Source: a candidate division WOR-3 bacterium (GTDB lineage: Bacteria; Hydrothermota; Tepidihabitantia; Tepidihabitantales; CAIPLT01). From it: 64,000 nt of DNA. The stretch covers positions 3,108 to 67,107 of the forward strand of contig CBFGJZ010000006.1 of the NCBI GenBank assembly GCA_965649215.1, in the 5' to 3' direction. The notes under the pieces were generated by a model that did not search any database, had not been told where the DNA came from, and worked only from the letters and a program-made list of their open reading frames with translations. Both the position numbers and the translations under genes were made by a program. This document shows, one piece after another, positions 1-64,000 of the stretch (within the stretch, counting starts at the first letter, position 1; the number at the start of each line of letters is the position of its first letter).

Positions 1-85
1 TTTTTAATGATAAAAATCAAATTGATTATGTAATGTTTTTAATAAAACAAGCATATGATAAACAGTCTGATGAACAAATTGAATA

Positions 86-3000
86 ATGCCTAAAATCATT
101 ACTGAATCTGAAGTTGAAATCGCAGTTCTGGATATTCTAAAGGATTTAGGATATTCGGTTTTTTATGGTCCAGATATTTCTGAAGGCGGTCTGTTTGCGG
201 AACGAAATTATAATGAAGTGGTTTTGACCAGAAGGTTAAGAGATGCTTTAGAAAATATTAATCCTGATATTCCTAGTTTAGCAATCGACGAAGCAATTAA
301 AAAGATTATAAGAACCGACAGCCAAAATTTAACTCTTAATAATCAGTCTTTTCATAAGATGGTTACAAACGGCGTAGCGGTTGAATACCGACGGAAAGAT
401 GGCAGTATTAAGCATGATATTGTTTGGCTCTTTGACTTTAATAACATTGAAAATAATGAGTTTTTGGCAGTTAATCAATTTACTGTAGTTGAAGAGCGTA
501 ATACCCGAAGACCAGATATTGTTTTGTTTGTTAATGGCCTGCCAATTGTGCTGATTGAGTTAAAGAACCCAACTGATGAGAATGCGACAATTTGGTCCGC
601 ATATAATCAGTTTGAGACCTATAAACAGCAGATTCCATCTTTGTTTAGATTTAATGAAGTTTTGGTTATCAGCGATGGTTGGGAAGCAAGGGCAGGAACT
701 TTGACATCTAACAAAGAGCGATTTTCGCCCTGGAAAACGATTAATGGACAAAAGATGCCCGAATATTTTTCACAACTGGAAGTGCTTTTAAGAGGAATGT
801 TAAACAAAGAAGTTTTATTGGATTTAATCCGACATTTTATCGTGTTTGAGATTGATAAAGATAAGAAAGACGGAAACCTAAAAATTTCTAAGAAACTGGC
901 GATTTATCATCAGTATAATGCGGTAAATAACGCGATTAAATCAACAATCCGAGCATTGGCATTAGATAATTTAAAAGTCAGTGAATCACCTGAACGATAT
1001 GGTCTGCCATCAGTACAAGAACAACCAAAAGGCGATAAAAGGGGAGGTGTGGTCTGGCATACTCAAGGTTCAGGTAAAAGTTTGATAATGGTATTTTTTG
1101 TTGGCAAACTGATTTTACAACCAGAACTGGAAAATCCTACTATCATACTTCTAACTGACCGAAATGATTTAGATGACCAGTTATTCGAAACATTTAACCG
1201 ATGTCAGGAACTTATAAGACAAGAGCCCAAACAGGCAGAATCCCGAGAAGATATTCAGGAACTTTTGAAAGTCTCATCTGGTGGGATTATATTTACCACA
1301 ATTCAAAAATTCTTACCAGAAATTAAAGGAACAAGATATCCATTGTTATCTGACCGAAGAAATATTATTGTGATTGCGGATGAAGCACACCGAAGCCAGT
1401 ATGATTTTATTGATGGTTTTGCCCGTCATATTAGAGATGCACTACCGAACGCAACTTTTATCGGATTTACGGGTACTCCAATTGAAAAAGCAGACCGAAG
1501 TACACCAGCAGTATTCGGTAATTATGTTGATATTTATGATATCCAACAAGCGATCAATGATAAAGTTACGGTGCCAATTTTTTATGAAAGTAGACTTGCG
1601 AAACTGGAACTAAAACCCGAAGAACGACCGCATATTGATGAAGATTTTGAAGAGGTTACTGAAGGTGAAGAGATTGAACATAAAGAACGATTGAAAACTA
1701 AATGGGCAAGATTAGAGAAGATTGTCGGGGCAGAAAATCGAATCAAAAGAATTGCCGATGACATTGTCAAACATTGGGAAAATAGATTGTCTGTGATTGA
1801 TGGTAAAGCAATGATTGTTTGTATGAGCCGAAGAATATGTATTGATTTGCACAATGAAATAGTGAAATTAAGACCCCAATGGTATCATAAAGATGATGAT
1901 AAAGGCATTATCAAAGTCGTAATGACTGGTTCAGCAACTGACCCCCTTGAATGGCAAGAACATATTCGAAATAAAGAAAGGCGGAGGGCAATTGGTGAAA
2001 GGATGAAAGACCCATCTGACCCAATGAAAATTGCGATTGTGCGGGATATGTGGCTAACTGGATTTGATGCCCCAAGTTTGCATACAATGTATATTGATAA
2101 ACCAATGCGCGGGCATGGATTAATGCAAGCCATTGCACGAGTAAATCGGGTTTTTAAAGATAAAAACGGCGGTTTAATTGTTGATTATATCGGTATTGCG
2201 GTTGATTTGCAAAAAGCAGTTGTCCAGTATACTGAAAGCGGTGGCAAAGGTAAACCAGTTTTTTACCAAGAAGAAGCAGTGAAAATATTACTTGAACAAT
2301 ATGAAATAATTAAAGAGATGTTTTATGGCTTTGATTATACCAAATTTTTCAAACTAGACACAAACGAGAAAATTCTCTTTCTACGGGAAGCAATGGAACA
2401 TTTACTACAACAACCCGATGGTAAAGAACGGTTCTTAAGAAATGTCAAGAAATTATTGTCGGCATTTGCGCTGGCAGTTCCCAATGAAGAAGCATTGGCA
2501 ATAAAAGACGATGTTGGTTTGTTTCAAGCGATAAAATCAATGATTGCAAAATCAACCCCAACATCAGAAAAAGAGCAAGAAGATATTGAGTCGGCAATCA
2601 AGCAAATATTATCGAGAGCAATTGTTTCAGACCGAGTGATTGATATATTTGCGGCAGCAGGACTACAAAAACCTGACTTATCAATTTTATCGGATGAATT
2701 TTTAGCCGAAATAAAGGGTATGCCCCAGAAAAATCTAGCATTTGAAATGCTGAAAAAATTATTGAATGATGAAATAAAAATAAAATTCCGGAAAAATATC
2801 GTTGAGGCAAAGAGATTTTCTGAGTTGTTAGAAGAAGCAATTAAAAAATATATTAACCGAACAATTGAAACCGCCCAAATTATTGAAGAGTTGATTAACC
2901 TTGCCAAAGAAATGAAAGCAGCCCACCAAAGAGGTGAACAATTAAATCTATCTGAAGATGAATTGGCATTTTATGATGCATTGGAAGTTAATGATAGTGC

Positions 3001-3235
3001 GGTGAAAATTCTTGGAGATGAAGTGTTACGAACAATCGCAAGAGAGTTATTTGAAACCGTGAGAAGAAATATTACCATTGATTGGACATTGAGAGAAAAT
3101 GTTCAGGCAAAATTAAGGGTGATGGTCAAAAGAATATTAAAGAAATTCGGTTATCCGCCAGATAAACAGCAAAAAGCAACTGATTTGGTATTAGAACAAG
3201 CCAAAGTGATTTGTAAAGATTTAGTTGCCGCTTAA
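86..3235 (+). CDS. hsdR: Type I restriction-modification system endonuclease R subunit (HsdR); start ATG overlaps the stop of an upstream same-strand gene (probably hsdS or hsdM, outside window)
   Basis: 1049 aa; N-terminal HsdR-N-like region, DEAH helicase motif (IADEAHRSQ), motif VI-like QAIARVNR, typical length for type I R subunits. Confidence 0.85.
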
Positions 3236-3444
3236 TTTTTATTTCTGTTAAAATTTATCTCTTCTCCCATTTTTTCTTAAACTTCTTTTTATTTATTTTT
3301 TTTTATTTTTTTTGTCCAAAAAATCGCGGTGAGTCCGTCATAGATAGATGGTGAGAGTAAATAGTTATCAAAGCCGACGATTTTTTATCTTTGGCAATAT
3401 GGCTTATTTATTCTTGCCTAAATCAGTTCTCAGAAAGGACTTCT

Positions 3445-3852
3445 ATGAAAGACTCACTTTTTGCGAAAAAGATTGAGTACCAACGGGCCATTGCCCGCTT
3501 AAACCAACGCATTAAAGAACTCCAAGATAAAGTCCGACAATTTAAAGCTAAAGAGAAAGTTGTTGACTCACGCATTCATTTGGATATGCTTAATAATAAT
3601 ATCACTGCTTATCAAACCCTCAATTATCAATTTGAATTGAGTCGTGATGTTATCAGCCAAATCATTGAAAGTGAACGCGAAACGGCAATGAAATATGATA
3701 AACGCTATCAGATTGGCTTATTTCATACTGTGATTAATGGCATGCGACTGAAACAATGGGTGCGTAAGACTTTAGAGCAGAACCAGAAACCACCGAATTT
3801 TGTGAAATATGACGAGTTTGTAAAAATTATCGCAAGACCGCTTAACGAATAG
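3445..3852 (+). CDS. Hypothetical coiled-coil protein; the ORF track starts at 3391, but AAAGGA 6 nt upstream of the ATG at 3445 favours the shorter form
   Basis: Intact ORF, RBS-like AAAGGA upstream of MKDSLF, local GC about 45 % versus about 35 % flanking; no recognisable family. Confidence 0.5.
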   Translation: MKDSLFAKKIEYQRAIARLNQRIKELQDKVRQFKAKEKVVDSRIHLDMLNNNITAYQTLNYQFELSRDVISQIIESERETAMKYDKRYQIGLFHTVINGMRLKQWVRKTLEQNQKPPNFVKYDEFVKIIARPLNE

Positions 3853-3871
3853 GGCAGGCCTGACTACTACT

Positions 3872-3894
3872 CGGGGTCTTGCCCCGGGGTTTTG
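3872..3894 (+). terminator. GC-rich hairpin (cgggg-tcttg-ccccg) followed by a short T-run; putative intrinsic terminator or attenuator between the two small genes
   Basis: Perfect 5-bp GC stem, overlapping palindrome ccccgggg, then gtttt. Confidence 0.4.
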
Positions 3895-3955
3895 GGTATT
3901 ACAGCCAAAAATTAATTTTGGATATCACTTTTATAAAGAAAGGAGGTGATATTTA

Positions 3956-4327
3956 ATGGGTGTTAGACCAGCATCAAGACGATTAGAAAAATGGGATAAT
4001 AACTTTTCGGGTGATGTTTTATCAGAACGAATGAAGAATTATAAAGATAAGATGCGCGAACAACTCTCTAATATCTTTCCCTTGCAAGAGACCTTAGAAA
4101 ATGAAGTTAAGACCATTCTTGCTGAAGCCGGTACTTCCACAGTCTTAAATCCTGCGTACTTGAATTTTGGGCGAGAAGTGTTAAAACTCTGCCAAAAGTT
4201 TTCGGGTGGCCAGTTGATTAATGCTGTGGATGTCGTGTTGAATAAATGGGTGGCACGAGCATTAGACCGTGATATTTTAGAGCGCATTCGTAATACGGTC
4301 TTTGCGTTAGTTGGACCATCGCCATAA
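3956..4327 (+). CDS. Hypothetical protein (123 aa) with strong Shine-Dalgarno AAAGGAGGTGA
   Basis: Intact ORF, canonical RBS 8 nt upstream, GC-elevated; no recognisable domain. Confidence 0.55.
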   Translation: MGVRPASRRLEKWDNNFSGDVLSERMKNYKDKMREQLSNIFPLQETLENEVKTILAEAGTSTVLNPAYLNFGREVLKLCQKFSGGQLINAVDVVLNKWVARALDRDILERIRNTVFALVGPSP

Positions 4328-4349
4328 GAATTTAATAAATATAATACTA

Positions 4350-4671
4350 CTGTCGGTAAGATTGCTTCAGTCGCTTCACTCCTTCGCAATGACAAAAACG
4401 GGACTGTATGTAAGATTGCTTCAGTCGCTTTGCTCCTTCGCAATGACTAAAGGGTAAATGTCATTGCGAGCGAATGTAATGAGCGTGGCAATCTTGCCGA
4501 CAGTGAGAAAAAGAGAATACAAAGACACTATGATGATTAAGGGATTTTTACCGGCTGTAAGATTGCTTCAGTCGCTTTGCTCCTTCGCAATGACAAAAAC
4601 GGGACTGTATGTAAGATTGCTTCAGTCGCTTTGCTCCTTCGCACTGACGAGACTTGGAGTCTTGCCGACAG
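4350..4671. repeat. Cluster of palindromic repeat units. Four direct copies of a 38-nt unit (gtaagattgcttcagtcgctttgctccttcgcaatgac) lie at 4356-4393, 4410-4447, 4557-4594 and 4611-4648. The first two and the last two are each separated by an identical 16-nt spacer. An inverted, diverged copy lies at 4460-4505, and the cluster is bounded by ctgtcgg / ccgacag terminal inverted sequences.
   Basis: Read directly from the sequence. The spacer aaaaacgggactgtat is identical at 4394-4409 and 4595-4610. The same unit recurs at 8945-8982. Confidence 0.85.
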
Positions 4672-4684
4672 TAAAGATTAAATA

Positions 4685-5314
4685 ATGCGTAATAGTTATA
4701 AGAATTTTATTGTGCTTTGCGAAAGGGATATTCGCAAGCATTTTGAAATCTCGTATAATTCTGTATTAGTCCTACGCCAAATCTTTTTCTACCAACAAGG
4801 CAACTTAAAGAAGTGTATTGCATCAAAACCGACCTTATGTAAGCATGCGCAGATTTCCAAACGCTCGTTATATTATTGCTTAAAAGAACTGCAACTTAAA
4901 AATCTTATTCATCGCCAGCGCCGAAGTATTATCGTCAGCAATACTTTTTTACGCTATCTCAAGTATCTTTACGAACTATACGAACGCTGTTTAACTTGGG
5001 CCGAATTTCATAAAATTAAACTCCAATGGTTCTGGAAGAGATGCGGCCAAAGTATGGAAAAGTTATTCTGTTATCTTCGGGGTAATAGTGAGACTTGCAC
5101 TTATCAGTTAAAAAAATTGCACCCTAACAGTAGATTAAACTCTTCTCATGAGTTTAATATGAACAGTAGAAGCCGTCTTCGTTTGCGGTTATTAATCCAA
5201 CAAGAATTAGAGCGCTTATCCGCTCATGAATTAAAGCAATTATATTTAGATAAACTGAATAATACCCGAAGTTTACAAAAGATTAGTATTAATAGTTTAT
5301 CGGTATTGAGATGA
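4685..5314 (+). CDS. Hypothetical protein with a predicted helix-turn-helix (…CKHAQISKRSLYYCLKELQLKNLI…); start uncertain and no clear RBS
   Basis: Intact 209-aa ORF directly 5' of the ECF sigma gene; HTH-like segment; basic, Cys/Tyr-rich. Confidence 0.4.
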   Translation: MRNSYKNFIVLCERDIRKHFEISYNSVLVLRQIFFYQQGNLKKCIASKPTLCKHAQISKRSLYYCLKELQLKNLIHRQRRSIIVSNTFLRYLKYLYELYERCLTWAEFHKIKLQWFWKRCGQSMEKLFCYLRGNSETCTYQLKKLHPNSRLNSSHEFNMNSRSRLRLRLLIQQELERLSAHELKQLYLDKLNNTRSLQKISINSLSVLR

Positions 5315-5327
5315 TTCTCTTCTTCAT

Positions 5328-5816
5328 TTGCCTGATTATAATCTCCTACGCGAATGGTATCAGCAATATCGCTTTGCGTTATGGCACTATATTAAAAAAC
5401 GGATTAAGAATTATGACGATGCCCAAGATTTATTGAGTGAAGTTTTTAAGCGAATGATTACCCATGCCGACAGTCTAAAAGATATCAAAAAGGTTAAAAG
5501 CTGGCTCTGGCAAATTGCTCATCATTTAATTGTTGACTATTATCACCGCCAACACTACCAACGCAATCAGGTAGTTTCGTTAAGTGAAGACAATGAAAAT
5601 AATCTTATCGCAAAAAGTGAGAATCTGCTCTTAAATAGTGCGGTTCAAAAGACGCTTAATAAACTACCCAAAGCCCAAGCCCAACTTTTGATTTTACGAC
5701 ACTTTGAAAATCGGGATATTGCCGAAATCGCACAAATTACTAATAAAACTCAAAGTGCGACTTATAAAGCACTGCGCCGCGCCGAAGCGCATTTTAAGAA
5801 AATATATCATCCTTGA
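5328..5816 (+). CDS. RNA polymerase ECF-type sigma-70 factor (orphan; no anti-sigma gene follows)
   Basis: Sigma-70 region 2 (DAQDLLSEVF…WLWQIAHHLIVDYY) and region 4 (RDIAEIAQITNKTQSATYKALRRA) signatures. Confidence 0.75.
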   Translation: MPDYNLLREWYQQYRFALWHYIKKRIKNYDDAQDLLSEVFKRMITHADSLKDIKKVKSWLWQIAHHLIVDYYHRQHYQRNQVVSLSEDNENNLIAKSENLLLNSAVQKTLNKLPKAQAQLLILRHFENRDIAEIAQITNKTQSATYKALRRAEAHFKKIYHP

Positions 5817-5923
5817 CATCAGCGTATTTTAAGGTATAGTTATATATTATAATTATTTGGGCAATCTAATTGAGTTAAGATTCCCCACATAATTGTAAAG
5901 TTAATAAATACAAAGGAGCGAAT

Positions 5924-6946
5924 ATGAAAAACATAATAATCGCCATAAGTCTCATTATGGTATCGGTTTTGCCAATGCGAGCCCAAGAAAGCGAACCGTT
6001 ATTTTTAGTTATGCAAGACGGTCTCTATGGTTATATTAATAAAAAGGGTGAAATTAAAATTGAGCCCCAATTTGAACTTGCGCGGGATTTTTCCGAAGGA
6101 TTAGCAGTGGTCGGCATTGATGATCGGTTTGGATTTATTGATATGACCGGCAAATTAGTCATTCCTGCTGAATTTGACGAAGTTAAGGATTTTTCCGAAG
6201 GATTGGCGGCCGTAAGTACTACTACCCGCACCGGCTTTATCAATAAAAAGGGTGAATGGGTGATTGATAAATATTTTTATATGCCTTTATCTGACCTTCG
6301 CTTTAAAGAAGGACTGTGTGCTATCAGAGTCAGTGATAAATACGGCTATTGGGATAAGACCGGCAAGACGGTTATTGATTATAAATATGATTATGCTGCC
6401 AATTTTAATGAAGGCTTGGCAAAAGTGCGAATTAAAAAAACATATGAAGAAAAAGACGGCTTTATTGATAAAAAGGGTAAAGTCGTTGTGCCGATTGAAT
6501 ATGATATGGTCTTAGATTTTTCTGAAGGGCGGGCTGCCGTCAAAAAAGACCGCGAGTGGAGTTATATTGATAAAAATAATAAGACCGTCTTAACTACTGA
6601 GTATGAAGATGTCGGCAGTTTTCACGAAGGATTGGCAAAGTTTAAAGACTCAGATGAAAAATACGGCTTTATCAATACCAAAGGCGAAGTCGTAATTGAA
6701 GCACAGTTTGACCATGTTGATGACTTTTCTGAAGGACTGGCAGGATTCTGGAATGAAGAGTGGAATGATGAGCTCTATGACTATGAATACCTATATGGCT
6801 ATATCAATACCAAAGGCGAAGTCGTAATTGAACCTAATTATGAGATTGCCTATAAATTTAAACACGGCATTGCCAAAGTAGAAGTTGATGGCAAAATCGG
6901 ATATATTGATAAAAACGGCAAATATATCTGGCCCCCAAGCGAATAA
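5924..6946 (+). CDS. Secreted WG-repeat (KWG/Leptospira-type) protein with N-terminal signal peptide
   Basis: About ten tandem ~30-aa repeats of the form YG(Y/F)I(N/D)KKGEVVIEPQF…DFSEGLA(A/V)V; hydrophobic N-terminus. Confidence 0.75.
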   Translation: MKNIIIAISLIMVSVLPMRAQESEPLFLVMQDGLYGYINKKGEIKIEPQFELARDFSEGLAVVGIDDRFGFIDMTGKLVIPAEFDEVKDFSEGLAAVSTTTRTGFINKKGEWVIDKYFYMPLSDLRFKEGLCAIRVSDKYGYWDKTGKTVIDYKYDYAANFNEGLAKVRIKKTYEEKDGFIDKKGKVVVPIEYDMVLDFSEGRAAVKKDREWSYIDKNNKTVLTTEYEDVGSFHEGLAKFKDSDEKYGFINTKGEVVIEAQFDHVDDFSEGLAGFWNEEWNDELYDYEYLYGYINTKGEVVIEPNYEIAYKFKHGIAKVEVDGKIGYIDKNGKYIWPPSE

Positions 6947-7039
6947 TTAGCCAATAGGATAGATTTCTTATAACCCTTTAATAGATAATAACTTAAACAT
7001 TATTGACTTATACCTTATTCTTAGGTATAATGATTAGTT

Positions 7040-8659
7040 ATGTGGGCTTTAAAGCCGATTGATTCAGAAGAACGGGCATTAGCATTAGCAAACGAACTTA
7101 AAATTCATCCTGCGTTGGCACGGGTTCTCTATGTGCGGGATATTAAGACAGTTGAGCAAGCCAATAAGTTTTTTAATGCAACCTTAAATGACCTTTACCC
7201 GTATCATGCATTACCTGATATTGATAAGGCAATTGAACGGATTATTTCTGCCATTAAGCGCAAAGAGAAGATTGTTATCTGGGGTCATGAGGATTTAGAC
7301 GGCATAACTTCAGTAGTAATCTTATATGAGACCATCAAGGCATTACAAGGCCAACCAATGTACCATATTCCATCCAAAGGTAAGGATAAGCACGGGTTAA
7401 GTGTGGAAAAAGCCCAAGAATTTGCTCAAAATGGTGTCAAATTGATTATTACGGTTGATTGTGGTATTACTAATCTTAAAGAGATTGATGAGATTAATAA
7501 ATTGGGGATAGATGTGATTATCACTGACCATCATGAAATATTAGATAGGCTACCTAATGCGATTGCCAATATTGACCCAAAACGACCAGATTCTCCTTAT
7601 CCCTTCCAATTTTTAGCCGGTTGTGGCATTGCGTTTAAGTTAGCAGTCGGTTTAGTTGATAAATGCTTAAATGTTAATATTAACGAATTACTTGCCTTAA
7701 AACCTGATTTTTTAGCCTATCTGGCATTAGGTACAATTAGTGATCGGGTGCCATTGGTTGATGAGAATCGAATTTTAGCAAAATATGGTTGGCAACAATT
7801 CCAAAAGGTTAAAAATCCTGCGATTTTAGCAATTTTAGAGATTAGTAAGATTAATCCATCAAAAATGACTTATGAGCAGTTTTTTTCAGATATCGTACCA
7901 ATCTTTTCATCTGCTAATGGTAATTTGGCATGCGAATACTTTTTACATAAAGATTATCAAGACTGTTTGAACTGGGTAAGTGAATTATTAGCCCAAAGCC
8001 AAGCCTGGCAAAAAGAAGCCCGTGAAAATTTAGCATTAGCCGAAGAGATTGCTGATATCACACCGGGTATTATCTTTGTCCGAGACGAACGGCTATCTTT
8101 ACGGGTTTTAGGCCATATTGCCGGTAAGTTAAAAGACCGCTATCAATTGCCAACCTTGGTCTTAGGTTATAAAAATGGCGATTGGGTAGGCGAATGTCGG
8201 GGCATAAATGGGGTTGATTTAATTGCGCTTCTTAAAGCCCATAGTAATTATTTTAGTGCTTATGGCGGACATAAAAAAGCCTGTGGCTTTACAATTGCTG
8301 ATAAAGATGTCCAGAAATTTATTAAAAGTGCGAAAAAATATGCCAAAGAGCATTTTGTCGGTAATATTATCTCAGAGAATAAAGTCGCACCTGAAGCAAT
8401 CCTTCCCTTAAATGAACTTAAAGAAGACTTCTTATCTTTAATGCCTTTTGGAGAAAATAATCCCACCCCGATTTTAATCAGTCCTAACACAACCATTATC
8501 AGCACAAATTATCGTTTTATCCTACCCGAACGGAATGATTTAGAGATCATTAATAATACGGAACAGTCGTTTAATCATGATAAGATTAATGGCAATCTGC
8601 TCTATACTTTTAATGAGCAATTGGTCGTCTCAGTACTTAAGATAGAAAAGAATAATTAA
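7040..8659 (+). CDS. recJ: Single-stranded-DNA-specific exonuclease RecJ (DHH/DHHA1 phosphoesterase)
   Basis: DHH motifs (GHEDLDGITS, ITDHHE), DHHA1 GGHKKACG, length 539 aa. Confidence 0.8.
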   Translation: MWALKPIDSEERALALANELKIHPALARVLYVRDIKTVEQANKFFNATLNDLYPYHALPDIDKAIERIISAIKRKEKIVIWGHEDLDGITSVVILYETIKALQGQPMYHIPSKGKDKHGLSVEKAQEFAQNGVKLIITVDCGITNLKEIDEINKLGIDVIITDHHEILDRLPNAIANIDPKRPDSPYPFQFLAGCGIAFKLAVGLVDKCLNVNINELLALKPDFLAYLALGTISDRVPLVDENRILAKYGWQQFQKVKNPAILAILEISKINPSKMTYEQFFSDIVPIFSSANGNLACEYFLHKDYQDCLNWVSELLAQSQAWQKEARENLALAEEIADITPGIIFVRDERLSLRVLGHIAGKLKDRYQLPTLVLGYKNGDWVGECRGINGVDLIALLKAHSNYFSAYGGHKKACGFTIADKDVQKFIKSAKKYAKEHFVGNIISENKVAPEAILPLNELKEDFLSLMPFGENNPTPILISPNTTIISTNYRFILPERNDLEIINNTEQSFNHDKINGNLLYTFNEQLVVSVLKIEKNN

Positions 8660-8681
8660 ATATCTCCTGTAAAAATACTAG

Positions 8682-8988
8682 GCAAAGACATTATGCAAGG
8701 TAACCTATGTCATGCTGAATTTATTTCAGCATCTCAAGGCCATAGACCTTGAAACAAGTTCAGGGCGACAGTTAAGTATAGCAAATTCAGGGTGACAGTT
8801 AGGAAGACAACAAATAATAAAAGACACGAAGATACAAAGTAATATGTCATTGCGCTGTTGCCGAAAGGCAACCCTGGCAATCTTGCCGACAGTGAAAATC
8901 AGATAACATAAAGACACTAAGATGATTAAGGGACTTTTACCGGCTGTAAGATTGCTTCAGTCGTTTCACTCCTTCGCAAAGACATTAT
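8682..8988. repeat. Second locus of the palindromic repeat family. A complete ~137-nt element sits at 8846-8982: an inverted arm gtcattgcg…ggcaatcttgccgacagtg, a conserved core …aagacactaagatgattaagggacttttaccggct, then the 38-nt unit. The 14-bp direct repeat gcaaagacattatg at 8682-8695 and 8975-8988 flanks a region containing related fragments.
   Basis: The core and arms align with 4460-4594. The 14-mer duplication is read directly from the sequence. A local hairpin lies at 8709-8730 (atgctgaa-tttat-ttcagcat). Confidence 0.8.
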
Positions 8989-9045
8989 GTTTTAGATTGA
9001 ATTTGACATTTATTTGGATTATGATTATCATTTTATTGAGAAATT

Positions 9046-10203
9046 ATGGATAAGATTTACACCGTCCGCAAGAAAACCCGACGCAATCATTTCTGGGTCT
9101 TTTCCAATGAAATTAAGAGAATTGAAGGTAATCCTCAAAGTGGGGATACGGTTTTAGTTTATGACCACGATAAGTTTATTGGTTCCGGTATTTATAATCC
9201 GCATTCTTTAATTAGCATCCGTCTCTATGACCGCCAAGAACGATTGTTGGATAAAGCATTTTTTATTGAAAAGATTCAAAAAGCCCTTACTTATCGTAAA
9301 GCAGTCCTACCTAATGAAACTGATTATCGGTTAGTATATGGTGAAAGTGATGGGCTCCCCGGCGTTGTTCTTGACCGCTATCAAAATAGTTTTGCTTTAC
9401 AAACTTATTCTATTGGGATGGAGAAAAGACATGATTTGATTATTCAAGCCCTAACTGAATTATTGCCGGTTGATTGTGTCGTGGCTAAAAATGACTTTCG
9501 CCTGCGTGATGCCGAAGGACTGGATCGATACGAAAGAGTTATTTATGGTCAAGCCACATCAGTCATTATCTCTGAAAATAAGGTTAAATATTATGTGGAT
9601 TTAATGCAAGGCCAAAAGACCGGCTTTTATTATGACCAACGCATTACCCGTGCTAAAGTCCGCGCTTTAAGTGAAAATAAAGATGTTTTAGATGTCTTCT
9701 GCTATACCGGTGGTTTTGCGATCAATGCTGCGTTAGGAAATGCGAAGTCGGTTTTAGCAATTGATGCTTCGCAATCGGCTATTGAGTTAGCAATAGCAAA
9801 TGCAAAATTGAATGGCGTCGATAAAAAGATTAAATTTTTAGTTAGCGATGCTTTTATCGGTTTACGACAATTAGTTAAAGAAAGACAGCGATTTGATTTA
9901 ATCAACCTTGACCCACCACCATTCTTTAAATCCCAAAAAGAGAAAAAACAGGGTCTGCGTGGTTATAAAGATATTAACTTACAAGCAATGAAACTCTTAA
10001 AAGACGGGGGTATTTTAGTTAGTTCGACCTGTTCCCATTATCTCTTTTGGCAGGATTTATTAGATGTCTTAAGCCAAGCCGCAGCCGATGTCAATAAGAC
10101 TTTTCGCATTATTGACCGCACGACCCAAGGACCTGACCACCCTGTTTTATTGAGTATGCCCGAGAGTGAATATCTGAGATGTTATTTTTTAGAAGTCCAT
10201 TAA
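9046..10203 (+). CDS. rlmI: Class I SAM-dependent 23S rRNA (m5C) methyltransferase, RlmI/RlmK-like (PUA + MTase)
   Basis: N-terminal PUA-like region; SAM-binding motif (VLDVFCYTGGF); LDPPPF motif IV. Confidence 0.7.
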   Translation: MDKIYTVRKKTRRNHFWVFSNEIKRIEGNPQSGDTVLVYDHDKFIGSGIYNPHSLISIRLYDRQERLLDKAFFIEKIQKALTYRKAVLPNETDYRLVYGESDGLPGVVLDRYQNSFALQTYSIGMEKRHDLIIQALTELLPVDCVVAKNDFRLRDAEGLDRYERVIYGQATSVIISENKVKYYVDLMQGQKTGFYYDQRITRAKVRALSENKDVLDVFCYTGGFAINAALGNAKSVLAIDASQSAIELAIANAKLNGVDKKIKFLVSDAFIGLRQLVKERQRFDLINLDPPPFFKSQKEKKQGLRGYKDINLQAMKLLKDGGILVSSTCSHYLFWQDLLDVLSQAAADVNKTFRIIDRTTQGPDHPVLLSMPESEYLRCYFLEVH

Positions 10204-10258
10204 AAGTATAACCTGCCTTCCTAACACTAATAAAAAGGCAGGTTGTAAGTTTATTTTA

Positions 10259-10450
10259 TTATTCTAATTCAACGCGGATTGCTGTGGTGGGACAATCATC
10301 CGCAGCTTGCTGAACGCTTTCTTCAGCACCCGGCGGTACTATTTCAACAATGACTCGAGCAACATCGCCATCCATCTCAAACACATCCGGACAAGTCTGC
10401 ACACATAATTCGCATCCGCTACACAATTCTTTATCTATTGATACTCTCAT
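10259..10450 (-). CDS. 4Fe-4S ferredoxin (small, single cluster)
   Basis: 63 aa; CSGCELCVQTCP…DDCP Cys pattern typical of small ferredoxins. Confidence 0.8.
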   Translation of the reverse strand: MRVSIDKELCSGCELCVQTCPDVFEMDGDVARVIVEIVPPGAEESVQQAADDCPTTAIRVELE

Positions 10451-10519
10451 TGTTTTGCTCCTTTCTAAAAAAATAGAAAGATACTTAATTTTAATTAATT
10501 ATCATTTTAATGTCAAGCC

Positions 10520-10547
10520 TTGTCAATCGTTAGAAAATGGGTATAAT
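10520..10547 (+). promoter_or_regulatory. Sigma-70-like promoter (-35 TTGTCA, 16-nt spacer, -10 TATAAT) upstream of the UPF0016 gene
   Basis: Consensus hexamers read directly; about 30 nt upstream of the ATG at 10576. Confidence 0.5.
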
Positions 10548-10575
10548 CAAATAAATTATTTTTAGGGGAGAGAAT

Positions 10576-10854
10576 ATGGACTGGAAATTATTTATAACCG
10601 CATTTATTACTCTGTTTTTAGCCGAACTGGGCGATAAAACACAATTAGTGATTGTCGCAATGTCTGGTTCAGGTAAATCGCCCTGGATTGTCTTTTTAGG
10701 TGCAAGTTTGGCTTTGACCGCAACCACTCTAGTCGCTGTTTTAGTAGGTGCGGGACTTCAAAAAATCTTACCTGCAAAAACCATTCATATCATTGCCGGC
10801 TCTTTGTTTATGCTCATCGGTTTGTTGTTAATCGTTAAAACCCTCCGTACTTAA
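10576..10854 (+). CDS. UPF0016 (GDT1/TMEM165) family membrane protein, single-repeat form
   Basis: Conserved E-L-G-D-K-T motif (LAELGDKTQLV) in a hydrophobic 92-aa protein. Confidence 0.75.
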   Translation: MDWKLFITAFITLFLAELGDKTQLVIVAMSGSGKSPWIVFLGASLALTATTLVAVLVGAGLQKILPAKTIHIIAGSLFMLIGLLLIVKTLRT

Positions 10855-12014
10855 TGAAAATTAAAGTCAAACCCCAGGATTTTATCGTTGAAGAAATCTG
10901 TGATTACCAGTTAACTAACAGGGGAGAGTACGCAATTTATCAATTAAATAAAGAAAGTTGGGATACCTTTGACCTACTCGATTATCTGAGCCGAAAATAT
11001 CACTTAAAAAATATCGGTCGCGCCGGTATTAAAGACCGCTACAGCCATTCAATCCAATATCTCTCAATCAAACACGGTCCCAAACGAGATATTCAAGAAA
11101 AGAATTTTACTTTAAGTTATTTAGGTCAAAGCCAAGCGCCAATTACACTTAACAATTTATTAGGTAATAAGTTTACTATCACCATTCGCGATTTAGCTAA
11201 ACCCGAGATTGAATATCTTAAAGTAAATTTAGAACAAGTTAAAAAGTATGGGATCATTAATTATTATGATGAACAACGCATGGGTTCGGCCAGAGCCCAC
11301 AAGGGATTTATTGCTGAAAAGTTAGTTAAAAAACATTATAATGGTGCGCTAAAATTGTATCTGGCAACCCCCTCAAAATATGACGACAGTAAAATGCGAA
11401 AGCTTAAAAAACATATCCTAAATAATTGGGGAAATTGGCAAAAATGTCTACTAACTGATTTTGATTATAGTCAATTACGCTATCCACTCTTATATCTCAA
11501 CAATCATCCCAAAAACTTCAAAGGTGCAATTAAAACAATTCGTAAAGACTTATTAGAAATGTTTATTAATGCCTATCAGGCATATCTGTGGAATGAAACG
11601 GTCAAAGAACTCGTCAAATCAAGAAAGATTGATTATTTTAAGGTTAATTATGGTTTTGGCGAACTCTATTTTTATGAAGAAATTGACCAAACTGATTATG
11701 ATTATTTATCATCATTAGATATTCAAGCACCAAGTTATAAAGCTAAGTTTACGGATCATAAAATTAAAGAATTAATGGATGCCGTCTTACAACGGGATAA
11801 CTTATCCTTGTCTAAGCTAAAATTAGATTTAAGGATTAAAGGACTATTTTTTAAGCCCTATGCTCGTAAAGTGTTAATGCACATTCAAGACTTAAAGCTC
11901 TTAACAATTGACCAAGATGATTTATATCCCAACCAATATAAATTTACCCTTTCCTTTATTTTAGATAAAGGCAGTTATGCGACAATATTATTGAAAAGAA
12001 TTAGCCATTTATGA
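10854..12014 (+). CDS. truD: tRNA pseudouridine(13) synthase TruD
   Basis: GIKDRYS catalytic-Asp motif, overall TruD architecture, 386 aa. Confidence 0.75.
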   Translation: MKIKVKPQDFIVEEICDYQLTNRGEYAIYQLNKESWDTFDLLDYLSRKYHLKNIGRAGIKDRYSHSIQYLSIKHGPKRDIQEKNFTLSYLGQSQAPITLNNLLGNKFTITIRDLAKPEIEYLKVNLEQVKKYGIINYYDEQRMGSARAHKGFIAEKLVKKHYNGALKLYLATPSKYDDSKMRKLKKHILNNWGNWQKCLLTDFDYSQLRYPLLYLNNHPKNFKGAIKTIRKDLLEMFINAYQAYLWNETVKELVKSRKIDYFKVNYGFGELYFYEEIDQTDYDYLSSLDIQAPSYKAKFTDHKIKELMDAVLQRDNLSLSKLKLDLRIKGLFFKPYARKVLMHIQDLKLLTIDQDDLYPNQYKFTLSFILDKGSYATILLKRISHL

Positions 12015-14797
12015 AAAAGATTATCTTATCATTAATCTGTTTTATCATACCCCTTGCTTATGCCCAGTTTTCACCAATGGGTAAATTAGACCCGAAGTTA
12101 AGGTGGTGGACTTTAGAATCCGAACATTTTGCTGTCCATTTCTCTGAGCAGGACTCTCAAGAAACACAACAAGAATTAGCTCGAGCGATTGTTTGGTATT
12201 GCGAAGATGCCCATCGTAAACTAAGTTCGTTTATGAACTGGCAAGTAAAACAAAAGACTAATGTTGTATTAGGCGATTTTTACGATTATGTCTCGGGTTG
12301 GGCAACGCCGTTCCCTAATAATACCATCTTTATCTGTCCAACTTTTGATAGAGATATGCGTGTTAATTTTTATGATTGGTTATCTCAACTTATTATTCAC
12401 GAATACACCCATATTCTGAATATGGATATGGGCTATGGGTTAGCAGGTTTCTTTAGAAAAATCTTTGGCCGCATTATAATTCCCAATACCTTAATGCCCC
12501 TTTTTATGCACGAAGGATTTACGGTCTATAATGAAACCAAGTTCACCGGCATGGGTCGAAGTAAATCCAGTTATTATAAAATGATGATGCGTGCTAATGT
12601 GTTAGATAATAACTTCTTTCCGATTGATAAATGCGTGACTTATAATTTAGCCCAATTTCCAAGTGGCGAGACCCCGTATTTTTATGGCAGTCAGTTTTAT
12701 GAGTATTTAGCTAAAAAGTATGGCGATACAATGTTAAGTAAATATGTAAACTATTTAAGCGGTGGGCTGCCGTTATTTTATAATAGCCAAGCAAAACGAG
12801 TATTTAAGAAAAGTCTGTATCAACTGTGGCAAGATTATAAGCAATATGCATCGGATCAGTATCAAAACCAAATTTGGGAAATTCAAACCAAACCAATTAC
12901 GCAAAGTATTCAAATTACCAAAGATGGATTTTATCATCAATCACCAATTTTTTCTAAAGATGCTCATAAAATATATTTTATTAAAAAAACTAATTATCAA
13001 GAACCAGTTATAATAGAATCCGACTTAATTAGCAAGAAAAGCCAAAGTATCCTAAAAAAGCATATCAGTACACCAATCCGTCTCTCTGCACAAGGCGATA
13101 AACTAATCTTTAGTATCCGCGACTATTATCAGAATTATTATTATTTTGACGATATCTATCTCTTTGATTTAAATGCACATAAATTACAAAGAGTAAGTAA
13201 AGGTTTACGAGCCAGTGATGCTGATATCAGTCCGGACAACCGTCAAATTGTCTTTGTAGCGAATCAATCAGGCCAGACCAATCTCTGTTTAATGGAATTA
13301 GAAACGAAAAAGATTAGTTTTTTAACTCATAGTGAAGATTTAACTCAATATGCACAACCCCGATTTTCCAACGATGGCTCAAAAATTGCTTTTGCCGAAT
13401 GGAAAAAAGGTGGCTATCAAGATATTTATATTTATGACTTACAGACGGAATGGATAAGACCCGTAATCCAAGACCAATATTTAGATCTAGAACCAATTTG
13501 GTCTAAAGATGATCGCTATATTATATTTGTTTCGGACCGAAGCGGGGTCTTTAATATTTATGCCTATGATTTGAAAACCGAAAGATTATATCAAATTACT
13601 AATGTATTAACCGCTGCGTTTTCACCCGCTTTATCATCTGATAATAAAAAACTCGCTTTTCAATTATATTCAAGTAAAGGATTTGATATTCATATCACTG
13701 ACTTCGTGATTGACACCTTAAATCAAGTTAGCTCAAGTATTGATGACTTTCCTTTTTTAAGTTTTAGCGAGATAGATAAATCAGATACGCTTTATAGCAA
13801 ACTATTTGCTTATAATCCCTTTCCGTCCCTTTATCCAAAATTTTGGCTACCTTGTTTCAAATATGATACTCAAAATAAGTGGTCTTATGGTCTTTTTACT
13901 TATGGAGCAGATGCTCTGTTTCACCACCAATATGCTTTACAGACGCTATATAATGTTAAAATTAAACAACCGATAATCTCTTTTAGTTATATCTATGACC
14001 GATTGTATCCGACTTTATTAGTTGATGCTAATTATGAAAATCAACGATTAGATGCCAATCTTGGTGCTCGGTTTTCATTTCTGAAAAATGATTATCAGCA
14101 GTATCTAACTATCTCATATTTATTCGATAAGTATGAGCAATATTATGACCATGGGTTAGGTGTCTTTTATCAATTTAATAATGCAAAGTATTTTCCCTAT
14201 TCTATCAGTTATGAACAAGGTAGTTATTTAGGTGTGTTAGGTGAGATTTTTGATAAAAGACTATTAAGCGATCATAATAAAGCCGATGCTTCGTTAGTCT
14301 ATGCTCAATTTATCAATTTACCAATGAAAAATCATATTCTAATGTTTAATTGTAATATTGGTTTTACTTGGGGTGATTACTTTTATACGGTGGGTAGCCC
14401 AAATGCATCATTTGTCATTCGGGGTAGTAAGCAACGCATAAGTGCGCATCATGGTATTTCTTTAATTACTGAATATCGTTTGCCAATTTTATGGATTGAA
14501 CGGGGCTTAGGTACCTTACCCTTATTCTTTCAAAATATTAGTGGTAAAGTATTCTTTGATATTGGAACGGCTTATAATTCGTTCGCGCAATTACAGAATG
14601 CCGAAATCCTGAAAGGTGCAGGTCTTGAATTGTCATTACAAACCTTATGTTTTTATCAAATACCCGTAAAATTTAGTATTGGTTTCGCTTCAGATTTACA
14701 GAAAGCCAAGATCACCGAAATCTATTTTAAGATAAATCCCACTTTGCCTTTATTTAATAACTTCATTTTTAAAATTCCTCAGGCAGTACTAAATTGA
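12011..14797 (+). CDS. Large secreted protein: N-terminal HEXXH (gluzincin-like, IIHEYTHILN … MHEGFTVYNE) metallopeptidase-like domain, central PD40/TolB-like beta-propeller repeats, C-terminal beta-rich domain
   Basis: Signal peptide; HEXXH+E motif; repeated …D.SPD/SND…I.F….G… PD40-like segments; 4-nt overlap with truD stop. Confidence 0.55.
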   Translation: MKKIILSLICFIIPLAYAQFSPMGKLDPKLRWWTLESEHFAVHFSEQDSQETQQELARAIVWYCEDAHRKLSSFMNWQVKQKTNVVLGDFYDYVSGWATPFPNNTIFICPTFDRDMRVNFYDWLSQLIIHEYTHILNMDMGYGLAGFFRKIFGRIIIPNTLMPLFMHEGFTVYNETKFTGMGRSKSSYYKMMMRANVLDNNFFPIDKCVTYNLAQFPSGETPYFYGSQFYEYLAKKYGDTMLSKYVNYLSGGLPLFYNSQAKRVFKKSLYQLWQDYKQYASDQYQNQIWEIQTKPITQSIQITKDGFYHQSPIFSKDAHKIYFIKKTNYQEPVIIESDLISKKSQSILKKHISTPIRLSAQGDKLIFSIRDYYQNYYYFDDIYLFDLNAHKLQRVSKGLRASDADISPDNRQIVFVANQSGQTNLCLMELETKKISFLTHSEDLTQYAQPRFSNDGSKIAFAEWKKGGYQDIYIYDLQTEWIRPVIQDQYLDLEPIWSKDDRYIIFVSDRSGVFNIYAYDLKTERLYQITNVLTAAFSPALSSDNKKLAFQLYSSKGFDIHITDFVIDTLNQVSSSIDDFPFLSFSEIDKSDTLYSKLFAYNPFPSLYPKFWLPCFKYDTQNKWSYGLFTYGADALFHHQYALQTLYNVKIKQPIISFSYIYDRLYPTLLVDANYENQRLDANLGARFSFLKNDYQQYLTISYLFDKYEQYYDHGLGVFYQFNNAKYFPYSISYEQGSYLGVLGEIFDKRLLSDHNKADASLVYAQFINLPMKNHILMFNCNIGFTWGDYFYTVGSPNASFVIRGSKQRISAHHGISLITEYRLPILWIERGLGTLPLFFQNISGKVFFDIGTAYNSFAQLQNAEILKGAGLELSLQTLCFYQIPVKFSIGFASDLQKAKITEIYFKINPTLPLFNNFIFKIPQAVLN

Positions 14798-14835
14798 TGT
14801 TGACATTTTTAAGAAAATAAATTATCCTTAATTTT

Positions 14836-15489
14836 ATGATTAAGCAATTACAAAAGCCCACGGTGCATCCTGCCCTTCCTCCCGCTGACTCTGAATTAGT
14901 TAAACGAGCACAACATGGAGATAATCAAGCTTTTGAAGAGTTAGTGCGGCGTTATGAACAGAAAATTTATAATACCGCATTTCGGATGTTGGGTAATCAC
15001 GAAGAAGCCAAAGATGCGATGCAAGATGCTTTTTTACGGGCTTATCGTTTTCTTAAAAAATTTAAAGGGGATTCATCATTTTACACTTGGTTGTATCGTA
15101 TTACCACAAATGTCTGTTTAACCCGTCTTAAACAACGCCAGAATAAAGAAGCCAAAACCGAATCGTTAGATGCCCCTCTAAGCGAAAATGAAGATTTGCA
15201 ATGGGAAATTCCTGATTATAAATATAATCCTGAGTTATTATATGAACGCCAGCAGATGCAAAAAGCCCTGCAAGATGCGATTAATGAATTGCCATCTGAC
15301 TATCGTTCCGTAGTAATTTTACGAGACCTGCAAGGGCTTTCTAATAAAGAAGTGAGTAAAGCACTACGATTGTCTGTCGCATCAGTCAAATCTCGCTTAC
15401 ATCGAGGCCGAGTCTTTTTACGACATCGGTTGTCTAAATATATAGATAAAAAAGTTATTAGTAATGAGAAATTGAAAGGCTATTTATGA
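14836..15489 (+). CDS. ECF sigma factor (RpoE-like)
   Basis: Region 2 (FEELVRRYEQKIYNTAFRMLGNHEEAKDAMQDAFLRAY) and region 4 motifs. Confidence 0.85.
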   Translation: MIKQLQKPTVHPALPPADSELVKRAQHGDNQAFEELVRRYEQKIYNTAFRMLGNHEEAKDAMQDAFLRAYRFLKKFKGDSSFYTWLYRITTNVCLTRLKQRQNKEAKTESLDAPLSENEDLQWEIPDYKYNPELLYERQQMQKALQDAINELPSDYRSVVILRDLQGLSNKEVSKALRLSVASVKSRLHRGRVFLRHRLSKYIDKKVISNEKLKGYL

Positions 15490-15752
15490 TAAATTGTGAA
15501 AAGTTTGACTATTATCTTTCTGCCTATTTTGATGGCGAATTATCAAAAGATTTGTGTATTGAAATAATTGAACATATTGAAATTTGTCCGAATTGTCGAA
15601 ACACTCATTATGCTTATTCTCGCCTGTTGACCTTCTGCCATCATTGCTGTGAAATTAAAGTACCCGAAAATGCCCATCAAGAATTATGGCAAACCTTAAC
15701 TAATATTTTACAACATCCCAAAATAAAACCAAAACGCAAATCCCGTCGCTAA
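15486..15752 (+). CDS. Anti-sigma factor, ZAS-type putative zinc finger
   Basis: 4-nt overlap with the sigma gene; H-x3-C-x2-C motif (HIEICPNCR) typical of ZAS anti-sigma N-termini. Confidence 0.65.
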   Translation: MINCEKFDYYLSAYFDGELSKDLCIEIIEHIEICPNCRNTHYAYSRLLTFCHHCCEIKVPENAHQELWQTLTNILQHPKIKPKRKSRR

Positions 15753-15888
15753 ACATTAAAAGTTGTAATCAAGTATCTAATCTCATAAGATAAATTGAAA
15801 AAGAGCTAATAAAATCAGCATTTTTTGAATCTCTTCACCACCCTGTGAGTCTAAATAATTGAGAGAAAATAAAAAGAAAGGGGTGATG

Positions 15889-16341
15889 AATATGAAAAAA
15901 TGGTTAACACCTTGGGAACCTTTAAAAGAATTAGAAGAAATTCGTCGAGAAATCGACGACATCTTCGAAATGAGACCTTTTCGCTTTGGCTTAAAACCGC
16001 TCTTGGCGCGCTCTTTCTCACCGGCGATCGATATCATTGATAAGAAAGATAAAATCGTAGTTAAAGCCGAAGTTCCTGGGGTTGATAAAAAGGATATGAC
16101 AATTTCTATCTCAGACGATGAATTGGTAATTAAAGGTGAGGTGAAACGCGAACAAGAAGTCAACGAAAAAGACTACTACCACAGCGAACGATTCTATGGC
16201 ACTTTCTCCCGTTCGATTGCGCTACCGGCAATGGTTGATAAATCCAAAGCCAAAGCATCCTACAAAGATGGTATCTTAGAAATTACGCTTCCGAAAGCCG
16301 AATCCGAGAAGTCGAAAGAAGTCAAACTCGAAATCGAATAA
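15889..16341 (+). CDS. Hsp20/alpha-crystallin family small heat-shock protein (ORF track start 15859; the ATG at 15889 follows the RBS AAAGGGGTGA)
   Basis: Alpha-crystallin domain signature (…ASYKDGILEITLPK…); RBS placement. Confidence 0.8.
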   Translation, partial: NMKKWLTPWEPLKELEEIRREIDDIFEMRPFRFGLKPLLARSFSPAIDIIDKKDKIVVKAEVPGVDKKDMTISISDDELVIKGEVKREQEVNEKDYYHSERFYGTFSRSIALPAMVDKSKAKASYKDGILEITLPKAESEKSKEVKLEIE

Positions 16342-16358
16342 CCATACAGTACAACATA

Positions 16359-16395
16359 AGGCTGGGCTTAAGAAACAGTCCAGCCTTTTTCTTTT
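16359..16395 (+). terminator. Rho-independent terminator after the Hsp20 gene
   Basis: aggctgg…ccagcct 7-bp stem followed by TTTTTCTTTT. Confidence 0.65.
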
Positions 16396-16451
16396 ATTTA
16401 GGTAACTAATTATCAATTGACTAAATATTAGGAATAGTTTATGATTATGTC

Positions 16452-17513
16452 ATGACTAAACGCGTATTAGTCGCATTAAGTGGCGGCGTTGATTCCGCAG
16501 TCGCTGCTTTTTTATTAAAAGAAATGGGTTATCAAGTCATTGGTATCCATTTTAATGTTATTCCGCAATCAAAGTATTTTCATAACCTTAAAAAAAATGA
16601 AAATGATCTGAAAAGCATCTGTGAGAAACTTGATATCCCATTACAGATTATCGATCTTCAAACTGAATTTCAAAGTCAAATAATTGATAATTTTTGTGCT
16701 GAATATATCGCCGGCCGAACACCCAATCCTTGTGTTTTATGTAATCGGATTATTAAATTTAAAAGTTTGCTTGAATACGCCATAAAATATGATGCTCAAA
16801 AGATTGCAACTGGTCATTATGCGATCATTGATTATGATAAAAGTAAAAACCAATGGCTATTACGACAAGCCGTGGATAAACAAAAAGATCAGTCCTATGT
16901 ACTTTATAAATTAAATCAAGAAATACTTACTAAGACCTATTTACCATTAGGGAAACTGACTAAATCCGAAGTTCGCAGTATCGCTCAAAAATTACACTTA
17001 ACAGTTGCTGATAAACCTGATAGTCAAGAAGTCTGTTTTATACCAGATCGTAATTATATCAAGTTTATAACATCCGCTCAAAGTTATCAACCGCAAACCG
17101 GTAATATTATTAATCTCCAAGGTAAAGTGATTGGTAAACATCCCGGCATAATTTACTATACAATCGGTCAGCGTAAACGAATTGGCATTGCTTCTAAAAA
17201 GCCCTATTATGTTGTTAAGATTGATGTAAAGAACAATCAGATAATAGTAGGCGAAGAAAAAGATGTGTATCAGAAGCGATTTCAAGTAAAAGATCTCAAT
17301 TATATCAATTTTAAGCGATTAACCAAAACAATAAATGCTCAAGTAAAAATTAGATATACCCATCAGCCTGCCTTAGCTTTAATTAAACCCATTAATGATC
17401 GAGTAGAAGTTGAATTTCAAGAAGCACAATGGGCTATTACTCCGGGTCAAGCTGCAGTTTTTTATGACCATGACATTGTGATTGGGGGAGGCACAATTGA
17501 ATATGTTTTATGA
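16452..17513 (+). CDS. mnmA: tRNA-specific 2-thiouridylase MnmA
   Basis: PP-loop SGGVDS, RTPNPCVLCN motif, 353 aa. Confidence 0.85.
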   Translation: MTKRVLVALSGGVDSAVAAFLLKEMGYQVIGIHFNVIPQSKYFHNLKKNENDLKSICEKLDIPLQIIDLQTEFQSQIIDNFCAEYIAGRTPNPCVLCNRIIKFKSLLEYAIKYDAQKIATGHYAIIDYDKSKNQWLLRQAVDKQKDQSYVLYKLNQEILTKTYLPLGKLTKSEVRSIAQKLHLTVADKPDSQEVCFIPDRNYIKFITSAQSYQPQTGNIINLQGKVIGKHPGIIYYTIGQRKRIGIASKKPYYVVKIDVKNNQIIVGEEKDVYQKRFQVKDLNYINFKRLTKTINAQVKIRYTHQPALALIKPINDRVEVEFQEAQWAITPGQAAVFYDHDIVIGGGTIEYVL

Positions 17514-17562
17514 AATTGTGACTTAAAAGTTGACAGAAAGAAATTTTTTAATATACTACATT

Positions 17563-18411
17563 ATGTTTAAAATACTAAAAACGCAAATTTTAGCACCAAA
17601 TATAAAATTATTTGAATTTGATGCACCACTAATTGCCCGTAAAGCTAAGCCTGGTCAGTTTGTCGTCATTCGAATTAACGAACCCGGTGAACGCATTCCC
17701 CTGACTATTGCTGATGCTAAAAAAGAAGAAGGCATTTTAGTAATCGTCTTTCAAGAAGTTGGTAAATCAACTAAATTGTTAGGGACTCTTAAAGCAGGTG
17801 ATGCAGTATTAGATTTAATTGGACCATTAGGAAAACCATCGGAAATTGAAAAATATGGCACCGTTGTTTGTGTTGCTGGTGGGGTTGGCACTCCAGAAAT
17901 CTTTCCCGTTGCCCGCGCCTTAAAAGAGACTGGCAATAAAGTAATTTCCATAATTGGTGCTCGCAGTAAAGAACTTTTAATTATGGAAGCAGAGATGAAG
18001 TCAGTTTCTGATGAGCTCTATCTTACCACTGATGATGGAAGTTATGGACATAAAGGATTAGTCACTGATGAACTAAAACGCCTGATTGAGCAAGGTGTCA
18101 AAATTAATATGGTTTTTGCAGTCGGACCGGTGATCATGATGAAAGCAGTAAGCGAATTGACCAAGCCATATCAAATACCCACCATTGTCAGTTTAAATCC
18201 AATTATGCTTGATGCGACCGGTATGTGTGGTGTTTGTCGAGTTGAAGTTGGTAAGGAAACCAAATTTGCTTGTGTTGATGGTCCGGAATTTGATGGTCAC
18301 CAAGTAAATTTTGAAACTTTGATGGCACGATTGAAAACTTATCTGAAAGAAGAAAAAGAATCATTAGAACTATTTATGAAAAAATCGCAATGTTGTTGTG
18401 GAGGTAAATAA
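17563..18411 (+). CDS. NfnA-like / sulfide dehydrogenase beta-like FAD/NAD(P)-binding, 2Fe-2S-containing oxidoreductase subunit (PyrK family). The ORF track starts at TTG 17530, but a consensus promoter at 17530-17557 argues for the ATG at 17563.
   Basis: PyrK-like fold motifs; C-terminal Cys cluster (CGVCRVEVG…CCCGG); -35 TTGACA / -10 TATACT upstream. Confidence 0.7.
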   Translation: MFKILKTQILAPNIKLFEFDAPLIARKAKPGQFVVIRINEPGERIPLTIADAKKEEGILVIVFQEVGKSTKLLGTLKAGDAVLDLIGPLGKPSEIEKYGTVVCVAGGVGTPEIFPVARALKETGNKVISIIGARSKELLIMEAEMKSVSDELYLTTDDGSYGHKGLVTDELKRLIEQGVKINMVFAVGPVIMMKAVSELTKPYQIPTIVSLNPIMLDATGMCGVCRVEVGKETKFACVDGPEFDGHQVNFETLMARLKTYLKEEKESLELFMKKSQCCCGGK

Positions 18412-18413
18412 CT

Positions 18414-19811
18414 ATGCCCAAACCTGCTGAAAAGAAAACTCCAATGCGAGAACAACCACCCCAAGAACGTATCAAGAATTTTAAAGAAGTACCTTATGGA
18501 TATTCAGAACAAGAAGCAATTTTAGAAGCGCAACGATGCTTACAATGTAAAAAACCATCTTGTGTGAAAGGCTGTCCGGTGGAAATTGATATTCCCGGAT
18601 TTATCAGTCGAATTGCCGAAAAAGACTTTAAGGGTGCTATAACAATTTTAAAGAAAAAGAATGTTTTACCAGCAATTTGTGGTCGAGTTTGTCCACAAGA
18701 AGATCAATGTGAAAAAGAATGTGTGCTGCGTAAGAAAATGGAACCTGTTGGCATCGGACGTTTAGAAAGATTTGCTGCGGATTGGGAAGCTCAAAGTGGT
18801 GTTACTGAAATTCCCCCGAAAATGCCACCGACCGGTAAAAAAGTAGCAGTAGTAGGTTCTGGACCAGCCGGTTTGGTTTTTGCGGGTGATCTTGTTCAAT
18901 TAGGACATGAGGTTACGATTTTTGAAGCATTACATAAAGCTGGTGGAGTATTAGTCTATGGCATTCCAGAATTTCGTCTGCCCAAAGCAATTGTGCAAAG
19001 AGAAGTTGAATACGTCCAAAATTTAGGTGTCAAACTGATAACCAGTTTTGTAGTTGGTAATACAAAAACCGTGGATGAATTGTTAGCCGATTTCGATGCG
19101 GTCTTTATTGGAACTGGTGCTGGATTACCTTGGTTTATGAATATCCCAGGTGAAAATCTTAATGGTATTTACTCTGCTAATGAATATCTGGTTCGGTCTA
19201 ATTTAATGAAAGCATATCTGTTTCCAGAATACGACACCCCGATTGTGCGTGGTCGTAGGGTAGCAACTATCGGCGGTGGTAATGTTGCAATGGACGCAGC
19301 TCGCACTGCCCTAAGATTGGGTGCAGAAAAATCAATGATTATTTATCGACGTAGTAAAACCGAAATGCCTGCTCGAATTGAAGAGATTCATCACGCTGAA
19401 GAAGAAGGTGTTGAGTTTGAATTCTTAACCCTACCCGTTAGATACTATGGTGATGCAAACGGTTGGGTTAAAGAAATGGAATGTTTACGAATGGAATTAG
19501 GTGAGCCCGATGCTTCGGGACGCCGAAAACCAATTGCGATACCGAACTCTGAATTTCGTATTCCAGTTGATACAGTTGTTGTTGCTATTGGTCAAAGTCC
19601 TAATCCTTTAATACCCCAAACCACACCGGATTTAGCAGTTGGTAAACACGGAAATATCATTGCTGATGAAAGAACCGGGAGAACTACCAAAAAGGGTGTT
19701 TTTGCTGGCGGTGATATTGTGACCGGTGCTGCAACTGTCATTTTGGCAATGGGCGCAGGACGAATTGCTGCCCGCTCTTGTGACGAATATCTTCGAACTG
19801 GTATTTGGTGA
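18414..19811 (+). CDS. NfnB / GltD-like NAD(P)H-dependent oxidoreductase (glutamate synthase small-chain family)
   Basis: Two N-terminal Fe-S Cys clusters, FAD and NAD(P) Rossmann motifs (VAVVGSGPAG; ATIGGGNVAMD); 465 aa. Confidence 0.8.
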   Translation: MPKPAEKKTPMREQPPQERIKNFKEVPYGYSEQEAILEAQRCLQCKKPSCVKGCPVEIDIPGFISRIAEKDFKGAITILKKKNVLPAICGRVCPQEDQCEKECVLRKKMEPVGIGRLERFAADWEAQSGVTEIPPKMPPTGKKVAVVGSGPAGLVFAGDLVQLGHEVTIFEALHKAGGVLVYGIPEFRLPKAIVQREVEYVQNLGVKLITSFVVGNTKTVDELLADFDAVFIGTGAGLPWFMNIPGENLNGIYSANEYLVRSNLMKAYLFPEYDTPIVRGRRVATIGGGNVAMDAARTALRLGAEKSMIIYRRSKTEMPARIEEIHHAEEEGVEFEFLTLPVRYYGDANGWVKEMECLRMELGEPDASGRRKPIAIPNSEFRIPVDTVVVAIGQSPNPLIPQTTPDLAVGKHGNIIADERTGRTTKKGVFAGGDIVTGAATVILAMGAGRIAARSCDEYLRTGIW

Positions 19812-19854
19812 TATAAAAGTTTTAAGCTAATCTCTAATATTTAAGGAGGAAATT

Positions 19855-20097
19855 ATGAATGCAACAGCTTATATCTTAATAACTGTTGCTCATGGTACTG
19901 CTAAAAAAGTATATGAGCAATTATCCAAAATTAAAGAAATTACCCATGTTCATGCTATCTCTGGACCATATGATCTTATTGCAATGATTCAAGCCAGTGA
20001 TTTTAATACCATTGGGAATATCATTGTTGACAAAATCCAACCTATTGATGGTATCGAACGAACGTTAACTTGTAATGTGATCCAATTTGAACAATAA
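19855..20097 (+). CDS. Stand-alone Lrp/AsnC-type ligand-binding (RAM) domain protein
   Basis: 80 aa; βαββαβ-type RAM-domain-like sequence (ILITVAHG…VHAISGPYDLIAMIQA); strong RBS AAGGAGGA. Confidence 0.55.
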   Translation: MNATAYILITVAHGTAKKVYEQLSKIKEITHVHAISGPYDLIAMIQASDFNTIGNIIVDKIQPIDGIERTLTCNVIQFEQ

Positions 20098-20148
20098 CAC
20101 ATTATTTTGAGGTCAAATACTTCATAATACAACATTTAGTAGTAAATG

Positions 20149-20177
20149 TTGACTAATTAGCTTATTTATGGTAATAT
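20149..20177 (+). promoter_or_regulatory. Sigma-70-like promoter for gdhA (-35 TTGACT, 17-nt spacer, -10 TAATAT)
   Basis: Read directly; 66 nt upstream of the gdhA ATG. Confidence 0.5.
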
Positions 20178-20243
20178 TTTATTTAATTTAGAGGCGAGGA
20201 AAATTATTTATATTAAATTCGAAATAGAGAGAAGGAGTAAAAT

Positions 20244-21584
20244 ATGAGTGATAAAATAAACGCCTTTATGGAATATGTTAAGGCAAAAAACCCAAATGAA
20301 CCGGAATTTCATCAAGCCGTGTTTGAAGTAGTATCATCAATAATGCCTTTTGTCGAAAAGCATCCAAAATACGAAAAGGCTAAAATCCTACAAAGAATGG
20401 TTGAACCTGAGCGAGTAATAATCTTTCGAGTACCGTGGATTGATGATAAAGGAGAAATACAAGTAAATCGTGGTTATCGTATTCAAATGAACAGTGCAAT
20501 CGGTCCTTACAAAGGTGGTTTACGTTTTCATAAATCAGTCAATCTCAGTATCTTAAAGTTCCTTGCTTTTGAACAAGTCTTTAAGAATGCCCTAACAACC
20601 TTACCGATGGGGGGAGGCAAAGGGGGAAGTGATTTTGACCCAACCGGCAAATCAGAAAATGAAATTATGCGATTCTGTCAATCCTTTATGAATGAACTAT
20701 TCCGACATATTGGCGCCGACACTGATGTTCCCGCAGGTGATATTGGGGTCGGTACTCGAGAAATCGGATACCTCTTTGGACAATATAAGAAACTTCGTAA
20801 TGAGTTTACCGGTGTTTTAACCGGTAAAAGTCCTTATTGGGGCGGTAGTTTAATTCGTCCTGAAGCAACTGGTTATGGTTTAGTCTATTTTGCTCAAGAA
20901 ATGCTCAAAACTAAAGGAATGAGTTTCGAAGGTAAAACTGTTGCAGTCTCAGGATTTGGTAATGTTGCCTGGGGTGCAGTTCAAAAAGTAAATGATTTAG
21001 GTGGTAAAGTAGTTACTTTATCAGGACCGGACGGCTTTATCTATGACCCCGATGGCGTTAAAGGTGAAAAAGTAGATTTTATGTTAGAAATGAGAGCGAG
21101 TAATCGAGACCAAGTTAAAGATTATGCGGATAAATTCAAGGTTAAGTTTTTCCCAGGCAAGAAAGCATGGAGTGTTAAATGTGATATTGCTCTTCCATGT
21201 GCGACCCAGAATGAAATTTATGAAGAAGATGCCTTAGAATTAGTTAAAAATGGCTGTATTTGTGTTGCCGAAGGCGCCAATATGCCAAGTCGCCCTGAAG
21301 CGATCGATGTTTTCTTAAAAGCAAAAATTCTTTTTGCACCTGGTAAAGCTGCTAATGCTGGTGGGGTATCAGTGAGTGGTTTAGAAATGACCCAAAACAG
21401 TATGCGTCTAAATTGGAGTCGGGAAGAAGTTGATAAAAAATTACAAACGATAATGAAAGATATTCATGAACAGTGCGTTAAATATGGTAAACAAGCTGAT
21501 GGTTTTGTTAATTATGTGGAAGGTGCAAATATCAGTGGCTTCATCAAAGTTGCAGAAGCAATGTTAGCACAAGGTGTAGTATAA
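20244..21584 (+). CDS. gdhA: NADP-specific glutamate dehydrogenase
   Basis: KGGLRFH, GGGKGG and GFGNVAWG motifs; 446 aa. Confidence 0.9.
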   Translation: MSDKINAFMEYVKAKNPNEPEFHQAVFEVVSSIMPFVEKHPKYEKAKILQRMVEPERVIIFRVPWIDDKGEIQVNRGYRIQMNSAIGPYKGGLRFHKSVNLSILKFLAFEQVFKNALTTLPMGGGKGGSDFDPTGKSENEIMRFCQSFMNELFRHIGADTDVPAGDIGVGTREIGYLFGQYKKLRNEFTGVLTGKSPYWGGSLIRPEATGYGLVYFAQEMLKTKGMSFEGKTVAVSGFGNVAWGAVQKVNDLGGKVVTLSGPDGFIYDPDGVKGEKVDFMLEMRASNRDQVKDYADKFKVKFFPGKKAWSVKCDIALPCATQNEIYEEDALELVKNGCICVAEGANMPSRPEAIDVFLKAKILFAPGKAANAGGVSVSGLEMTQNSMRLNWSREEVDKKLQTIMKDIHEQCVKYGKQADGFVNYVEGANISGFIKVAEAMLAQGVV

Positions 21585-21607
21585 TAACTATTAATCTCTT
21601 AATATGC

Positions 21608-21638
21608 AGGGCATCTTAACGAGATGCCCTTTTATTTA
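21608..21638 (+). terminator. Rho-independent terminator after gdhA
   Basis: agggcatct-taacg-agatgccct 9-bp stem followed by TTTATTTACTT. Confidence 0.7.
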
Positions 21639-21670
21639 CTTAGAAAGGAAAATCTTTTATAATATCTTAG

Positions 21671-22636
21671 ATGGTAAAAGCAATTGGATTAATTTCTGGC
21701 GGTTTAGATAGCATTCTAGCCGTAAGAATGATTTTAGAGCAAAATATCCAAGTGATTGGAGTGTGCTTTACCTCGCCATTTTTTGATAATTCTCAAACCG
21801 TACAAGAAATCTGTAAAAAGTTACAAATCAAATTAAAAATTATTAAATGTGGAACAGACTATATTGAAATAATCAAACATCCCCGTTACGGTTATGGAAA
21901 AAACTTAAATCCTTGTATTGATTGTCATGCTTATATGCTAAAAAAAGCTCGACAAGTAATGACACAAGAAAATGCAGATTTTGTTTTTACTGGTGAAGTT
22001 CTTAATGAACGTCCGATGTCGCAAAATCGGCAAGCTCTCTCTAACATTGAACGATTAGCCGGTTTAACTGGTCGCCTATTAAGACCTTTATCTGCAAAAT
22101 TATTAGAGATAACTATTCCTGAACAAATGAATTTAGTTGATCGATCAAAGCTTGGCCAAATCAGTGGTCGCTCTCGCAAACCCCAATTATTATTAGCAAA
22201 ATATTATAGCATTGAGGAAATACCCCAGCCGGCTGGCGGATGTTTACTTACTGATCCTAATTACAGTAAACGCCTAAAAGATGCTTTATCTCATCATGAA
22301 GAAACTTTTGATGATTTTGAATTATTAAAAATTGGACGCCATTTCCGCTTGCCGGATGGTGCAAAAATCATTGTTGGTCGTAATCAATCAGAAAATGAGC
22401 GGTTACTAAAATTAACTAATAAAGCAGATCTGATAATTGAACCAAGTGAAACTACTGGGCCGCTGGTATTGGTTTTTAATAGTAAAGATCGTGAACAAGC
22501 GAAAAATTTTGCAGTTGGCTTATGTTCCTATTATAGTGATAAAAATAACACAAATCTTGTCAAAGTCAAAGTTAACAGTATAATAATTGAAGCACACCCA
22601 ATAAGTAAGAAACTTATTGAGCAAATGCGAATTTAA
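21671..22636 (+). CDS. PP-loop superfamily ATPase, MnmA/ThiI-like probable tRNA/sulfur-transfer enzyme (paralogue of mnmA)
   Basis: SGGLDS PP-loop at N-terminus; NPCIDCH motif analogous to MnmA NPCxxCN; 321 aa. Confidence 0.5.
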   Translation: MVKAIGLISGGLDSILAVRMILEQNIQVIGVCFTSPFFDNSQTVQEICKKLQIKLKIIKCGTDYIEIIKHPRYGYGKNLNPCIDCHAYMLKKARQVMTQENADFVFTGEVLNERPMSQNRQALSNIERLAGLTGRLLRPLSAKLLEITIPEQMNLVDRSKLGQISGRSRKPQLLLAKYYSIEEIPQPAGGCLLTDPNYSKRLKDALSHHEETFDDFELLKIGRHFRLPDGAKIIVGRNQSENERLLKLTNKADLIIEPSETTGPLVLVFNSKDREQAKNFAVGLCSYYSDKNNTNLVKVKVNSIIIEAHPISKKLIEQMRI

Positions 22637-22651
22637 TTAGAAGGAGCAATC

Positions 22652-22891
22652 ATGACCGAAGAAATAAAACAAAAAGTCAAAGAAATTATTGATAACACCA
22701 TCCGGTCCAGTCTTAAAGCAGATGGTGGTAATATTGAACTAGTGGAAATAACGGACAGTGGAATTGTTCGGGTTAAATTACAAGGTGCCTGCGCTACTTG
22801 CCCTTTTTCTCAATTAACGATGGCAATGGGAGTTGAACGAACCATTAAAGAGGCAATTCCTGAAATTGAACGAGTTGAATTAGCAGAATAA
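22652..22891 (+). CDS. NifU/Nfu C-terminal-domain Fe-S cluster carrier protein
   Basis: 79 aa; CxxC (GACATCP) motif characteristic of the Nfu domain. Confidence 0.75.
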   Translation: MTEEIKQKVKEIIDNTIRSSLKADGGNIELVEITDSGIVRVKLQGACATCPFSQLTMAMGVERTIKEAIPEIERVELAE

Positions 22892-22902
22892 TTGATAAGG
22901 CT

Positions 22903-23916
22903 ATGTCGAAAAAAGTTATTACCAGTGGTATGAGACCAACCGGTAGTTTACATTTAGGTAATCTACACGGAGCTTTAGAAAATTGGATAAAGTTACAAGA
23001 TCAATATAATTGTTTTTATTTTATTGTTGATTGGCATTCGTTGACAACACCTGGTTCAATAAATTCAGCTGGTTATCAATATCCCGAACATTTGGCAAAT
23101 AATGTCTATCAAATGGCATTGGATTGGTTAAGTGCGGGGCTTGATCCACAAAAAGCTACTATTTTTGTTCAATCTCATGTTCCCCAAGTTGCTGAGTTAT
23201 TTTTACTATTAAGTATGATTACCCCCCTTGGTTGGTTAGAACGAAATCCGACTTATCGAGAAATGCTTGAAGATTATAAAATTGAATACCCAAGTTTTGG
23301 CCTTTTAGGTTATCCGACCCTACAAGCAGCCGATATTTTAATTTATAAAGGTGAATTAGTACCTGTTGGTAAAGATCAAGAATCCCATGTTAATCTCTCT
23401 CGTGATATTGCCGGTCGTTTTAATAATCTCTATGGCAAAAATGTCTTTCCTTTACCAGAACCTTTACTAACTGAAACCCCGAAAATACCCCGTTTAGATG
23501 ATGTTAATAAAAAGATGAGTAAAAGTGGTGGTAACTATATCGCAATCGCTCATAGTGAAGAAGAAACAGTCAATCGAATTAAAAATATGTTTACCGACCC
23601 GGTTAAAATTCGTAAAAACGATAAAGGACACCCTGATGGATGCGTTGTTTTTGCTTTTCATAAAATTTACAATAAGGCGGAAATCAATGTTGTTCGTACA
23701 GAATGTGAAGCAGGCGAACGAGGCTGTGTTGATTGTAAAATGGAACTTGCTGGAAAAATGAATAATGCTTTGCTACCAATTCGAAATCGCCGTAAAGAAT
23801 TAGCTGCCCAACCGCAAACAATAAAGGAAATCTTAAATAATGGAGCGCAGAAAGCACGGTTAGTTGCTCAAAATACACTTGAAGAAGTAAAAGAAATTAT
23901 GAAGCTCAATTATTAA
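22903..23916 (+). CDS. trpS: Tryptophan--tRNA ligase
   Basis: Class I HIGH-like (GSLHLGN) and KMSKS motifs; 337 aa. Confidence 0.9.
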   Translation: MSKKVITSGMRPTGSLHLGNLHGALENWIKLQDQYNCFYFIVDWHSLTTPGSINSAGYQYPEHLANNVYQMALDWLSAGLDPQKATIFVQSHVPQVAELFLLLSMITPLGWLERNPTYREMLEDYKIEYPSFGLLGYPTLQAADILIYKGELVPVGKDQESHVNLSRDIAGRFNNLYGKNVFPLPEPLLTETPKIPRLDDVNKKMSKSGGNYIAIAHSEEETVNRIKNMFTDPVKIRKNDKGHPDGCVVFAFHKIYNKAEINVVRTECEAGERGCVDCKMELAGKMNNALLPIRNRRKELAAQPQTIKEILNNGAQKARLVAQNTLEEVKEIMKLNY

Positions 23917-23920
23917 GAGC

Positions 23921-25468
23921 ATGTTAGATGTTTATACTTTTTTTATTAAAGAATTTAGAAAGCTATTAGACTTTAAATCTCCTTCGAATCGCTATTTTTT
24001 ACCTCGTCCTTATCGAAATAGTGCGGTGCAATTCCGAAAGTGTCGGATTGAAGATTACGAAGAACGAGTAGAAATTTTAGAATCAGTTGGTCTTAATGCA
24101 TTCTTTTTCCCTGCGCAAAAAATTCCCGGCTGTGATTTATTATCTGATTCAGGAACTACAACTATGACTATTGAGCAATGGTCTCAACTGTTATTAGGTG
24201 ATGAAGCTTATGGTGCCAATGAGGGTTATTTTGAACTCAAAGAACAAATTGTTAAGACTTTTGGACAAGATTGGCGTCAATCTGTACCTCAAATCGAAAA
24301 TATGTTTATCTTTCATCAAGGTCGTGCTGCTGAATATGCTCTTTTTTCACAACTTGCTTATCTATTGAAACAACAAGGACATAATTTAACAGAAATAATC
24401 ATTCCTAGTAACTCCCATTTTGATACAACACAAGCAAACATTGAAAATCAACAAATGATCGCACTTAACCTGCCCTGTCAAGAGCACCTTACTAACAACG
24501 AACAATATCCCTTTCGTGGTAACATCGATCTGAAACGACTTGAAGAGTACTTAGAACAAAAAAGTTCCCAGATTCCGCTTGTTTATCTTACTATCACCAA
24601 TAATACTGTTGGTGGTCAACCTGTCTCAATGGCTAATATTCGACAGACACGAGAAATCACCCAGCGTTACCAAATTCCATTGTTCTTAGATGCAAGCCGT
24701 TTTGCTGAAAATGCTTGGTTTATTAAGCATAAAGAAGCAGGATACCACTTAAAGACTATTCAAGAAATTATTTATGAGATGTTTCAATATTGCGATGGTT
24801 TTCATGCTAGTTTTAAAAAAGATGGTTTAGTGAATATCGGGGGTATGTTAGTCATAAAACCTGATGGATTATTCTCCCAAAAATATCCTCACTTTTGGCA
24901 AAGACTAATCGACCATCAAATTCTTATTGAAGGTAATCCTTCGTATGGTGGTTTAGCAGGACGGGATCTCAAAGCATTAGTACAAGGTTTAAAAACAGTA
25001 GTTAATGAAGATTATTTGACATATCGAATTAGACAAGTAGAAAAATTTGGCAATAAATTAATTGAATACAATATTCCAATTATCCGACCAATCGGTGGTC
25101 ATGCAATTTATATTGATGTCGATAAATTTTTTAATACAAAACGGGCAGATGAAGATTTTTTAGGTATTAGTTTAACCGCCCTGATGTTAATTGCTGGTCA
25201 TCGATTATGTGAACTTGGGTTATATGCTTTTGGAAAGTATCGAAATGGTCAAGAAATTTTGCCGACGCCAAGAGTTAATTATGTTCGCGCTGCAATACCA
25301 CGCTTAGTCTATGAAGATCAGGATTTATTAGCAGTTGCTGAAGCAATCAAAATTTTATATAACAATCAAGATAATATCCCTGGTGTAGAAGTTATTTATG
25401 GTCGTGAATTACCTCTTCGCCATTTCAAATCAAGATTTAAATTTAAAGCAATCTTTTGCCTTTTTTGA
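23921..25468 (+). CDS. tnaA: Tryptophanase / beta-eliminating lyase family (TnaA/tyrosine phenol-lyase-like), PLP-dependent, with ~45-aa N-terminal extension
   Basis: DLLSDSGTT and GDEAY motifs matching the tryptophanase family; 515 aa. Confidence 0.65.
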   Translation: MLDVYTFFIKEFRKLLDFKSPSNRYFLPRPYRNSAVQFRKCRIEDYEERVEILESVGLNAFFFPAQKIPGCDLLSDSGTTTMTIEQWSQLLLGDEAYGANEGYFELKEQIVKTFGQDWRQSVPQIENMFIFHQGRAAEYALFSQLAYLLKQQGHNLTEIIIPSNSHFDTTQANIENQQMIALNLPCQEHLTNNEQYPFRGNIDLKRLEEYLEQKSSQIPLVYLTITNNTVGGQPVSMANIRQTREITQRYQIPLFLDASRFAENAWFIKHKEAGYHLKTIQEIIYEMFQYCDGFHASFKKDGLVNIGGMLVIKPDGLFSQKYPHFWQRLIDHQILIEGNPSYGGLAGRDLKALVQGLKTVVNEDYLTYRIRQVEKFGNKLIEYNIPIIRPIGGHAIYIDVDKFFNTKRADEDFLGISLTALMLIAGHRLCELGLYAFGKYRNGQEILPTPRVNYVRAAIPRLVYEDQDLLAVAEAIKILYNNQDNIPGVEVIYGRELPLRHFKSRFKFKAIFCLF

Positions 25469-26933
25469 AGACTGCAATAATTTTATTATCTGTTGTAGCA
25501 AGGGGATCTTTTTCTAAAACAATAAAATCAGCATCTGCGCCGATTGATAATGACCCGATCCGATTTTCTGCTTGAATTGCATAAGCACCATTACAAGTAA
25601 ACATTTTTAGTGCTTCTTGTAAAGTTATACTGTGTTCAGGATTAGGCATGTTCGCCGCAGTGCTAATACCTAACAAAGGATTAATCGGAGTAATTGGAGC
25701 ATCTGAACCACCAGCGATTATTATACCCTTTTCAATTAATTTTCGGTAGGGATTAGTATTCTGCCATCTTTGTCCTAATCGTTCTGCATACATTTTATTA
25801 GGGCCACCCCAATAAAATTCAAATGCGGGTTGCACACAGATTATTAAATTCAGTTTGCTTATTTCATCAATTAAAGCATCGGTTAGTAATTCACAATGCT
25901 CAATACGATGACGATTATGATTATCTTTAAGACAATGTTTTACAACTTTGATAACTTGTTTAATTGCTCGATCACCAATTGCATGAACCGCAGTCTGTAA
26001 ATTATTCGTATCAGCGTTTAGATAAAATTCTTCTAATTCCTGATCAGAATAATATAAGATACCATAATGATTGGGTTTGTCAGCATAAGGTTCATTAAGT
26101 GCTGCAGTATGAGAACCAAACGAACCGTCAATAAGAATACACCCACCAATTCTAGGCAAATTTAATCTTTGCACTCTTTGGATATCTCGAGTTTGATAAA
26201 AGGGAATTACTTCAATCGGTAATCTTGATGAATTAGCGACTAAAAGCTCGCAGGTAAGATTGTCAAGTTCTGAACCTACCATTGTCACCATCGTAGTAAC
26301 TCCCTGTTGAATTGCCAATTCTGAAGCCTTAAAAAATGATTCAATTCTTAATGCTGGATCAATTTTTTTTATAAAGATGCGGCTTGCTAATTCAAATACT
26401 TCACCACGTAAAACACCGGTCGGCTCTTTATATTGATCAACTTCAATGCCACTTTGAGAAGAATCACCATAATTTGTTAAAACTTCATTTAAGCCAGAGC
26501 TATTAAGTACTGCAGAATGCCCATCAATACGATATATTAAAATGGGATATTTTTTGAGAATTTTATCTAATTCCTTTTTTGTTGGATACCGTTTTTCTTT
26601 AATATTATCAGGGTCAAAATTATACACAATAAGATATTTAAGTTCTTGTGCTAAATTGTAGGCAGCAAAAACTCTGTCAAATAATTCTTCTAAAGATTGA
26701 ATATCAGAGACTTCGGGAAATATTTTTTGTAACCCAACTCCTAAAATATGAGTGTGTGAATCAATAAAACCCGGCATTATATAATTATCAGAAAAGGATA
26801 TTTTATCTAATAAAGAGGGGAGAGCTGTTGATGAAAGTTCTTTAATCATGCCATCATCAATTAGCATCCAATGATACACATCATTATTTTTGTTAATACT
26901 ATATATTTTTTTAGCAGTTACTAAATATTTCAT
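25443..26933 (-). CDS. Amidohydrolase-family metal-dependent hydrolase
   Basis: N-terminal PGFIDSHTH metal-binding motif; 496 aa; 3' end overlaps tnaA convergently. Confidence 0.7.
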   Translation of the reverse strand: MKYLVTAKKIYSINKNNDVYHWMLIDDGMIKELSSTALPSLLDKISFSDNYIMPGFIDSHTHILGVGLQKIFPEVSDIQSLEELFDRVFAAYNLAQELKYLIVYNFDPDNIKEKRYPTKKELDKILKKYPILIYRIDGHSAVLNSSGLNEVLTNYGDSSQSGIEVDQYKEPTGVLRGEVFELASRIFIKKIDPALRIESFFKASELAIQQGVTTMVTMVGSELDNLTCELLVANSSRLPIEVIPFYQTRDIQRVQRLNLPRIGGCILIDGSFGSHTAALNEPYADKPNHYGILYYSDQELEEFYLNADTNNLQTAVHAIGDRAIKQVIKVVKHCLKDNHNRHRIEHCELLTDALIDEISKLNLIICVQPAFEFYWGGPNKMYAERLGQRWQNTNPYRKLIEKGIIIAGGSDAPITPINPLLGISTAANMPNPEHSITLQEALKMFTCNGAYAIQAENRIGSLSIGADADFIVLEKDPLATTDNKIIAVFKKGKRLL

Positions 26934-26940
26934 ATATTAT

Positions 26941-28287
26941 TTATTGTGCGACTATTTTAGCAATTGATTCAACATGATAAGTTTGTGGAAACATATCAAT
27001 GAGATGGTACTTATCTAATCGATATCGATATTTTTGAAATATTACTAGATCACGAGCAAAAGTTGCTGGATTACATGAAATATAAATAATTTTTTCTGGT
27101 CTCATTCTAATTATGTTGGTGAGTAACTTTTCCGAACAACCTTTACGAGGTGGATCAAGGATTATCGTGTCGATATCTTTGTAGTCTTGTATGACATTTT
27201 CTACTGATGAAGCAATAAATTCAATATTATTAATATTATTCAACTGAGCATTTTTTTGAGCATCATGAATTGCATCTGCATTTATCTCAATTCCGATTAC
27301 CTTTTTAGCTAATTCGCTTAACATAATCGCAAAAAAGCCAACTCCACAATACAAATCTAATAATCGATGCGCTGAAACTAAATATTCTTTAATGATATTG
27401 ACCATTTTTTTAGCCTGATCGACATTGACTTGAAAGAATGCCGAAGCTGAAATATTAAAAGTCTTGTCAAGAATCTTTTCTTGATAATAATTTTTGCCAT
27501 ATAAAATAATATTTTCTTTACCTAAAATACGATTCGTCCGTTCAGGATTAACATTTTGAATAATACTGACAATATTAGGAAATAAATTAGGTAAAAACTT
27601 ATATAAAAGAGGATTAATTGAATGAGTTCGGGTTACAAAAATTACTAAAACTTGATTGGTATTCATTCCTTGTCTAATTATAATATGTCGTAAATTGCCT
27701 TTATGTTTTTTTTCATTATAAATTGATTCCTTAATCTTATTAAGTTGTTTTCTTAAAGATTCTCGTATTTTATCAAATAAAGGTGGATGTAGTAAACATT
27801 GATCAATATTTATAACATTATGGCTAAATTTTTGATAAAAACCTATTCTCAGTGGCCGTTCACTCAGGGGATATTGGGTTTTATTACGATAGTGAAAAGG
27901 TTGTGACGATGATAGTGCTGGTAAATCTTTTAGATTCAGTTTACTAATTCGTTGGAGTGATTCAATGAAAAATTCTTGTTTAATTCTTAACTGATTTTCA
28001 TATTTAATATGTTGTAAGTCACATCCTCCGCAAACAGTAAAATATTGACAGGGGGGAGTTGTGCGGAAAGGGGACGGTTCGATTAGTTTATGAATGGTTG
28101 CTTTGTAGTATGTTTTTTTGCGCTCTTTAATTTTTAATTGGACATAATCAAGGGGTACGCCATATGGGACAAAGACTTTTATCCCATTATAATTACATAA
28201 ACCATACCCACCATAGACGATTTTATCAATTCTCGTTGTGAATGTGTTTGATGGATAGAGTTTTGCTTTTTGGGGGTGGTTTACCAA
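26941..28287 (-). CDS. rlmD: 23S rRNA (uracil-5)-methyltransferase RlmD/RumA family (TRAM + Fe-S + MTase)
   Basis: TRAM-like N-terminus, Cys cluster (CxxxxxxCGGC), SAM-MTase motifs (LDLYCGVG; DPPRKG). Confidence 0.75.
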   Translation of the reverse strand: MVNHPQKAKLYPSNTFTTRIDKIVYGGYGLCNYNGIKVFVPYGVPLDYVQLKIKERKKTYYKATIHKLIEPSPFRTTPPCQYFTVCGGCDLQHIKYENQLRIKQEFFIESLQRISKLNLKDLPALSSSQPFHYRNKTQYPLSERPLRIGFYQKFSHNVINIDQCLLHPPLFDKIRESLRKQLNKIKESIYNEKKHKGNLRHIIIRQGMNTNQVLVIFVTRTHSINPLLYKFLPNLFPNIVSIIQNVNPERTNRILGKENIILYGKNYYQEKILDKTFNISASAFFQVNVDQAKKMVNIIKEYLVSAHRLLDLYCGVGFFAIMLSELAKKVIGIEINADAIHDAQKNAQLNNINNIEFIASSVENVIQDYKDIDTIILDPPRKGCSEKLLTNIIRMRPEKIIYISCNPATFARDLVIFQKYRYRLDKYHLIDMFPQTYHVESIAKIVAQ

Positions 28288-28796
28288 GCGGTAAGAACTT
28301 TTCTTAAAATTTCTAAAGATAATTTTTTGATTACTTTATTGATACCGTCGTCTTCACTTTCTTGTGAAACATCATATGTAATCCAACTAGAAACTTCACC
28401 ACGATATAAAGATTCATTACTAAATTTAGTTTTATCAATTATATCAATAAAAGCACTCATTGTTATACGATAATTAATAACTTCTTGATTTGCCGTATAC
28501 GATTGAGGAGACCGCTCATAATTTATAATACGACATTCTAAAATAAGATTTGCCCGCTCATTGGGTACAATTACGAGAGTTCGATCATTTGTAAAATCAT
28601 CAATTAATTGATTTGTTAAAAGTTCACCTAAATTAGGCTTGACCGTTTGATTACCTACTAAGGGAATAGCAATAGATTTATACTGAGGTGGTAAAGTTGA
28701 GCGAGTACTGTAGCCACAACAACTTAAAAATAAAACTATAAAATATAATAATTTATTCATTAATTTACTATAATCAGAGAAGACTAGGGTTGTCAA
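28281..28796 (-). CDS. LptE-like LPS-assembly lipoprotein
   Basis: Lipoprotein signal with Cys (FLSCCGY); size and position typical of LptE; weak similarity only. Confidence 0.4.
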   Translation of the reverse strand: MTTLVFSDYSKLMNKLLYFIVLFLSCCGYSTRSTLPPQYKSIAIPLVGNQTVKPNLGELLTNQLIDDFTNDRTLVIVPNERANLILECRIINYERSPQSYTANQEVINYRITMSAFIDIIDKTKFSNESLYRGEVSSWITYDVSQESEDDGINKVIKKLSLEILRKVLTAW

Positions 28797-29070
28797 TAGT
28801 TTTAGATTTATTAACAGAATTAACTAAATAATAACTTTAGGGCAAACGAATTCTTAATTACCATAATAGATATAAACATTAGTTAGTATATTAAACAAAT
28901 ATAAATATGACGCAAGGGGCGGAACGGCTCTCGGGCTTGCCTTTAAATTAATTAATGTTGTATATAAGTGAAGATATTTTGTAAGAAATTACTCATATCT
29001 ATTCCTGAATATTATATCAAAATAAAAAATCTTTTGTTGACATTCAAGAAATTTTATTTATATTAAATAT

Positions 29071-29445
29071 ATGGAAAATGAACGCAATAAGATTTTAGCA
29101 GCAGTTGGCTATATTCCTTTTTTATGTTTTATACCAATTTTCGCAGCACGAGATGATGAATATTGCCAGTTTCATGGTAAACAGAGCTTAGTGCTATTTA
29201 TAGCATATATAATAATTTCATTATTTTTATGGGTGATTAGTCTTATTTTAAGAGGATTGTTAGGTCATATTCCGATAATTGGATTAGTTTTTAAGTTTTT
29301 TGGATGGATTAGCCATAATTTCATTGGAACGATTATTGGAATTGCCTATTTAATTTTGATTATATTAAGTATCATATATGTAATTCTAGGACATAAATGG
29401 GAAATTCCGATTATTTCTAAATACGCAAAATCCCTTAATATCTAA
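29071..29445 (+). CDS. DUF4870-family small membrane protein
   Basis: N-terminal …NKILAAVGYIPFLCFIPI… motif and 3 TM segments typical of DUF4870. Confidence 0.55.
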   Translation: MENERNKILAAVGYIPFLCFIPIFAARDDEYCQFHGKQSLVLFIAYIIISLFLWVISLILRGLLGHIPIIGLVFKFFGWISHNFIGTIIGIAYLILIILSIIYVILGHKWEIPIISKYAKSLNI

Positions 29446-29536
29446 TAAAAAAAATATTATTTATTGTTCTGATAATTTATCTTATGTAAACAATGATTTT
29501 TTATTAAATCTTTTCTTCTTCTCCTCTTTTTAATAT

Positions 29537-31024
29537 CTACTTGTCTATTTTTTCGTAATTCGGTGCTTCTTTGGTGATTACAATATCGTGTGGATGACTT
29601 TCTTTTAAACCAGCATTACTTAAGCTGATAAATTTTGCTTTAGTTTGCAATTCTTTTATATTTTTTGTTCCACAATACCCCATTCCTGCTTTGAGTCCAC
29701 CAATTAATTGATAGATAACTTCACTAACTTTACCACGATATGGGACTCTCCCTTCAATTCCTTCAGGAACAAATTTTTTAACTCCCTCCTGAAAATACCG
29801 ATCTGCTGAACCACTCTTCATAGCGTCAATTGAACCCATAGCTCGGTAGATTTTATATTTTCTACCTTCTAATAAAACTTCTTCGCCAGGACTTTCTTCC
29901 GTACCGGCAAATAAATTGCCAATCATTACTGAACTTGCCCCTGCGGCTATTGCCTTTACGATATCTCCTGAATATCTGATTCCACCATCAGCAATTAATG
30001 GTATTTTATATTTACGCGCAAGGGTAACACAATTCATTATTGCAGAAAACTGAGGAACACCAATCCCAGCAATGACTCGTGTTGTACAAATCGAACCAGG
30101 ACCAATGCCAACTTTAATAGCATCAATGTCTAATTTAATTAAATCTCTTACTGCTTCAGTAGTTGCCACATTACCAACAACTAATTGAATATTGGGAAAC
30201 TTCTGACGAATAATTTTCGTTACTTTCATAACATTTAATGAATGACCATGCGCAGTATCAATAACTAAAGCGTCAACTTCGGCTTCAATTAAAGCGCTCG
30301 CTCTTTCTAAAAATTCACTACTCGTGCCTATTGCTGCAGCTACCCGCAATCGCCCTAATTTATCAACTGTAGAATGTTTATATTCTTGCTTTTTTATAAT
30401 ATCTTTTATAGTTATTAATCCTTTGATATGACCCTTTTTATCAATAATTGGTAATTTTTCAATCTTATATTTCTTTAAAATCAATTGGGCTTGTTTAAAG
30501 GTAGTTCCGACCGGAGCTGTAATTAAATTATCTTTTGTCATTACTTGCGATACTTTTTTAGATAAGTTATTTTCAAAAATGACATCGCGTTTTGTCAGCA
30601 TGCCAATTAATTTTCCAAAATTATCAATTACCGGTAAACCTGAAATCTGATATTTATTCATCAAATTATGAGCTTCTTGAATAGTTTGATTAGGTTTTAT
30701 TGTAATTGGATTTATTATCATTCCACTTTCTGCACGTTTTACTTTAATAACTTCTTTGGTTTGTTCATCAATGGATAAGTTTTTATGAATAACACCGATC
30801 CCACCGCACTGAGCTAAGGCAATCGCCATTTTTGCCTCGGTAACCGTATCCATTGCAGCACTAACTAATGGTATTGATAAGCTAATTTTACGAGTAAAAT
30901 AGGTTTGGGTATCAACATCTTTAGGAAGAATTGATGATTTTTGGGGAATTAATAAAATATCATCAAAAGCAAAAGCTTGTTTTATGTTCATAAAATTAAC
31001 TTCTCCCTGTTTAAGTTCGTTCAA
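29537..31024 (-). CDS. guaB: Inosine-5'-monophosphate dehydrogenase
   Basis: IMPDH catalytic loop ([11 protein letters not shown]), tandem CBS domains, 495 aa. Confidence 0.9.
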
Positions 31025-31421
31025 AGGAAAAAGTTATTTCAGGGGGATTTTTTAATGTCCAAAATACTGAACAATAACGATCACGTGATAGTTCAAACAC
31101 TTTTTGTAAATCAGCATCCGCAATTTCAGAATTCGTTTTAAATATCAAATTAATTTTTATAAATCGCTTGGGATGTTCTGTCGCTCTCTCACCAATTACA
31201 GTTACTGAAAAATTTTTAAGGTCTACCCTCATCTTTTTCAGGATTGACACCATATCAAATGCCATACACCCAGCTAAAGAAACTAATAGTAAATCAACCG
31301 GTTGAAACCCCATTTCAGTACCACCAACTTCCTTTTTCGTATCGATAATAAAACTATGTCCTGCTTCATCATCAACAACAAATCTTAAATTATCAATCCA
31401 CTTTAATGTTACCTTTTGCAT
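31011..31421 (-). CDS. OsmC/Ohr-family peroxiredoxin-like protein
   Basis: 136 aa; OsmC fold motifs (LVSLAGCMAFD); overlaps guaB start by 14 nt. Confidence 0.7.
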   Translation of the reverse strand: MQKVTLKWIDNLRFVVDDEAGHSFIIDTKKEVGGTEMGFQPVDLLLVSLAGCMAFDMVSILKKMRVDLKNFSVTVIGERATEHPKRFIKINLIFKTNSEIADADLQKVFELSRDRYCSVFWTLKNPPEITFSFERT

Positions 31422-31426
31422 ATTCT

Positions 31427-31915
31427 CTATTGTTCTAATAGCTCTTTTATTTTAATTTCAAGTTGTGATTTGCTTTTTTCACTAAAACCAACTTCTTTAT
31501 AAACGATATTACCACTTCGATCAAAAACAAAAAATGTTGGAATGCCTTGAATTTGGTACTTTTTGGCAACTTCTTGATTACCAAGAAGAATTGGGTAATT
31601 TATCTTGTATTCATTGATAAAGGGTGGTATTGCTTCTTTATTCTGATCTAAAGAAATACCTAATATTGCTAATCCTTTATCTTTGTATTTATCATATAAA
31701 TCTACTAAATGAGGAATCGCTTCCTGACAAGGTGGACACCAAGTTGCCCAAAAATCAATTAATATAACTTTTTTCTTTAATTGTGATAAAGTGATTGTTC
31801 CGCCATCAATCTTTTCTAAAGTAAAATCGGTATCTTTAAAAACCGCCGGTGATTTTGTTTTAACACAACTTATTATTAAAAATATGGTACTGATGATTAT
31901 AATGATATATTTCAC
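31427..31915 (-). CDS. TlpA/redoxin-family thiol:disulfide oxidoreductase (secreted/anchored)
   Basis: Signal/anchor N-terminus; WATWCPPC active site. Confidence 0.8.
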   Translation of the reverse strand: MKYIIIIISTIFLIISCVKTKSPAVFKDTDFTLEKIDGGTITLSQLKKKVILIDFWATWCPPCQEAIPHLVDLYDKYKDKGLAILGISLDQNKEAIPPFINEYKINYPILLGNQEVAKKYQIQGIPTFFVFDRSGNIVYKEVGFSEKSKSQLEIKIKELLEQ

Positions 31916-31931
31916 TTTTACCTCTTATTTT

Positions 31932-32252
31932 TTATTGGATAATTTTATTAATTCGGTCAATTAAAAAACCTTTTGGTACAGCGCCGATAATAGAATCAAT
32001 AACTTTACCATCTTTAAAAAATAATAATGCAGGAATACTCATGATTTGATATTTTTGTGCCAACTCACTTTCATTATCAACATTCACTTTTGCAACTTTA
32101 ATTTTTCCTTCGTATTCTTGAGCAACCTGATCAATTACGGGAATCATCATTTGACACGGCATACACCAACTTGCCCAAAAATCTACTATGACTGGTATTT
32201 CTGAATCAATTACTTCTTTTTGAAAATTTGTGTTATTTAATTCTATTGGCAT
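31932..32252 (-). CDS. trxA: Thioredoxin
   Basis: 106 aa, WASWCMPC active site. Confidence 0.85.
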   Translation of the reverse strand: MPIELNNTNFQKEVIDSEIPVIVDFWASWCMPCQMMIPVIDQVAQEYEGKIKVAKVNVDNESELAQKYQIMSIPALLFFKDGKVIDSIIGAVPKGFLIDRINKIIQ

Positions 32253-32274
32253 TAGATATTATACTGTGAATCAA

Positions 32275-33138
32275 TCATCTGTCAAGTTGATTCAATAATT
32301 CGGAAATATTATTTATTGTCACTGCCCCCAGTGAGATTATTTTCTCATTCATAATTGAATTAATCCCTTTCAAAATAAACACTTTTTTATTATATTGAGT
32401 CGCATATTCAACAGTACTTAAAGTTCCACCGCTATCACCGGCTTCAATTACTAAGAGGTAATCAGAAAGCATTGCAGTAATTCGATTTCTTAATAACGCA
32501 TTTGCTAATGACCATTCACTTAAAGGGAAAAATTCGGATAATAATATCGCTTGGCTAGAAAATTCATCGGCTGATTGCTTGAGCTCTTCATGTAATCGGA
32601 ACTTTAAAATTCCTGTCGGTAAGACTGCAATCGTTAACTGATTATTATCGACTGCACCGTGATGGGCAGCCGTATCAATTCCCTTAGCATAACCACTTAC
32701 AATTATAAATCCATTGCGGGCAAGTTCTGAAGCAAACTTATAAGCCTGTTCTTTACCGTATTGCGAGGCATCGCGAGTTCCGATTATACCAAAAGTTTTA
32801 CCGTTTGGTAAATAGCGAGAAAGATATAATAGTGACGGTGCATTACTAATTTTATTTAGAACAAAAGGATATGATTTATCGTGTTTAGTAATAACTTTAA
32901 TATTACGATTATATAATTGTTGTAAAATTTTCTCCATTTCATCAAGTTTATCTTTTGCTCGAAGTATCTCATTAATAATTCTTTGATTAAGGCGAGGAAT
33001 CTTTTCTAATTCATCGAATGTCGCTTCAAATACTGCTTTTGGATTTTTATAATTTTCTAAAAGATTCTGAAAAGTTGCAGGTCCGATTCCTTCGATACTC
33101 TGTAATAATAAATAATATTTTAAATTATTTGCATCCAT
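32275..33138 (-). CDS. dprA: DNA-processing protein DprA (Smf)
   Basis: Rossmann-like DprA core (GIIGTRDASQYG…SGYAKGIDTAAH…GGTLSTVEYA), 287 aa. Confidence 0.8.
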   Translation of the reverse strand: MDANNLKYYLLLQSIEGIGPATFQNLLENYKNPKAVFEATFDELEKIPRLNQRIINEILRAKDKLDEMEKILQQLYNRNIKVITKHDKSYPFVLNKISNAPSLLYLSRYLPNGKTFGIIGTRDASQYGKEQAYKFASELARNGFIIVSGYAKGIDTAAHHGAVDNNQLTIAVLPTGILKFRLHEELKQSADEFSSQAILLSEFFPLSEWSLANALLRNRITAMLSDYLLVIEAGDSGGTLSTVEYATQYNKKVFILKGINSIMNEKIISLGAVTINNISELLNQLDR

Positions 33139-33164
33139 TAAAATTAATTATCAATAACTTGTAT

Positions 33165-33848
33165 TTAAAATTTTTGGATTTTATTTTTCATAGCAAGAAC
33201 ATAAGCAAGCTCAGATTTTGCTTGTTCAGCATTTTCCCCGGGCGGCAATTCTTTAATCGCTAATTGGTAAATTTTTTCGGCATTATTAAGGTCATTAAGC
33301 GTTCGATATGCACGACCCGCAGCAAGTAAAGCATCCGCGGCTAAAGGAAATTTTTTATATTTGTGATAAACTTGTTCATATATTAGTGCCGCTTTACGAT
33401 AATTCTGTTGTTCTTCATAGCAATTACCAATAGCAAATAACGATGCTGGTCCTAACACATCATTATTTTTTAGTCTGCTATAGGCTTTTTCATAAAAACT
33501 GCGTGCTTTTGTAAAATCCTGGTTTTGATATGCAATATTACCTAAATAAAAAAATGCTTTTGCAGATAAGTAATGACGACCGAAACGGCGTGTAAATTCA
33601 ATAAATTTCTCATTTGCCGCATCTAATTGGTCAGGACTTTGCGCTACTGAATAAATACCTAATGCTTCGGTGAAACGTAATTGTACTTCCGGATTTTCTT
33701 TTCCCCGACCGGATAGACTAATAATAATTGCAACAATAATAACGATAATTACACCAATACCAATAAAAAACTTTTGTCTCTGATGATAATATAAAGAAAC
33801 AATTTTTGTTATAAATTCTTGAAACTTATCTTCCGTCGTATGTGCCAT
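33165..33848 (-). CDS. Membrane-anchored tetratricopeptide-repeat protein
   Basis: N-terminal TM helix then multiple TPR-like 34-aa repeats. Confidence 0.7.
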   Translation of the reverse strand: MAHTTEDKFQEFITKIVSLYYHQRQKFFIGIGVIIVIIVAIIISLSGRGKENPEVQLRFTEALGIYSVAQSPDQLDAANEKFIEFTRRFGRHYLSAKAFFYLGNIAYQNQDFTKARSFYEKAYSRLKNNDVLGPASLFAIGNCYEEQQNYRKAALIYEQVYHKYKKFPLAADALLAAGRAYRTLNDLNNAEKIYQLAIKELPPGENAEQAKSELAYVLAMKNKIQKF

Positions 33849-33879
33849 AAAAAACCTTTCTTTGTATTAATTCCTAAAC

Positions 33880-33952
33880 TACCCCTGGTGAGATTCGAAC
33901 TCACGACCTACGGTTTAGGAAACCGTCACTCTTTCCAACTGAGCTACAGGGG
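33880..33952 (-). tRNA. tRNA-Arg (anticodon CCT)
   Basis: Manually folded cloverleaf on the minus strand: acceptor GCCCCTG/CAGGGGT; D-arm GCTC…GAGT; anticodon stem ACGGT/ACCGT with loop TTCCTAA; T-arm GTGAG-TTCGAAT-CTCAC; discriminator A; CCA not encoded. Confidence 0.85.
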
Positions 33953-34000
33953 CTAATCATATCATTATATTAGATTAATAAATTCTGTCAATCAATTATC

Positions 34001-34363
34001 TTACAAACCTTGACAACTTTCTGCCTCATATTTTTCTTTGATCATATCTTCGATTGTTTTAGTAGTTTCTTCGCTTATTAATGACTTTACATGTTCAAAA
34101 TCGGCTTCAATGTTGCGTGAATATTCTTCTAATTCTCTAAGTGCTTTTTTCCCACTCGCATATTCTAAACATTTTAAACGTCTCAATAGTACTTCATAAG
34201 GTTTATCCGAGGTATAGGTTAATAGCGTATATCTAGCAACAAAACTATGACAATTAGCACATTCGATGTAAACTCTGATATGTTCACCGGTTTTAACATG
34301 AACATAATTAATTAATGTTGTGCTATTGCACTTCGGGCATGCTTCTTTTTTAGCATTTTCCAT
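34001..34363 (-). CDS. Hypothetical zinc-ribbon protein (CxxC…CxxC)
   Basis: CPKCN…CANCH pair; 120 aa; no family recognised. Confidence 0.45.
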   Translation of the reverse strand: MENAKKEACPKCNSTTLINYVHVKTGEHIRVYIECANCHSFVARYTLLTYTSDKPYEVLLRRLKCLEYASGKKALRELEEYSRNIEADFEHVKSLISEETTKTIEDMIKEKYEAESCQGL

Positions 34364-34384
34364 TATTATAACTCCTTTAAGACT

Positions 34385-35737
34385 TTATTTGAAAAATAAA
34401 ATTGTTATTAGTTTTATATAAAATATAATAACGATCGCTGATATTATTGCAATAATACTACCATATTTAATCATATTCCTAATTTTTATTAAACCTGAAC
34501 CATAAGCAATTGCATTTGGTGGCGTACTAACTGGTAAAATCATCGCAATTGATGCTGCAATACTAACAATTAATGCAGTATCTATTGATTTAGCAGTAAG
34601 GCCGACTGCGATCGGCAATAAAATTGCAGCAGTACTAGTATTGGAAATAAAACTAGTTAATATTATAGTTATAATAGATAGCCCAGCTAAGAGTAATAAA
34701 CTCGGAAATGCTTGAAAATTTAATAAATTAACAAACCAATTGGAAAGGCCACTTTTTTCGATCGACATTCCCAGTGATAATCCACCACCCATTAATATTA
34801 AAGTATCCCAACCTAAATTACCAAAATGCTCTTCTTTTAATAAACCAAAACCACTAAAAATTATTACTGGAATTAACGAAACAATACTCGTTGGAATTTT
34901 ATGCAATTCTGCTGTTAACCATAATAAAAATGTAAGCCCAAATACTCCTAATACTAACTTTTGTTCAGATGTAAATCCTTGTGTCTTATTTTCAATTAAT
35001 TGAACATTTTTTATCTTGGATTTAAAGCCCATCTTTAATATCAAATAAATAATGATAAAAAGTAAAATTGTTAATGGGACAGCAAATGCCATCCAACCGA
35101 TAAAAGATAAATTAATATTTTTAGAACGCAATATGCTAATTGCTAATGCATTTGGTGGTGTTCCAATGGGAGTAGCAATTCCACCGATATTAGCGGCAAA
35201 AGGAATGCCTAAAGCAAGGGCGGGTATTAGCGGGTCTTCGGGAGGGATATTTTGCTTTAAGACTAATACTAAGCCAATCATTAAAGCGGTTGTTGCTGTA
35301 TTAGACATCCACATTGAAAGAAATGCAGTAACTGCCATTAATCCAATTAGAACCCGATTAGAATCGTTACCAATGCGTTTTAGAATTAAGAATACAAACC
35401 ATTCATCTAAATCATATTTTTTTAAAGCTTGAGCTAATACTAAACCACCTAAGAACAATACAATAACTGAATCAAAAAAAGGTACAAGAAATATTCGAAA
35501 ATTATCACCCATGGGCGGAATATGAGTGAGAAATACTGCTTGTAAAAATAAGATAATAAACGAGGTAACATACAAAGGAACAACTTCACTAATCCAGAAT
35601 AAAGAAGCGATAATCAAAATGCAAAGAGTCCTTTTACTTGCTTCGGTTAATCCATGAATAGGAAGTAAATAAATAATTAATGTAATTAGGGTAAATAATA
35701 AAATTAAGATTATTTTTTTTATTGTTTCTTTTTTCAC
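34385..35737 (-). CDS. Anion permease of the ArsB/NhaD-DASS (SLC13-like citrate/di-carboxylate transporter) superfamily
   Basis: 450 aa, 10+ TM segments, duplicated GGxxTxxGTPPN-type hairpin motifs (IGTPPNALAI; VSTPPNAIAY). Confidence 0.65.
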   Translation of the reverse strand: MKKETIKKIILILLFTLITLIIYLLPIHGLTEASKRTLCILIIASLFWISEVVPLYVTSFIILFLQAVFLTHIPPMGDNFRIFLVPFFDSVIVLFLGGLVLAQALKKYDLDEWFVFLILKRIGNDSNRVLIGLMAVTAFLSMWMSNTATTALMIGLVLVLKQNIPPEDPLIPALALGIPFAANIGGIATPIGTPPNALAISILRSKNINLSFIGWMAFAVPLTILLFIIIYLILKMGFKSKIKNVQLIENKTQGFTSEQKLVLGVFGLTFLLWLTAELHKIPTSIVSLIPVIIFSGFGLLKEEHFGNLGWDTLILMGGGLSLGMSIEKSGLSNWFVNLLNFQAFPSLLLLAGLSIITIILTSFISNTSTAAILLPIAVGLTAKSIDTALIVSIAASIAMILPVSTPPNAIAYGSGLIKIRNMIKYGSIIAIISAIVIIFYIKLITILFFK

Positions 35738-35755
35738 AGGATAGTTTAATGTATC

Positions 35756-37867
35756 TTATAAGAGGAATCGGGCATCAATTGCTACTGCTCCTTTTCCCTC
35801 TTCATATACAACAAATGGGTTTATGTCTATTTCATTAAACTCAGGAAAGTCGGTTGTTAATTGGGATAATCTTTGTAAAGATTCTTCAATTATTTTTATA
35901 TCCGCTGGCCCTTTACCTCTAAATCCCTTAAGAATTCGATAACTCTTTATTTCTTGAATCATATGGAGTGCTGATAAAGCTTTAATTGGACAAATTCGAA
36001 AACTGACATCGCGCAGTACTTCCACATAAATACCACCTAAGCCAAACATAATAAGCGAACCAAATTGAGGATCTTTTTTAATACCCATAATTGTTTCAAT
36101 ACCGCGTGCTGCCATTTTTTGTATGAGAAATCCTTCAATTCGTGTGGTTGGTTTTAGAGCTTTAATTTTATTTTGCATTTCTTTGTATTTGCTTATTAAT
36201 TCGTCATCATTGTTGATATCAATTGCAACACCACCAACATCGGTTTTATGCAGGATATCTGGTGAAACTACTTTCATAACTAGCGGATAACCGATTTCCT
36301 TTGCTTTTGTTATTAATTCATCAGGAGTTTTAACTAAAGTATTTGGTAAAATAGGAATCTTATAAGCATTGAGAATTTGGTAACCTTCATTTTCAAGAAG
36401 TGCCTTGGGAGAACGATTTTGAACATTTTTAATAATCATTGCTACTGTTTCTTTGTCGACATCATCAAAATATCTTACTTCGCTTTTTGGTAGTTGAGTC
36501 CAATCATAAAATGAACACATGTTGGCTAAAGCTTTTGCCGCAGTTTCAGGAAAAGGATAATATGGTATTTTAGCTTGCCATAATGTTTGAATTACTTCTT
36601 TTGTATTTTCTAACGATAAAAGACAACCCATAATTGGTTTAGCATAATTGGGAGCAATTTTGATGATTTCTTGAGCAATCGTTTTTGTCTCAGCCATTAA
36701 AGTTGGTGTCCAGATCGCGATGATGCCATCCACATTATCATCTTCTAATAATAATTTAAGCGCTTGGGAATATCTCTTTTCGTCCGCATCTCCAATTACA
36801 TCAAGAGGATTGTTAATACTCGCTGAAGAAGGTAAGAAGTTTCTAAGACTCTGTTTTGTTGTTTCGGTGAAAGTAGATAATTGTAATTCATTTCTAATTA
36901 CAGAATCCGTTGCCATAATACCCATTCCACCCGCATTGGTAATAATTGCCATCTTACGAGATTTTGGAATTGGTTGTCCAGAGAATGCTTTAGCATAATC
37001 AAATAACTCACTTACTGTATCGACTCGGATAATACCACATTGATGTAAAAATGCGTTATATGCCTCATCAGAACCAGCTAAAGCACCAGTATGAGAAGAT
37101 GCCGCCTTTGCACCTTCTGTAGTCCGGCCTGACTTAATTGCCAAAATTGGTTTACCAATATTTGCTGTGACATCATACGCTACATCCATAAATTTTTTAG
37201 GATACACTAAATCCTCTAAATAAAGGATAATTACAGTTGTTTGTTCGTCGTCTCGAAGATATTCCAATAAATCATTTTCATTGATATCAGCTTTATTACC
37301 AATTGAAATAAACTTTGATAATCCAATTCCCTCTGCTTCTGCATATTCTAATGCAGTTACCCCAACTGCACCACTCTGAGAAACAAAAGCAATATTACCA
37401 CTCGGTGGCAATGCTTTACCAAAAGTTGCATTAAGCCGAACCCGATGATCAGAATTTATCATACCAAAACAATTAGGACCGATTAAAGAAAGATTGTGTT
37501 TCTGGGCAATTTCTTTAATTCGTTTTTCTAACTTAAGACCGCTCTCCCCTATTTCTTTAAACCCCGCAGTAATAATTATGGCACCTTTTACATTTTTTTG
37601 ACCGCATTCTTCAATTATTTCTGGAACTGCCGGAGCAGGAACAATTATAACCGCTAAATCAACCTCGTCAGGAATATGCAAAACCGATGGAAATGCTTTT
37701 ACTCCGAGCACGCTCCGAACATTAGGATTAACCGGATAAACAATACCTGTAAATCCGTTCATTAGGATATTAGCAAAAGTTGCTTGCCCAACACTGCCGG
37801 CTCGAGTTGAAGCCCCAATTACGGCAATTGAGCGCGGCCAGAAGATAAACTTTAAATTCGGATTCAT
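35756..37867 (-). CDS. Acetate--CoA ligase (ADP-forming) / NDP-forming acyl-CoA synthetase, fused alpha+beta
   Basis: N-terminal CoA-binding (VIGASTRAGSVG) and succinyl-CoA-synthetase-like domains plus C-terminal ATP-grasp; 703 aa. Confidence 0.8.
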   Translation of the reverse strand: MNPNLKFIFWPRSIAVIGASTRAGSVGQATFANILMNGFTGIVYPVNPNVRSVLGVKAFPSVLHIPDEVDLAVIIVPAPAVPEIIEECGQKNVKGAIIITAGFKEIGESGLKLEKRIKEIAQKHNLSLIGPNCFGMINSDHRVRLNATFGKALPPSGNIAFVSQSGAVGVTALEYAEAEGIGLSKFISIGNKADINENDLLEYLRDDEQTTVIILYLEDLVYPKKFMDVAYDVTANIGKPILAIKSGRTTEGAKAASSHTGALAGSDEAYNAFLHQCGIIRVDTVSELFDYAKAFSGQPIPKSRKMAIITNAGGMGIMATDSVIRNELQLSTFTETTKQSLRNFLPSSASINNPLDVIGDADEKRYSQALKLLLEDDNVDGIIAIWTPTLMAETKTIAQEIIKIAPNYAKPIMGCLLSLENTKEVIQTLWQAKIPYYPFPETAAKALANMCSFYDWTQLPKSEVRYFDDVDKETVAMIIKNVQNRSPKALLENEGYQILNAYKIPILPNTLVKTPDELITKAKEIGYPLVMKVVSPDILHKTDVGGVAIDINNDDELISKYKEMQNKIKALKPTTRIEGFLIQKMAARGIETIMGIKKDPQFGSLIMFGLGGIYVEVLRDVSFRICPIKALSALHMIQEIKSYRILKGFRGKGPADIKIIEESLQRLSQLTTDFPEFNEIDINPFVVYEEGKGAVAIDARFLL

Positions 37868-37869
37868 AT

Positions 37870-39708
37870 TTATTCTTGAAAATTAATAATTAATGTATAT
37901 ACACCATCTGACCATTTACTTTTAACTGGATAACCCATTTTATGAGTTAAACGATAAGCTGCAACATTCGTATCTAATACATATCCGATAAATCCTTTGA
38001 TTTGTTTCATTTTGGCAATTTTTATCAAATCTGCAAAAAGCACCGTTCCGATGCCTTTATTTTGCCATTCATCTGCTATTGCAAAAGCAAATTCAGCAAA
38101 ACCACTTGCTTTATCTAAACTATATCCGGCCATCCCGATAATTTTTTCTTCACCGGCTTGTTTTAACACTACTACTAATACTAATTCATTATCATAATCG
38201 ACATTAACGAATTTAGATAGCCGATCATGAGGTAAGGCATTAAGATAAGAAAAAAAGCGATAGTAAATAGTTTGGCTTGAAAACTTATAAAAAAGTTCTC
38301 TCACTAATGGTTCATCAGTCGGACGTACTGGCCGAATAAAGACTTTTAATCCATTTTTTGTTTCAGCCCATGTCTCGAGTTCTTCGGGATAACGAGCATG
38401 AACTAATGGTAATTCCGGCTGGTCTTGATAAACGTAATTTAATTCTTTTGCTTTCTTGAGTAGTTCAGCACGGAATTTGGGATGCGCAATCGATATCAAA
38501 GAAAGTGCTCGTTCCCGGATAGTTTTACCATAGAGATTAGCCACGCCCCATTCGGTTACAACATAATGAACATCACCTCTCGTTGTTACTACTCCAGCGC
38601 CTTCGGAAAGAGCTGGTACGATTCTTGATTTACTTTCATCTGAGCGAATTGATGGGACAACAATAATTGCTTTGCCATCTTTTGCTCGAGCTGCACCCCG
38701 TACAAAATCAAGTTGTCCCCCAATCCCCGAATAGAATTTATATCCGATTGAATCCGCACAAACTTGTCCAGTGAGATCTATTTCAATTGCGGAATTAATC
38801 GAAACCATTTTTTCATTTTGAGCAATTACAAAAGGATCGTTAGTATAACTTACGGGATGAAATTCAAAAAAGGGATTATTATCAAGATAGCGGTACAATC
38901 TTTTAGTACCCATTGCAAAAGCAGCTATACATTTACCTTTATGAAGCGATTTTTTTCGGTTGGTAATAACACCTTTATCAATTAAATCAATTAAATTATC
39001 AGAAAAGACTTCGGTATGAATACCGATATCTTTTTTATTCTCTAAGAAATCAAGTAGTGCGGTTGGTACACCCCCATAGCCAACTTGAATTGTTGAACCA
39101 TCTTCAATTAAATCAGATACATTTTTAGCAATGCGTTTAACGATTTCTGGTTGTGCTTTAACCGTATATTCAAGAATTGGTTCTTCTGAGTATACTACAT
39201 AATCAATTTCATTAAGATGAATAAATGAATCGCCAAGAGTTCTAGGCATATTTGGATTAATCTCGGCAATAACAATTCTTGCCGCTTCTGTCGCAGGTTT
39301 AGTAATATCTACAGAGATACCGTAACTACAATAACCATGTTCGTCAGGTAATGATACGGTTATCAACGCAACATCAATTGGCAATCTTCCTGATAAAAAT
39401 AACTTGGGAATTTCGGATAAGAATATCGGTGTATAATCAGCGCCACCTTGTTGAACTCGTTCTCGTAAATCTCTACCGATAAAAAAAGTATTGGTCCGAA
39501 ACTTATCTTTTAGAGTTTCTTGTGCATAATCAACAATACCCAGATTTAAAATTTGTGTTATTTCAACATCTTCGGCAGGTGCTAAAGTTAATGCTTTAAC
39601 CAAAGACTGTGGTGCTCCACAAGCCGAACCAATAAAAACGCGAAACCCAGATTTTATAGCTTTTACTGCTTGTTCAGGTTTAATTATTCTTTTTTTCCAA
39701 TCAATCAT
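37870..39708 (-). CDS. Bifunctional acetyl-CoA hydrolase/transferase-family protein fused to a C-terminal GNAT N-acetyltransferase domain
   Basis: N-terminal ~430 aa with CoA-transferase family I features; C-terminal ~170 aa with GNAT motif A (QNKGIGTVLF). Confidence 0.7.
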   Translation of the reverse strand: MIDWKKRIIKPEQAVKAIKSGFRVFIGSACGAPQSLVKALTLAPAEDVEITQILNLGIVDYAQETLKDKFRTNTFFIGRDLRERVQQGGADYTPIFLSEIPKLFLSGRLPIDVALITVSLPDEHGYCSYGISVDITKPATEAARIVIAEINPNMPRTLGDSFIHLNEIDYVVYSEEPILEYTVKAQPEIVKRIAKNVSDLIEDGSTIQVGYGGVPTALLDFLENKKDIGIHTEVFSDNLIDLIDKGVITNRKKSLHKGKCIAAFAMGTKRLYRYLDNNPFFEFHPVSYTNDPFVIAQNEKMVSINSAIEIDLTGQVCADSIGYKFYSGIGGQLDFVRGAARAKDGKAIIVVPSIRSDESKSRIVPALSEGAGVVTTRGDVHYVVTEWGVANLYGKTIRERALSLISIAHPKFRAELLKKAKELNYVYQDQPELPLVHARYPEELETWAETKNGLKVFIRPVRPTDEPLVRELFYKFSSQTIYYRFFSYLNALPHDRLSKFVNVDYDNELVLVVVLKQAGEEKIIGMAGYSLDKASGFAEFAFAIADEWQNKGIGTVLFADLIKIAKMKQIKGFIGYVLDTNVAAYRLTHKMGYPVKSKWSDGVYTLIINFQE

Positions 39709-39866
39709 ATTACCTTCTTTTAAATTACATCAAAATAACCATGCTTACTAAGTAAGTATAAAATATTATTTTATGTTACATTAATTAAAGTAAGTATAAA
39801 TTATAATTTAGTATTTGTCAATAATAGTTCTTGACTTAAGTATAATATTAAGTAAAATTAACAACT

Positions 39867-40658
39867 ATGAAATTAAATAATAAACAAATTTTAGACGAAA
39901 CTATTATAACCAAGGCAATTATTGATTGTTATTTAAGGGAGTTTATTGATAATTTATCAGTCGATGTTATTATTGCTGGTGCCGGTCCTTCAGGATTAAC
40001 TGCGGCATATTATTTAGCTAAAAATGGAGTAAAAACAATTGTCTTTGAAAAAACACTTAGACCTGGTGGTGGTATTGCTGGTGGTGGTATGATGTTTAAT
40101 AAAATTGTTGTTCAAGAAAGTTGTTTAGCTATTTTAAAAGAATTAGATATTAGTTATCAGCGGTATCAAAAGAATTATTATGTTGCTGAAGCTTTAGAAG
40201 CATTAGGGCAACTTTTAGCCAAAACGATCAAAAAAGGTGTCAAATTATATAATGCAATAACCGTTGAAGATGTTATGATTCGCGCCGAACATATTACTGG
40301 CGTTGTCATTAACTGGAGTGCCGTGATAACCGCACAATTACACGTTGACCCATTAACCATAAAGAGTAATTTTGTGATTGATGCCACAGGTCATGCTGCT
40401 GAAATAGTAAGAATTGTTGAAAAGAAAATTGGCGCCACACTCTATACTGAAACTGGGTATGTTATCGGTGAAAAACCAATGTGGGCTGATGTTGGCGAAC
40501 AACTAATTATGAATAATACCAAAGAAGTATATCATAATCTATATGTCACTGGTATGGCAGCAAATGCAGTTTTCGGTGCTCCGCGCATGGGACCAATCTT
40601 TGGCGGTATGTTTTTATCTGGCAAAAAAGTAGCAGAATTAATTCTAAAAAAACTGTAA
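39867..40658 (+). CDS. thi4: Thi4-family thiazole synthase (ribose-1,5-bisphosphate isomerase-like)
   Basis: FAD/NAD Rossmann (VIIAGAGPSGLTAAYYLA) and Thi4 family motifs; 263 aa. Confidence 0.75.
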   Translation: MKLNNKQILDETIITKAIIDCYLREFIDNLSVDVIIAGAGPSGLTAAYYLAKNGVKTIVFEKTLRPGGGIAGGGMMFNKIVVQESCLAILKELDISYQRYQKNYYVAEALEALGQLLAKTIKKGVKLYNAITVEDVMIRAEHITGVVINWSAVITAQLHVDPLTIKSNFVIDATGHAAEIVRIVEKKIGATLYTETGYVIGEKPMWADVGEQLIMNNTKEVYHNLYVTGMAANAVFGAPRMGPIFGGMFLSGKKVAELILKKL

Positions 40659-41141
40659 TCGCTGTTTAAGCCGTGATTATCTGTGGCAAAAACAAAAATA
40701 TTATCTAAACCATAATTTTAACAATTAACAATATAACTTTATTAAATAAGTATTATTTGCGTGTATGATAATTTTATTTTTAAATAGAATAAAAAATAAA
40801 TATATATTAGATATAACATACTAAATTTCAAATAGATAAACCACTTTCGCTTAAAGTATGAGTATAGTGCCCTCGTAAGTCTATTTATATTCGATTGAAT
40901 TCAATTTATAAAGCTACTTGGCGACTAAACGAATTATCTTTTCATCATTTACAATATCAATATCTTAATAACTTAATCAATTCTCACGTTTGTATTTTTT
41001 CTTCTTGATAGTCTTTATTTTAATTTTTTAATATACTTCAGAATTAAAACACTTAATTATATGTCTTATTATTAATGGATCAATATAATAATTTACTTAC
41101 CTTTATATATCAGATATAGAGAACTTTGGAAATTAGAGATT

Positions 41142-43502
41142 TTACTTTTTTATCTTTTTTGAATTGAATATAACTGAGTGTACATCTTTTATGGTTTTGA
41201 CAAACTTAAAGACTAACCGTTTTTTAACTTTATCTGGTATTTCAATTAAATCTTTTTTATTTTCACTGGGCATAATTACAGTTTTGATTCCTGCCCGATT
41301 GGCCGCAATAATTTTTTCTTTAATACCACCAACTGGTAGTACACGCCCTGTTAAAGTGATTTCACCTGTCATTGCGATACGAGGATTTAGTGGTTTATTC
41401 TTTAAAAGAGATAGAAGTGCTGCCGAAATTGCAACGCCTGCTGATGGACCATCTTTAGGTGTTGCTCCCGCAGGAATATGAATATGGACATCAGAATTAG
41501 TAAAGAAATTTTCATCGATTCCAAATTCTTTACTATGGCTACGAATATAAGACAACGCAGCTTGAGCTGATTCTTTCATTACATCGCCCAATGAACCAGT
41601 TAGTAAAAGACCTTTTTGTCCTTTCATCTTTGTTGCTTCAATAAATAAGATTTCGCCGCCAAATGGAGTTACAGCCAAACCTGTAGAAACACCGATTGTT
41701 CCTTGCCGCGACGCAACTTCAGAAATATATTTAACAGGACCTAAATATTTATTTAAATTTTTATCAGTGATTACAACCTTCCTTTTATCCCCTTCAGCAT
41801 AGGCTCGGGCGACTTTTCTGATAATCGAACCAATTTCTCTTTCTAAATTTCTTACGCCAGCTTCTCGGGTATATTCACGAATTATCTTTTGAATAGCTTT
41901 GTCCGTAAAACTTATATTTTTTTCTGTTAGACCGGCTTCCTTTAATTGTCTGGCAATTAAGAATTTCTTAGCAATCAACAATTTTTCATCATCAATATAA
42001 CCAGGTATTTCAATAATTTCCATACGATCCCGTAAGGCAGGGATAATTGTATCAGTCATATTTGCAGTAGTTATAAACATAACTTTAGATAAGTCAAATG
42101 GTACTTCTAAATAATGGTCTGAAAAAGAAAAATTTTGTTCTGGGTCTAATACTTCTAATAATGCTGAAGATGGATCTCCTCGAAAATCACTACCCACTTT
42201 ATCAATTTCATCCAGCATAAAAACAGGATTATTTGTTCCAGCATTACGAATTCCCTGGATAATGCGACCTGGTAGAGCACCAACATATGTTCGTCGATGA
42301 CCACGAATTTCCGCTTCATCACGAATACCACCTAATGAAAAACGCACAAATTTTCGTCCCATTGCACGAGCAATTGAACGACCTAAACTTGTTTTGCCAA
42401 CCCCTGGTGGCCCAACAAAACACAAAATCGGACCCTTTGAATCTTTACGTAATTTTTTAACTGCTAAATATTCTAAAATTCGTTCTTTTACTTTAGTTAA
42501 ATTATAATGATCTTCATCTAAAATTATCTTTACATTTTTAATATCTAAATTATCTTCTGAGCTAACTGACCACGGGAGATTAATGAGCCAATCAATGTAA
42601 GTTCGAACAACGATATATTCCGCTACTTGTGGAGACATTCGAGAAAGTCGAGAAATCTCTTTCATAGTAATCTCATAAACATTTTGCGGCATGTTGGCTT
42701 TCGTTGCTTTTTCTTTGAGCTCATTAATTTCTTTAGTCAAATCATCACTCTCACCTAATTCTTTTTGAATTGCTTTAAGTTGTTCTCGTAATACATAATC
42801 ACGTTGATTTTTATCAATTTCGCCTTTTACTTGTTCACGTATTTTTTCACTTAATTCTAAAATTGCAATTTCTTTATTCATTAGTGGAACTAATTGGGAT
42901 AAACGTTCAATTGGATCCACTATTTCTAATAATTTTTGCTTTTCTTCAAGTGAAATATTTAGATAATTCGCAATAAAATCAGCAAGTTTTGACGGTGATT
43001 CTATATTCAGAATAACCGTAGTTAGTTCATCAGGAATATATTGAGCTAACTCAGCTAATTTCTGGAACATATTTACAATATTACGCATGAGGGCTTCAGT
43101 TGAAATATCTTTAACTTCTGATTCATTAATTGTGGTTATAACTGCTTTTAAATAAGGTTCAGTCTGAACATAATTTTCTATCCGAGCACGTTTAATACCT
43201 TGTAACAGAATTCGCATAGTCCCATCAGGAAAACGAAACATTTTAATAATATAAGAGACAGTTCCTACCGTATAAAGATCGGTTGGTCCTGCTTCTTCGA
43301 TATCTTGATTTTTCTGCATAACAGCACAAACGATTTTATTTCCAATCAACGCATCATCAACTAATTTTGATGCCCGTGATGTCGAAACTATTAATGGGGT
43401 TATAACACCAGGAAAGATAATTCCGCCTCTTATCGCTAAAACGGGTAATTGATCAGGAATGTTTAAACTTTTCTGTTCTTCGTCTAATTTAACTTCGGGC
43501 AT
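41142..43502 (-). CDS. lon: ATP-dependent Lon protease (endopeptidase La)
   Basis: LON N-domain, Walker A GPPGVGKTS, catalytic-Ser region (PKDGPSAGVAISAALLS); 786 aa. Confidence 0.9.
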   Translation of the reverse strand: MPEVKLDEEQKSLNIPDQLPVLAIRGGIIFPGVITPLIVSTSRASKLVDDALIGNKIVCAVMQKNQDIEEAGPTDLYTVGTVSYIIKMFRFPDGTMRILLQGIKRARIENYVQTEPYLKAVITTINESEVKDISTEALMRNIVNMFQKLAELAQYIPDELTTVILNIESPSKLADFIANYLNISLEEKQKLLEIVDPIERLSQLVPLMNKEIAILELSEKIREQVKGEIDKNQRDYVLREQLKAIQKELGESDDLTKEINELKEKATKANMPQNVYEITMKEISRLSRMSPQVAEYIVVRTYIDWLINLPWSVSSEDNLDIKNVKIILDEDHYNLTKVKERILEYLAVKKLRKDSKGPILCFVGPPGVGKTSLGRSIARAMGRKFVRFSLGGIRDEAEIRGHRRTYVGALPGRIIQGIRNAGTNNPVFMLDEIDKVGSDFRGDPSSALLEVLDPEQNFSFSDHYLEVPFDLSKVMFITTANMTDTIIPALRDRMEIIEIPGYIDDEKLLIAKKFLIARQLKEAGLTEKNISFTDKAIQKIIREYTREAGVRNLEREIGSIIRKVARAYAEGDKRKVVITDKNLNKYLGPVKYISEVASRQGTIGVSTGLAVTPFGGEILFIEATKMKGQKGLLLTGSLGDVMKESAQAALSYIRSHSKEFGIDENFFTNSDVHIHIPAGATPKDGPSAGVAISAALLSLLKNKPLNPRIAMTGEITLTGRVLPVGGIKEKIIAANRAGIKTVIMPSENKKDLIEIPDKVKKRLVFKFVKTIKDVHSVIFNSKKIKK

Positions 43503-43508
43503 TTTCTT

Positions 43509-43940
43509 TTATTCAATCTTTAAGATTTTTATATTCTTTTTATCTTTATTAAATGACAAAGTTAAAATTCCATTTTTAAGATTTATCATGACTGACTTCG
43601 TGGATATTCGAAATGGTAAAAACAAACGTCGTTTAAAATGTCCATACGGGATTTCCATGTTATAAAAGGTTACACCGGCTCGAAGAATTTCAGGATCTCG
43701 CCTGATACCTTTAACTATAACCATATTGGGACCAATTGCAATTGATAAATCTTTTTTTTCAACACCCGGTAGTTCCATAATTAAAAATATCTTGTCATCA
43801 AATTCAAATATATCAACCGCAGGTTCGTAATATGTCTGATTAGAAATTATTTCACATTCTTCGTTAAAAATTTCATCAATAAAACCTGAAACATCATCAA
43901 AGAACTTTATTATACTTTTAAATGATGCTCTACTCTTCAC
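43509..43940 (-). CDS. Hsp20/alpha-crystallin family protein
   Basis: Alpha-crystallin domain-like segment (…IFLIMELPGVEKKDLSIA…); immediately upstream of lon in the same orientation. Confidence 0.65.
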   Translation of the reverse strand: MKSRASFKSIIKFFDDVSGFIDEIFNEECEIISNQTYYEPAVDIFEFDDKIFLIMELPGVEKKDLSIAIGPNMVIVKGIRRDPEILRAGVTFYNMEIPYGHFKRRLFLPFRISTKSVMINLKNGILTLSFNKDKKNIKILKIE

Positions 43941-43962
43941 TTTAAATTATTAGACTCAATAT

Positions 43963-44784
43963 TTACTTTTCAGATTCAATAATAGCTTTATCATATCGTT
44001 TAATAAGTTGAGCTTTGCCCGTTGACTGGTCAATCGAAAGAATTACCCCTTGCAGATGAATGTTTTTATTCGCCGGTTCTAGTTTTAAAGGAATATTATA
44101 CATTATTTTTTTAATAGATAAATCAATTCGCATACCTAATACTGAGTCCATGGCACCACACATCCCCATATCTGTAATATAAGCAGTGCCATTGGGTAAA
44201 ATTCGTTCATCTGCCGTTTGCACATGAGTATGAGTTCCAACTACAGCCGATACACTACCATCTAAAAACCACCCTAAAGCTTGTTTTTCAGCAGTTGCTT
44301 CAGCATGAAAATCAATTATAATATTTGGAGTTTGCGTAATAATTTCATTTAGTAAATTATGTACTGCTCTAAAAGGACAATCGATTGGTTTTAGATAAAC
44401 CCTTCCTAACAGACTAATAACTGCGATTTTAGTATTATTTTTGGTATAAATATAAGATCCAATACCAGGTACTTCGTTAGGGAAATTAACAGGTCTTAAA
44501 ATACGATTATCTGAAATTAACATTGTAACGATATCTTTTCGATCCAAAAAATGATCGCCTAAAGTTATACAATCAATACCTGCTGAAAAAAGTTCATTGG
44601 CAAGTTTTGGCGTGATTCCATATCCATTAGCAACATTTTCAGCTTCCGCAATAGTAAAAAAAATATTCTCTTCTTGTTGAATTTTAGGCAGGTATTTAAT
44701 TACTGCTTCTCGCCCACTTACAGAACATATATCGCCTAATAATAGAATATTTATTGAATTACTGATTTCTATTTGTTCGTTCAA
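43963..44784 (-). CDS. ymdB: YmdB-like TIGR00282 metallophosphoesterase (2',3'-cyclic nucleotide phosphodiesterase)
   Basis: Calcineurin-like motifs (LLGDICS; GDH; GTHTHVQTAD); conserved rny-ymdB gene order. Confidence 0.7.
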   Translation of the reverse strand: MNEQIEISNSINILLLGDICSVSGREAVIKYLPKIQQEENIFFTIAEAENVANGYGITPKLANELFSAGIDCITLGDHFLDRKDIVTMLISDNRILRPVNFPNEVPGIGSYIYTKNNTKIAVISLLGRVYLKPIDCPFRAVHNLLNEIITQTPNIIIDFHAEATAEKQALGWFLDGSVSAVVGTHTHVQTADERILPNGTAYITDMGMCGAMDSVLGMRIDLSIKKIMYNIPLKLEPANKNIHLQGVILSIDQSTGKAQLIKRYDKAIIESEK

Positions 44785-44804
44785 TTTTGTTTTCCAATTA
44801 TAAA

Positions 44805-46373
44805 TTATTTTGCATATTCAATGGCTCGAATTTCACGAATAACAACAACTTTAATCTGTCCGGGATATTTCAATTCAGTCTGTATTTGCTGCGAAATTTT
44901 ACGAGATAACTCTTCAGCCTGAGCATCTGAAATTTTCTCGGGTTTTACCATAACGCGAATCTCCCGACCGGCTTGAATCGCAAAGGCTTTTTCTACGCCA
45001 TCAAATGAAACGGCAATATTTTCAAGTGCTTGTAAACGATTTATATACGATTCAAAATTATCTCTTCGCGCACCAGCTCGAGAACCCGATATTGCATCAG
45101 CTGCAGCGGTTAAGAAAGCGTACGGCGACCGTGGTTCCACTTCTTCATGATGGGCAGCAATGGCATTTACAATAATTTCGTTTTCACCATAACGTTCAGC
45201 TAAATCAGCACCGATTTTAGCATGAGGACCTTCAAAATGAATATCTGCTGCCTTACCAATATCATGAAGTAATCCCGCTCGTTTTGCCATCATTGGATCA
45301 AGATTTAATTCTTGTGCCATTGCGTTTGCTAATATCGCAACTTCTTTAGAATGTAATAAAACATTTTGTCCATAACTGGTTCGATATTTGAGTCGACCTA
45401 AATGTTTTATAAGTTCAGGGTCAATATTACTAATTCCGAATTCAAGAACTGTTGTTTCCCCGATATTCATAATGATACTTTCCATTTCATTCTTTGTTTT
45501 TTCAACAATCTCTTCAATTCGAGTTTGATGAATTCTACCATCCGCAATTAACTTTTCCATAGCTAATCGAGCAATTTCTCTACGAATTGGATCAAACGCG
45601 GATAAGATTATAGCATTTGGTGTGTCATCTATAATTACTTCAACACCAGTTAGTGTTTCAAACGCACGTATATTCCGTCCTTCCCGACCAATTATTCGGC
45701 CCTTCAACTCATCAGAAGGAATATTAATAACTGATATTGTCGTATCAGAAACTTGTGAAAGAGCACACCTTTGTATTGCATTCAAAATAATCTCCATAGC
45801 TTGTTTATCGGCTTCACGTTTTGCTTTTTCACGAATATCTCGGATCATTTGAGCAGCTTCTAATTGTACTTGAGCTTCTAGATTCTGCAGTAATTCTTTC
45901 TTCGCATCTTGGATACCCAAATTTGCAATACGTTCTAACCGTTGGTTCTGCATATTAATCAACTGGTCTAATCTTTCAGTCTTCGCTTTAATTATTTTCT
46001 CTTTCGTTGTAATTTCTCGTTGATTTTTAAGTAACTCGCTTTCCCGAGTTGCTAAATTAATATCCTTGATATTTAGTAATTCCTCTTTCTCACGAAGTCG
46101 TTTTTCAAGTTTTTCTAGATCTTTTTTAGTTTCCAATAATTGTTGTTCTAATTTTATTTTTTCTTGATGTATTTTTTCGTTAACTTCCAGCTGGGCTTGT
46201 CGTTTAATATTTTCCGCTTCCGTTTTTGCATCTTCAATAATTCTAAATGCCGAACGACGTGTTGTGTTAAGATAATTTTTATTTATTATCCGAATAATAA
46301 AATATGCTAAAAGTATGCAAATAAATAATAATAATACAGGCATTATAAACTTTAAAATTTCAAAAGATAACAT
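44805..46373 (-). CDS. rny: Ribonuclease Y (ORF track starts at TTG 46388; the ATG at 46373 is preceded by a GGGGGGAAG RBS)
   Basis: N-terminal TM + coiled coil, KH domain, HD domain (HSKEVA…LLHDIGKA); 522-527 aa. Confidence 0.85.
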   Translation of the reverse strand: MLSFEILKFIMPVLLLFICILLAYFIIRIINKNYLNTTRRSAFRIIEDAKTEAENIKRQAQLEVNEKIHQEKIKLEQQLLETKKDLEKLEKRLREKEELLNIKDINLATRESELLKNQREITTKEKIIKAKTERLDQLINMQNQRLERIANLGIQDAKKELLQNLEAQVQLEAAQMIRDIREKAKREADKQAMEIILNAIQRCALSQVSDTTISVINIPSDELKGRIIGREGRNIRAFETLTGVEVIIDDTPNAIILSAFDPIRREIARLAMEKLIADGRIHQTRIEEIVEKTKNEMESIIMNIGETTVLEFGISNIDPELIKHLGRLKYRTSYGQNVLLHSKEVAILANAMAQELNLDPMMAKRAGLLHDIGKAADIHFEGPHAKIGADLAERYGENEIIVNAIAAHHEEVEPRSPYAFLTAAADAISGSRAGARRDNFESYINRLQALENIAVSFDGVEKAFAIQAGREIRVMVKPEKISDAQAEELSRKISQQIQTELKYPGQIKVVVIREIRAIEYAK

Positions 46374-46389
46374 AATTCTTCCCCCCAAT

Positions 46390-46643
46390 TTTAATATCCT
46401 AAGACTTTTAAATAATAAAAATCCCCGCTACAATTCGTGTAAGCAGGAGTCTTTGAACCCTAAAAACAAGTGGGCGTCATCGCTAATATTTTCTGTACGC
46501 AATAAAAGCTTACATCGACATCAGCATCAGACACCCAAACAATGGGTGTTAGCTCAAGACTTCATGGCTTATCACGAAGCGAGCAGGGAGTTAATCTCTA
46601 ATTCAAATAACAATTTACAAAAAGGTATTACTGTTATTTGAAT
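46390..46643 (-). ncRNA. Candidate structured non-coding RNA or leader in a GC-enriched intergenic region between zapA and rny (6S-RNA-like position by analogy with zapA-ssrS synteny; unverified)
   Basis: Local GC is clearly above the AT-rich intergenic norm. A 9-bp perfect hairpin lies at 46602-46638 (caaataaca…tgttatttg). No ORF is present. Confidence 0.25.
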
Positions 46644-46910
46644 CTAAACAATTCTTTCCAATTTTTCAATGAGCAAACCGATACGACGATTTATTTGATC
46701 ACTTTCATTCTCTTGAGCAGTTAAAAAATCATCAACTAAATTTATACATGATACAATTGCAGTTTTTGCTAAAGAACCTTGTGGATATTGTGTATTTATC
46801 ATTTTCATTTTTTCATCAACAATTTTTCCAATTTTATAAATATAATCACCGTTACGATCGGTTTTTATTTTGTATTCACTACCAAAAACATTTAAACTGT
46901 AAGTTTTCAT
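46644..46910 (-). CDS. zapA: Cell-division protein ZapA
   Basis: 88 aa, ZapA family pattern (…V.I.G..Y.I……L…A..VD……). Confidence 0.6.
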   Translation of the reverse strand: MKTYSLNVFGSEYKIKTDRNGDYIYKIGKIVDEKMKMINTQYPQGSLAKTAIVSCINLVDDFLTAQENESDQINRRIGLLIEKLERIV

Positions 46911-46933
46911 ACAACTCCCTACTAAAATATATC

Positions 46934-47122
46934 TTATAACATTTTAGATAAATTGTCAAGCATAATATTAATTTTTTCAATTAATTGGTTATCGCGATGT
47001 TTCAAGGACTCAAGGATATTTTTCAGACATCTGTTCTCTTCTTGTAAAACATTAATCAGATTTATTGCTTTATCAATTTTATCTTCTAAGTATCTTAAAT
47101 TAGCATCAACTTTTTCGTTCAT
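46934..47122 (-). CDS. Small coiled-coil protein, ZapB-like (cell-division associated)
   Basis: 62 aa, continuous heptad coiled coil, immediately upstream of zapA. Confidence 0.45.
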   Translation of the reverse strand: MNEKVDANLRYLEDKIDKAINLINVLQEENRCLKNILESLKHRDNQLIEKINIMLDNLSKML

Positions 47123-47161
47123 AAAATATAATTTACGACTTTTTTGAATTTTTCTTCAAAT

Positions 47162-49453
47162 TTAACTTCTAATTTTAATATTGAATTTGTCTTTTAAATA
47201 CTTAATAAGATATTCACAAATTCTATCAACTTCCATTTGATTTAAAGTTTTTTCATTCGATTGGAGTGTTATTCTAATCCCTAAATTCCTTGTTCCATTC
47301 GGTAAAGATGGTCCTTGAAAATAATCAAAAACTTCAATATTTTTTAGTAAATCACCAATTATGTGTTTAATATTCATTTTTAATTCTTGTACGGAATGCT
47401 CTTCTTTTATTAAGAAAGCAAAATCACGCGTAATTGCCGGAAATCGAGAAAGTTCACAATAGTAAAAATTAGCGGGTATTAGTTTTAATAATTCATTTAG
47501 GTTGTAACTTAATACATAAATATTTGTATTCAGATCAAATTTTTGTAAAATTGTTCTTTTTATTTCACCTAAAAAACCAATGCTATTACCTTTATATTTC
47601 AAACTTAGTGAATTCCCTGTCAAAAAATTGATATTTTCTTTAATATATTCTATATCGTTAAGCTTTAAATATTCAAAAAAAGAATCTGAAATTCCTTTGA
47701 TATCAAAGAAATCGTAATACACTGTTTTTATATTATCCCAGAATAATGGTGCTCTATTACCAGCAATAAGCGCTGTAAGGTTTAAACTTTCCTTAGCTTT
47801 ATCATTAACGAAAATATTGCCAATTTCAAATAATCTGATATCTATATTGCTCCGAAAGTAATTAAATTTGACGGTTTCTAATAAAGTTACTAAAAGATTT
47901 GGTCGTAATGCTGAATATCTTTCATTTAACGGATGTGGCAAATAGATGATATTTTGCTCAGTAAATAATTTTGCATTATTAGGATCGCAAAAACTAATTG
48001 TATAACATTCGTAAAAACCGAGTCCGACAAAGAAATTTTTTATTAAATGAACAATTTTATTTAACTGATCGATATGCCCAATATTTCTACAATGTAAAAC
48101 ATATTCTGAAGGAATTTTATCGTAGCCGTATAACCTTGCAATTTCTTCAATAAGATCGATATCCCTTATTAGATCAAAACGATAAGAAGGTATTTTTATA
48201 GAAAAATAATTTTTTTTCTCTTCTGATTCACAATTTAATTTATCAATAATTCGTTTAATTTGTTTTGTTCTTAAATTAGTTTTTAGTAATCGGTTTACTT
48301 TTGAGATATTAAAATTAATAGTTTTTTCATATTGTTTACTTCGGCATTCAATTTTATCTTGAATAACTATTCCGTTTCCTAAGAAAGCAATTAAATTTGT
48401 GGCTTCCTGTGATGCTCTATCTAAAATATTCGTATCAATACCCATTTCAAATCTTTGAGAAGCATCTGTCATCAATTGAATACTTTTGGCACTAATTCTA
48501 ATTGTTTGAGGATTAAAACGAGCGCATTCTAACAAGACTTTTTTTGTTTTATAAGTAATTTCAGTATCTTTTCCACCAATAATTCCAGCTAGAGCAATAG
48601 GTGACAGTTTGTCAGAAATTAATAAAACTTGCTCATTTAATAAATATTCTTTTCCATCAAGTGCGATGATTTTTTCTCCTTTTTTTGCAAATCGTACATT
48701 AATAGTACTTTCTTGAATTCTATCGAAATCGAATGCATGAAGTGGAGTACCATATTTAAGCATAATATAGTTAGTCGCGTCCACCACATTATTGATTGGT
48801 CTCAAACCAGACGCAATCAGTCTCCATTGTAAAGGAAATGGAGAATTTTGAATCTTTACATTATAAATTAAACGGGCAATATAATCAAAACATGCACTTT
48901 TATCACTAATAACTAATTGTACTTTTCTATCCAGAAAATTTATTATATTTTGGTTAATTTCAGGCTCCTTTGGTATATTTAATGATTCAGTAATTTCCTC
49001 ATAGGTAGAAAGTTCTCTCGCAATTCCTAAGATTGACAGTAAATCTCCACGGTTGGGTAATATTTCTAATTCTATAATATCGTCATCGAGATAATTTAAT
49101 ACATTAGAACCTGTTTCATATTGATTTGGTAATATATAAGGTAATGTATCTTCACTTAGACCAATTAAAGAGGGATTCAACCAGCTATTTTTTTGTGGTT
49201 TAAAAGCAATTTTGTCATTAATTCTTAAGTGATATGTGATTGTTGAAATGTTATAAGATCTCAAACCATCGAAAATAGTAACTTCATTTTTATTAATATC
49301 TTTGATTTCACAAACTACATATCCTTCTAAAATATTACCAATTCTATACCTGCTTTTTACTTCGATACCCTTTTGCGTAAACAAATTAACTATTTCTTCT
49401 GTTGTTTTTGATGTTGGAATAAATTCTTTTAACCATTTAATTGATAATTTCAT
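47162..49453 (-). CDS. pheT: Phenylalanine--tRNA ligase beta subunit
   Basis: MKLSIKWLKEF N-terminus, B3/4 and B5 regions, 763 aa. Confidence 0.85.
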   Translation of the reverse strand: MKLSIKWLKEFIPTSKTTEEIVNLFTQKGIEVKSRYRIGNILEGYVVCEIKDINKNEVTIFDGLRSYNISTITYHLRINDKIAFKPQKNSWLNPSLIGLSEDTLPYILPNQYETGSNVLNYLDDDIIELEILPNRGDLLSILGIARELSTYEEITESLNIPKEPEINQNIINFLDRKVQLVISDKSACFDYIARLIYNVKIQNSPFPLQWRLIASGLRPINNVVDATNYIMLKYGTPLHAFDFDRIQESTINVRFAKKGEKIIALDGKEYLLNEQVLLISDKLSPIALAGIIGGKDTEITYKTKKVLLECARFNPQTIRISAKSIQLMTDASQRFEMGIDTNILDRASQEATNLIAFLGNGIVIQDKIECRSKQYEKTINFNISKVNRLLKTNLRTKQIKRIIDKLNCESEEKKNYFSIKIPSYRFDLIRDIDLIEEIARLYGYDKIPSEYVLHCRNIGHIDQLNKIVHLIKNFFVGLGFYECYTISFCDPNNAKLFTEQNIIYLPHPLNERYSALRPNLLVTLLETVKFNYFRSNIDIRLFEIGNIFVNDKAKESLNLTALIAGNRAPLFWDNIKTVYYDFFDIKGISDSFFEYLKLNDIEYIKENINFLTGNSLSLKYKGNSIGFLGEIKRTILQKFDLNTNIYVLSYNLNELLKLIPANFYYCELSRFPAITRDFAFLIKEEHSVQELKMNIKHIIGDLLKNIEVFDYFQGPSLPNGTRNLGIRITLQSNEKTLNQMEVDRICEYLIKYLKDKFNIKIRS

Positions 49454-49509
49454 TTGTTTAGATTAAATATTATATTTATATTTGTCAAGATATGTTAAAG
49501 TAAAAAATC

Positions 49510-50004
49510 TTATTCTTCTGTTTGCAAAATAATTAATTTTTGATTTTTTTCAACAGTTTGGCCTATTTTTGTTAATATTTCTAAAACTTTACCATTTATA
49601 GGGCTTTTGATTTCATTTTGCATTTTCATTGCTTCTAAGATCAGTAATTGACTATTTTTACTTACTAAATCACCAACTTTTATAGGTAATTTTATTACTA
49701 ATCCTGACATTGGTGAAAAAACCGTAAAAATTTTTGGATTCTCTTTAAGAGTAATATTTTCAATTTTATCTTGATTTATTAAAACAGTTATTGGTTTTTC
49801 AAAAATACTGATTTGATATGAATTTTTTAACTTTCCTATTTTAACACTATATTTTTTGTCATTAATTATAATTGCATTTAATTCCCCATTATTATTAAAC
49901 TCAGGCATGATATCAAATGATTCATTATTTATTGATGCGCGATATCGTTTATTTGATTCCATAATCACTATATTATATTCTTTATTATCAACAGTTATTT
50001 TCAT
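49510..50004 (-). CDS. Biotin carboxyl-carrier (biotinyl-domain) protein
   Basis: C-terminal biotinylation motif EAMKMQNEI. Confidence 0.75.
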   Translation of the reverse strand: MKITVDNKEYNIVIMESNKRYRASINNESFDIMPEFNNNGELNAIIINDKKYSVKIGKLKNSYQISIFEKPITVLINQDKIENITLKENPKIFTVFSPMSGLVIKLPIKVGDLVSKNSQLLILEAMKMQNEIKSPINGKVLEILTKIGQTVEKNQKLIILQTEE

Positions 50005-50048
50005 AAGAGTTATAATTTACACTATAAATTTTAATATTTGCCTATTTA

Positions 50049-51584
50049 TTAATGAAGCCTTTCTTGCCGAGCCTGAATTTTCCATTTCGATGTGTATGAT
50101 GAATTTAATCTAATACTTTTAGGTAATTTATGATTTTCCTCAAGATAATTATATAATGCTATAGTTATCGCAGCTATTTTATTAAAATCATTACTTTCTT
50201 GGTTATAAGTATTTCTTTCTGTTTCGATGTTCTCTTCTACAATTTCACCTTTTAAAAATTTAATTGCTATTTGAGGAAATAATGTATAAGTCATTAAATC
50301 TTCTTCTTCATGTCCTCTTCGTAGGAGATGTAAAGTTTCTACCTCTTGTTTTTTTACAGATAATTCCGGTTTTAATAAGTCAGCGGGTCGACAATCTATT
50401 GGTTTTTCATTACCAATGATTATTTTTAATATGTCTTTTTTAATTGTTGCCGGAGGTCTGCCATATAAACCCAAACAATAATCTTTAACTTCTTTACTAA
50501 TTTGTGAATATCGTTTACCTGATAATACATTCAATACGGCTTGAATACCTACAATTTGACTTGTTGGAGTAACTAAAGGTGGATATCCTAAATCTTCTCT
50601 TACTCTTGGTGTTTCCGCTAATACTTCTTGGTATTTATCTAGCGCATTTTGTTCTTTTAATTGTGCATGTAAATTTGAAAGCATTCCTCCCGGAATTTGA
50701 TGAACTGCTACTGATGCATCAGTCATTTCCGCAATTGGACTAATATATTTTGAATATTTCTTCTTCATGTCTAAAAAATAATAACCAACATTGATAATCT
50801 TTTTTATGTCGAGTTTCGTATCATAAGGACTATCTTGAAGACTCACGACAATATTTTCTAATGAGGGTTGCGAACTACCACCACTAAAAACTGATACTGC
50901 AGTATCAACAATGTCCACTCCCGCTTGAATGGCAGAATAATAACTTATCAATCCCATTCCACTGGTACAATGAGTGTGTAAATTAATTGGTACTTTTATA
51001 ATTTGTTTTAAAGCTTTCACTAATTCATAAGCTATGTGTGGTGAAATCAAACCAGCCATATCCTTTATACAGATATAATCACAACCCATCAATTCTAATT
51101 GATGACCCATTTCAACAAATTTTTCAATAGTGTGAACTGGACTTGTAGTATAACAAATCGTTCCTTGTACTTCGCTACCAAGATCTTTAGCGGTTTTAAT
51201 TGCTTTTTCCATATTCCGAATATCATTTAAAGCATCAAAAATTCTAAAAATATCAATCCCATGTTTTTTAGCTAACTTTATGAAATTTTCAACGACATCA
51301 TCAGCATAATGTCGATAACCCACAAGATTTTGGCCTCTGAGTAACATTAATAATTTTGTATTAGGTAAGTGTTCCCTTAATTTATCTAATCGAAACCAAG
51401 GATCTTCTGCTAAATAACGAATACAGACATCAAAAGTTGCGCCGCCCCAAACTTCCATTGCAAAAAATCCAATTTTATCCATTTGGTCACATATTGGTAT
51501 CATATCAGAAATTCTCATCCGGGTAGCCATCAATGATTGATGCGCATCACGAAAAGTAGTATCAATAATCTTTACGGTATTCAT
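50049..51584 (-). CDS. Oxaloacetate decarboxylase alpha / pyruvate carboxylase subunit B-type carboxyltransferase (5S) without fused biotin domain
   Basis: TIM-barrel carboxyltransferase N-terminus (IIDTTFRDAHQS) and conserved core; 511 aa. Confidence 0.8.
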   Translation of the reverse strand: MNTVKIIDTTFRDAHQSLMATRMRISDMIPICDQMDKIGFFAMEVWGGATFDVCIRYLAEDPWFRLDKLREHLPNTKLLMLLRGQNLVGYRHYADDVVENFIKLAKKHGIDIFRIFDALNDIRNMEKAIKTAKDLGSEVQGTICYTTSPVHTIEKFVEMGHQLELMGCDYICIKDMAGLISPHIAYELVKALKQIIKVPINLHTHCTSGMGLISYYSAIQAGVDIVDTAVSVFSGGSSQPSLENIVVSLQDSPYDTKLDIKKIINVGYYFLDMKKKYSKYISPIAEMTDASVAVHQIPGGMLSNLHAQLKEQNALDKYQEVLAETPRVREDLGYPPLVTPTSQIVGIQAVLNVLSGKRYSQISKEVKDYCLGLYGRPPATIKKDILKIIIGNEKPIDCRPADLLKPELSVKKQEVETLHLLRRGHEEEDLMTYTLFPQIAIKFLKGEIVEENIETERNTYNQESNDFNKIAAITIALYNYLEENHKLPKSIRLNSSYTSKWKIQARQERLH

Positions 51585-51604
51585 AATTTTGTAGCTGTGA
51601 TTTT

Positions 51605-53482
51605 TTAAACCATAGGTTCTACTGTAAACAAAGGTTGTCCATATTCAACTGTTTGGCCATCTTTCGCTAATATTTCAACAATTCGACATTTTTTTTCAGC
51701 TTCAATTTCATTCATAAGTTTCATTGCTTCAATAATACATAACGTTGAACCTGCTTCTATAACATCATTAATATTAACAAAAGGTGGGGCATCGGGACGA
51801 GGGCGAGAATAAAAAGTTCCCACCATTGGTGATTTAATTTGTTCTAATGTATGTTTAGAGGAAGGAGTTTGAATTTCATTGATAACATCTGACTGTGGCT
51901 GAGATGGTGTATTAATTTTAGTAATTATTTGTGGTTCATTTGATATTTGTTGAGTAGGAACAGCATAGGTTTGATTAATTTTACGAATTTTAATTTTGTG
52001 ACCAGAGCATTCCCATTCTAATTCAGCTAAATTATGTTTCGCTGCTAATTCAATTAATTCTCTTATAACCTCCATATCATCTTTATTTTCTTGTTTCATA
52101 ATATTTTTCCCCTCATCTTGTTTTATAATTTCTAGTTTTTCTGGGTTATCTCTTGTTTCAAAAAAATTTATAGCAATTTCTGGAAATAATGCAAAAGTAA
52201 TAAAATCTTCTTCTTTTTTAATATATTTTGAATTAACTTCTTTTTTTATTTTATTTAATACTGGTTCCAATAAATTTGCTGGTCGTTGAGATATAGGCCG
52301 TTCATTACCAAGAATTTTACGTCGTATTGTATCTTTTATAGGAACTGGTGGTTTCCCATATAATCCTCGTACATAATCTTTAACTTCATTAGGAATTATT
52401 TTATATCTTTCATTAGTGAGAACATTGAATACTGCTTGTACACCAACTATTTGGCTAGTCGGAGTTACTAACGGTGGATACCCTAAGTCTTTTCGTACTT
52501 TAGGAACTTCTTCTAATACTTCTCTCAGACGATGTTCTGCATTTTGCTGTTTTAATTGAACTATAAGATTCGAAACCATTCCTCCTGGTATTTGATGAAT
52601 TGTAACCATTTCATCAATAATTTTATCATATTTTATATCACGTTTATTTTTGATTTGTTCTAAATAATTTGAGACCTCTTCGATTAAATTTTTATTCAGT
52701 TGTAATGTGTATTGGGTATTATCTAACATTGCAATTAAAGTTTCAATTGCTGGTTGAGAAGTTCCGAATGATAATGGTCCATGTGCCGTATCAACAATAT
52801 CTACTCCTGCTTCAATCGCTTTTAGATAACTAGCAACTGCCATTCCACTTGATGCATGAGTATGAAGTTGTACTGGTAATCTTATGTCCTCTTTTAAACG
52901 TTTAATCAATTCAAAAGAAATATGCGGGGCAAGAATTCCCGCCATATCTTTAATACAGATACTGTCTATTCCCAGATCAAGTTGTTTTTTAGCTATCTCT
53001 AAATAATATTCTATAGTATGAATAGGACTTATCGTGTAACATAAGGTACCTTGAGCATGCTTTTTATATTTTCTTACAAACTCTATTGCCTTTTCAATAT
53101 TACGAATGTCGTTTAAAGCATCAAAGATTCGAAAAATATCTATACCGCGTTCCACACTCTTTTCAATAAATGCTTCTAATAAATCATCAGGATAGTTCCG
53201 ATAACCGACAATATTTTGGCCACGCAACAACATCTGTAATTTCGTCTTTTTTACATATTTCTTTATTAAAGATAAACGTTCCCATGGATCTTCATATAAA
53301 TATCGCAAACACACATCAAATGTAGCTCCACCCCACATTTCCAATGACCAATAACCGATCTCGTCAATTTTTGATAAAATTGGTAATATTTCTTCTGTTT
53401 TCATTCGTGTTGCCCATAATGATTGATGAGCATCACGAAAGGTTGTATCGGTAATTTTAATTTGTTTTGATTTTGCAAGCAT
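51605..53482 (-). CDS. Paralogous carboxyltransferase (OadA/PycB-type) with fused C-terminal biotinyl domain
   Basis: ITDTTFRDAHQS N-terminus; C-terminal IEAMKLMNEI biotin motif; 625 aa. Confidence 0.8.
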   Translation of the reverse strand: MLAKSKQIKITDTTFRDAHQSLWATRMKTEEILPILSKIDEIGYWSLEMWGGATFDVCLRYLYEDPWERLSLIKKYVKKTKLQMLLRGQNIVGYRNYPDDLLEAFIEKSVERGIDIFRIFDALNDIRNIEKAIEFVRKYKKHAQGTLCYTISPIHTIEYYLEIAKKQLDLGIDSICIKDMAGILAPHISFELIKRLKEDIRLPVQLHTHASSGMAVASYLKAIEAGVDIVDTAHGPLSFGTSQPAIETLIAMLDNTQYTLQLNKNLIEEVSNYLEQIKNKRDIKYDKIIDEMVTIHQIPGGMVSNLIVQLKQQNAEHRLREVLEEVPKVRKDLGYPPLVTPTSQIVGVQAVFNVLTNERYKIIPNEVKDYVRGLYGKPPVPIKDTIRRKILGNERPISQRPANLLEPVLNKIKKEVNSKYIKKEEDFITFALFPEIAINFFETRDNPEKLEIIKQDEGKNIMKQENKDDMEVIRELIELAAKHNLAELEWECSGHKIKIRKINQTYAVPTQQISNEPQIITKINTPSQPQSDVINEIQTPSSKHTLEQIKSPMVGTFYSRPRPDAPPFVNINDVIEAGSTLCIIEAMKLMNEIEAEKKCRIVEILAKDGQTVEYGQPLFTVEPMV

Positions 53483-54848
53483 AATATTTTTGTAAATTGT
53501 AAATAATTTCTTCCATTTTTAAAGCTCGAGAGCCTTTGATAAGTATTTTATCACTTTTACATGTAATGTCAACCAATTTATTAACAATATCAGAAATAGA
53601 ATCTAATAAAAAAGTGTCTTTAACTTTATTATTTAATTTTGCTTGTTCTGCTATATAATGTGCATATTGACCAAAGGTGATAATTATATCAATACCATTA
53701 GGGAAAGTTTCACCAACTTTCTTATGTAATTCTACGCTTTTCTCTCCTAATTCAAGCATATCACCTAATACAACTATTTTCTTACCTTTAGCAGAAAAAT
53801 TGGCAAATGTTTGAAGTGCCGCAATCATCGATTGCGGGTTAGCATTATATGCATCATTAAAAATTTCAATACCATTAATATCAATCTTTTGCATTCTCAT
53901 ATCTAATAATTTAAATGATTTTAAATCATCAATGATCTTCTCCCAACTAATATTAAATATTTGAGCAACACTGATTGCGGCTAATGCATTATAAATGTTA
54001 TAGCGACCAGGAAAATTCAATCTGATTTTGTATTTATTAGATAACAAAAATTCACAGCCATTTTCACCAAAATCTTTTATATCAGTGGCATAAATATCAG
54101 CTGTATTATTAATACCGTAAGTTATTTTTTTTCTGAATTGAAAGATTTCACCGATTTCCATAACTAATGGATCATCTTTATTTAAAACTGCAATCCCTCT
54201 TGATGCAATCGATTCCAACAATTCCGCCTTTTCTTTCTGAACTCCTTGACGATTAGTTAAGTATAACAAATGACTATCACCAATGTTCGTCAAAACCCCA
54301 ATATCTGGCAAGGAAATATCACATAATCGTTTAATACCACCATACTCATTCATTTCCATCTCTAAAATCAATACTTCTGTTTTTTTATCTATTTTAAGAA
54401 CAGTTAAAGGAACACCAATATTATTATTATAACTATTTGGAACCTTAACAATATTATAACGATTCTGTAATAAGTGACTTATCATTTCTTTGGTAGTAGA
54501 TTTACCATTGCTACCTGTTATGGCAATTACCTGTGGAGAAAATTTTCTACGATAATATGCTGCTATATCACCTAATGCTTTCGTTGTATCCTGAACTAAA
54601 ATTATATTAGCTAAAGTCTGACTGGTAGAAAATAATTTACTAACTATTAACGCTTTGGCACCATTTTTAATGGCATCAACACAATAATCATGACCATCTA
54701 ATCTTTGTCCTTTAATAGCAATGAAACAATCACCATCTTTTATTTTTCTCGAATCAATTTCAATATTATTAATAATATCTTGTTTTTTACCATCTATTAA
54801 TTTTCCTTCACAAGCTTTTATTATTTCTTCTATCTTTAGTTTTTCCAT
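53457..54848 (-). CDS. murF: UDP-N-acetylmuramoyl-tripeptide--D-alanyl-D-alanine ligase MurF (start ambiguous among GTG 54872, ATG 54869 and ATG 54848)
   Basis: Mur ligase P-loop (ITGSNGKSTTKEM), central and C-terminal Mur domains. Confidence 0.8.
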   Translation of the reverse strand: MEKLKIEEIIKACEGKLIDGKKQDIINNIEIDSRKIKDGDCFIAIKGQRLDGHDYCVDAIKNGAKALIVSKLFSTSQTLANIILVQDTTKALGDIAAYYRRKFSPQVIAITGSNGKSTTKEMISHLLQNRYNIVKVPNSYNNNIGVPLTVLKIDKKTEVLILEMEMNEYGGIKRLCDISLPDIGVLTNIGDSHLLYLTNRQGVQKEKAELLESIASRGIAVLNKDDPLVMEIGEIFQFRKKITYGINNTADIYATDIKDFGENGCEFLLSNKYKIRLNFPGRYNIYNALAAISVAQIFNISWEKIIDDLKSFKLLDMRMQKIDINGIEIFNDAYNANPQSMIAALQTFANFSAKGKKIVVLGDMLELGEKSVELHKKVGETFPNGIDIIITFGQYAHYIAEQAKLNNKVKDTFLLDSISDIVNKLVDITCKSDKILIKGSRALKMEEIIYNLQKYYACKIKTN

Positions 54849-54849
54849 T

Positions 54850-55878
54850 TTAGTAGATAAACATAGCATCACCGAAACTATAAAAACGAAATTTATTTTT
54901 TATTGCATAATCATAAGCTTTGAAAATATATTCTTTCGTTGCAAAAGCTGATACTAGTAATAATAAAGTGGATTTCGGAAGATGAAAATTAGTAATTATC
55001 GCATCAACTATCTTAAATTGATAAGGAGGATATATAAATAATTTAGTATTAGTATGTGCTGGTTTAACTTGCCATACACCATCTCTTTGAATATTTGCTT
55101 GTGATTCTAATGCTCTGACAACAGTTGTACCAACTGCAATTACTCTTCTTTTATCTTTTTTAGCCATATTAATTGCTTGACTGGCTTGTACACTAATTTC
55201 AAATTCTTCTGAATACATCTTATGTTCTTCGACAATTTCAGTTAAAATTGGTCGAAAAGTACCCAAGCTCGCATGTAAAGTAATCATTTCAACAAATATT
55301 CCTTTTGCTTTGATTTTTTCAAGTAGTTTTTCTGTAAAATGTAATCCTGCTGTAGGAGATGCGATCGCACCAGGTGTCTGCGCATAGACGGTTTGATAGC
55401 GATCTAAATCAGGTATTTTTGTTTTAATATACGGAGGTAAAGCAATTTCACCCTGCTCGTTCATGATCTCAAAAGCATTTTTTCCGAAAAACTCAATAAT
55501 TCTTAGACCTGTTTCTTTATACTCGACAACTTTTGCAAAAGCGCCATTAAATTTTATGGTAGATCCCACTTTTAGTTTTTTAGCTGGTTTTGAAAGAGCT
55601 TCCCATGTGTTTTTTTTTATACTCTTTATTAAAAGTATTTCAATTTCTTGATTAGTATCTTCTAATTTACCTAAAATACGCGCAGGAATAACCTTTGTTT
55701 GATTTAGAACTAATAAATCACCAGGAATCAAATAATTAACAATATTTTCAAATATAGTTTCTAAAATCTCGCCGCTTTTTCTATTAAGTAATAACAATCT
55801 TGATTCGTCACGCTTTTCTAAAGGATATTGAGCAATTAATTCTTTAGGAAGAAAATAATCAAAGTCTTTAACTAACAT
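54850..55878 (-). CDS. queA: S-adenosylmethionine:tRNA ribosyltransferase-isomerase QueA
   Basis: N-terminal FDYFLPKELIAQYP motif, 342 aa. Confidence 0.85.
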   Translation of the reverse strand: MLVKDFDYFLPKELIAQYPLEKRDESRLLLLNRKSGEILETIFENIVNYLIPGDLLVLNQTKVIPARILGKLEDTNQEIEILLIKSIKKNTWEALSKPAKKLKVGSTIKFNGAFAKVVEYKETGLRIIEFFGKNAFEIMNEQGEIALPPYIKTKIPDLDRYQTVYAQTPGAIASPTAGLHFTEKLLEKIKAKGIFVEMITLHASLGTFRPILTEIVEEHKMYSEEFEISVQASQAINMAKKDKRRVIAVGTTVVRALESQANIQRDGVWQVKPAHTNTKLFIYPPYQFKIVDAIITNFHLPKSTLLLLVSAFATKEYIFKAYDYAIKNKFRFYSFGDAMFIY

Positions 55879-56737
55879 TATAAATAGAATAAAATTAAAA
55901 AACTAGATAGTCAAGTATATTCTATAATCGCTTTATAATTTATTTATTTTTTATTCAATTCTTAATGATTTACCGTACCCAAAACCATAATTGCCATCAT
56001 CAACATCTTGGGTGCTCCATAATAAATCATTGCGATAACTTGGGGAAAACGTATAACTAGATCATGATAAAAAAGTATTTAAATAATTTATTTTTAGATC
56101 CAACACTATAATTTCTTAATCTCTTTCTCCCCTAATAACAAAAAAATATTTATCTGACGTATTGATACCTTTTACAAATCTGTGCTCTTTAGTGTAAATT
56201 ATTATTTTATTTATTTTTCTTGCCAACCATTTTTAAAATTTATAAATCGGATATATTTCTTTTTGATTAGTTAGTAAGCATATTTTTTGGAAAAAACTGA
56301 ATTGTTATCATAAAGAAATATATTTGAATAGAGTAATATTTTATTTCATTGATAAATTCTGTTTGTATAAATCTGGATAATAAATCTTTGACAATTTATT
56401 TGTTTTGTAATTATAAAAAATTGTAAGATTATCAATATTAAAATCATAATCGGTCATCATGTCATCATATTCATAACAAGTATTGATTAAACAATAACCC
56501 TCGTTGTCGCCATTTATAGTAATTATAACTGTCACAATTAATTGCTATATTATAATAAAAGACCTATCTTCTATTACAATTTCTTCAGTAGGTGTAATTA
56601 TTACTTTTTGTGATTTTCTGCAAGTGGCATTAAGTTTTATTTATAGTAATTAAAGCCTTTATTTTAATTTAATTATAATTTTATTATTAATAAATACTAA
56701 TTGACTTTAAGATATCTCTTAAATATAATAATGAATT

Positions 56738-57397
56738 GTGAATACTGCAATTATTCTTGCGGCCGGGCAAGGTCAACGTTTTGGACGACTAAAGCAATTT
56801 ATTATCCTTAATGGAAAACCAGTTGTATATTATAGTTTATATAAATTTAGCCGTTCCTCCTGTGTTGATAATATTATTGTAGTAACTCTCAAATCAAAAA
56901 TATCTTATTTGAACAAATTAATAAAAAAATATAATTTCCCTAAAATATCAAATATTGTCTTTGGTGGTAAAACACGTCAAGACTCTGTGGCTAATGCTTT
57001 AAAACTAATATTATCAAAAGGCTATGTTGCTATTCACGACGCAGCGCGGCCTAACTTTCCCGAAGGATTTATTCAAGTCGGTTTTAAATTAGTAAAAAAG
57101 TTTAAAGCAATTATTCCAGTTATACCAATTACTGATACCATTAAAATGATTAATCATAATCAAGTGATTCAAACAATTGATCGTAAGTCATTATATTATG
57201 TTCAAACACCTCAGTTTTTTGAACTCGATTTAATAAAAAAAGCCTATGATGTTGCGGCACAAAAAAAGTACAATACAACAGACGATGCATCTTTAATTGA
57301 AAAATTAGGTTTTAAAGTATATACATTTAAAGGTACCAAATCTAATATTAAATTAACAGATTATGAAGATTTTATTTTATTAAAAAAAATTATATGA
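56738..57397 (+). CDS. ispD: 2-C-methyl-D-erythritol 4-phosphate cytidylyltransferase
   Basis: AIILAAGQGQRF P-loop-like motif, 219 aa. Confidence 0.85.
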   Translation: MNTAIILAAGQGQRFGRLKQFIILNGKPVVYYSLYKFSRSSCVDNIIVVTLKSKISYLNKLIKKYNFPKISNIVFGGKTRQDSVANALKLILSKGYVAIHDAARPNFPEGFIQVGFKLVKKFKAIIPVIPITDTIKMINHNQVIQTIDRKSLYYVQTPQFFELDLIKKAYDVAAQKKYNTTDDASLIEKLGFKVYTFKGTKSNIKLTDYEDFILLKKII

Positions 57398-58536
57398 AAA
57401 AAATAGCAATTGTGGGTTCAACGGGTTCGATTGGAAAAGCATCAATAAAAGTAATTCGACATTTGAAATCAAAATTCTTAATTTATGCTTTAGCAGCAAA
57501 AGAAAATTATCGTATATTAGCTGAACAAATATTAGCTCTTAAGCCCAAAATAATTGTTGTTGGTGATAGTCAAATAAGAGAAAAATTATATAAATTAATT
57601 TCTCGTCATACCACAAACATTCAAATTTTAACAGGTGAAGATGGTTTAAATACAATTGCCACTGATCATAAGATTGATATAATTGTTTTTGCAATGACAG
57701 GCACTTCTGGAATTATACCCTTAATTAATGCTATAAAGCATCGTAAGCAAATTGCTTTGGCAACAAAAGAGCTTTTAGTAAGTTTTGGAAAAATAATAAT
57801 GCATTATGCACAGCAATATAATATTAAAATAGTACCCATCGATTCTGAACTGGTTGGTCTTCATCAATGTTTTACTGGACATAGTATTAACCAAGTTAAA
57901 AGAATAATAATCACTGCTTCTGGTGGTCCTTTTTACCAAAGAACAAATCTAAAAAATATCTCAATAAATGAAGCACTCAGGCATCCAATTTGGCAAATGG
58001 GGAAAAAAAATACTATTGATTCTGCCACCTTAGCAAATAAAGGGTTGGAAATAATTGAGGCTGCTCATCTTTTTTCAATTCCCTCAGAAAAAATTCAAGT
58101 CGTTATTCATCCTCAAAGTATTATTCATGCACTAATTGAGTTAAATGATAATTCTGTTATTGCTCAATTGGCTATGCCGGACATGAAAATTTGCATTCAA
58201 TATGCTTTGACTTATCCTGAGCGACTTCCATCGATGATAAAACCAATTGATTTTTCAAATTTACAATTAACATTCTTAAAACCTAATTTTAAAAAATTTC
58301 CTGCATTACAATTAGCGTATCAAGCATTAAGAATAAACGGTATTGCACCCTGTGTTTATAATTCTGCTAATGAAGTTGCCGTAAACTATTTTTTAGAGGG
58401 AAAGATCGACTTTACAATGATACCGAAAATAATCAAAAAAACACTACAAAACATGCCAATTATTAAAAATCCATCATTAACGCAATTATTAAAATATCAA
58501 TCATTAAGTAAAAAATATGCACAGAGTTTAATATGA
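57394..58536 (+). CDS. dxr: 1-deoxy-D-xylulose 5-phosphate reductoisomerase
   Basis: N-terminal NADPH motif (IAIVGSTGSIG), 380 aa, 4-nt overlap with ispD. Confidence 0.85.
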   Translation: MKKIAIVGSTGSIGKASIKVIRHLKSKFLIYALAAKENYRILAEQILALKPKIIVVGDSQIREKLYKLISRHTTNIQILTGEDGLNTIATDHKIDIIVFAMTGTSGIIPLINAIKHRKQIALATKELLVSFGKIIMHYAQQYNIKIVPIDSELVGLHQCFTGHSINQVKRIIITASGGPFYQRTNLKNISINEALRHPIWQMGKKNTIDSATLANKGLEIIEAAHLFSIPSEKIQVVIHPQSIIHALIELNDNSVIAQLAMPDMKICIQYALTYPERLPSMIKPIDFSNLQLTFLKPNFKKFPALQLAYQALRINGIAPCVYNSANEVAVNYFLEGKIDFTMIPKIIKKTLQNMPIIKNPSLTQLLKYQSLSKKYAQSLI

Positions 58537-59789
58537 TATCATCAATTTTTTTAGTGGCTATCGTAATTGGATCGTTAGTAATTATCCATGAATTTGGACA
58601 TTTGTTTTCAGCAAAATTATTAAAAATACCAGTCGAAATTTTTTCAGTTGGTTTTGGTCCTGTTATAGTTAAAAGACGTTTTGGCTCAACTGAATATCGC
58701 TTATCAATCATCCCATTAGGAGGTTATATTAAGCTAACCGGTGATGAACCTGATGCGAATATAGGTTTTAATACTGTACCATTTATTAAAAAGGCATTAG
58801 TTATAATTTCTGGACCAATCGCTAATTTTATCTTAGGAATTATTTTAACTATTATCCTTTATAGCAGTTTTGGTGTTTCTATAATCGAACCCAAAATCAT
58901 CATCGATGATGCAAACCTTACTACTTATTTACAAACCGGCGATGAAATTATCAAAATCAATGCTGATACTATAAAAAGCTGGGACGATGTTGAAAAACAT
59001 TATCAATCTAACATTGGCCAAAAAGTTATATTGACATTAAAACGAAAAGAACAATTATTAAGAATTGAATATTTAATTAATAGTGAAAGCATTCCGTTCC
59101 GCCCCCTGGTAAAACCAATTATTGAAAGAGTAAAAAAATCGAGTCCTGCGGATAAAATTGGAATTAAAAAAGATGATTTAATTCTACAAATTGATACGGT
59201 ACCAATATATGAATGGAGTCAATTTGTAAATCTTATTCAAGATATTAATACAAAAAAGCATTATCTAAAATGGCAAAGAGCAAATCGTATTTTTGAAGAT
59301 AGCATTACTGTTTTAATCACCCAAGATGACTTAAGTAAGACGAAAATCGGAACAATCGGAGTCTGGGTCAAATTACCAGAAAAAAAATTGCCAATTTTAC
59401 AATCAATTCTAACGGCTACTAAACGTTCAGTTTATGTTGCGATTCAAACAGTTGTAATATTATATAAAATCATTATTGGCGAAATCTCCAAATCAGCAAT
59501 TGGAGGCCCAGTTATGGTTGGTAAACTTACTTATGAAGGTGCTCAATGGGGTATTAAATATCTTTTAGGTTTGTGGGCAATCCTCTCGATTAATTTATGT
59601 GTCATAAATCTCTTTCCAATACCAATTTTAGATGGCGGACGAGTTTTACTCTTTGCAATTGAAAGTAGCATAAGGAAAAAATTTACAAAAAAGCAATGGG
59701 AATTTGCATTCTATATCGGTTATGCTTTAATTGCCATCTTGCTGATTTTTGCTTTATCGAATGATTTAACTCGTTTAATAAAAAAATAA
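58533..59789 (+). CDS. rseP: RIP (site-2) zinc metalloprotease RseP with PDZ domain
   Basis: HEFGHL zinc motif in the first TM helix, PDZ region, C-terminal LDGG motif; 4-nt overlap with dxr. Confidence 0.8.
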   Translation: MISSIFLVAIVIGSLVIIHEFGHLFSAKLLKIPVEIFSVGFGPVIVKRRFGSTEYRLSIIPLGGYIKLTGDEPDANIGFNTVPFIKKALVIISGPIANFILGIILTIILYSSFGVSIIEPKIIIDDANLTTYLQTGDEIIKINADTIKSWDDVEKHYQSNIGQKVILTLKRKEQLLRIEYLINSESIPFRPLVKPIIERVKKSSPADKIGIKKDDLILQIDTVPIYEWSQFVNLIQDINTKKHYLKWQRANRIFEDSITVLITQDDLSKTKIGTIGVWVKLPEKKLPILQSILTATKRSVYVAIQTVVILYKIIIGEISKSAIGGPVMVGKLTYEGAQWGIKYLLGLWAILSINLCVINLFPIPILDGGRVLLFAIESSIRKKFTKKQWEFAFYIGYALIAILLIFALSNDLTRLIKK

Positions 59790-60147
59790 ATATTTATGCC
59801 AATCGTTTTATATTCACCATGTTGTAAAGTTTTTCGACTTTAATATACTAGATCACCATACCTATTATTAATTATTGAAATCATAAATTCAAAGATGTGA
59901 ACTAATTAGTTAATTATTTTGTTGTGTTTTTTTATATAATATATTCATAATCAATAACTAACAATAAAAATCTGTATTTTAGGGGTATAGTGCTCTACTT
60001 TAAATTTTGATATTAATAGGATTGAATGATGTAAATTAGTTTTGTAGATTTAGTATTTATCAGGAAATTTAGATATCAAAGTTCTTCTAAAGATATTTAT
60101 TATTTATGATCTATGATTCAGTTTTATAATTAAATAATTTATCTCTG

Positions 60148-60360
60148 TTAATTTGTCTCTTTAGATTTTGATTTATTTATCATACTTACTAAAACTCCAA
60201 TTACAAATCCTATAGCTGTAGTGATTATTAGTAATAATATTAAGGGCATTTGTATTGAGATAAAAAGAATATGCGCTTGGACAGGTGCTCGATTCTGAAT
60301 GATTACAATGACAAGAATAATGACTAATATAATTATACTAATCAACTTCTTAATGTTCAT
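60148..60360 (-). CDS. LapA/YciS (DUF1049)-like small inner-membrane protein
   Basis: 70 aa, two TM segments with an interhelical QNR…V motif. Confidence 0.45.
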   Translation of the reverse strand: MNIKKLISIIILVIILVIVIIQNRAPVQAHILFISIQMPLILLLIITTAIGFVIGVLVSMINKSKSKETN

Positions 60361-60515
60361 ATTATCCTATCTCCTTTTTTAGAATAAATAATCTCAATAA
60401 ATGTTAATTTAATAATCAATAATGTCAATATTAAATATATCTAAATGCAGTGAATTATAATGTTAACATTACCTATTGACAAAAGTATTTTTTTTGTTAA
60501 AGTTTTATTCAAATA

Positions 60516-61556
60516 ATGGCTATTTTATATTTAAGTCGATATAACTTAAATAAGTGGTTAGAAAAAATTGCCGTTAAATATTTAGTATACATACCCACAT
60601 ATCAAGAAAATAAACTACATTATAAAAAAATAACAACTATTAATGAATTGCCGGAAGAACAATTATTCAACAAGGCATTACAACAAATTCGGGTAACTGA
60701 ATCATTAAAAGGCTTTTTCTTTAGTCCTAAAGTCTTAGTCGCTGGTTTAAACAAAACGGTTCAAATAGATATTAATATTGATAAAAGTCCACGTATTATT
60801 TTTGGTGCTAAAAATTGTGATTTACATCCACTACAGGTTCATCAGAAAATGTATCTAGAAAATGAATATTGTGACAATTTATATAAATCAGAATTAGAAC
60901 GAACATTAATCATTGCTGCTGACTGTCCTTATCCCCAAGAAACTTGCTTTTGTAATTTAGTTGGATTAAATCCGTATCCTGAAAAAGGAGCAGATATTAT
61001 CATTAGTGTTCTTGAAACAGGTTATCTTTTTGAAACTATAACTGTCAAAGGTAATGAACTTATTCATAGTACCAATCACTTCTTTCAAGAAGCATCCCTG
61101 GAAGACATTAAACAACGAGATTTATTGCGAGAACAAGCAATAAAAAAGTTGCATAGTACAAATGATTTAGTACTCAAAAAAGAAATACCTCTTTTAATTG
61201 AACAAAAACATGATGAAAAATTTTGGCAACATCATGCTGATAAGTGTGTTGAATGTTTTGGTTGTTTAATGGTGTGTCCAACCTGTTTTTGTTTTCTTTT
61301 ATATGATACGCCTATTAACGATGAAGGATTTAAAAGATATAAAATTTGGGATGCCTGTTATTTTAGTGCTTATGCTCGAGTTGGTGGAGGCATGAATACA
61401 CGCCCTGAATTTTGGAAACGTTTTCGCAATCGATTCCATTGTAAATTTATGAATTTTAAAAATGACTATAATTTTTTTGCTTGTTCCGGATGTAATCGAT
61501 GTTATTTAGTATGTATGGGTAAAATTGATATCAGAAACATACTTAAATCACTATGA
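60516..61556 (+). CDS. AsrA/HydB-like 4Fe-4S cluster electron-transfer subunit
   Basis: 346 aa; Cys clusters (CPYPQETCFC; CVECFGCLMVCPTCFC; CSGCNRCYLVC) typical of anaerobic sulfite reductase subunit A / sulfhydrogenase beta. Confidence 0.6.
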   Translation: MAILYLSRYNLNKWLEKIAVKYLVYIPTYQENKLHYKKITTINELPEEQLFNKALQQIRVTESLKGFFFSPKVLVAGLNKTVQIDINIDKSPRIIFGAKNCDLHPLQVHQKMYLENEYCDNLYKSELERTLIIAADCPYPQETCFCNLVGLNPYPEKGADIIISVLETGYLFETITVKGNELIHSTNHFFQEASLEDIKQRDLLREQAIKKLHSTNDLVLKKEIPLLIEQKHDEKFWQHHADKCVECFGCLMVCPTCFCFLLYDTPINDEGFKRYKIWDACYFSAYARVGGGMNTRPEFWKRFRNRFHCKFMNFKNDYNFFACSGCNRCYLVCMGKIDIRNILKSL

Positions 61557-62371
61557 TGAATCCATTTCAACCATTTGCAGTAAAAATAACTAAAATTATT
61601 GATGAAACCCCAACAATAAAAACATTTGTTTTAGATCTATTAGGGAATAAATTTTCATTTGATGCGGGTCAATTTATTGAATTAACTGTTCCTGGTGTTG
61701 GTGAAGCTCCTTTTACTCCTTCATCTTCACCATATATTAAAGATACCTTAGAAATGACAATTATGAAAGTCGGACGTGTTACTTCTGCACTTTTTGAAAA
61801 GAAAGTCGGTGATATTTTAGCAATTCGAGGTCCTTTTGGAAAACGATATCCTATTGAAAAGTTCGAAAAGAAAGAAGTTTTAATTCTTGGTGGTGGTGTT
61901 GGATTAGCGCCGTTACGCTCTCTATTTTTAGCATTAGCAGAAAATATTAAAAAATATGGAAAAATTTATATAAAATACGGGGCTAGAACTCCTCAAGATA
62001 TTGTATATAAATATCAAATTCCAGAATGGCAAACATGGAAAGGTGTAGATGTTGATTTATCCGTTGATGTTGGCAACAATGCATGGAAGGGTAAAATTGG
62101 AGTTGTAACTATACTACTAGAAAACTCTTTACCAAATCCACAAGAGATGGTCGCAGTTGTCTGTGGCCCCCCAATTATGATGAAATTTGGAACTATTAAA
62201 CTTCTTGAAAAAGGATTTAAGGGAAGTAATATTTATCTTTCTATGGAAAAGAATATGTCATGCGGAATCGGTCAGTGCGGACATTGTCGCTGTGGTAGAT
62301 ATTTCGTTTGTAAAGATGGTCCAGTTTTAACTTGGGACCAAATTAAAGACATTGAAGATCCTTTCCTATGA
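61553..62371 (+). CDS. AsrB/HydG/PyrK-like FAD/NAD(P)-binding 2Fe-2S oxidoreductase subunit
   Basis: 272 aa; ferredoxin-reductase-type fold motifs; C-terminal C-x4-C-x2-C…C (CGIGQCGHCRC…C); 4-nt overlap with the upstream gene. Confidence 0.65.
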   Translation: MMNPFQPFAVKITKIIDETPTIKTFVLDLLGNKFSFDAGQFIELTVPGVGEAPFTPSSSPYIKDTLEMTIMKVGRVTSALFEKKVGDILAIRGPFGKRYPIEKFEKKEVLILGGGVGLAPLRSLFLALAENIKKYGKIYIKYGARTPQDIVYKYQIPEWQTWKGVDVDLSVDVGNNAWKGKIGVVTILLENSLPNPQEMVAVVCGPPIMMKFGTIKLLEKGFKGSNIYLSMEKNMSCGIGQCGHCRCGRYFVCKDGPVLTWDQIKDIEDPFL

Positions 62372-64000
62372 ACCCAAAATATAAAATTTTGACAACTATT
62401 TGCCCGTTCTGTAAATATGGGTGTGAACTAAGTATTCAAGAAATGAATCAAGGAAATTATAAATTGCATCAAATAGAATATTTAAAAAGTTCAGGAATAA
62501 ATCAAGGACGACTTTGCCCTCGTGGCAATTCTGCTAAAATACTGTTGAGTCATCCCAAACGATTAACTTATCCTCTATTTAATAATAAAATTTTAAAATG
62601 GAGCGATATCATTCAAGATATACAAAAATTGATCCAAAACAGTTCTCCAGAGAACATAGCAATTACATATGATTGCAATAATACACTTGAAGAATTTTCT
62701 GATATCTACAATTTTGCGCATGCCCTCAAAACTGAAAACATAAGCTGCGTTTATTTTCATCCCGAACAATTTTTTAATTATGCGGTTAGCGAAATCAAAC
62801 AAATTGATATAAAAGACTTAAATAATAGCAAATTTTTACTAGTAATTGGTGATATTTTTGCTAAATCACCAGTCATTTCTAAACATATTTTAGATATTAA
62901 ATATAGCGATCGAAATAACAAAATATTTTATTTTGATGTGATTAAATCAAAATTAGCAGGTTTTGCAGATAAATTTATTTGGCTAAATCCAAATACAGAA
63001 CCGTTGGTTTTATTAGCCCTAATTTTAGAATCAAGTCGAGCAGCAAAGAATATTATAAGCAATAAGTACTACAATGAATTAACAAAGTTATTACCAACAA
63101 TCTATGAATTTCTTAATGTCAAACAAAAAGATATTCAAGATATTTGTCAAACTTTATTGAACAATCCCCATAGTCTAGTGCTTGTTGCCACAGACTTCGG
63201 TAAGACTAAAGACCCTTTATTGCTATCTCTCTTAAGTCAATTGTTTGCATCAATAACTCCATCTAAAAAATATTGTAGTTTAGCTTTAGCATCGATTCCT
63301 TTATCGAACATTAAATTTAGCACTATCTTAAATAAGATTAGAGATAATAAGATTAAAATACTAATTCATTTTGGTGAAGAATTTCCATATTATTATCCAC
63401 AATTACATCAATTTTTAATTAATTTAGATGTATTTATTTACACTTCAATGCTACGCAGTAACAGAGATCTATTAGCTAAACGAAATTACATTTTACCTGT
63501 TACTTCAACAATAGAAAAACAAGGGACTATAAATACTTTATGGTCAAAAACAACTATAAAACCAGTTATAGCTCCGATTGATGGCGCAAAATCCGTATCA
63601 GAAATAATTACTTTGCTTCATCCACATTTAAACCGAAATGCAAAAGTCAATTTAAATTATAAATCTCCTATTGATATAGAACGATTAATAAATCGTTGTA
63701 TCGAATATTGTAAGAATTTCTCTATAAATACTAATTCTGATGACTTTCATTTAATTGGTGAAGAATCAGCATATAATTATCGTGGGTATTTTAACGATTG
63801 CTCAAAGGAAGTTAAAATTAATCCTATCACAGCTAAAAAAATTAATATTAAAAATAACGACAGAATCCTTCTTATTTCTAACAATTGTCAAAAAGTATTT
63901 ATTACAAAAATTGTTAACTACTTGCCTTTAGATACAGTCTCAGTATCAACCGATTTACCCGATAATCGTTTACTATTTCCGATACAATTTGATAATTTAA
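62368..64000 (+). CDS. Divergent molybdopterin (Mo/W-bisPGD) oxidoreductase catalytic subunit, 3'-truncated by the window end; cytoplasmic (no Tat signal)
   Basis: N-terminal CxxCxxxC…C 4Fe-4S Mo-bisPGD motif (CPFCKYGCEL…GRLCPRG). Open frame with no in-frame stop to 64000, per hand translation. ATGA overlap with the upstream gene. C-terminal molybdopterin-dinucleotide-binding-like segment. Confidence 0.5.
   Translation, partial: MNPKYKILTTICPFCKYGCELSIQEMNQGNYKLHQIEYLKSSGINQGRLCPRGNSAKILLSHPKRLTYPLFNNKILKWSDIIQDIQKLIQNSSPENIAITYDCNNTLEEFSDIYNFAHALKTENISCVYFHPEQFFNYAVSEIKQIDIKDLNNSKFLLVIGDIFAKSPVISKHILDIKYSDRNNKIFYFDVIKSKLAGFADKFIWLNPNTEPLVLLALILESSRAAKNIISNKYYNELTKLLPTIYEFLNVKQKDIQDICQTLLNNPHSLVLVATDFGKTKDPLLLSLLSQLFASITPSKKYCSLALASIPLSNIKFSTILNKIRDNKIKILIHFGEEFPYYYPQLHQFLINLDVFIYTSMLRSNRDLLAKRNYILPVTSTIEKQGTINTLWSKTTIKPVIAPIDGAKSVSEIITLLHPHLNRNAKVNLNYKSPIDIERLINRCIEYCKNFSINTNSDDFHLIGEESAYNYRGYFNDCSKEVKINPITAKKINIKNNDRILLISNNCQKVFITKIVNYLPLDTVSVSTDLPDNRLLFPIQFDNL

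What the first reader, a model, noticed from the sequence alone, without database searches (positions are those of the whole stretch)
34001..39708. Acetyl-CoA module: CoA-transferase-GNAT fusion, ADP-forming acetyl-CoA synthetase, DASS transporter, Zn-ribbon protein
Four co-oriented minus-strand genes sit 2-21 nt apart. The first (612 aa) fuses an acetyl-CoA hydrolase/transferase-family domain to a C-terminal GNAT acetyltransferase. It lies immediately upstream of an NDP-forming acetyl-CoA synthetase (703 aa). Together these recapitulate, as separate genes, the domain logic of Pat-type protein lysine acetyltransferases (an NDP-forming ACS-like domain plus GNAT). This may couple acetate/acyl-CoA flux to protein or small-molecule acetylation. 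A di-/tricarboxylate (DASS) transporter and a Zn-ribbon protein complete the unit.
Basis: partly seen in the sequence, partly recalled or inferred. Interest (0 to 1): 0.5.

Follow-up and report, generated by a model that had tools for sequence, protein, structure and literature searches.

The report
CoA-transferase fused to Pat-type acetyltransferase
A candidate-division WOR-3 bacterium encodes an apparently active CoA-transferase fused to a Pat-type protein acetyltransferase domain beside an ADP-forming acetyl-CoA synthetase; this uncharacterised gene pair recurs across dozens of bacterial and archaeal phyla and probably links acetate/acyl-CoA energy metabolism to protein acetylation.

Summary
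In detail: four minus-strand genes sit 2, 18 and 21 nt apart. They encode a 612-aa CoA-transferase–GNAT fusion, a 703-aa ADP-forming acetyl-CoA synthetase (ACD), a DASS transporter and a 120-aa four-Cys protein.

The fusion is not an artefact. It is full-length in more than 120 protein clusters and in 80 of 80 genome loci from over 25 phyla of Bacteria and Archaea.

Both halves look catalytically intact:
- The CoA-transferase Glu233 is kept in 186 of 190 sequences.
- The GNAT aligns end to end with E. coli PatZ residues 705-880, keeping the catalytic Glu (E539 = PatZ E809) and the CoA P-loop.

An ACD gene with its phospho-histidine lies within 500 bp of the fusion in 39 of 80 loci, in either order. 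Other recurrent neighbours are AcuC-type deacetylases, AMP-forming Acs and a PtaN-like protein.

DASS plus the Zn-ribbon protein is a separate, WOR-3-only pair that also occurs without the fusion and ACD.

Best reading: an undescribed architecture of Pat-family lysine acetyltransferase, built on a live CoA-transferase and coupled to ACD at the acetate/acetyl-CoA/ATP node. The acetylation target is unknown. I found no paper describing it.

The parts
39793..39821 (-). Promoter-like site (TTGACA-17-TATACT, 11 of 12) about 85 nt upstream of the fusion start. A GAAGG Shine-Dalgarno-like motif lies just before the ATG.
   Evidence: This is a consensus match only; such sites are not enriched over shuffles in this AT-rich region.
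38431..39708 (-). Fusion gene, CoA-transferase half (aa 1-426), of the family I 4-hydroxybutyrate / short-chain acyl-CoA:acetate CoA-transferase type. Catalytic Glu233 is the codon at 39010-39012. The G210-Y-G212 loop and the S327-G-I-G-G-Q-x-D-F335 motif are present.
   Evidence: Pfam PF02550 and PF13336. PDB 9vag 3e-143 and 3gk7 7e-108, with E233 aligned to AbfT E238. E233 is kept in 186 of 190 fusions. The AF2 model matches 2oas with TMt 0.93.
37870..38430 (-). Fusion gene, linker plus Pat-type GNAT half (aa 427-612, then the stop codon). It holds the conserved Y440-P-E-E-x-E445 pre-GNAT motif, the gating-motif equivalent at aa 476-493, catalytic Glu539 (codon 38092-38094) and the P-loop Q549-x-x-G552-x-G554.
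   Evidence: Aligns end to end with E. coli PatZ 705-880 (1.4e-24), with E539 equivalent to PatZ E809 (PMC12184503). Position 539 is E in 183 and D in 6 of 190 sequences. NCBIfam 'acetyltransferase Pat' 2e-21.
35756..37867 (-). ADP-forming acyl/acetyl-CoA synthetase (ACD) with alpha and beta parts fused. The phospho-His loop SSH259TGALAG has its His codon at 37091-37093. The ATP-grasp part has K532 and H540.
   Evidence: TIGR02717 577.2 against 567.15. PDB 8wzu 4e-187, 4xyl alpha 3e-98 and beta 4e-58. H259 is kept in at least 95% of 34 partner ACDs. An ACD lies within 500 bp of the fusion in 39 of 80 loci.
34385..35737 (-). DASS-family Na+-coupled anion (di/tricarboxylate-type) symporter. It is a lineage-specific addition to the operon.
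   Evidence: TIGR00785 281 against 198.6. VcINDY 8e-43 with both SNT motifs and both PPNA motifs aligned. It accompanies the fusion and ACD only in close WOR-3 relatives (L001, L081, L087).
34001..34363 (-). 120-aa CxxC-22-CxxC protein (Zn-ribbon-like N-terminus, helical C-terminus). It is the constant downstream partner of this DASS gene in every context read (window, L001, L081, L085, L086, L087).
   Evidence: Only 17 homologous clusters, all 63-100% identical and nearly all WOR-3. C9, C12, C35 and C38 are invariant. The DASS-ZNR pair occurs without the fusion and ACD in L085/L086. The AF2 model is of low confidence (pLDDT 60.8).

Best explanation
The core is a two-gene module, with both enzymes apparently active.

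1. The fusion protein carries a short-chain acyl-CoA:acetate CoA-transferase (Glu233 would form the enzyme-CoA thioester). Its C-terminus carries a Pat-family GNAT lysine acetyltransferase (Glu539 as general base, with an acetyl-CoA P-loop).
2. The neighbour is an ADP-forming acetyl-CoA synthetase.

Metabolically the two enzymes meet at acetate and acetyl-CoA. The CoA-transferase exchanges CoA between acetyl-CoA and other short-chain acids. ACD interconverts acetyl-CoA + ADP + Pi with acetate + ATP + CoA. Together they could harvest ATP from acyl-CoAs other than acetyl-CoA, or activate acids, with acetate as the carrier. This resembles the ASCT/succinyl-CoA-synthetase cycle.

The GNAT domain uses acetyl-CoA to acetylate a lysine on an enzyme of this node. 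The CoA-transferase domain sits where PatZ has its acetyl-CoA-sensing domain, so it would relay acyl-CoA occupancy to the GNAT. The candidate targets are ACD, AMP-forming Acs where present, and the CoA-transferase domain itself. In some lineages an adjacent AcuC-type Zn deacetylase would reverse the mark.

In this WOR-3 lineage, a DASS carboxylate symporter and its small Zn-ribbon partner have been appended to the operon.

Shown computationally: gene structure, domain identities, conservation of catalytic residues, conserved synteny and phylogenetic spread. Inferred: the enzymatic activities, protein acetylation, the coupling between domains, and the target.
For: - Both catalytic centres of the fusion are conserved. 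E233 is kept in 186 of 190 sequences, GGQxDF is nearly invariant, position 539 is E or D in 189 of 190, and the P-loop is kept.
- The GNAT aligns over its whole length with PatZ, including the pre-GNAT YPxxLE segment and the gating motif (PMC12184503).
- ACD lies within 500 bp of the fusion in 39 of 80 loci (27 of 54 with full flanks). It occurs in both gene orders and in divergent or convergent orientation, in over 25 phyla of Bacteria and Archaea. Partner ACDs keep the phospho-His.
- Recurrent further neighbours are Hist_deacetyl (11 loci within 3 kb), AMP-forming Acs ending PKTRSGK (11 loci) and a PtaN-like AAA_26+DRTGG protein (10 loci).
- The closest solved homologue of the CoA-transferase half is annotated 4-hydroxybutyrate CoA-transferase (9vag, 3e-143). 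It is probably T. thermophilus TtCoAT: its N-terminus (Lys5/Lys6) and G211-I-G213 loop match that paper's description, but the paper text I read lists no PDB code. TtCoAT is a broad short-chain-acid CoA-transferase that uses acetyl-CoA. It is the major substrate of a GNAT acetyltransferase and is deacetylated by a Zn deacetylase (bioRxiv 10.1101/2025.10.31.685773).
- The nearest GNAT relatives include ACD-GNAT proteins that still carry the SHTGA phospho-His loop (P0211, P0241, P0258). They sit beside forms that have lost it, so Pat-type GNATs are repeatedly joined to live acetyl-CoA enzymes.
- The AF2 model of the whole fusion has pLDDT 85.6 and pTM 0.78.
Against: - There is no experimental data for any member, and the acetylation target cannot be read from sequence.
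- I found no conserved lysine specific to partner ACDs; the conserved lysines also occur in the unrelated ACDs I could compare, K245 and K410 in 8wzu and 2csu.
- About half of the fusion loci have no ACD next door, and 31 of 80 have none of ACD, Acs or a deacetylase within 6 kb.
- The 64-kb window itself holds no Acs, deacetylase or PtaN-like gene.
- I could not test whether GNAT-less orthologues of this CoA-transferase also pair with ACD. The ACD link may therefore belong to the CoA-transferase half and not to the GNAT half.
- The ACD(His+)-GNAT fusions examined are not next to CoA-transferases.
- The CoA-transferase scores below the equivalog cut-off for butyryl-CoA:acetate CoA-transferase (314 against 675), so its substrate is undefined.
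Confidence: 0.55

Rival explanations
1. Self-regulation. The GNAT domain's main substrate is the CoA-transferase domain itself, within or between subunits of an oligomer, as in Thermus where the free-standing CoA-transferase is the main substrate of a GNAT. On this view ACD is only a metabolic neighbour.
For: TtCoAT is acetylated on its N-terminal tail (mainly Lys5, also Lys6) by the GNAT TT_C1711. Window Lys6 aligns with Tt Lys5. The next position (window R7, Tt Lys6) is Lys in 136 and Arg in 33 of 190 fusions. Fusion of an enzyme to its own modifier is a classic Rosetta-stone pattern.
Against: The position equivalent to Tt Lys5 is variable in the fusions (D, E, S, A or K). The Thermus authors state that Lys5 is Thermus-specific and that acetylation alone does not change activity. 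This reading does not explain the conserved ACD, Acs and deacetylase neighbours.
Confidence: 0.2
2. The CoA-transferase half is only a ligand-sensing regulatory domain, functionally equivalent to Pat's dead ACD-like domain. The protein would then be simply a 'type III-like' Pat.
For: It occupies the N-terminal position of the regulatory domains of type I and type III GNATs (PMC8556138). It binds acyl-CoA by family definition.
Against: The catalytic Glu, the oxyanion GGQxDF motif and the G-x-G loop glycines are almost invariant across 190 divergent sequences. In contrast, Pat's ACD-like domain lost its catalytic His, as did many ACD-GNAT relatives. Such conservation is the signature of retained catalysis. 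Sensing and catalysis are not mutually exclusive.
Confidence: 0.12
3. The GNAT is a small-molecule N-acyltransferase fed by the adjacent CoA-transferase. It would make, for example, an N-acyl amino acid or amine from an imported carboxylate, with DASS supplying the acid.
For: In principle the fusion could channel an acyl-CoA made by the first domain to the second. GNATs are often small-molecule enzymes. DASS is in the same operon in this lineage.
Against: The GNAT's closest relatives are all protein lysine acetyltransferases, and it shares their specific N-terminal extension and gating motif. Generic small-molecule GNATs score 20 bits or less. The deacetylase and Acs neighbours fit protein acetylation. 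DASS is absent from nearly all fusion loci.
Confidence: 0.08
4. The four genes are just neighbouring housekeeping genes with no functional relationship, and the fusion is an annotation or assembly artefact.
For: Short intergenic gaps are common in compact genomes. Consensus promoter-like matches are not enriched here.
Against: The fusion is full-length in over 120 clusters and 80 genome loci. The fusion-ACD adjacency recurs in many phyla and in different arrangements. The four-gene block keeps its order with different flanks in L087.
Confidence: 0.02

Closest known systems
E. coli PatZ / Salmonella Pat (type I bacterial GNAT lysine acetyltransferase; PDB 9IT0)
   Same: The C-terminal GNAT is homologous over its whole length (PatZ 705-880, 1.4e-24). 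It shares the catalytic Glu (E809 = E539), the P-loop, the pre-GNAT YPxxLE segment and the gating-motif region. A large N-terminal acyl-CoA-binding domain precedes the GNAT. The system is linked to acetate and acetyl-CoA metabolism, and Acs is a neighbour in 11-14 loci.
   Different: The N-terminal domain is a family I CoA-transferase of about 425 aa, not an ACD-like domain of about 700 aa. It keeps its catalytic residues, whereas PatZ's ACD-like domain is catalytically dead (H254 to L245). Here the ACD is a separate, live enzyme. The substrate is unknown.
Thermus thermophilus TtCoAT (TT_C1083) with the acetyltransferase TT_C1711 and the deacetylase TT_C0104 (bioRxiv 10.1101/2025.10.31.685773)
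   Same: The CoA-transferase half's closest solved relative (9vag, 3e-143) is probably TtCoAT. That system combines a short-chain-acid CoA-transferase using acetyl-CoA, a GNAT writer and a Zn-dependent eraser.
   Different: In Thermus the acetyltransferase is a separate protein encoded elsewhere. The CoA-transferase is paired with an NAD+-sensing alanine-dehydrogenase-like protein, not with ACD. I could not check the relationship of TT_C1711 to the Pat clade.
Bacillus subtilis acuABC / acsA
   Same: A GNAT writer and a class I HDAC-type eraser (AcuC) are encoded next to the acetate-activating enzyme they control. In 11-14 fusion loci a Hist_deacetyl gene and/or acs lie within a few kb.
   Different: AcuA is a stand-alone GNAT of another subfamily. 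No CoA-transferase or ACD is involved. The window itself has no AcuC or Acs within 64 kb.
ADP-forming acetyl-CoA synthetases of fermentative archaea (Pyrococcus ACD, Ca. Korarchaeum ACD1 4XYL) and Nitrosopumilus 4-hydroxybutyrate-CoA ligase (8WZU)
   Same: The same five-domain composition and phospho-His loop are present. In related WOR-3 loci 2-oxoacid:ferredoxin oxidoreductases lie nearby, as in archaeal peptide and sugar fermentation.
   Different: The gene is fused alpha-beta. It scores below the equivalog cut-offs for the 4-hydroxybutyrate and 3-hydroxypropionate ligases (767 against 1300; 541 against 1300). To my knowledge no ACD has a known post-translational regulator.
Acetate:succinate CoA-transferase / succinyl-CoA synthetase (ASCT/SCS) cycle
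   Same: The logic is a CoA-transferase plus an NDP-forming CoA ligase sharing one acyl-CoA/acid pair to conserve the thioester energy as ATP.
   Different: The enzyme subfamilies and the shared intermediate differ (acetyl-CoA/acetate here, by inference). The analogy is functional only and was not tested.

Membership tests
Pat-family GNAT protein lysine acetyltransferases | GNAT fold with motif A (Q/R-x-x-G-x-G/A) that binds the CoA pyrophosphate | tested here: met
   Q549-N-K-G552-I-G554 is present. In 190 sequences Q occurs 180 times, G552 181 times and G554 184 times, with A in the other 6. PF00583 scores 35.9 against a cut-off of 20.7.
Pat-family GNAT protein lysine acetyltransferases | Catalytic glutamate equivalent to PatZ E809 / SlPatA E123 | tested here: met
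   E539 aligns with PatZ E809 and SlPatA E123. It is E in 183 and D in 6 of 190 sequences. The role of E809 is taken from PMC12184503.
Pat-family GNAT protein lysine acetyltransferases | Closer to characterised protein acetyltransferases than to other GNATs | tested here: met
   PDB ranking: PatZ 90 bits, SlPatA 43, MtPat 41.5, MsPat 41, SsoPat 27.5, generic GNATs 20 or less. NCBIfam 'acetyltransferase Pat' 76 bits is the best GNAT model but lies below its equivalog cut-off of 460.
Type I / type II Pat (PatZ, SlPatA) | NDP-forming acyl-CoA-synthetase-like regulatory domain in the same polypeptide | tested here: not met
   The N-terminal 426 aa are a CoA-transferase (PF02550/PF13336). The ACD is a separate gene. 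The protein is therefore not a type I or type II Pat.
Pat-family GNAT protein lysine acetyltransferases | Demonstrated acetyl-CoA-dependent acetylation of a protein lysine | not testable with these tools
   This needs biochemistry or acetylome data.
Family I CoA-transferases, 4-hydroxybutyrate / butyryl-CoA:acetate subfamily | AcetylCoA_hydro N- and C-terminal domains above the Pfam gathering scores | tested here: met
   106.1 against 24 and 228.1 against 23.7. The AF2 model superposes on 2oas with TMt 0.93 and rmsd 1.8 Å.
Family I CoA-transferases, 4-hydroxybutyrate / butyryl-CoA:acetate subfamily | Catalytic glutamate that forms the CoA thioester (AbfT Glu238), plus the GGQxDF motif | tested here: met
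   E233 aligns with residue 238 (Glu) of 3gk7. That this is the catalytic residue rests on my knowledge of Macieira et al. 2009. E233 is kept in 186 of 190 sequences, G330 in 190, G331 in 188, D334 in 189 and F335 in 189.
Family I CoA-transferases, 4-hydroxybutyrate / butyryl-CoA:acetate subfamily | Equivalog-level match that would define the substrate (TIGR03948 butyryl-CoA:acetate CoA-transferase) | tested here: not met
   314.2 bits against a cut-off of 674.8. The substrate range is undefined. The flexible loop is G-Y-G here, against G-(V/I)-G in TtCoAT.
NDP-forming acyl-CoA synthetases (ACD) | Alpha-domain model above cut-off and phospho-histidine loop (ACD1 H254 alpha) | tested here: met
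   TIGR02717 scores 577.2 against 567.15. The SSH259TGALAG loop aligns with SHTG in 8wzu and 2csu. H259 is kept in at least 95% of 34 partners.
NDP-forming acyl-CoA synthetases (ACD) | ATP-grasp beta part with the second histidine (His71 beta of P. furiosus ACD) | tested here: inconclusive
   ATP-grasp_5 scores 262.6 bits. H540 in LHKTD lies about 70 residues into the beta-like part (query 472 aligns with PH1789 residue 2). Its identity with His71 beta rests on memory and position, not on a residue-level alignment that I saw.
DASS (SLC13/INDY) Na+-coupled anion symporters | Family model above cut-off, with the two SNT hairpin-tip motifs | tested here: met
   TIGR00785 scores 281.3 against 198.6. 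Both SNT motifs and both PPNA motifs align with VcINDY (8e-43). The substrate cannot be determined.
Zinc-ribbon proteins | Two CxxC knuckles; match to a curated Zn-ribbon family | tested here: inconclusive
   C9xxC12 and C35xxC38 are invariant in 17 of 17 homologues. The Pfam and NCBIfam hits are all below cut-off (18.9 against 27; 17.5 against 37). The AF2 model is of low confidence.

The most novel reading that the evidence does not exclude
The CoA-transferase-GNAT protein could be a sixth, widespread class of prokaryotic lysine acetyltransferase, present in Bacteria and in Archaea including Asgard lineages. Its 'regulatory' domain would be a catalytically live enzyme. Its acyl-CoA loading state would gate a Pat-type GNAT, and that GNAT would acetylate the adjacent ADP-forming acetyl-CoA synthetase. 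This would be the first post-translational control known for that enzyme, and it would set the direction of the acetate/ATP switch in anaerobes. The fusion-ACD pair and the His-retaining ACD-GNAT fusions would then be surviving intermediates on the way to classical Pat.
Probability: 0.2. Interest if true: 0.75.

Novelty: new variant of a known kind. Interest (0 to 1): 0.55.

Why it matters
Reversible lysine acetylation by Pat-type enzymes is the standard example of metabolic control of acetate activation in bacteria. Current classifications list five GNAT architectures (PMC8556138; PMC12184503), and none contains a CoA-transferase.

This architecture was found in over 25 phyla, many of them uncultured anaerobes and archaea. 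It is tied by synteny to ADP-forming acetyl-CoA synthetase, the key ATP-yielding enzyme of many fermenters, for which I know of no regulator.

If the inferred coupling holds, three things follow:
- It gives a handle on how these organisms switch between making and consuming acetate.
- It gives an example of a live enzyme serving as the sensor domain of an acetyltransferase.
- It provides material for reconstructing how Pat acquired its dead ACD-like domain.

Practically, these proteins are annotated only as 'GNAT family N-acetyltransferase' or '4-hydroxybutyrate CoA-transferase', and each name hides half of the protein.

Tried and rejected
- **Artefact or frameshift:** rejected.
- **DASS and the Zn-ribbon protein as part of the conserved unit:** rejected. 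They occur with the fusion only in close WOR-3 relatives, and the DASS-ZNR pair also stands alone. A 116-aa gene downstream of ACD in L082 is not a ZNR homologue.
- **A three-component system with alternative fusions** (ACD-GNAT next to a free CoA-transferase): the two contexts examined for His-retaining ACD-GNAT proteins showed Usp, CBS and sigma-54 regulators, with no CoA-transferase. This idea is not supported.
- **Stand-alone Pat-like GNATs next to ACD:** P0138 and P0142 proved to be contig-edge fragments, and P0138 lies next to an Acs. The genuine stand-alone P0144 sits beside an acyl-CoA dehydrogenase, not an ACD. Uninformative.
- **A lysine conserved only in partner ACDs:** none stood out. 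K245 and K410 could be checked and also occur in unrelated ACDs.
- **Acs, deacetylase or PtaN-like genes elsewhere in the window:** none found.
- **Riboswitch or other RNA in the divergent Thi4/fusion intergenic region:** none. Only a tRNA downstream of the operon was found.
- **Fold search for the Zn-ribbon protein:** not run, because the model was too poor (pLDDT 60.8). The AFDB fold library was unavailable.
- **Literature:** three searches aimed at the fusion found no description of it. One search was malformed and one was too broad to be useful. The sequence of Thermus TT_C1711 could not be obtained.

Full report
**What is there.** The window is AT-rich (about 32% GC). They are separated by 2, 18 and 21 nt.

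A TTGACA-17-TATACT promoter-like site lies about 85 nt upstream of the first gene. A GAAGG ribosome-binding motif lies just before its ATG. Directly after the last gene comes a tRNA-Arg(CCT) at 33880-33953(-), preceded by a perfect TTGACA-16-TATAAT. This bounds the unit at its 3' end. The flanking genes are unrelated housekeeping genes: Thi4 (divergent), Lon, a YbgF-like TPR protein and DprA.

The first protein is 100% identical to a protein of an NCBI candidate-division WOR-3 MAG.

**The fusion protein.**
- Residues 4-420 match both halves of the acetyl-CoA hydrolase/transferase family: PF02550 at 3e-30 and PF13336 at 6e-68.
- They match solved 4-hydroxybutyrate-type CoA-transferases. The best is 9vag at 3e-143, and C. 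aminobutyricum AbfT (3gk7) scores 7e-108.
- Glu233 aligns with residue 238 of AbfT, which I know as the catalytic glutamate. The G-x-G loop and the SGIGGQxDF motif are present.
- Residues 427-612 align end to end with E. coli PatZ residues 705-880 (1.4e-24). They align less strongly with SlPatA, MtPat, MsPat and Sulfolobus Pat.
- Glu539 corresponds to PatZ E809, and Q549-x-x-G552-x-G554 is the CoA P-loop. The PatZ 'gating motif' V746-T763 maps to residues 476-493. These roles are taken from PMC12184503.
- AlphaFold2 with a 54-sequence alignment gives pLDDT 85.6 and pTM 0.78. The only stretch below pLDDT 50 (residues 486-490) falls inside the gating-motif equivalent.
- Foldseek against the PDB matches only the CoA-transferase half (2oas, TMt 0.93). 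No solved chain covers both halves.

**Not an artefact, and not rare.**
- The 120 best protein clusters all carry both the CoA-transferase and GNAT Pfam domains. Nearly all are full-length fusions at 53-100% identity; the few exceptions are truncated.
- The 80 loci kept all encode the fusion at 45-84% identity.
- They come from WOR-3, Planctomycetota, Verrucomicrobiota, Desulfobacterota, Chloroflexota, Nitrospirota, Thermotogota, Bipolaricaulota, Thermoplasmatota, Bathyarchaeia, Thor-, Hod- and Promethearchaeota and others.
- Across 190 fusion sequences, E233 is kept in 186, the GGQxDF glycines, Asp and Phe in 188-190, position 539 is E or D in 189, and the P-loop glycines are kept in 181-184.

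Both halves are therefore under selection for catalysis. This differs from classical Pat, whose ACD-like domain has lost the catalytic histidine.

**The neighbour.** The 703-aa protein has the full domain set of an NDP-forming acyl-CoA synthetase. It passes TIGR02717 (577.2 against 567.15) and carries the phospho-histidine loop SSH259TGALAG. It falls well below the equivalog cut-offs for the 4-hydroxybutyrate and 3-hydroxypropionate ligases, so its acid specificity is open.

**Conserved synteny.**
- tblastn of the window ACD against the 80 loci finds an ACD gene within 500 bp of the fusion in 39 loci. Among the 54 loci with at least 2.5 kb on both sides, the figure is 27.
- The order is ACD then fusion in most Planctomycetota, Verrucomicrobiota, Fibrobacterota and Desulfobacterota loci.
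- The order is fusion then ACD in WOR-3, Thermoplasmatota, Asgard, Thermotogota and Bipolaricaulota loci.
- In a few loci the two genes are divergent or convergent.
- The partner ACDs are only 30-45% identical to the window's, and at least 95% keep H259.
- By my own estimate, with one or two ACD genes among a few thousand genes, well under one chance adjacency is expected in 80 loci.

Clustering all neighbouring ORFs, with Pfam annotation, shows further recurrent neighbours. An HDAC/AcuC-type deacetylase lies within 3 kb in 11 loci. An AMP-forming Acs with the canonical PKTRSGK end lies within 3 kb in 11 loci. A BioD-like+DRTGG (PtaN-like) protein lies directly after ACD in 10 loci. MFS transporters also recur. 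In all, 49 of 80 loci have ACD, Acs or the deacetylase within 6 kb.

**DASS and the Zn-ribbon protein.**
- The transporter is a clear DASS member (TIGR00785; VcINDY 8e-43, both SNT motifs).
- The 120-aa protein has four invariant cysteines but only 17 homologous clusters, all 63-100% identical and essentially all WOR-3.
- In WOR-3 relatives the four-gene block recurs with the same flanks (L081) or with different flanks (L087).
- More distant WOR-3 genomes have the fusion and ACD alone, next to 2-oxoacid:ferredoxin oxidoreductases (L082, L083).
- The DASS-ZNR pair also occurs alone, with no fusion or ACD nearby (L085, L086).

The window's operon is thus a lineage-specific junction of two independent pairs. 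The small protein belongs with the transporter.

**Relation to what is known.** Reviews and the 2025 PatZ structure paper classify bacterial protein-acetylating GNATs into five architectures. None includes a CoA-transferase. Three literature searches aimed at the fusion found nothing on it.

The most relevant experimental system is Thermus thermophilus. There a free-standing CoA-transferase, TtCoAT, is a broad short-chain-acid CoA-transferase that uses acetyl-CoA. It is the cell's most prominently acetylated protein, written by a GNAT and erased by a Zn deacetylase. TtCoAT is probably the protein in 9vag, the best structural relative of our domain. The paper text I read gives no PDB code, but the 9vag N-terminus (Lys5/Lys6) and its G211-I-G213 loop match the paper's description.

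A phmmer search of the GNAT half against 1.84 billion representative proteins gave 3135 hits below 1e-10. The top 150 mix three size classes: about 600-660 aa (CoA-transferase-GNAT), 790-965 aa (ACD-like-GNAT) and 170-280 aa proteins. Two of the three short ones I checked were contig-edge fragments, so the short class is only partly genuine stand-alone GNATs.

Of 16 ACD-like-GNAT representatives, three keep both the SHTGA loop and the HK(S/T)D motif. Three more keep only the histidine, and the rest have lost it. The His-retaining form is common in Desulfobacterales. Pat-type GNATs have thus been joined repeatedly to acetyl-CoA enzymes that are still live.

**Interpretation.** The best-supported reading is a bifunctional CoA-transferase / Pat-family lysine acetyltransferase that works with an active ACD at the acetate/acetyl-CoA/ATP node. 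The GNAT would provide acetyl-CoA-dependent protein acetylation, reversed by AcuC-type deacetylases where these are present.

The target cannot be deduced from sequence. The candidates are:
- **Acs**, the canonical Pat substrate and a neighbour in some lineages.
- **ACD**, the most frequent neighbour.
- **The CoA-transferase domain itself**, by analogy with Thermus.

The analogy with Thermus is weak at residue level. The site equivalent to Tt Lys5 is variable, although the next position is Lys or Arg in 169 of 190 sequences.

I could not test whether GNAT-less orthologues of the CoA-transferase also pair with ACD. The ACD association may therefore reflect shared metabolism more than regulation.

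**Verdict.** This is a new variant of a known kind, a widespread and uncharacterised Pat-family architecture, of moderate interest.

Noticed in passing
window 33880-33953 (-), promoter-like site 33964-33991 (-): A tRNA-Arg(CCT) sits between the Zn-ribbon gene and the TPR gene. It is preceded by a perfect sigma-70 consensus (TTGACA-16-TATAAT), which marks the 3' end of the four-gene unit.
   Followed up: yes
L085 5653-7348, L086 5652-7348, L087 5649-7363, L081 10988-12716; window 34001-35737: The DASS transporter and the 120-aa four-Cys protein form a conserved pair of their own in WOR-3, with gaps of 8-22 nt. The pair also occurs away from any CoA-transferase or ACD. The small protein may be a transporter accessory or regulator. 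It has no homologues below about 63% identity.
   Followed up: partly
L040, L042, L044, L056, L059, L062, L063, L080 (directly downstream of ACD, about 2.1-2.3 kb downstream of the fusion); also L026, L032, L068: A protein of about 350 aa with BioD-like AAA_26 and DRTGG domains (like the regulatory N-terminal part of phosphotransacetylase) follows ACD in fusion-ACD-X order in archaeal and some bacterial loci. It could be an allosteric partner of ACD.
   Followed up: partly
P0211, P0241, P0258 (and P0288-P0406); loci L088, L089: Desulfobacterales 'Pat-like' proteins of about 890 aa keep the ACD phospho-His loop (SHTGA) and the HK(S/T)D motif, unlike E. coli PatZ. They may be true bifunctional ACD/acetyltransferases. 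Universal-stress-protein genes flank them.
   Followed up: partly
L052 8001-11754: A Thorarchaeota MAG carries two tandem copies of the CoA-transferase-GNAT fusion gene, next to an Acs and an MFS transporter gene.
   Followed up: no
P0236 (960 aa): This variant has an N-terminal extension of about 330 aa, rich in Cys clusters (Fe-S-like), in front of the CoA-transferase-GNAT.
   Followed up: no
window 50049-53482 (-): Two tandem paralogous genes carry HMGL-like and PYC_OADA carboxyltransferase domains (oxaloacetate decarboxylase alpha / pyruvate carboxylase B type). Only the upstream one (51605-53482) carries a biotinyl domain. They may be relevant to dicarboxylate metabolism, alongside the DASS transporter.
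   Followed up: no
window codons for aa 210-212 of the fusion (G-Y-G): The flexible active-site loop is G-Y-G in the window and in 129 of 190 fusions (mostly the WOR-3-rich set). TtCoAT and 58 other fusions have G-(V/I)-G. This may mark a different substrate range.
   Followed up: no
L082 11830-14755, L083 2648-4962, L087 1-1476: 2-oxoacid:ferredoxin oxidoreductase genes (POR/VOR/IOR type) lie close to the fusion-ACD pair in several WOR-3 genomes. This fits an acyl-CoA-to-ATP fermentation role for ACD.
   Followed up: no

Follow-up and report, generated by a model that had tools for sequence, protein, structure and literature searches.

On the minus strand of the window, by which is meant the whole 64-kb (64,000-nucleotide) stretch of DNA that was analyzed, the zapA and rny genes are separated by a spacer that contains a structured RNA element and several smaller features, which are given here in the direction of transcription.

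46934–47122, minus strand: small coiled-coil ZapB-like ORF of 62 aa, 5′ of zapA (Pfam ZapB, 27.1 bits, short of the cut-off of 31.5)
46644–46910, minus strand: zapA, 88 aa, directly upstream of the 6S gene (Pfam PF05164 ZapA, 45.9 bits, E 7.5e-12)
46641–46669, minus strand: candidate 6S promoter of the sigma-70 type (9 of 12 positions agree with the consensus)
46601–46643, minus strand: perfect 12-bp AT-rich inverted repeat, ATTCAAATAACA / TGTTATTTGAAT, with a 19-nt loop (inverted-repeat search)
46418–46592, minus strand: 6S/SsrS RNA gene, 175 nt by the Rfam boundaries (RF00013 match)
46410–46421, minus strand: U-rich tract UUUUUAUUAUUU, beginning 1 nt past the closing stem of the RNA, probably the 3′ terminus of 6S or the signal for its termination
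44805–46373, minus strand: rny, the RNase Y gene, 522 aa counted from its ATG at 46373 (Pfam RNase_Y_N, KH, and HD)

The stop codon of zapA occupies 46646–46644, and the rny ATG is located 44 nt 3′ of the Rfam 3′ boundary of 6S; the first-pass annotation of this DNA, which had placed the zapA stop at 46644 and the rny start at 46373, had both coordinates right. The zapB-like/zapA pair adjoins pheT, which lies further upstream, and a gene encoding a YmdB-family phosphoesterase is found downstream of rny. In Bacillus, YmdB is likewise encoded downstream of rny.

The spacer had originally attracted attention as a GC-enriched interruption of intergenic DNA that was otherwise described as extremely AT-rich. 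The enrichment is genuine for the 175-nt core (46418–46592), whose GC fraction of 0.44 falls at the 98th percentile among all windows of that length and whose flanks have values of 0.25 and 0.20, whereas the spacer as a whole stands at only 0.36 versus 0.328 for the window. The description of the remaining intergenic DNA is only roughly correct, as the other gaps in a crude gene map, some of which may contain small genes, range in GC from 0.15 to 0.43. All three of the quoted GC-rich runs occur in the spacer, where they read as reverse complements on the minus strand.

Other parts of the same crude gene map contain compositionally unusual regions. A 54-nt tandem repeat (4349–4451; 1.9 copies, 89% identical) adjoins an apparent gap at 4444–4684 with a GC fraction of 0.43 and no gathering-level Rfam match, and four AT-rich stretches (55879–56737, 59790–60515, 62372–64000, and 40659–41141; GC 0.22–0.28) lack any ORF of at least 100 aa, although small genes or regulatory regions may occur in them.

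When the complete window was searched against Rfam 15 at the gathering threshold, two matches were returned. One is a tRNA gene at 33880–33953 on the minus strand (RF00005, 69.8 bits); the other is the 6S RNA family RF00013, which matches 46418–46592 on the minus strand with 61.1 bits where the gathering score is 46.4, at E-values of 1.2e-9 (whole window) and 7.7e-12 (local), in an alignment that spans model positions 1–187 of 187 and thus the full model. The aligned features include the closing stem, a conserved UGAGC motif that runs on into the 5′ strand of the central bubble, a GGG/CCC helix that closes the bubble on its apical side, and a GGUUCAA motif on the 3′ side. No other Rfam family matched in the scan of the spacer apart from the Listeria sRNA rli22 (RF01457), which was rejected as a chance match (20.8 bits versus a gathering score of 80, E 0.46). 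The first-pass annotation had put forward a 6S-like RNA as a hypothesis and had named an Rfam/Infernal search for RF00013 in advance as the way to check it, and that search is positive.

The predicted secondary structure is that of a 6S RNA. The 175 nt lie within the 6S-type length range of about 160–200 nt, and their minimum free energy (MFE) fold, at −67 kcal/mol, is a single rod that opens internally into a large bubble; the mean for dinucleotide shuffles is −41.4 ± 3.9 kcal/mol (z = −6.56), and none of 200 is equally stable. The MFE fold and the RNAalifold consensus agree on one extended rod, in which a large central bubble, single-stranded on both sides, is placed between conserved helices. 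With RNA nucleotide n corresponding to window coordinate 46593 − n, the parts of the molecule are as follows.

RNA nt 5–11 (46582–46588, minus strand): 5′ strand of the closing stem, CCCUGCU, Helix 1 of the consensus structure
RNA nt 16–26 with 149–158: helix 2
RNA nt 30–42 with 134–146: helix 3
RNA nt 43–56 (46537–46550, minus strand): 5′ strand of the central bubble, 14 nt, AACACCCAUUGUUU, unpaired in the MFE and consensus folds
RNA nt 57–121 (46472–46536, minus strand): terminal (apical) stem-loop arm, helices 4–7, with covariation in helices 5 and 7
RNA nt 122–133 (46460–46471, minus strand): 3′ strand of the central bubble, 12 nt, ACUUGUUUUUAG, unpaired in the MFE and consensus folds
RNA nt 164–170 (46423–46429, minus strand): 3′ strand of the closing stem, paired with nt 5–11

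Related loci were fetched with the Rny protein as query, which yielded six usable metagenome contigs and three contigs from metagenome-assembled genomes (MAGs), all at 70–79% Rny identity, together with a distant locus from a Bacilli MAG (L004). The three MAGs of the close loci bear the NCBI labels ‘candidate division WOR-3’, ‘Candidatus Latescibacterota’, and ‘uncultured bacterium’. RF00013 matches were found directly upstream of rny in all nine close relatives, with scores of 45.9–61.8 bits, and the order zapA, 6S, U-run, rny is constant across the related loci, with zapA preceding 6S wherever the upstream flank was examined. In the distant Bacilli locus no 6S was found near rny, and the 6S–rny linkage is therefore not general. 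The same contig carries a class B RNase P RNA at positions 1–308 (232.9 bits), about 2.7 kb upstream of rny.

Across the ten loci the core shows 85% column identity with long invariant blocks, and the flanking spacer cannot be aligned. Conservation begins at the 5′ end of the RNA, with (A/G)(A/G)CUCCCUGC, and ends past the U-run that follows the closing stem. The analysis of aligned homologous regions, which had also been proposed beforehand, recovers the same rod with 49 pairs, in which 96.7% of the cells form standard pairs, versus 34–44% when the partners are slid by 1–3 columns. Compensatory changes, in which both sides of a pair differ, were found at 12 of the 49 pairs versus 5.0 ± 1.6 in column shuffles, none of 500 shuffles reaching 12. 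The covariation resides mainly in the apical arm and helix 2, with nine of the twelve compensatory pairs in helices 5 and 7. The closing stem, which is paired in 100% of the cells, is invariant or nearly so, as are helix 3 and helix 4, and these helices speak neither for nor against pairing; near-invariance of the closing stem and of the helices flanking the bubble is, however, the pattern anticipated for helices in contact with the polymerase.

Three of the nine relatives score 45.9–46.4 bits, at or just under the gathering score of 46.4 (L002, 2706–2880; L006, 2629–2801; L007, 2706–2880), and the clade therefore represents a somewhat divergent branch of the 6S family. Annotation based on the threshold would miss part of its 6S genes, which synteny with zapA and rny could rescue.

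Taken together, the full-length family match, the rod with its bubble, the covariation, the boundaries of conservation, the lack of a conserved reading frame, and the synteny leave us highly confident that the zapA–rny spacer encodes a 6S (SsrS) RNA of about 175–185 nt, extending on the minus strand from 46592 to about 46418–46410. The call of a structured RNA on the coding strand made in the first-pass annotation is thus borne out by the stability of the rod, its covariation, and its recurrence in nine of nine relatives.

The first-pass annotation had also offered the element as a long 5′ leader of rny, and a cis-acting regulatory leader of the rny mRNA, for instance an autoregulatory target of RNase Y or an attenuator resembling a riboswitch, is the most serious of the other explanations, although we consider it quite improbable. 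The element does lie on the rny strand, with only 44 nt between it and the start of rny (27 in L003), most loci have no consensus promoter between it and rny, and a stem followed by a U-run could work as an attenuator. However, the entire element fits the 6S covariance model end to end and above the gathering score, no other Rfam family matched, and the fold is the 6S rod with its central bubble rather than an expression platform that switches between a terminator and an antiterminator fold. The distance from the element to the ribosome-binding site of rny, moreover, varies from 27 to 130 nt, over sequence that cannot be aligned. Being part of a transcript that contains rny would in any case not conflict with identity as 6S RNA. 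The leader proposal is therefore not the main answer to what the element is, but it is perhaps partly true in a physical sense, given the gap of 27–44 nt in some loci.

It is still less probable that the element is a structured 3′ untranslated region or terminator of zapA that lacks an independent function. In every locus it follows zapA directly on the same strand, which would suit such a region, as would the U-run after a long stem, but 175 nt and an invariant internal bubble of 14 and 12 nt are more than a terminator requires, and no match to the 6S model would be expected of one. In addition, the nucleotide conservation of the core exceeds that of zapA itself, and a separate hairpin is already present at the zapA stop in most loci.

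Finally, a protein-coding origin is barely credible, as the uninterrupted plus-strand ORF at 46315–46641 (108 aa), rejected here as a gene, is broken in five of the seven distinct relatives, the relatives compared retain no common stop-free frame across the core on either strand, the apical loop carries 1–2-nt indels among them, and the ORF runs antisense to 6S and overlaps the rny start. This ORF is likely the source of a spurious ‘hypothetical protein’ call.

The region between zapA and 6S contains a further structural element. The first-pass annotation had described a perfect 9-bp hairpin at 46602–46638 and assigned it to the RNA; the hairpin is real but larger than that, as the perfect repeat extends to 12 bp at 46601–46643 (arms 46601–46612 and 46632–46643), and it is a separate element upstream of the RNA, located directly past the zapA stop and 8 nt before the 5′ end of 6S. 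It is the sole perfect inverted repeat of at least 12 bp (loop 3–40) within the 64 kb, and none of 1000 Markov-1 resamples of the spacer gave a 12-bp repeat. Non-homologous hairpins, some of which make use of the last zapA codons, occupy this position in six of eight distinct loci, and the two loci that have no hairpin after zapA have short zapA–6S gaps of 8 and 20 nt; across the loci examined the distance from the zapA stop to the 6S 5′ end ranges from 8 to 51 nt, with 51 nt here. Because the position and the structure of the hairpin recur and its sequence does not, a role at the RNA level is indicated. A canonical intrinsic terminator was considered and rejected, since only 2 of the 12 pairs in the stem are G–C, the loop is 19 nt long, and the sequence that follows is UAGAGAUUAAC, with no U-run. 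The hairpin is no part of 6S and probably belongs to the 3′ end of the zapA mRNA, and our best guess, held with low confidence, is that it serves as a 3′ stabilizer of the zapA mRNA or as a processing determinant between zapA and 6S.

Transcription of 6S would come from upstream, through read-through from zapA and/or from a promoter overlapping the 3′ end of zapA. A candidate promoter of the latter kind consists of a −35 element TTGAAA (46669–46664), situated within the last zapA codons, a 17-nt spacer, and a −10 element TAGATT (46646–46641) that overlaps the zapA stop codon. The TTGAAA hexamer lies within zapA codons 80–83 (CTC ATT GAA AAA; 46659–46670), which are invariant at the nucleotide level, and among amino-acid-invariant codons, identical ones make up four of five in this 3′ block versus two of twenty elsewhere in zapA (Fisher p = 0.0055). 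Such suppression of synonymous variation at the 3′ end of zapA fits an embedded promoter, for which TTGAAA/TAGATT is a candidate only. In the flank-inclusive alignment, most relatives have TTGAAA followed by a 15-nt spacer and TATAAA. When the loci were scanned upstream of 6S for the sigma-70 consensus, no promoter emerged at a consistent place, since both the −10 element and its spacing from the RNA vary, and the TTGAAA-17-TAGATT site therefore stays a candidate.

At the other end of the RNA, a run of 5–8 T residues is present within 1 nt of the closing stem in all ten loci, and the sequence beyond it is not conserved. The whole rod together with the U-run probably acts as an intrinsic-type terminator hairpin, or at least marks the 3′ end of 6S. 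A scan for intrinsic terminators found none, but it accepts only loops of 3–8 nt and is thus blind to a stem of the size of 6S.

The gap between 6S and rny spans 27–130 nt across the loci (27 nt in L003, 44 nt in the window and in L010), and the sigma-70 scan detected no consensus promoter in it in most loci. Because this gap is in several loci too short for a separate promoter, at least part of rny transcription probably reads through 6S. In E. coli, ssrS is co-transcribed with its downstream gene. A more far-reaching suggestion, which we regard as tentative and rather doubtful, is that 6S is not free-standing but forms the 5′ part of the rny transcript, from which it would be excised, possibly by RNase Y itself, with the RNase Y mRNA arising by read-through of the 6S stem and U-run. 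The order zapA–6S–rny–ymdB, the gap of 27–44 nt, and the lack of a detectable promoter within the gap lend this suggestion some, though limited, plausibility. If it is true, the level of 6S, a global brake on transcription, would be coupled to that of the main endonuclease of mRNA decay, and the 6S closing stem with its U-run would constitute a tunable attenuator of rny. Among the papers searched, none links ssrS to rny by position. In the one experimental study of RNase Y and 6S, the enzyme cleaved B. subtilis 6S-1 RNA within the 5′ bubble strand in vitro, although no specific role in 6S decay could be assigned to it (PMC10578484).

As a member of the 6S family, the RNA would act on RNA polymerase. 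The central bubble of the rod would imitate the melted DNA of an open promoter, and the RNA would thereby bind the holoenzyme of RNA polymerase with the housekeeping sigma factor in its active-site cleft, sequestering the polymerase when nutrients are scarce. With rising NTP levels during outgrowth, the polymerase would copy the 5′ bubble strand into a short pRNA, and 6S would be released. Open-promoter mimicry, occupation of the active-site cleft, and pRNA-mediated release are established for the 6S RNAs of E. coli and B. subtilis (PMC10578484, PMC8876501), and we infer polymerase binding and pRNA synthesis for the present RNA from its family.

The start of the pRNA was mapped by setting E. 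coli ssrS and the window 6S in common Rfam model coordinates. The pRNA of E. coli is experimentally established to start at U44 (PMC8876501); this residue occupies model position 45, which corresponds here to C45 (window 46548), in the 5′ bubble strand. The resulting template is the following.

RNA nt 30–45 (46548–46563, minus strand): predicted pRNA template, from the alignment to E. coli via the Rfam model

The pRNA is accordingly predicted to start opposite C45, to begin 5′-GUUAGCUCAAGAC..., and to read 5′-GUUAGCUCAAGACUUC over the template, 15 of whose 16 positions are invariant in all ten loci.

The gene described here is a regular member of a well-known family, which standard Rfam-based annotation would find, and the established view of how 6S RNA works is unchanged by this locus. 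The value of the result for annotation lies in the placement of a 6S gene in an AT-rich uncultured lineage, whose relatives are labeled WOR-3 or Latescibacterota, and in the removal of a spurious antisense ORF. The zapA–6S adjacency, best known from Proteobacteria, extends to a distant lineage and may thus serve as a synteny anchor for divergent 6S genes. The 6S–rny linkage is a minor new observation, and two global regulators of RNA metabolism would be linked if co-transcription is real.

Comparison with E. coli 6S RNA reveals a common architecture and a partly common genomic setting. Both RNAs belong to RF00013 and form a rod with a closing stem, a central bubble, and an apical arm, with 175 nt here versus 183 nt in E. 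coli, and they can be aligned both at the conserved UGAGC motif, which runs on into the 5′ bubble strand, and at the position of the pRNA start. The model score is much lower here (61 bits versus 140 for E. coli 6S). In E. coli K-12, zapA, a 41-nt gap, ssrS, a 75-nt gap, and fau follow one another on one strand, and the first-pass annotation, which had cited the adjacency of zapA and ssrS in gamma-proteobacteria, was correct on this point: in both organisms 6S is directly downstream of zapA on the same strand, with a gap of 51 nt here versus 41 nt in E. coli. The synteny zapA–6S–ygfA has been described as typical of Gammaproteobacteria (PMC9788540). The downstream genes differ, being rny and then ymdB here versus fau/ygfA in E. 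coli, as does the 3′ end, which has a U-run directly after the closing stem here and none in E. coli. The 3′ end of E. coli 6S is made by processing. Lastly, the predicted pRNA begins with a G opposite C45, whereas that of E. coli begins with an A opposite U44.

In this last respect the RNA resembles 6S-1 RNA (bsrA) of B. subtilis, whose pRNA is initiated at C40 and so starts with G (PMC8876501); the start at a C within the 5′ bubble strand and the initiation with G are both as predicted here. B. subtilis also shares with this organism the use of RNase Y rather than RNase E. The genomic contexts are different, as 6S RNA has rarA as its neighbor in Firmicutes, and rarA and uspA in Lactobacillales (PMC8414754), and a single 6S copy was found within the 64-kb window here, a further point of difference. 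A final likeness may lie in the rearrangement of the bubble: ACCC (nt 46–49) and GGGU (nt 133–136), a pairing candidate that was spotted by eye and lies in invariant sequence, may form a collapsed structure of the central bubble comparable to the CBCH of 6S-1.

Follow-up and report, generated by a model that had tools for sequence, protein, structure and literature searches.

Three overlapping genes at the end of a 64,000-nt stretch of DNA from a candidate division WOR-3 bacterium (contig CBFGJZ010000006.1 of assembly GCA_965649215.1, positions 3,108-67,107, forward strand; hereafter the window) combine an electron-transfer pair of the AsrA/AsrB type with a divergent homolog of molybdopterin oxidoreductases, which raises the question of what reaction such a trio could serve. 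The original prediction was an NAD(P)H-linked molybdoenzyme, soluble and with formate, polysulfide/thiosulfate or another oxyanion as possible substrates. We consider it fairly probable that the trio is instead the cytoplasmic input module of an Mrp-linked, Mbh-type group 4 [NiFe]-hydrogenase, coupled to NAD(P)H and using a dead formate dehydrogenase relic as adaptor.

A hydrogenase operon headed by three overlapping genes

The coordinates of the trio are given in Table 1. Both junctions are ATGA overlaps, which bears out the 4-nt overlaps described for the three genes. The third gene, recognized from the start as cut by the window end, is complete on a related contig (L001) with 99.9% identity to the window over an overlap of 3.4 kb (3372/3375 bases). 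On this contig it is intact and 562 codons long, of which the window end removes no more than 18, and a pseudogene is thereby ruled out. The third gene is under purifying selection (pN/pS 0.16-0.28, which is 2-4 times the value for the hydrogenase large subunit and well below 1); this ratio, together with intact orthologs of the trio in >40 genomes, indicates that these are real genes and not chance open reading frames (ORFs). Consensus matches to promoters in the AT-rich gap 5' of the trio were modestly more frequent than in shuffled sequences (18 vs 10.8 +/- 3.5), and the site listed in the table is a weak candidate for the promoter of the operon.

Table 1. Positions in the window of the trio, its putative promoter and selected sites in the third gene
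Feature	Position	Strand	Remark
Promoter-like site, TTGACA-16-TAAAGT with TG	60476..60503	+	In the 155-bp AT-rich gap 5' of the first gene
Gene 1, hydB/asrA-like poly-[4Fe-4S] subunit, 346 aa	60516..61556	+	First gene of the operon; Fer4_22 and SHI beta homology
Gene 2, hydG/asrB-like FAD / NAD(P)H / [2Fe-2S] subunit, 272 aa	61553..62371	+	ATGA overlap on both sides; domains and SHI gamma homology
Gene 3, FdhF-type MopB-fold protein predicted to lack the Mo active site; full length 562 aa, of which 544 codons (no stop) lie in the window	62368..64000	+	Proposed FeS-bearing adaptor
Codons for C12, C15, C19 ... C50, N-terminal [4Fe-4S] (FS0) site	62401..62517	+	Invariant columns in alignments A1 and A2
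Putative former active-site motif Y129-F130-H131-P132-E133, with F130 at the Sec/Cys Mo-ligand position of formate dehydrogenases	62752..62766	+	HMMER alignments

The first two genes had been assigned to an AsrA/AsrB or sulfhydrogenase beta/gamma type of pair, and their best solved relatives agree with this: the beta and gamma subunits of Pyrococcus furiosus sulfhydrogenase I (SHI; 9nez_B at 8.7e-38 and 9nez_C at 9.2e-53, respectively). Gene 1 matched Fer4_22 in Pfam (1.7e-23) and scored 164 bits with ShyB, 139 with HydB and 110 with AsrA in NCBIfam, all far under the equivalog cut-offs. Gene 2 contains the domains FAD_binding_6, NAD_binding_1 and DHODB_Fe-S_bind, and its best NCBIfam matches, AsrB, HydG and ShyC, were likewise below cut-off. 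Sequence identities were 38-62% for gene 1, which keeps its position in all related loci, and 58-86% for gene 2 among the WOR-3 loci. The cofactor domains are those of the SHI (PDB 9nez, group 3b) beta and gamma subunits and of Salmonella AsrAB, but genes 1 and 2 adjoin neither group 3 alpha and delta subunits nor AsrC. We therefore rejected an AsrABC identity (TIGR02910 110 vs a cut-off of 323, TIGR02911 218 vs 288.6, and a MopB-fold protein in the place of AsrC) as well as a group 3b sulfhydrogenase (HydABDG or ShyABCD), to which the homology is real but for which the equivalog cut-offs are missed and the adjoining hydrogenase is of the group 4 Mbh type.

The trio heads an operon of 16 genes, the rest of which were read on L001 and are spaced by short gaps or overlaps. 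The trio is followed by Fer4_11, NADHdh, Oxidored_q6, Complex1_30kDa, NiFeSe_Hases/Complex1_49kDa and Proton_antipo_M, and then by MbhD/E, MnhB, Oxidored_q2, MNHE, MrpF, MnhG and a gene with two [4Fe-4S] sites. This corresponds to a HycB-like ferredoxin, MbhM/J/K, the [NiFe] large subunit, Mrp antiporter subunits and a HycF-like FeS subunit, such that homologs of NuoB/C/H/I and a membrane subunit set of the MrpA-G type are combined in a single operon. The best PDB match of the large subunit was P. furiosus MbhL (2.9e-85, 290 bits), followed by HycE (265 bits), and the membrane arm was best matched by MbhM and MbhH. For the peripheral chain the best matches were HycB3/HycB and HycF, with the last FeS subunit closer to HycF than to MbhN. 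Both NiFe CxxC motifs, RICGICS[ND]SH and DPCYCCT[ED]R, were found in all 30 complete WOR-3 copies and also in four loci from deeper clades (L090-L093), the last of these with single substitutions. Judged from these motifs and matches, the enzyme is a true [NiFe]-hydrogenase of the Mbh-type group 4, and the presence of all four NiFe cysteines rules out a non-hydrogenase complex of the Mbx/MBS or Ehr type.

The same gene order was observed in all of the roughly 42 loci from WOR-3 species representatives, as far as each contig reaches, with the small Mrp subunits missing from two of them (L006 and L012). It is also found in deeper clades, including loci labeled as Margulisbacteria and Poribacteria, and three of the deeper-clade loci end in a gene for a HycI maturation protease. 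In all loci long enough to tell, the trio is followed by the HycB-like gene and a complete Mbh/Mrp-type [NiFe]-hydrogenase set. Relatives of the MopB-like protein occur under Omnitrophota and Latescibacterota labels, and single-linkage clustering of 150 profile matches at 150 bits placed all but one in a single component, an uninformative result. The matches outside WOR-3 from the genome scan (L042-L088 except L054) contained the MopB gene alone or with a Fer4_11 gene, with neither AsrAB nor hydrogenase genes, and were left out of the comparison of loci. The original prediction had also named the neighboring genes as a place to look for the maturation factors moaA, mobA and fdhD. Neither these nor hyp genes were identified 5' of the trio, whether among 38 of the 40 ORFs of at least 130 aa at positions 86-53482 or by eye among the ORFs at 53457-60360, which says little for a window of 64 kb.

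The MopB-fold protein

The product of gene 3 was predicted to be a divergent protein of the Mo-bisPGD fold with an N-terminal CxxCxxxC...C motif and no Tat signal, and not an AsrC, and all of this was confirmed. The Molybdop_Fe4S4 domain scored above its cut-off (33.5 vs 22.7 bits), while Molybdopterin (19.4 vs 24) and Molydop_binding (17.3 vs 26.8) remained below their gathering cut-offs. An AlphaFold2 model (pLDDT 87.5) yielded a four-domain MopB fold in Foldseek searches, with TM scores of 0.76-0.80 to FdhH, FDH1 and Nap and with NuoG chains at ranks 23 and 40 of the structural matches. The N-terminus, MNPKYKILTTICPFC, contains no twin-arginine motif, and C12, C15, C19 and C50 are the only invariant cysteines of the family. 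Of the peripheral and catalytic subunits, none has diverged further than the product of gene 3 (25-47% identity), and only the MrpD-like membrane subunit is comparably divergent.

The active site is a different matter. In HMMER alignments to the F420-dependent formate dehydrogenase 9t1s_L and to FdhA 7bkb_D, the position of the Mo ligand, for which Cys, Sec, Ser or Asp had been anticipated, is taken by Phe130. Of the 34 distinct sequences of the family, 33 have F, L or I in this column, and neither Cys, Sec, Ser nor Asp is conserved there; the columns at the old active site read Y-[FLI]-[EH]-P-E. The His beside the ligand position is mostly Glu in the family, although His131 is kept in the window protein; the Lys next to FS0 is replaced by Arg, and the segment with the catalytic Arg of formate dehydrogenases (Arg333) is deleted. 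A selenocysteine-containing formate dehydrogenase is ruled out, since gene 3 has no in-frame TGA.

To quantify the loss, we used the 69 columns that are invariant in canonical FdhF-type relatives, which include the Lys next to FS0, the His, the Arg333 segment and TxxR. Members of the gene 3 family keep 22-32 of these positions and have lost 37-47, whereas a hold-out canonical enzyme keeps 67 and Cys-less NuoG/FdsA-like fusions keep 38-63. In Margulisbacteria, Omnitrophota and Latescibacterota the protein measures only 460-500 aa and has no Molydop_binding domain (domain IV). These patterns suggest that the Mo/W-bisPGD site has been lost and that the role left to the protein is most likely that of an FeS adaptor alone. 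The conserved Y-[FL]-E-P-E motif may represent an unconventional metal or pterin site. Several WOR-3 lineages carry a gene for a SUOX-fold Mo-enzyme 3' of the operon, and the molybdenum cofactor is thus probably synthesized by these organisms.

Known systems and alternative readings

A comparable region has been described for Saganbacteria RX5A as an 'enigmatic' Mrp-Mbh-type group 4 hydrogenase (Matheus Carnevali et al. 2019, Nat Commun 10:463; PMC6349859, main text and Supplementary Note 5 / Fig. S3e). As matched from the published description alone, it contains the same asrA-like and asrB-like genes, an unclassifiable MopB with a single cluster, a cooF/HycB-like gene, NuoB/C/D/H/I homologs with a NiFe large subunit, and Mrp genes. 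The WOR-3 operon is accordingly a further case of a known but uncharacterized gene set. The authors suggested a NuoEF-like role for AsrAB, left the electron donor unknown and took MopB as a possible catalytic subunit (PMC6349859), whereas our data come from another phylum and reveal that the Mo ligand and catalytic residues are absent throughout the gene 3 family. We found nothing specific in the literature on a WOR-3 Mrp or membrane-bound hydrogenase or on a NuoG-like or formate-dehydrogenase-like Mbh, and the operon is not described in Nobu et al. 2020 or in the paper on the sy37 isolate.

Among characterized complexes, P. furiosus Mbh (PDB 6cfw, HydDB group 4d) is the source of the closest solved structures for the large subunit, MbhM and MbhH. 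It shares the full Mrp-type set of small membrane subunits and all four NiFe cysteines, but its electrons arrive from ferredoxin at MbhN, and subunits of the HydBG, MopB and HycB-like kinds are absent from it. Respiratory complex I was rejected since the operon contains no NuoE or NuoF and its NuoD homolog keeps all four NiFe cysteines; the predicted acceptor is the NiFe center and not a quinone pocket. Gene 3 does resemble NuoG (Nqo3) in some respects: both have a MopB-fold domain of formate dehydrogenase ancestry, NuoG has no Mo cofactor and gene 3 is predicted to have none, and both are placed between an NADH-oxidizing type of flavoprotein module and a membrane machine of the Nuo/Mbh type. 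Gene 3 has no specific sequence affinity to NuoG, however, and is devoid of its N-terminal 2Fe-2S/4Fe-4S ferredoxin domains; the resemblance is a parallel, not orthology.

Formate hydrogenlyases (E. coli FHL-1, PDB 7z0s/7z0t; Thermococcus Fdh-Mfh-Mnh; HydDB 4a/4b) likewise connect an FdhF-type MopB protein through HycB-like and HycF-like FeS subunits to a group 4 NiFe-hydrogenase, and the Mrp linkage of the WOR-3 operon is like that of group 4b. A genuine but unusual enzyme of the Thermococcus kind, in which the MopB protein binds Mo/W-bisPGD in a non-canonical manner and oxidizes formate or another small substrate while the HydBG-like pair is a side branch to NAD(P)+, would explain these partners, the FdhF/FdhA-type proteins as closest relatives in fold and sequence, the conserved motif at the old active site with His131 in the window protein, and the Mo-enzyme gene that adjoins the operon in some lineages. 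We regard it as unlikely. A competent FdhF/FdhA has Sec or Cys, His and Arg, whereas in this family the ligand position is not conserved as such a residue, the Arg segment is deleted, most members have exchanged His for Glu, and more of the canonical positions are lost than in the Cys-less NuoG/FdsA-like proteins. Entire clades have also dispensed with the C-terminal MGD-capping domain but still keep the operon, and the NAD(P)H-type flavoprotein pair is an addition with respect to formate hydrogenlyase.

Alternatively, the hydrogenase could be driven by ferredoxin as in Pyrococcus, with HydBG-MopB-HycB as a sulfhydrogenase-like branch that reduces sulfur, polysulfide or another acceptor, in which case sulfur would take the place of NAD(P) as the partner of H2 or ferredoxin. 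The closest solved relatives of the pair belong to SHI, which has an established sulfur-reductase activity in vitro, and a cultured WOR-3 strain uses elemental sulfur with neither dsr nor psr genes (PMC12542636). This reading seems to us quite improbable, since the FAD and NAD(P) domains of the gamma-like subunit are complete and ordinarily serve in nucleotide oxidoreduction, and since neither sulfur-handling genes in the operon nor sequence features specific to sulfur reduction were found. The soluble molybdoenzyme of the original prediction, consisting of the trio alone, could draw on the translational coupling within the trio and on the MopB fold with its FeS motif. It is nonetheless very improbable, both because of Phe130, the deleted Arg segment and the 37-47 lost positions and because hydrogenase genes follow the trio in every locus long enough to tell. 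The conditions named in advance as refuting that prediction do not apply, since the MopB fold is present, gene 3 is intact, and the trio is not an ortholog of a characterized NAD-dependent formate dehydrogenase; it is the gene neighborhood and the residues of the active site that speak against it.

Predicted electron path and implications

If the trio is the input module of the hydrogenase, as we prefer, its products would assemble with the other subunits into a single complex in which NAD(P)H or NAD(P)+ reacts at the FAD of the HydG/AsrB-like subunit. Electrons would pass to the [2Fe-2S] cluster of this subunit, to the [4Fe-4S] clusters of the HydB/AsrA-like subunit and then to the MopB-fold protein with its one [4Fe-4S] cluster near the N-terminus. 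This protein, a putative descendant of FdhF-type formate dehydrogenases, would now be scaffold and wire, a role that in complex I belongs to the C-terminal domain of NuoG. Next in line would be the HycB-like four-cluster ferredoxin, then the HycF-like two-cluster subunit and, before the [NiFe] site, the MbhJ-like small subunit, with turnover coupled to movement of Na+ or H+ via the MbhM/MbhH/Mrp membrane arm. Taken together, the complex would work as a reversible NAD(P)H:H+ oxidoreductase linked to an ion gradient. In a fermenter it could use NAD(P)H to produce H2, with help from the gradient or from a low H2 level; alternatively, it could oxidize H2 to form NAD(P)H while pumping ions. Because H2 formation driven by NAD(P)H is an endergonic reaction under standard conditions, either direction may be the physiological one. 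Ferredoxin may also enter at the HycF/HycB-like subunits; the usual electron donors of group 4 hydrogenases are ferredoxin, formate or CO (HydDB table, PMC5037454).

More tentatively, and with somewhat less than even confidence, we suggest that these operons represent a class of ion-translocating NAD(P)H:H+ oxidoreductases in which the dead formate dehydrogenase relic is the adaptor, and that they are an independent, living parallel to the acquisition of NuoG and an NADH module by complex I from an ancestor resembling formate hydrogenlyase.

A further point concerns annotation. A survey of WOR-3 lists hydABDG and the F420-dependent formate dehydrogenase, in counts that may include genes of this operon, but never mentions Mbh or Mrp (PMC12542636), and KEGG-style pipelines may label genes of the operon as "sulfhydrogenase", "F420/NAD formate dehydrogenase" or "NADH-quinone oxidoreductase". 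If our reading is correct, many uncultured anaerobes (WOR-3 and the Margulisbacteria and Poribacteria loci, with Saganbacteria from the literature) would be able to connect NAD(P)H and H2 directly in a membrane-coupled reaction, a coupling outside every current HydDB subgroup of group 4 (PMC5037454). The operon would also offer a testable natural example of a formate dehydrogenase subunit degrading into an FeS adaptor, a process assumed for NuoG, and the fermentation or hydrogenotrophy of these anaerobes would have to be modeled differently.

Gene content of the operon

The three genes at the 3' end of the window overlap by ATGA at both junctions, in agreement with the 4-nt overlaps described in the original prediction. 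Gene 1 encodes a Fer4_22 poly-ferredoxin (Pfam), with ShyB, HydB and AsrA as the top NCBIfam matches, each far below its equivalog cut-off. Gene 2 encodes a protein with FAD_binding_6, NAD_binding_1 and PyrK-type 2Fe-2S domains, and its best NCBIfam matches, AsrB, HydG and ShyC, were likewise below cut-off. Their closest solved relatives come from P. furiosus soluble hydrogenase I (SHI), namely its beta subunit for gene 1 (8.7e-38) and its gamma subunit for gene 2 (9.2e-53), and the proposed electron-transfer pair of a poly-Fe-S and an FAD/NAD(P)/2Fe-2S subunit is upheld by these domains and relatives. In SHI, electrons move between NADP(H) and the hydrogenase dimer by way of these two subunits. 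Genes 1 and 2 missed the cut-offs and are not AsrAB equivalogs, and AsrC is absent. For gene 3, which is not AsrC, as had been anticipated, Molybdop_Fe4S4 scored above threshold while Molybdopterin and Molydop_binding gave sub-threshold matches only. A twin-arginine leader was not found in its protein, as expected from the predicted lack of a Tat signal.

An exact-sequence look-up of gene 2 retrieved a 12.4-kb contig from the WOR-3 MAG GCA_039801405.1 (locus L001), identical to the window at 3372 of 3375 positions across the overlap. Since gene 3 has 562 codons on this contig, the anticipated truncation by the window end removes only 18 of them. The genes that follow are separated by short gaps or overlap, which places the trio at the 5' end of an operon of 16 genes.

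Features of the window and of related loci (L numbers denote loci on contigs of relatives)
Feature	Location	Strand	Details
Gene 1, HydB/AsrA-like	window 60516-61556	+	346 aa
Gene 2, HydG/AsrB-like	window 61553-62371	+	272 aa
Gene 3, MopB-like	window 62368 to end	+	544 codons, no stop
Four-motif Fer4_11 ferredoxin	L001, next after gene 3		156 aa
NuoH/MbhM-like, NuoB/MbhJ-like, NuoC/MbhK-like	L001, after ferredoxin		
NiFe large subunit/NuoD-like	L001, after NuoC/MbhK-like		394 aa
MrpD/MbhH-like, then MbhD/E, MnhB, MnhC/NuoK, MnhE, MnhF, MnhG	L001		
2x[4Fe-4S] protein	L001, last of operon		205 aa
SUOX-fold Mo-enzyme	L001:11507-11746; L002:20096-20695; also L009, L012, L041		
HycI-type maturation protease	L091:19436-19852; L092:21639-; L093:11569-12030		closes operon
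TPR-repeat protein	L089:12344-13126; L090:12418-13038		N-terminal zinc-ribbon-like CxxC...CxxC in L089
Variant operon stretch	L006:5923-8305; L012:15043-17300		small Mrp subunits (MbhA-G equivalents) absent
MopB-like gene followed by AsrA-like, AsrB-like and hydrogenase maturation endopeptidase-like genes	L054:1690-6411		
Type I restriction enzyme R subunit	window 86-3235		HSDR_N, SWI2_SNF2, T1RH-like_C
NfnAB/SudAB-like pair and glutamate dehydrogenase	window 17530-19811 and 20244-21584		
Lon/Hsp20/YmdB/RNase Y/PheT block	window 41142-49453; L002:1-7638		
Two tandem oxaloacetate decarboxylase alpha/pyruvate carboxylase B-type carboxyltransferase paralogues	window 49510-53482		HMGL-like and PYC_OADA

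The top solved relative of the large subunit was MbhL of the P. furiosus membrane-bound hydrogenase Mbh (2.9e-85), followed by E. coli HycE, and both NiFe-binding motifs aligned (RICGICSNSH and DPCYCCTER). These motifs were found in all complete WOR-3 large subunits examined (30/30) and also in copies from deeper clades, with single substitutions in L093; their presence in all copies excludes a non-hydrogenase complex of the Mbx/MBS, Ehr or Nuo type. The membrane subunits matched MbhM and MbhH best, the Fer4_11 ferredoxin matched HycB3 of HDCR and HycB of the E. coli formate hydrogenlyase (FHL), and the terminal FeS subunit was closer to HycF/HyfH than to MbhN. The operon thus shares MbhL-, MbhM- and MbhH-type subunits with Mbh and HycE-, HycB- and HycF-type relatives with E. 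coli FHL, indicating an Mbh/Mrp membrane arm that bears a formate-hydrogenlyase-type peripheral chain. Every large subunit extends ~30 aa past DPCxxCxxR and would therefore need a HycI-type protease; a gene for one ends the operon in L091-L093, whereas none was observed in this position in the WOR-3 loci.

Several WOR-3 lineages carry a gene for a 199-aa SUOX-fold Mo-enzyme (Pfam Oxidored_molyb, 3.3e-37; motif HCVTGWS) directly 3' of the last hydrogenase gene. On L001 the distance is 4 nt, and the gene may be co-transcribed with the operon. This adjoining gene implies that the WOR-3 carriers probably make molybdopterin.

Fold and active site of the MopB-like subunit

An AlphaFold2 model of the gene 3 protein built from 17 homologues (pLDDT 87.5, pTM 0.89) matched formate dehydrogenases and Nap at TM 0.76-0.80. 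Its structural matches included FdhH, FdhF within the FHL complex, FDH1 and ForCE1, with NuoG chains ranked lower. Judging from the model, the molybdopterin-oxidoreductase fold proposed for gene 3 is real and of the Mo-bisPGD, FdhF type.

We also examined the residues of the Mo site. Phe130 aligned (HMMER) to the Sec/Cys ligand of F420-FDH 9t1s_L and FdhA 7bkb_D, so that the window protein has, at the ligand position, none of the Cys, Sec, Ser or Asp residues considered in the original prediction. The former active-site motif reads Y-[FLI]-[EH]-P-E in 34 distinct family members, with one exception (YCEPE). A segment of ~40 residues with the catalytic Arg (LRGQQNVQG... in a canonical relative) is deleted, and the Lys beside the N-terminal [4Fe-4S] cluster (FS0) is replaced by Arg in the family. 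Out of 69 columns invariant across nine canonical FdhF-type relatives, 22 were kept by at least 80 % of the gene 3 family and 22-32 by single members, as compared to 67 in a hold-out canonical protein and 38-63 in Cys-less NuoG/FdsA-like fusions. The only invariant cysteines of the family are the four of FS0. These alignments argue that the active site is absent. Versions of 460-500 aa, labelled Margulisbacteria, Omnitrophota and Latescibacterota, lack a Molydop_binding domain altogether, which fits poorly with a bis-MGD enzyme.

The identity of the gene 3 protein among related loci was 25-47 %, whereas that of the large subunit was 71-86 %. It evolves fastest among the peripheral and catalytic subunits, and only the MrpD-like membrane subunit is equally divergent. 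The gene is nevertheless under purifying selection (pN/pS 0.16-0.28 versus 0.05-0.08 for the large subunit), a combination expected of a structural, electron-wiring subunit.

Distribution and genomic surroundings

With each species represented by one genome, a scan identified full-length gene 3 relatives in ~42 genomes, labelled, where a label was given, WOR-3 or Stahlbacteria and in one case Latescibacterota. The order AsrA-like, AsrB-like, MopB-like, HycB-like, NuoH, NuoB, NuoC, large subunit, MrpD was followed in all of them, to the contig ends. A profile search over 1.84 billion representatives yielded 124 proteins at E <= 1e-30, many of 450-620 aa and also Cys-less. Five of these proteins were looked up, and the same operon was present at all their loci, labelled Margulisbacteria (L091) and Poribacteria (L092) or belonging to two MAG clades (L089, L090), the fifth being L093.

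The HycB-like and NuoH-like genes are separated by an inserted gene for a TPR-repeat protein in the deeper clade of L089 and L090, and in L006 and L012 the HycF-like FeS gene directly follows the MrpD-like gene. A Planctomycetota MAG (L054) encodes a 678-aa MopB-like protein with a degenerate active-site region (VDHGAGVYCNNS), which is a further MopB and HydBG association outside WOR-3; Mbh genes were not visible on this short contig.

Elsewhere in the window, a 293-aa PyrK-type 2Fe-2S protein and a 465-aa Fer4_20/Pyr_redox_2 protein form an NfnAB/SudAB-like pair, a second NAD(P)H/ferredoxin-linked module of the same genome; a glutamate dehydrogenase gene comes next. The carboxyltransferase paralogues are accompanied by a separate biotin-carrier protein and may with it be part of a Na+-pumping decarboxylase. 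In L002, a 47 %-identity relative, the Lon-PheT block directly precedes the operon, whereas ~11 kb of housekeeping genes (OadA-like, MurF, QueA, IspD, Dxr, RseP) are inserted between the two in the window. Over its first 25 kb the window has a G+C content of 35-40 %, versus 26-32 % over its last 18 kb.

Putative function and earlier descriptions

Considering the observed gene content, ligands and conservation of the operon, the best-supported reading of the sequences is a group 4 hydrogenase that is Mrp-linked and coupled to NAD(P)H. An odd yet true formate hydrogenlyase is unlikely, since the gene 3 protein has lost all catalytic hallmarks and some clades are without domain IV. Slightly less probable still is a sulfur-reducing branch as in sulfhydrogenase, to which the homology points, with nothing specific in its favour beyond that. 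The original prediction of an NAD(P)H-linked soluble molybdoenzyme is partly supported, namely in its electron-transfer pair and its MopB fold. The free-standing soluble molybdoenzyme itself is highly improbable, contradicted by the lost Mo site and the invariant linkage of the trio to hydrogenase genes.

For the NAD(P)H-coupled hydrogenase, we infer assembly, electron path, nucleotide partner, ion coupling and direction. Electrons from NAD(P)H would enter the gamma-like subunit at FAD and its [2Fe-2S] cluster, pass through the beta-like subunit along its [4Fe-4S] clusters to FS0 of the gene 3 protein, a dead FdhF relic, and continue via the HycB-like ferredoxin, the HycF-like subunit and the MbhJ-like small subunit to the [NiFe] site, with the Mbh/Mrp arm translocating ions. 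H2 formation from NAD(P)H must overcome ~90 mV under standard conditions, and in a fermenter the ion gradient or low H2 could drive it. Besides the NfnAB-like pair and glutamate dehydrogenase, the window has a gene for an ADP-forming acetyl-CoA synthetase. The reverse reaction, in which H2 reduces NAD(P)+, has roughly the energy span of ferredoxin to H+ in Mbh and could therefore pump ions.

The group 4 subgroups in HydDB are formate-, CO- and ferredoxin-coupled only (PMC5037454). A 2025 survey of WOR-3, using KEGG-style annotation, listed a hydABDG "sulfhydrogenase" and an F420-type FDH and made no mention of Mbh or Mrp (PMC12542636), and a Lost City study noted a divergent, phylogenetically unplaceable FDH-like sequence in a WOR-3 MAG (PMC9469722). 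The closest earlier description is that by Matheus Carnevali et al. (2019) of an "enigmatic" group 4 hydrogenase region in Saganbacteria RX5A. That region combines Mrp antiporter-like subunits and an unclassifiable molybdopterin oxidoreductase with cooF-like and asrA/asrB-like genes; the authors proposed an oxidoreductase module whose role resembles that of NuoEF and left the electron donor unknown (PMC6349859). The operon architecture thus has a precedent. Its phylum-wide presence in WOR-3 is new, as are the evidence for loss of the Mo site in the MopB subunit and the finding that the flavoprotein pair has SHI beta and gamma as its closest solved relatives. An NAD(P)H-coupled hydrogenase is an attractive and testable hypothesis for the function of the operon.
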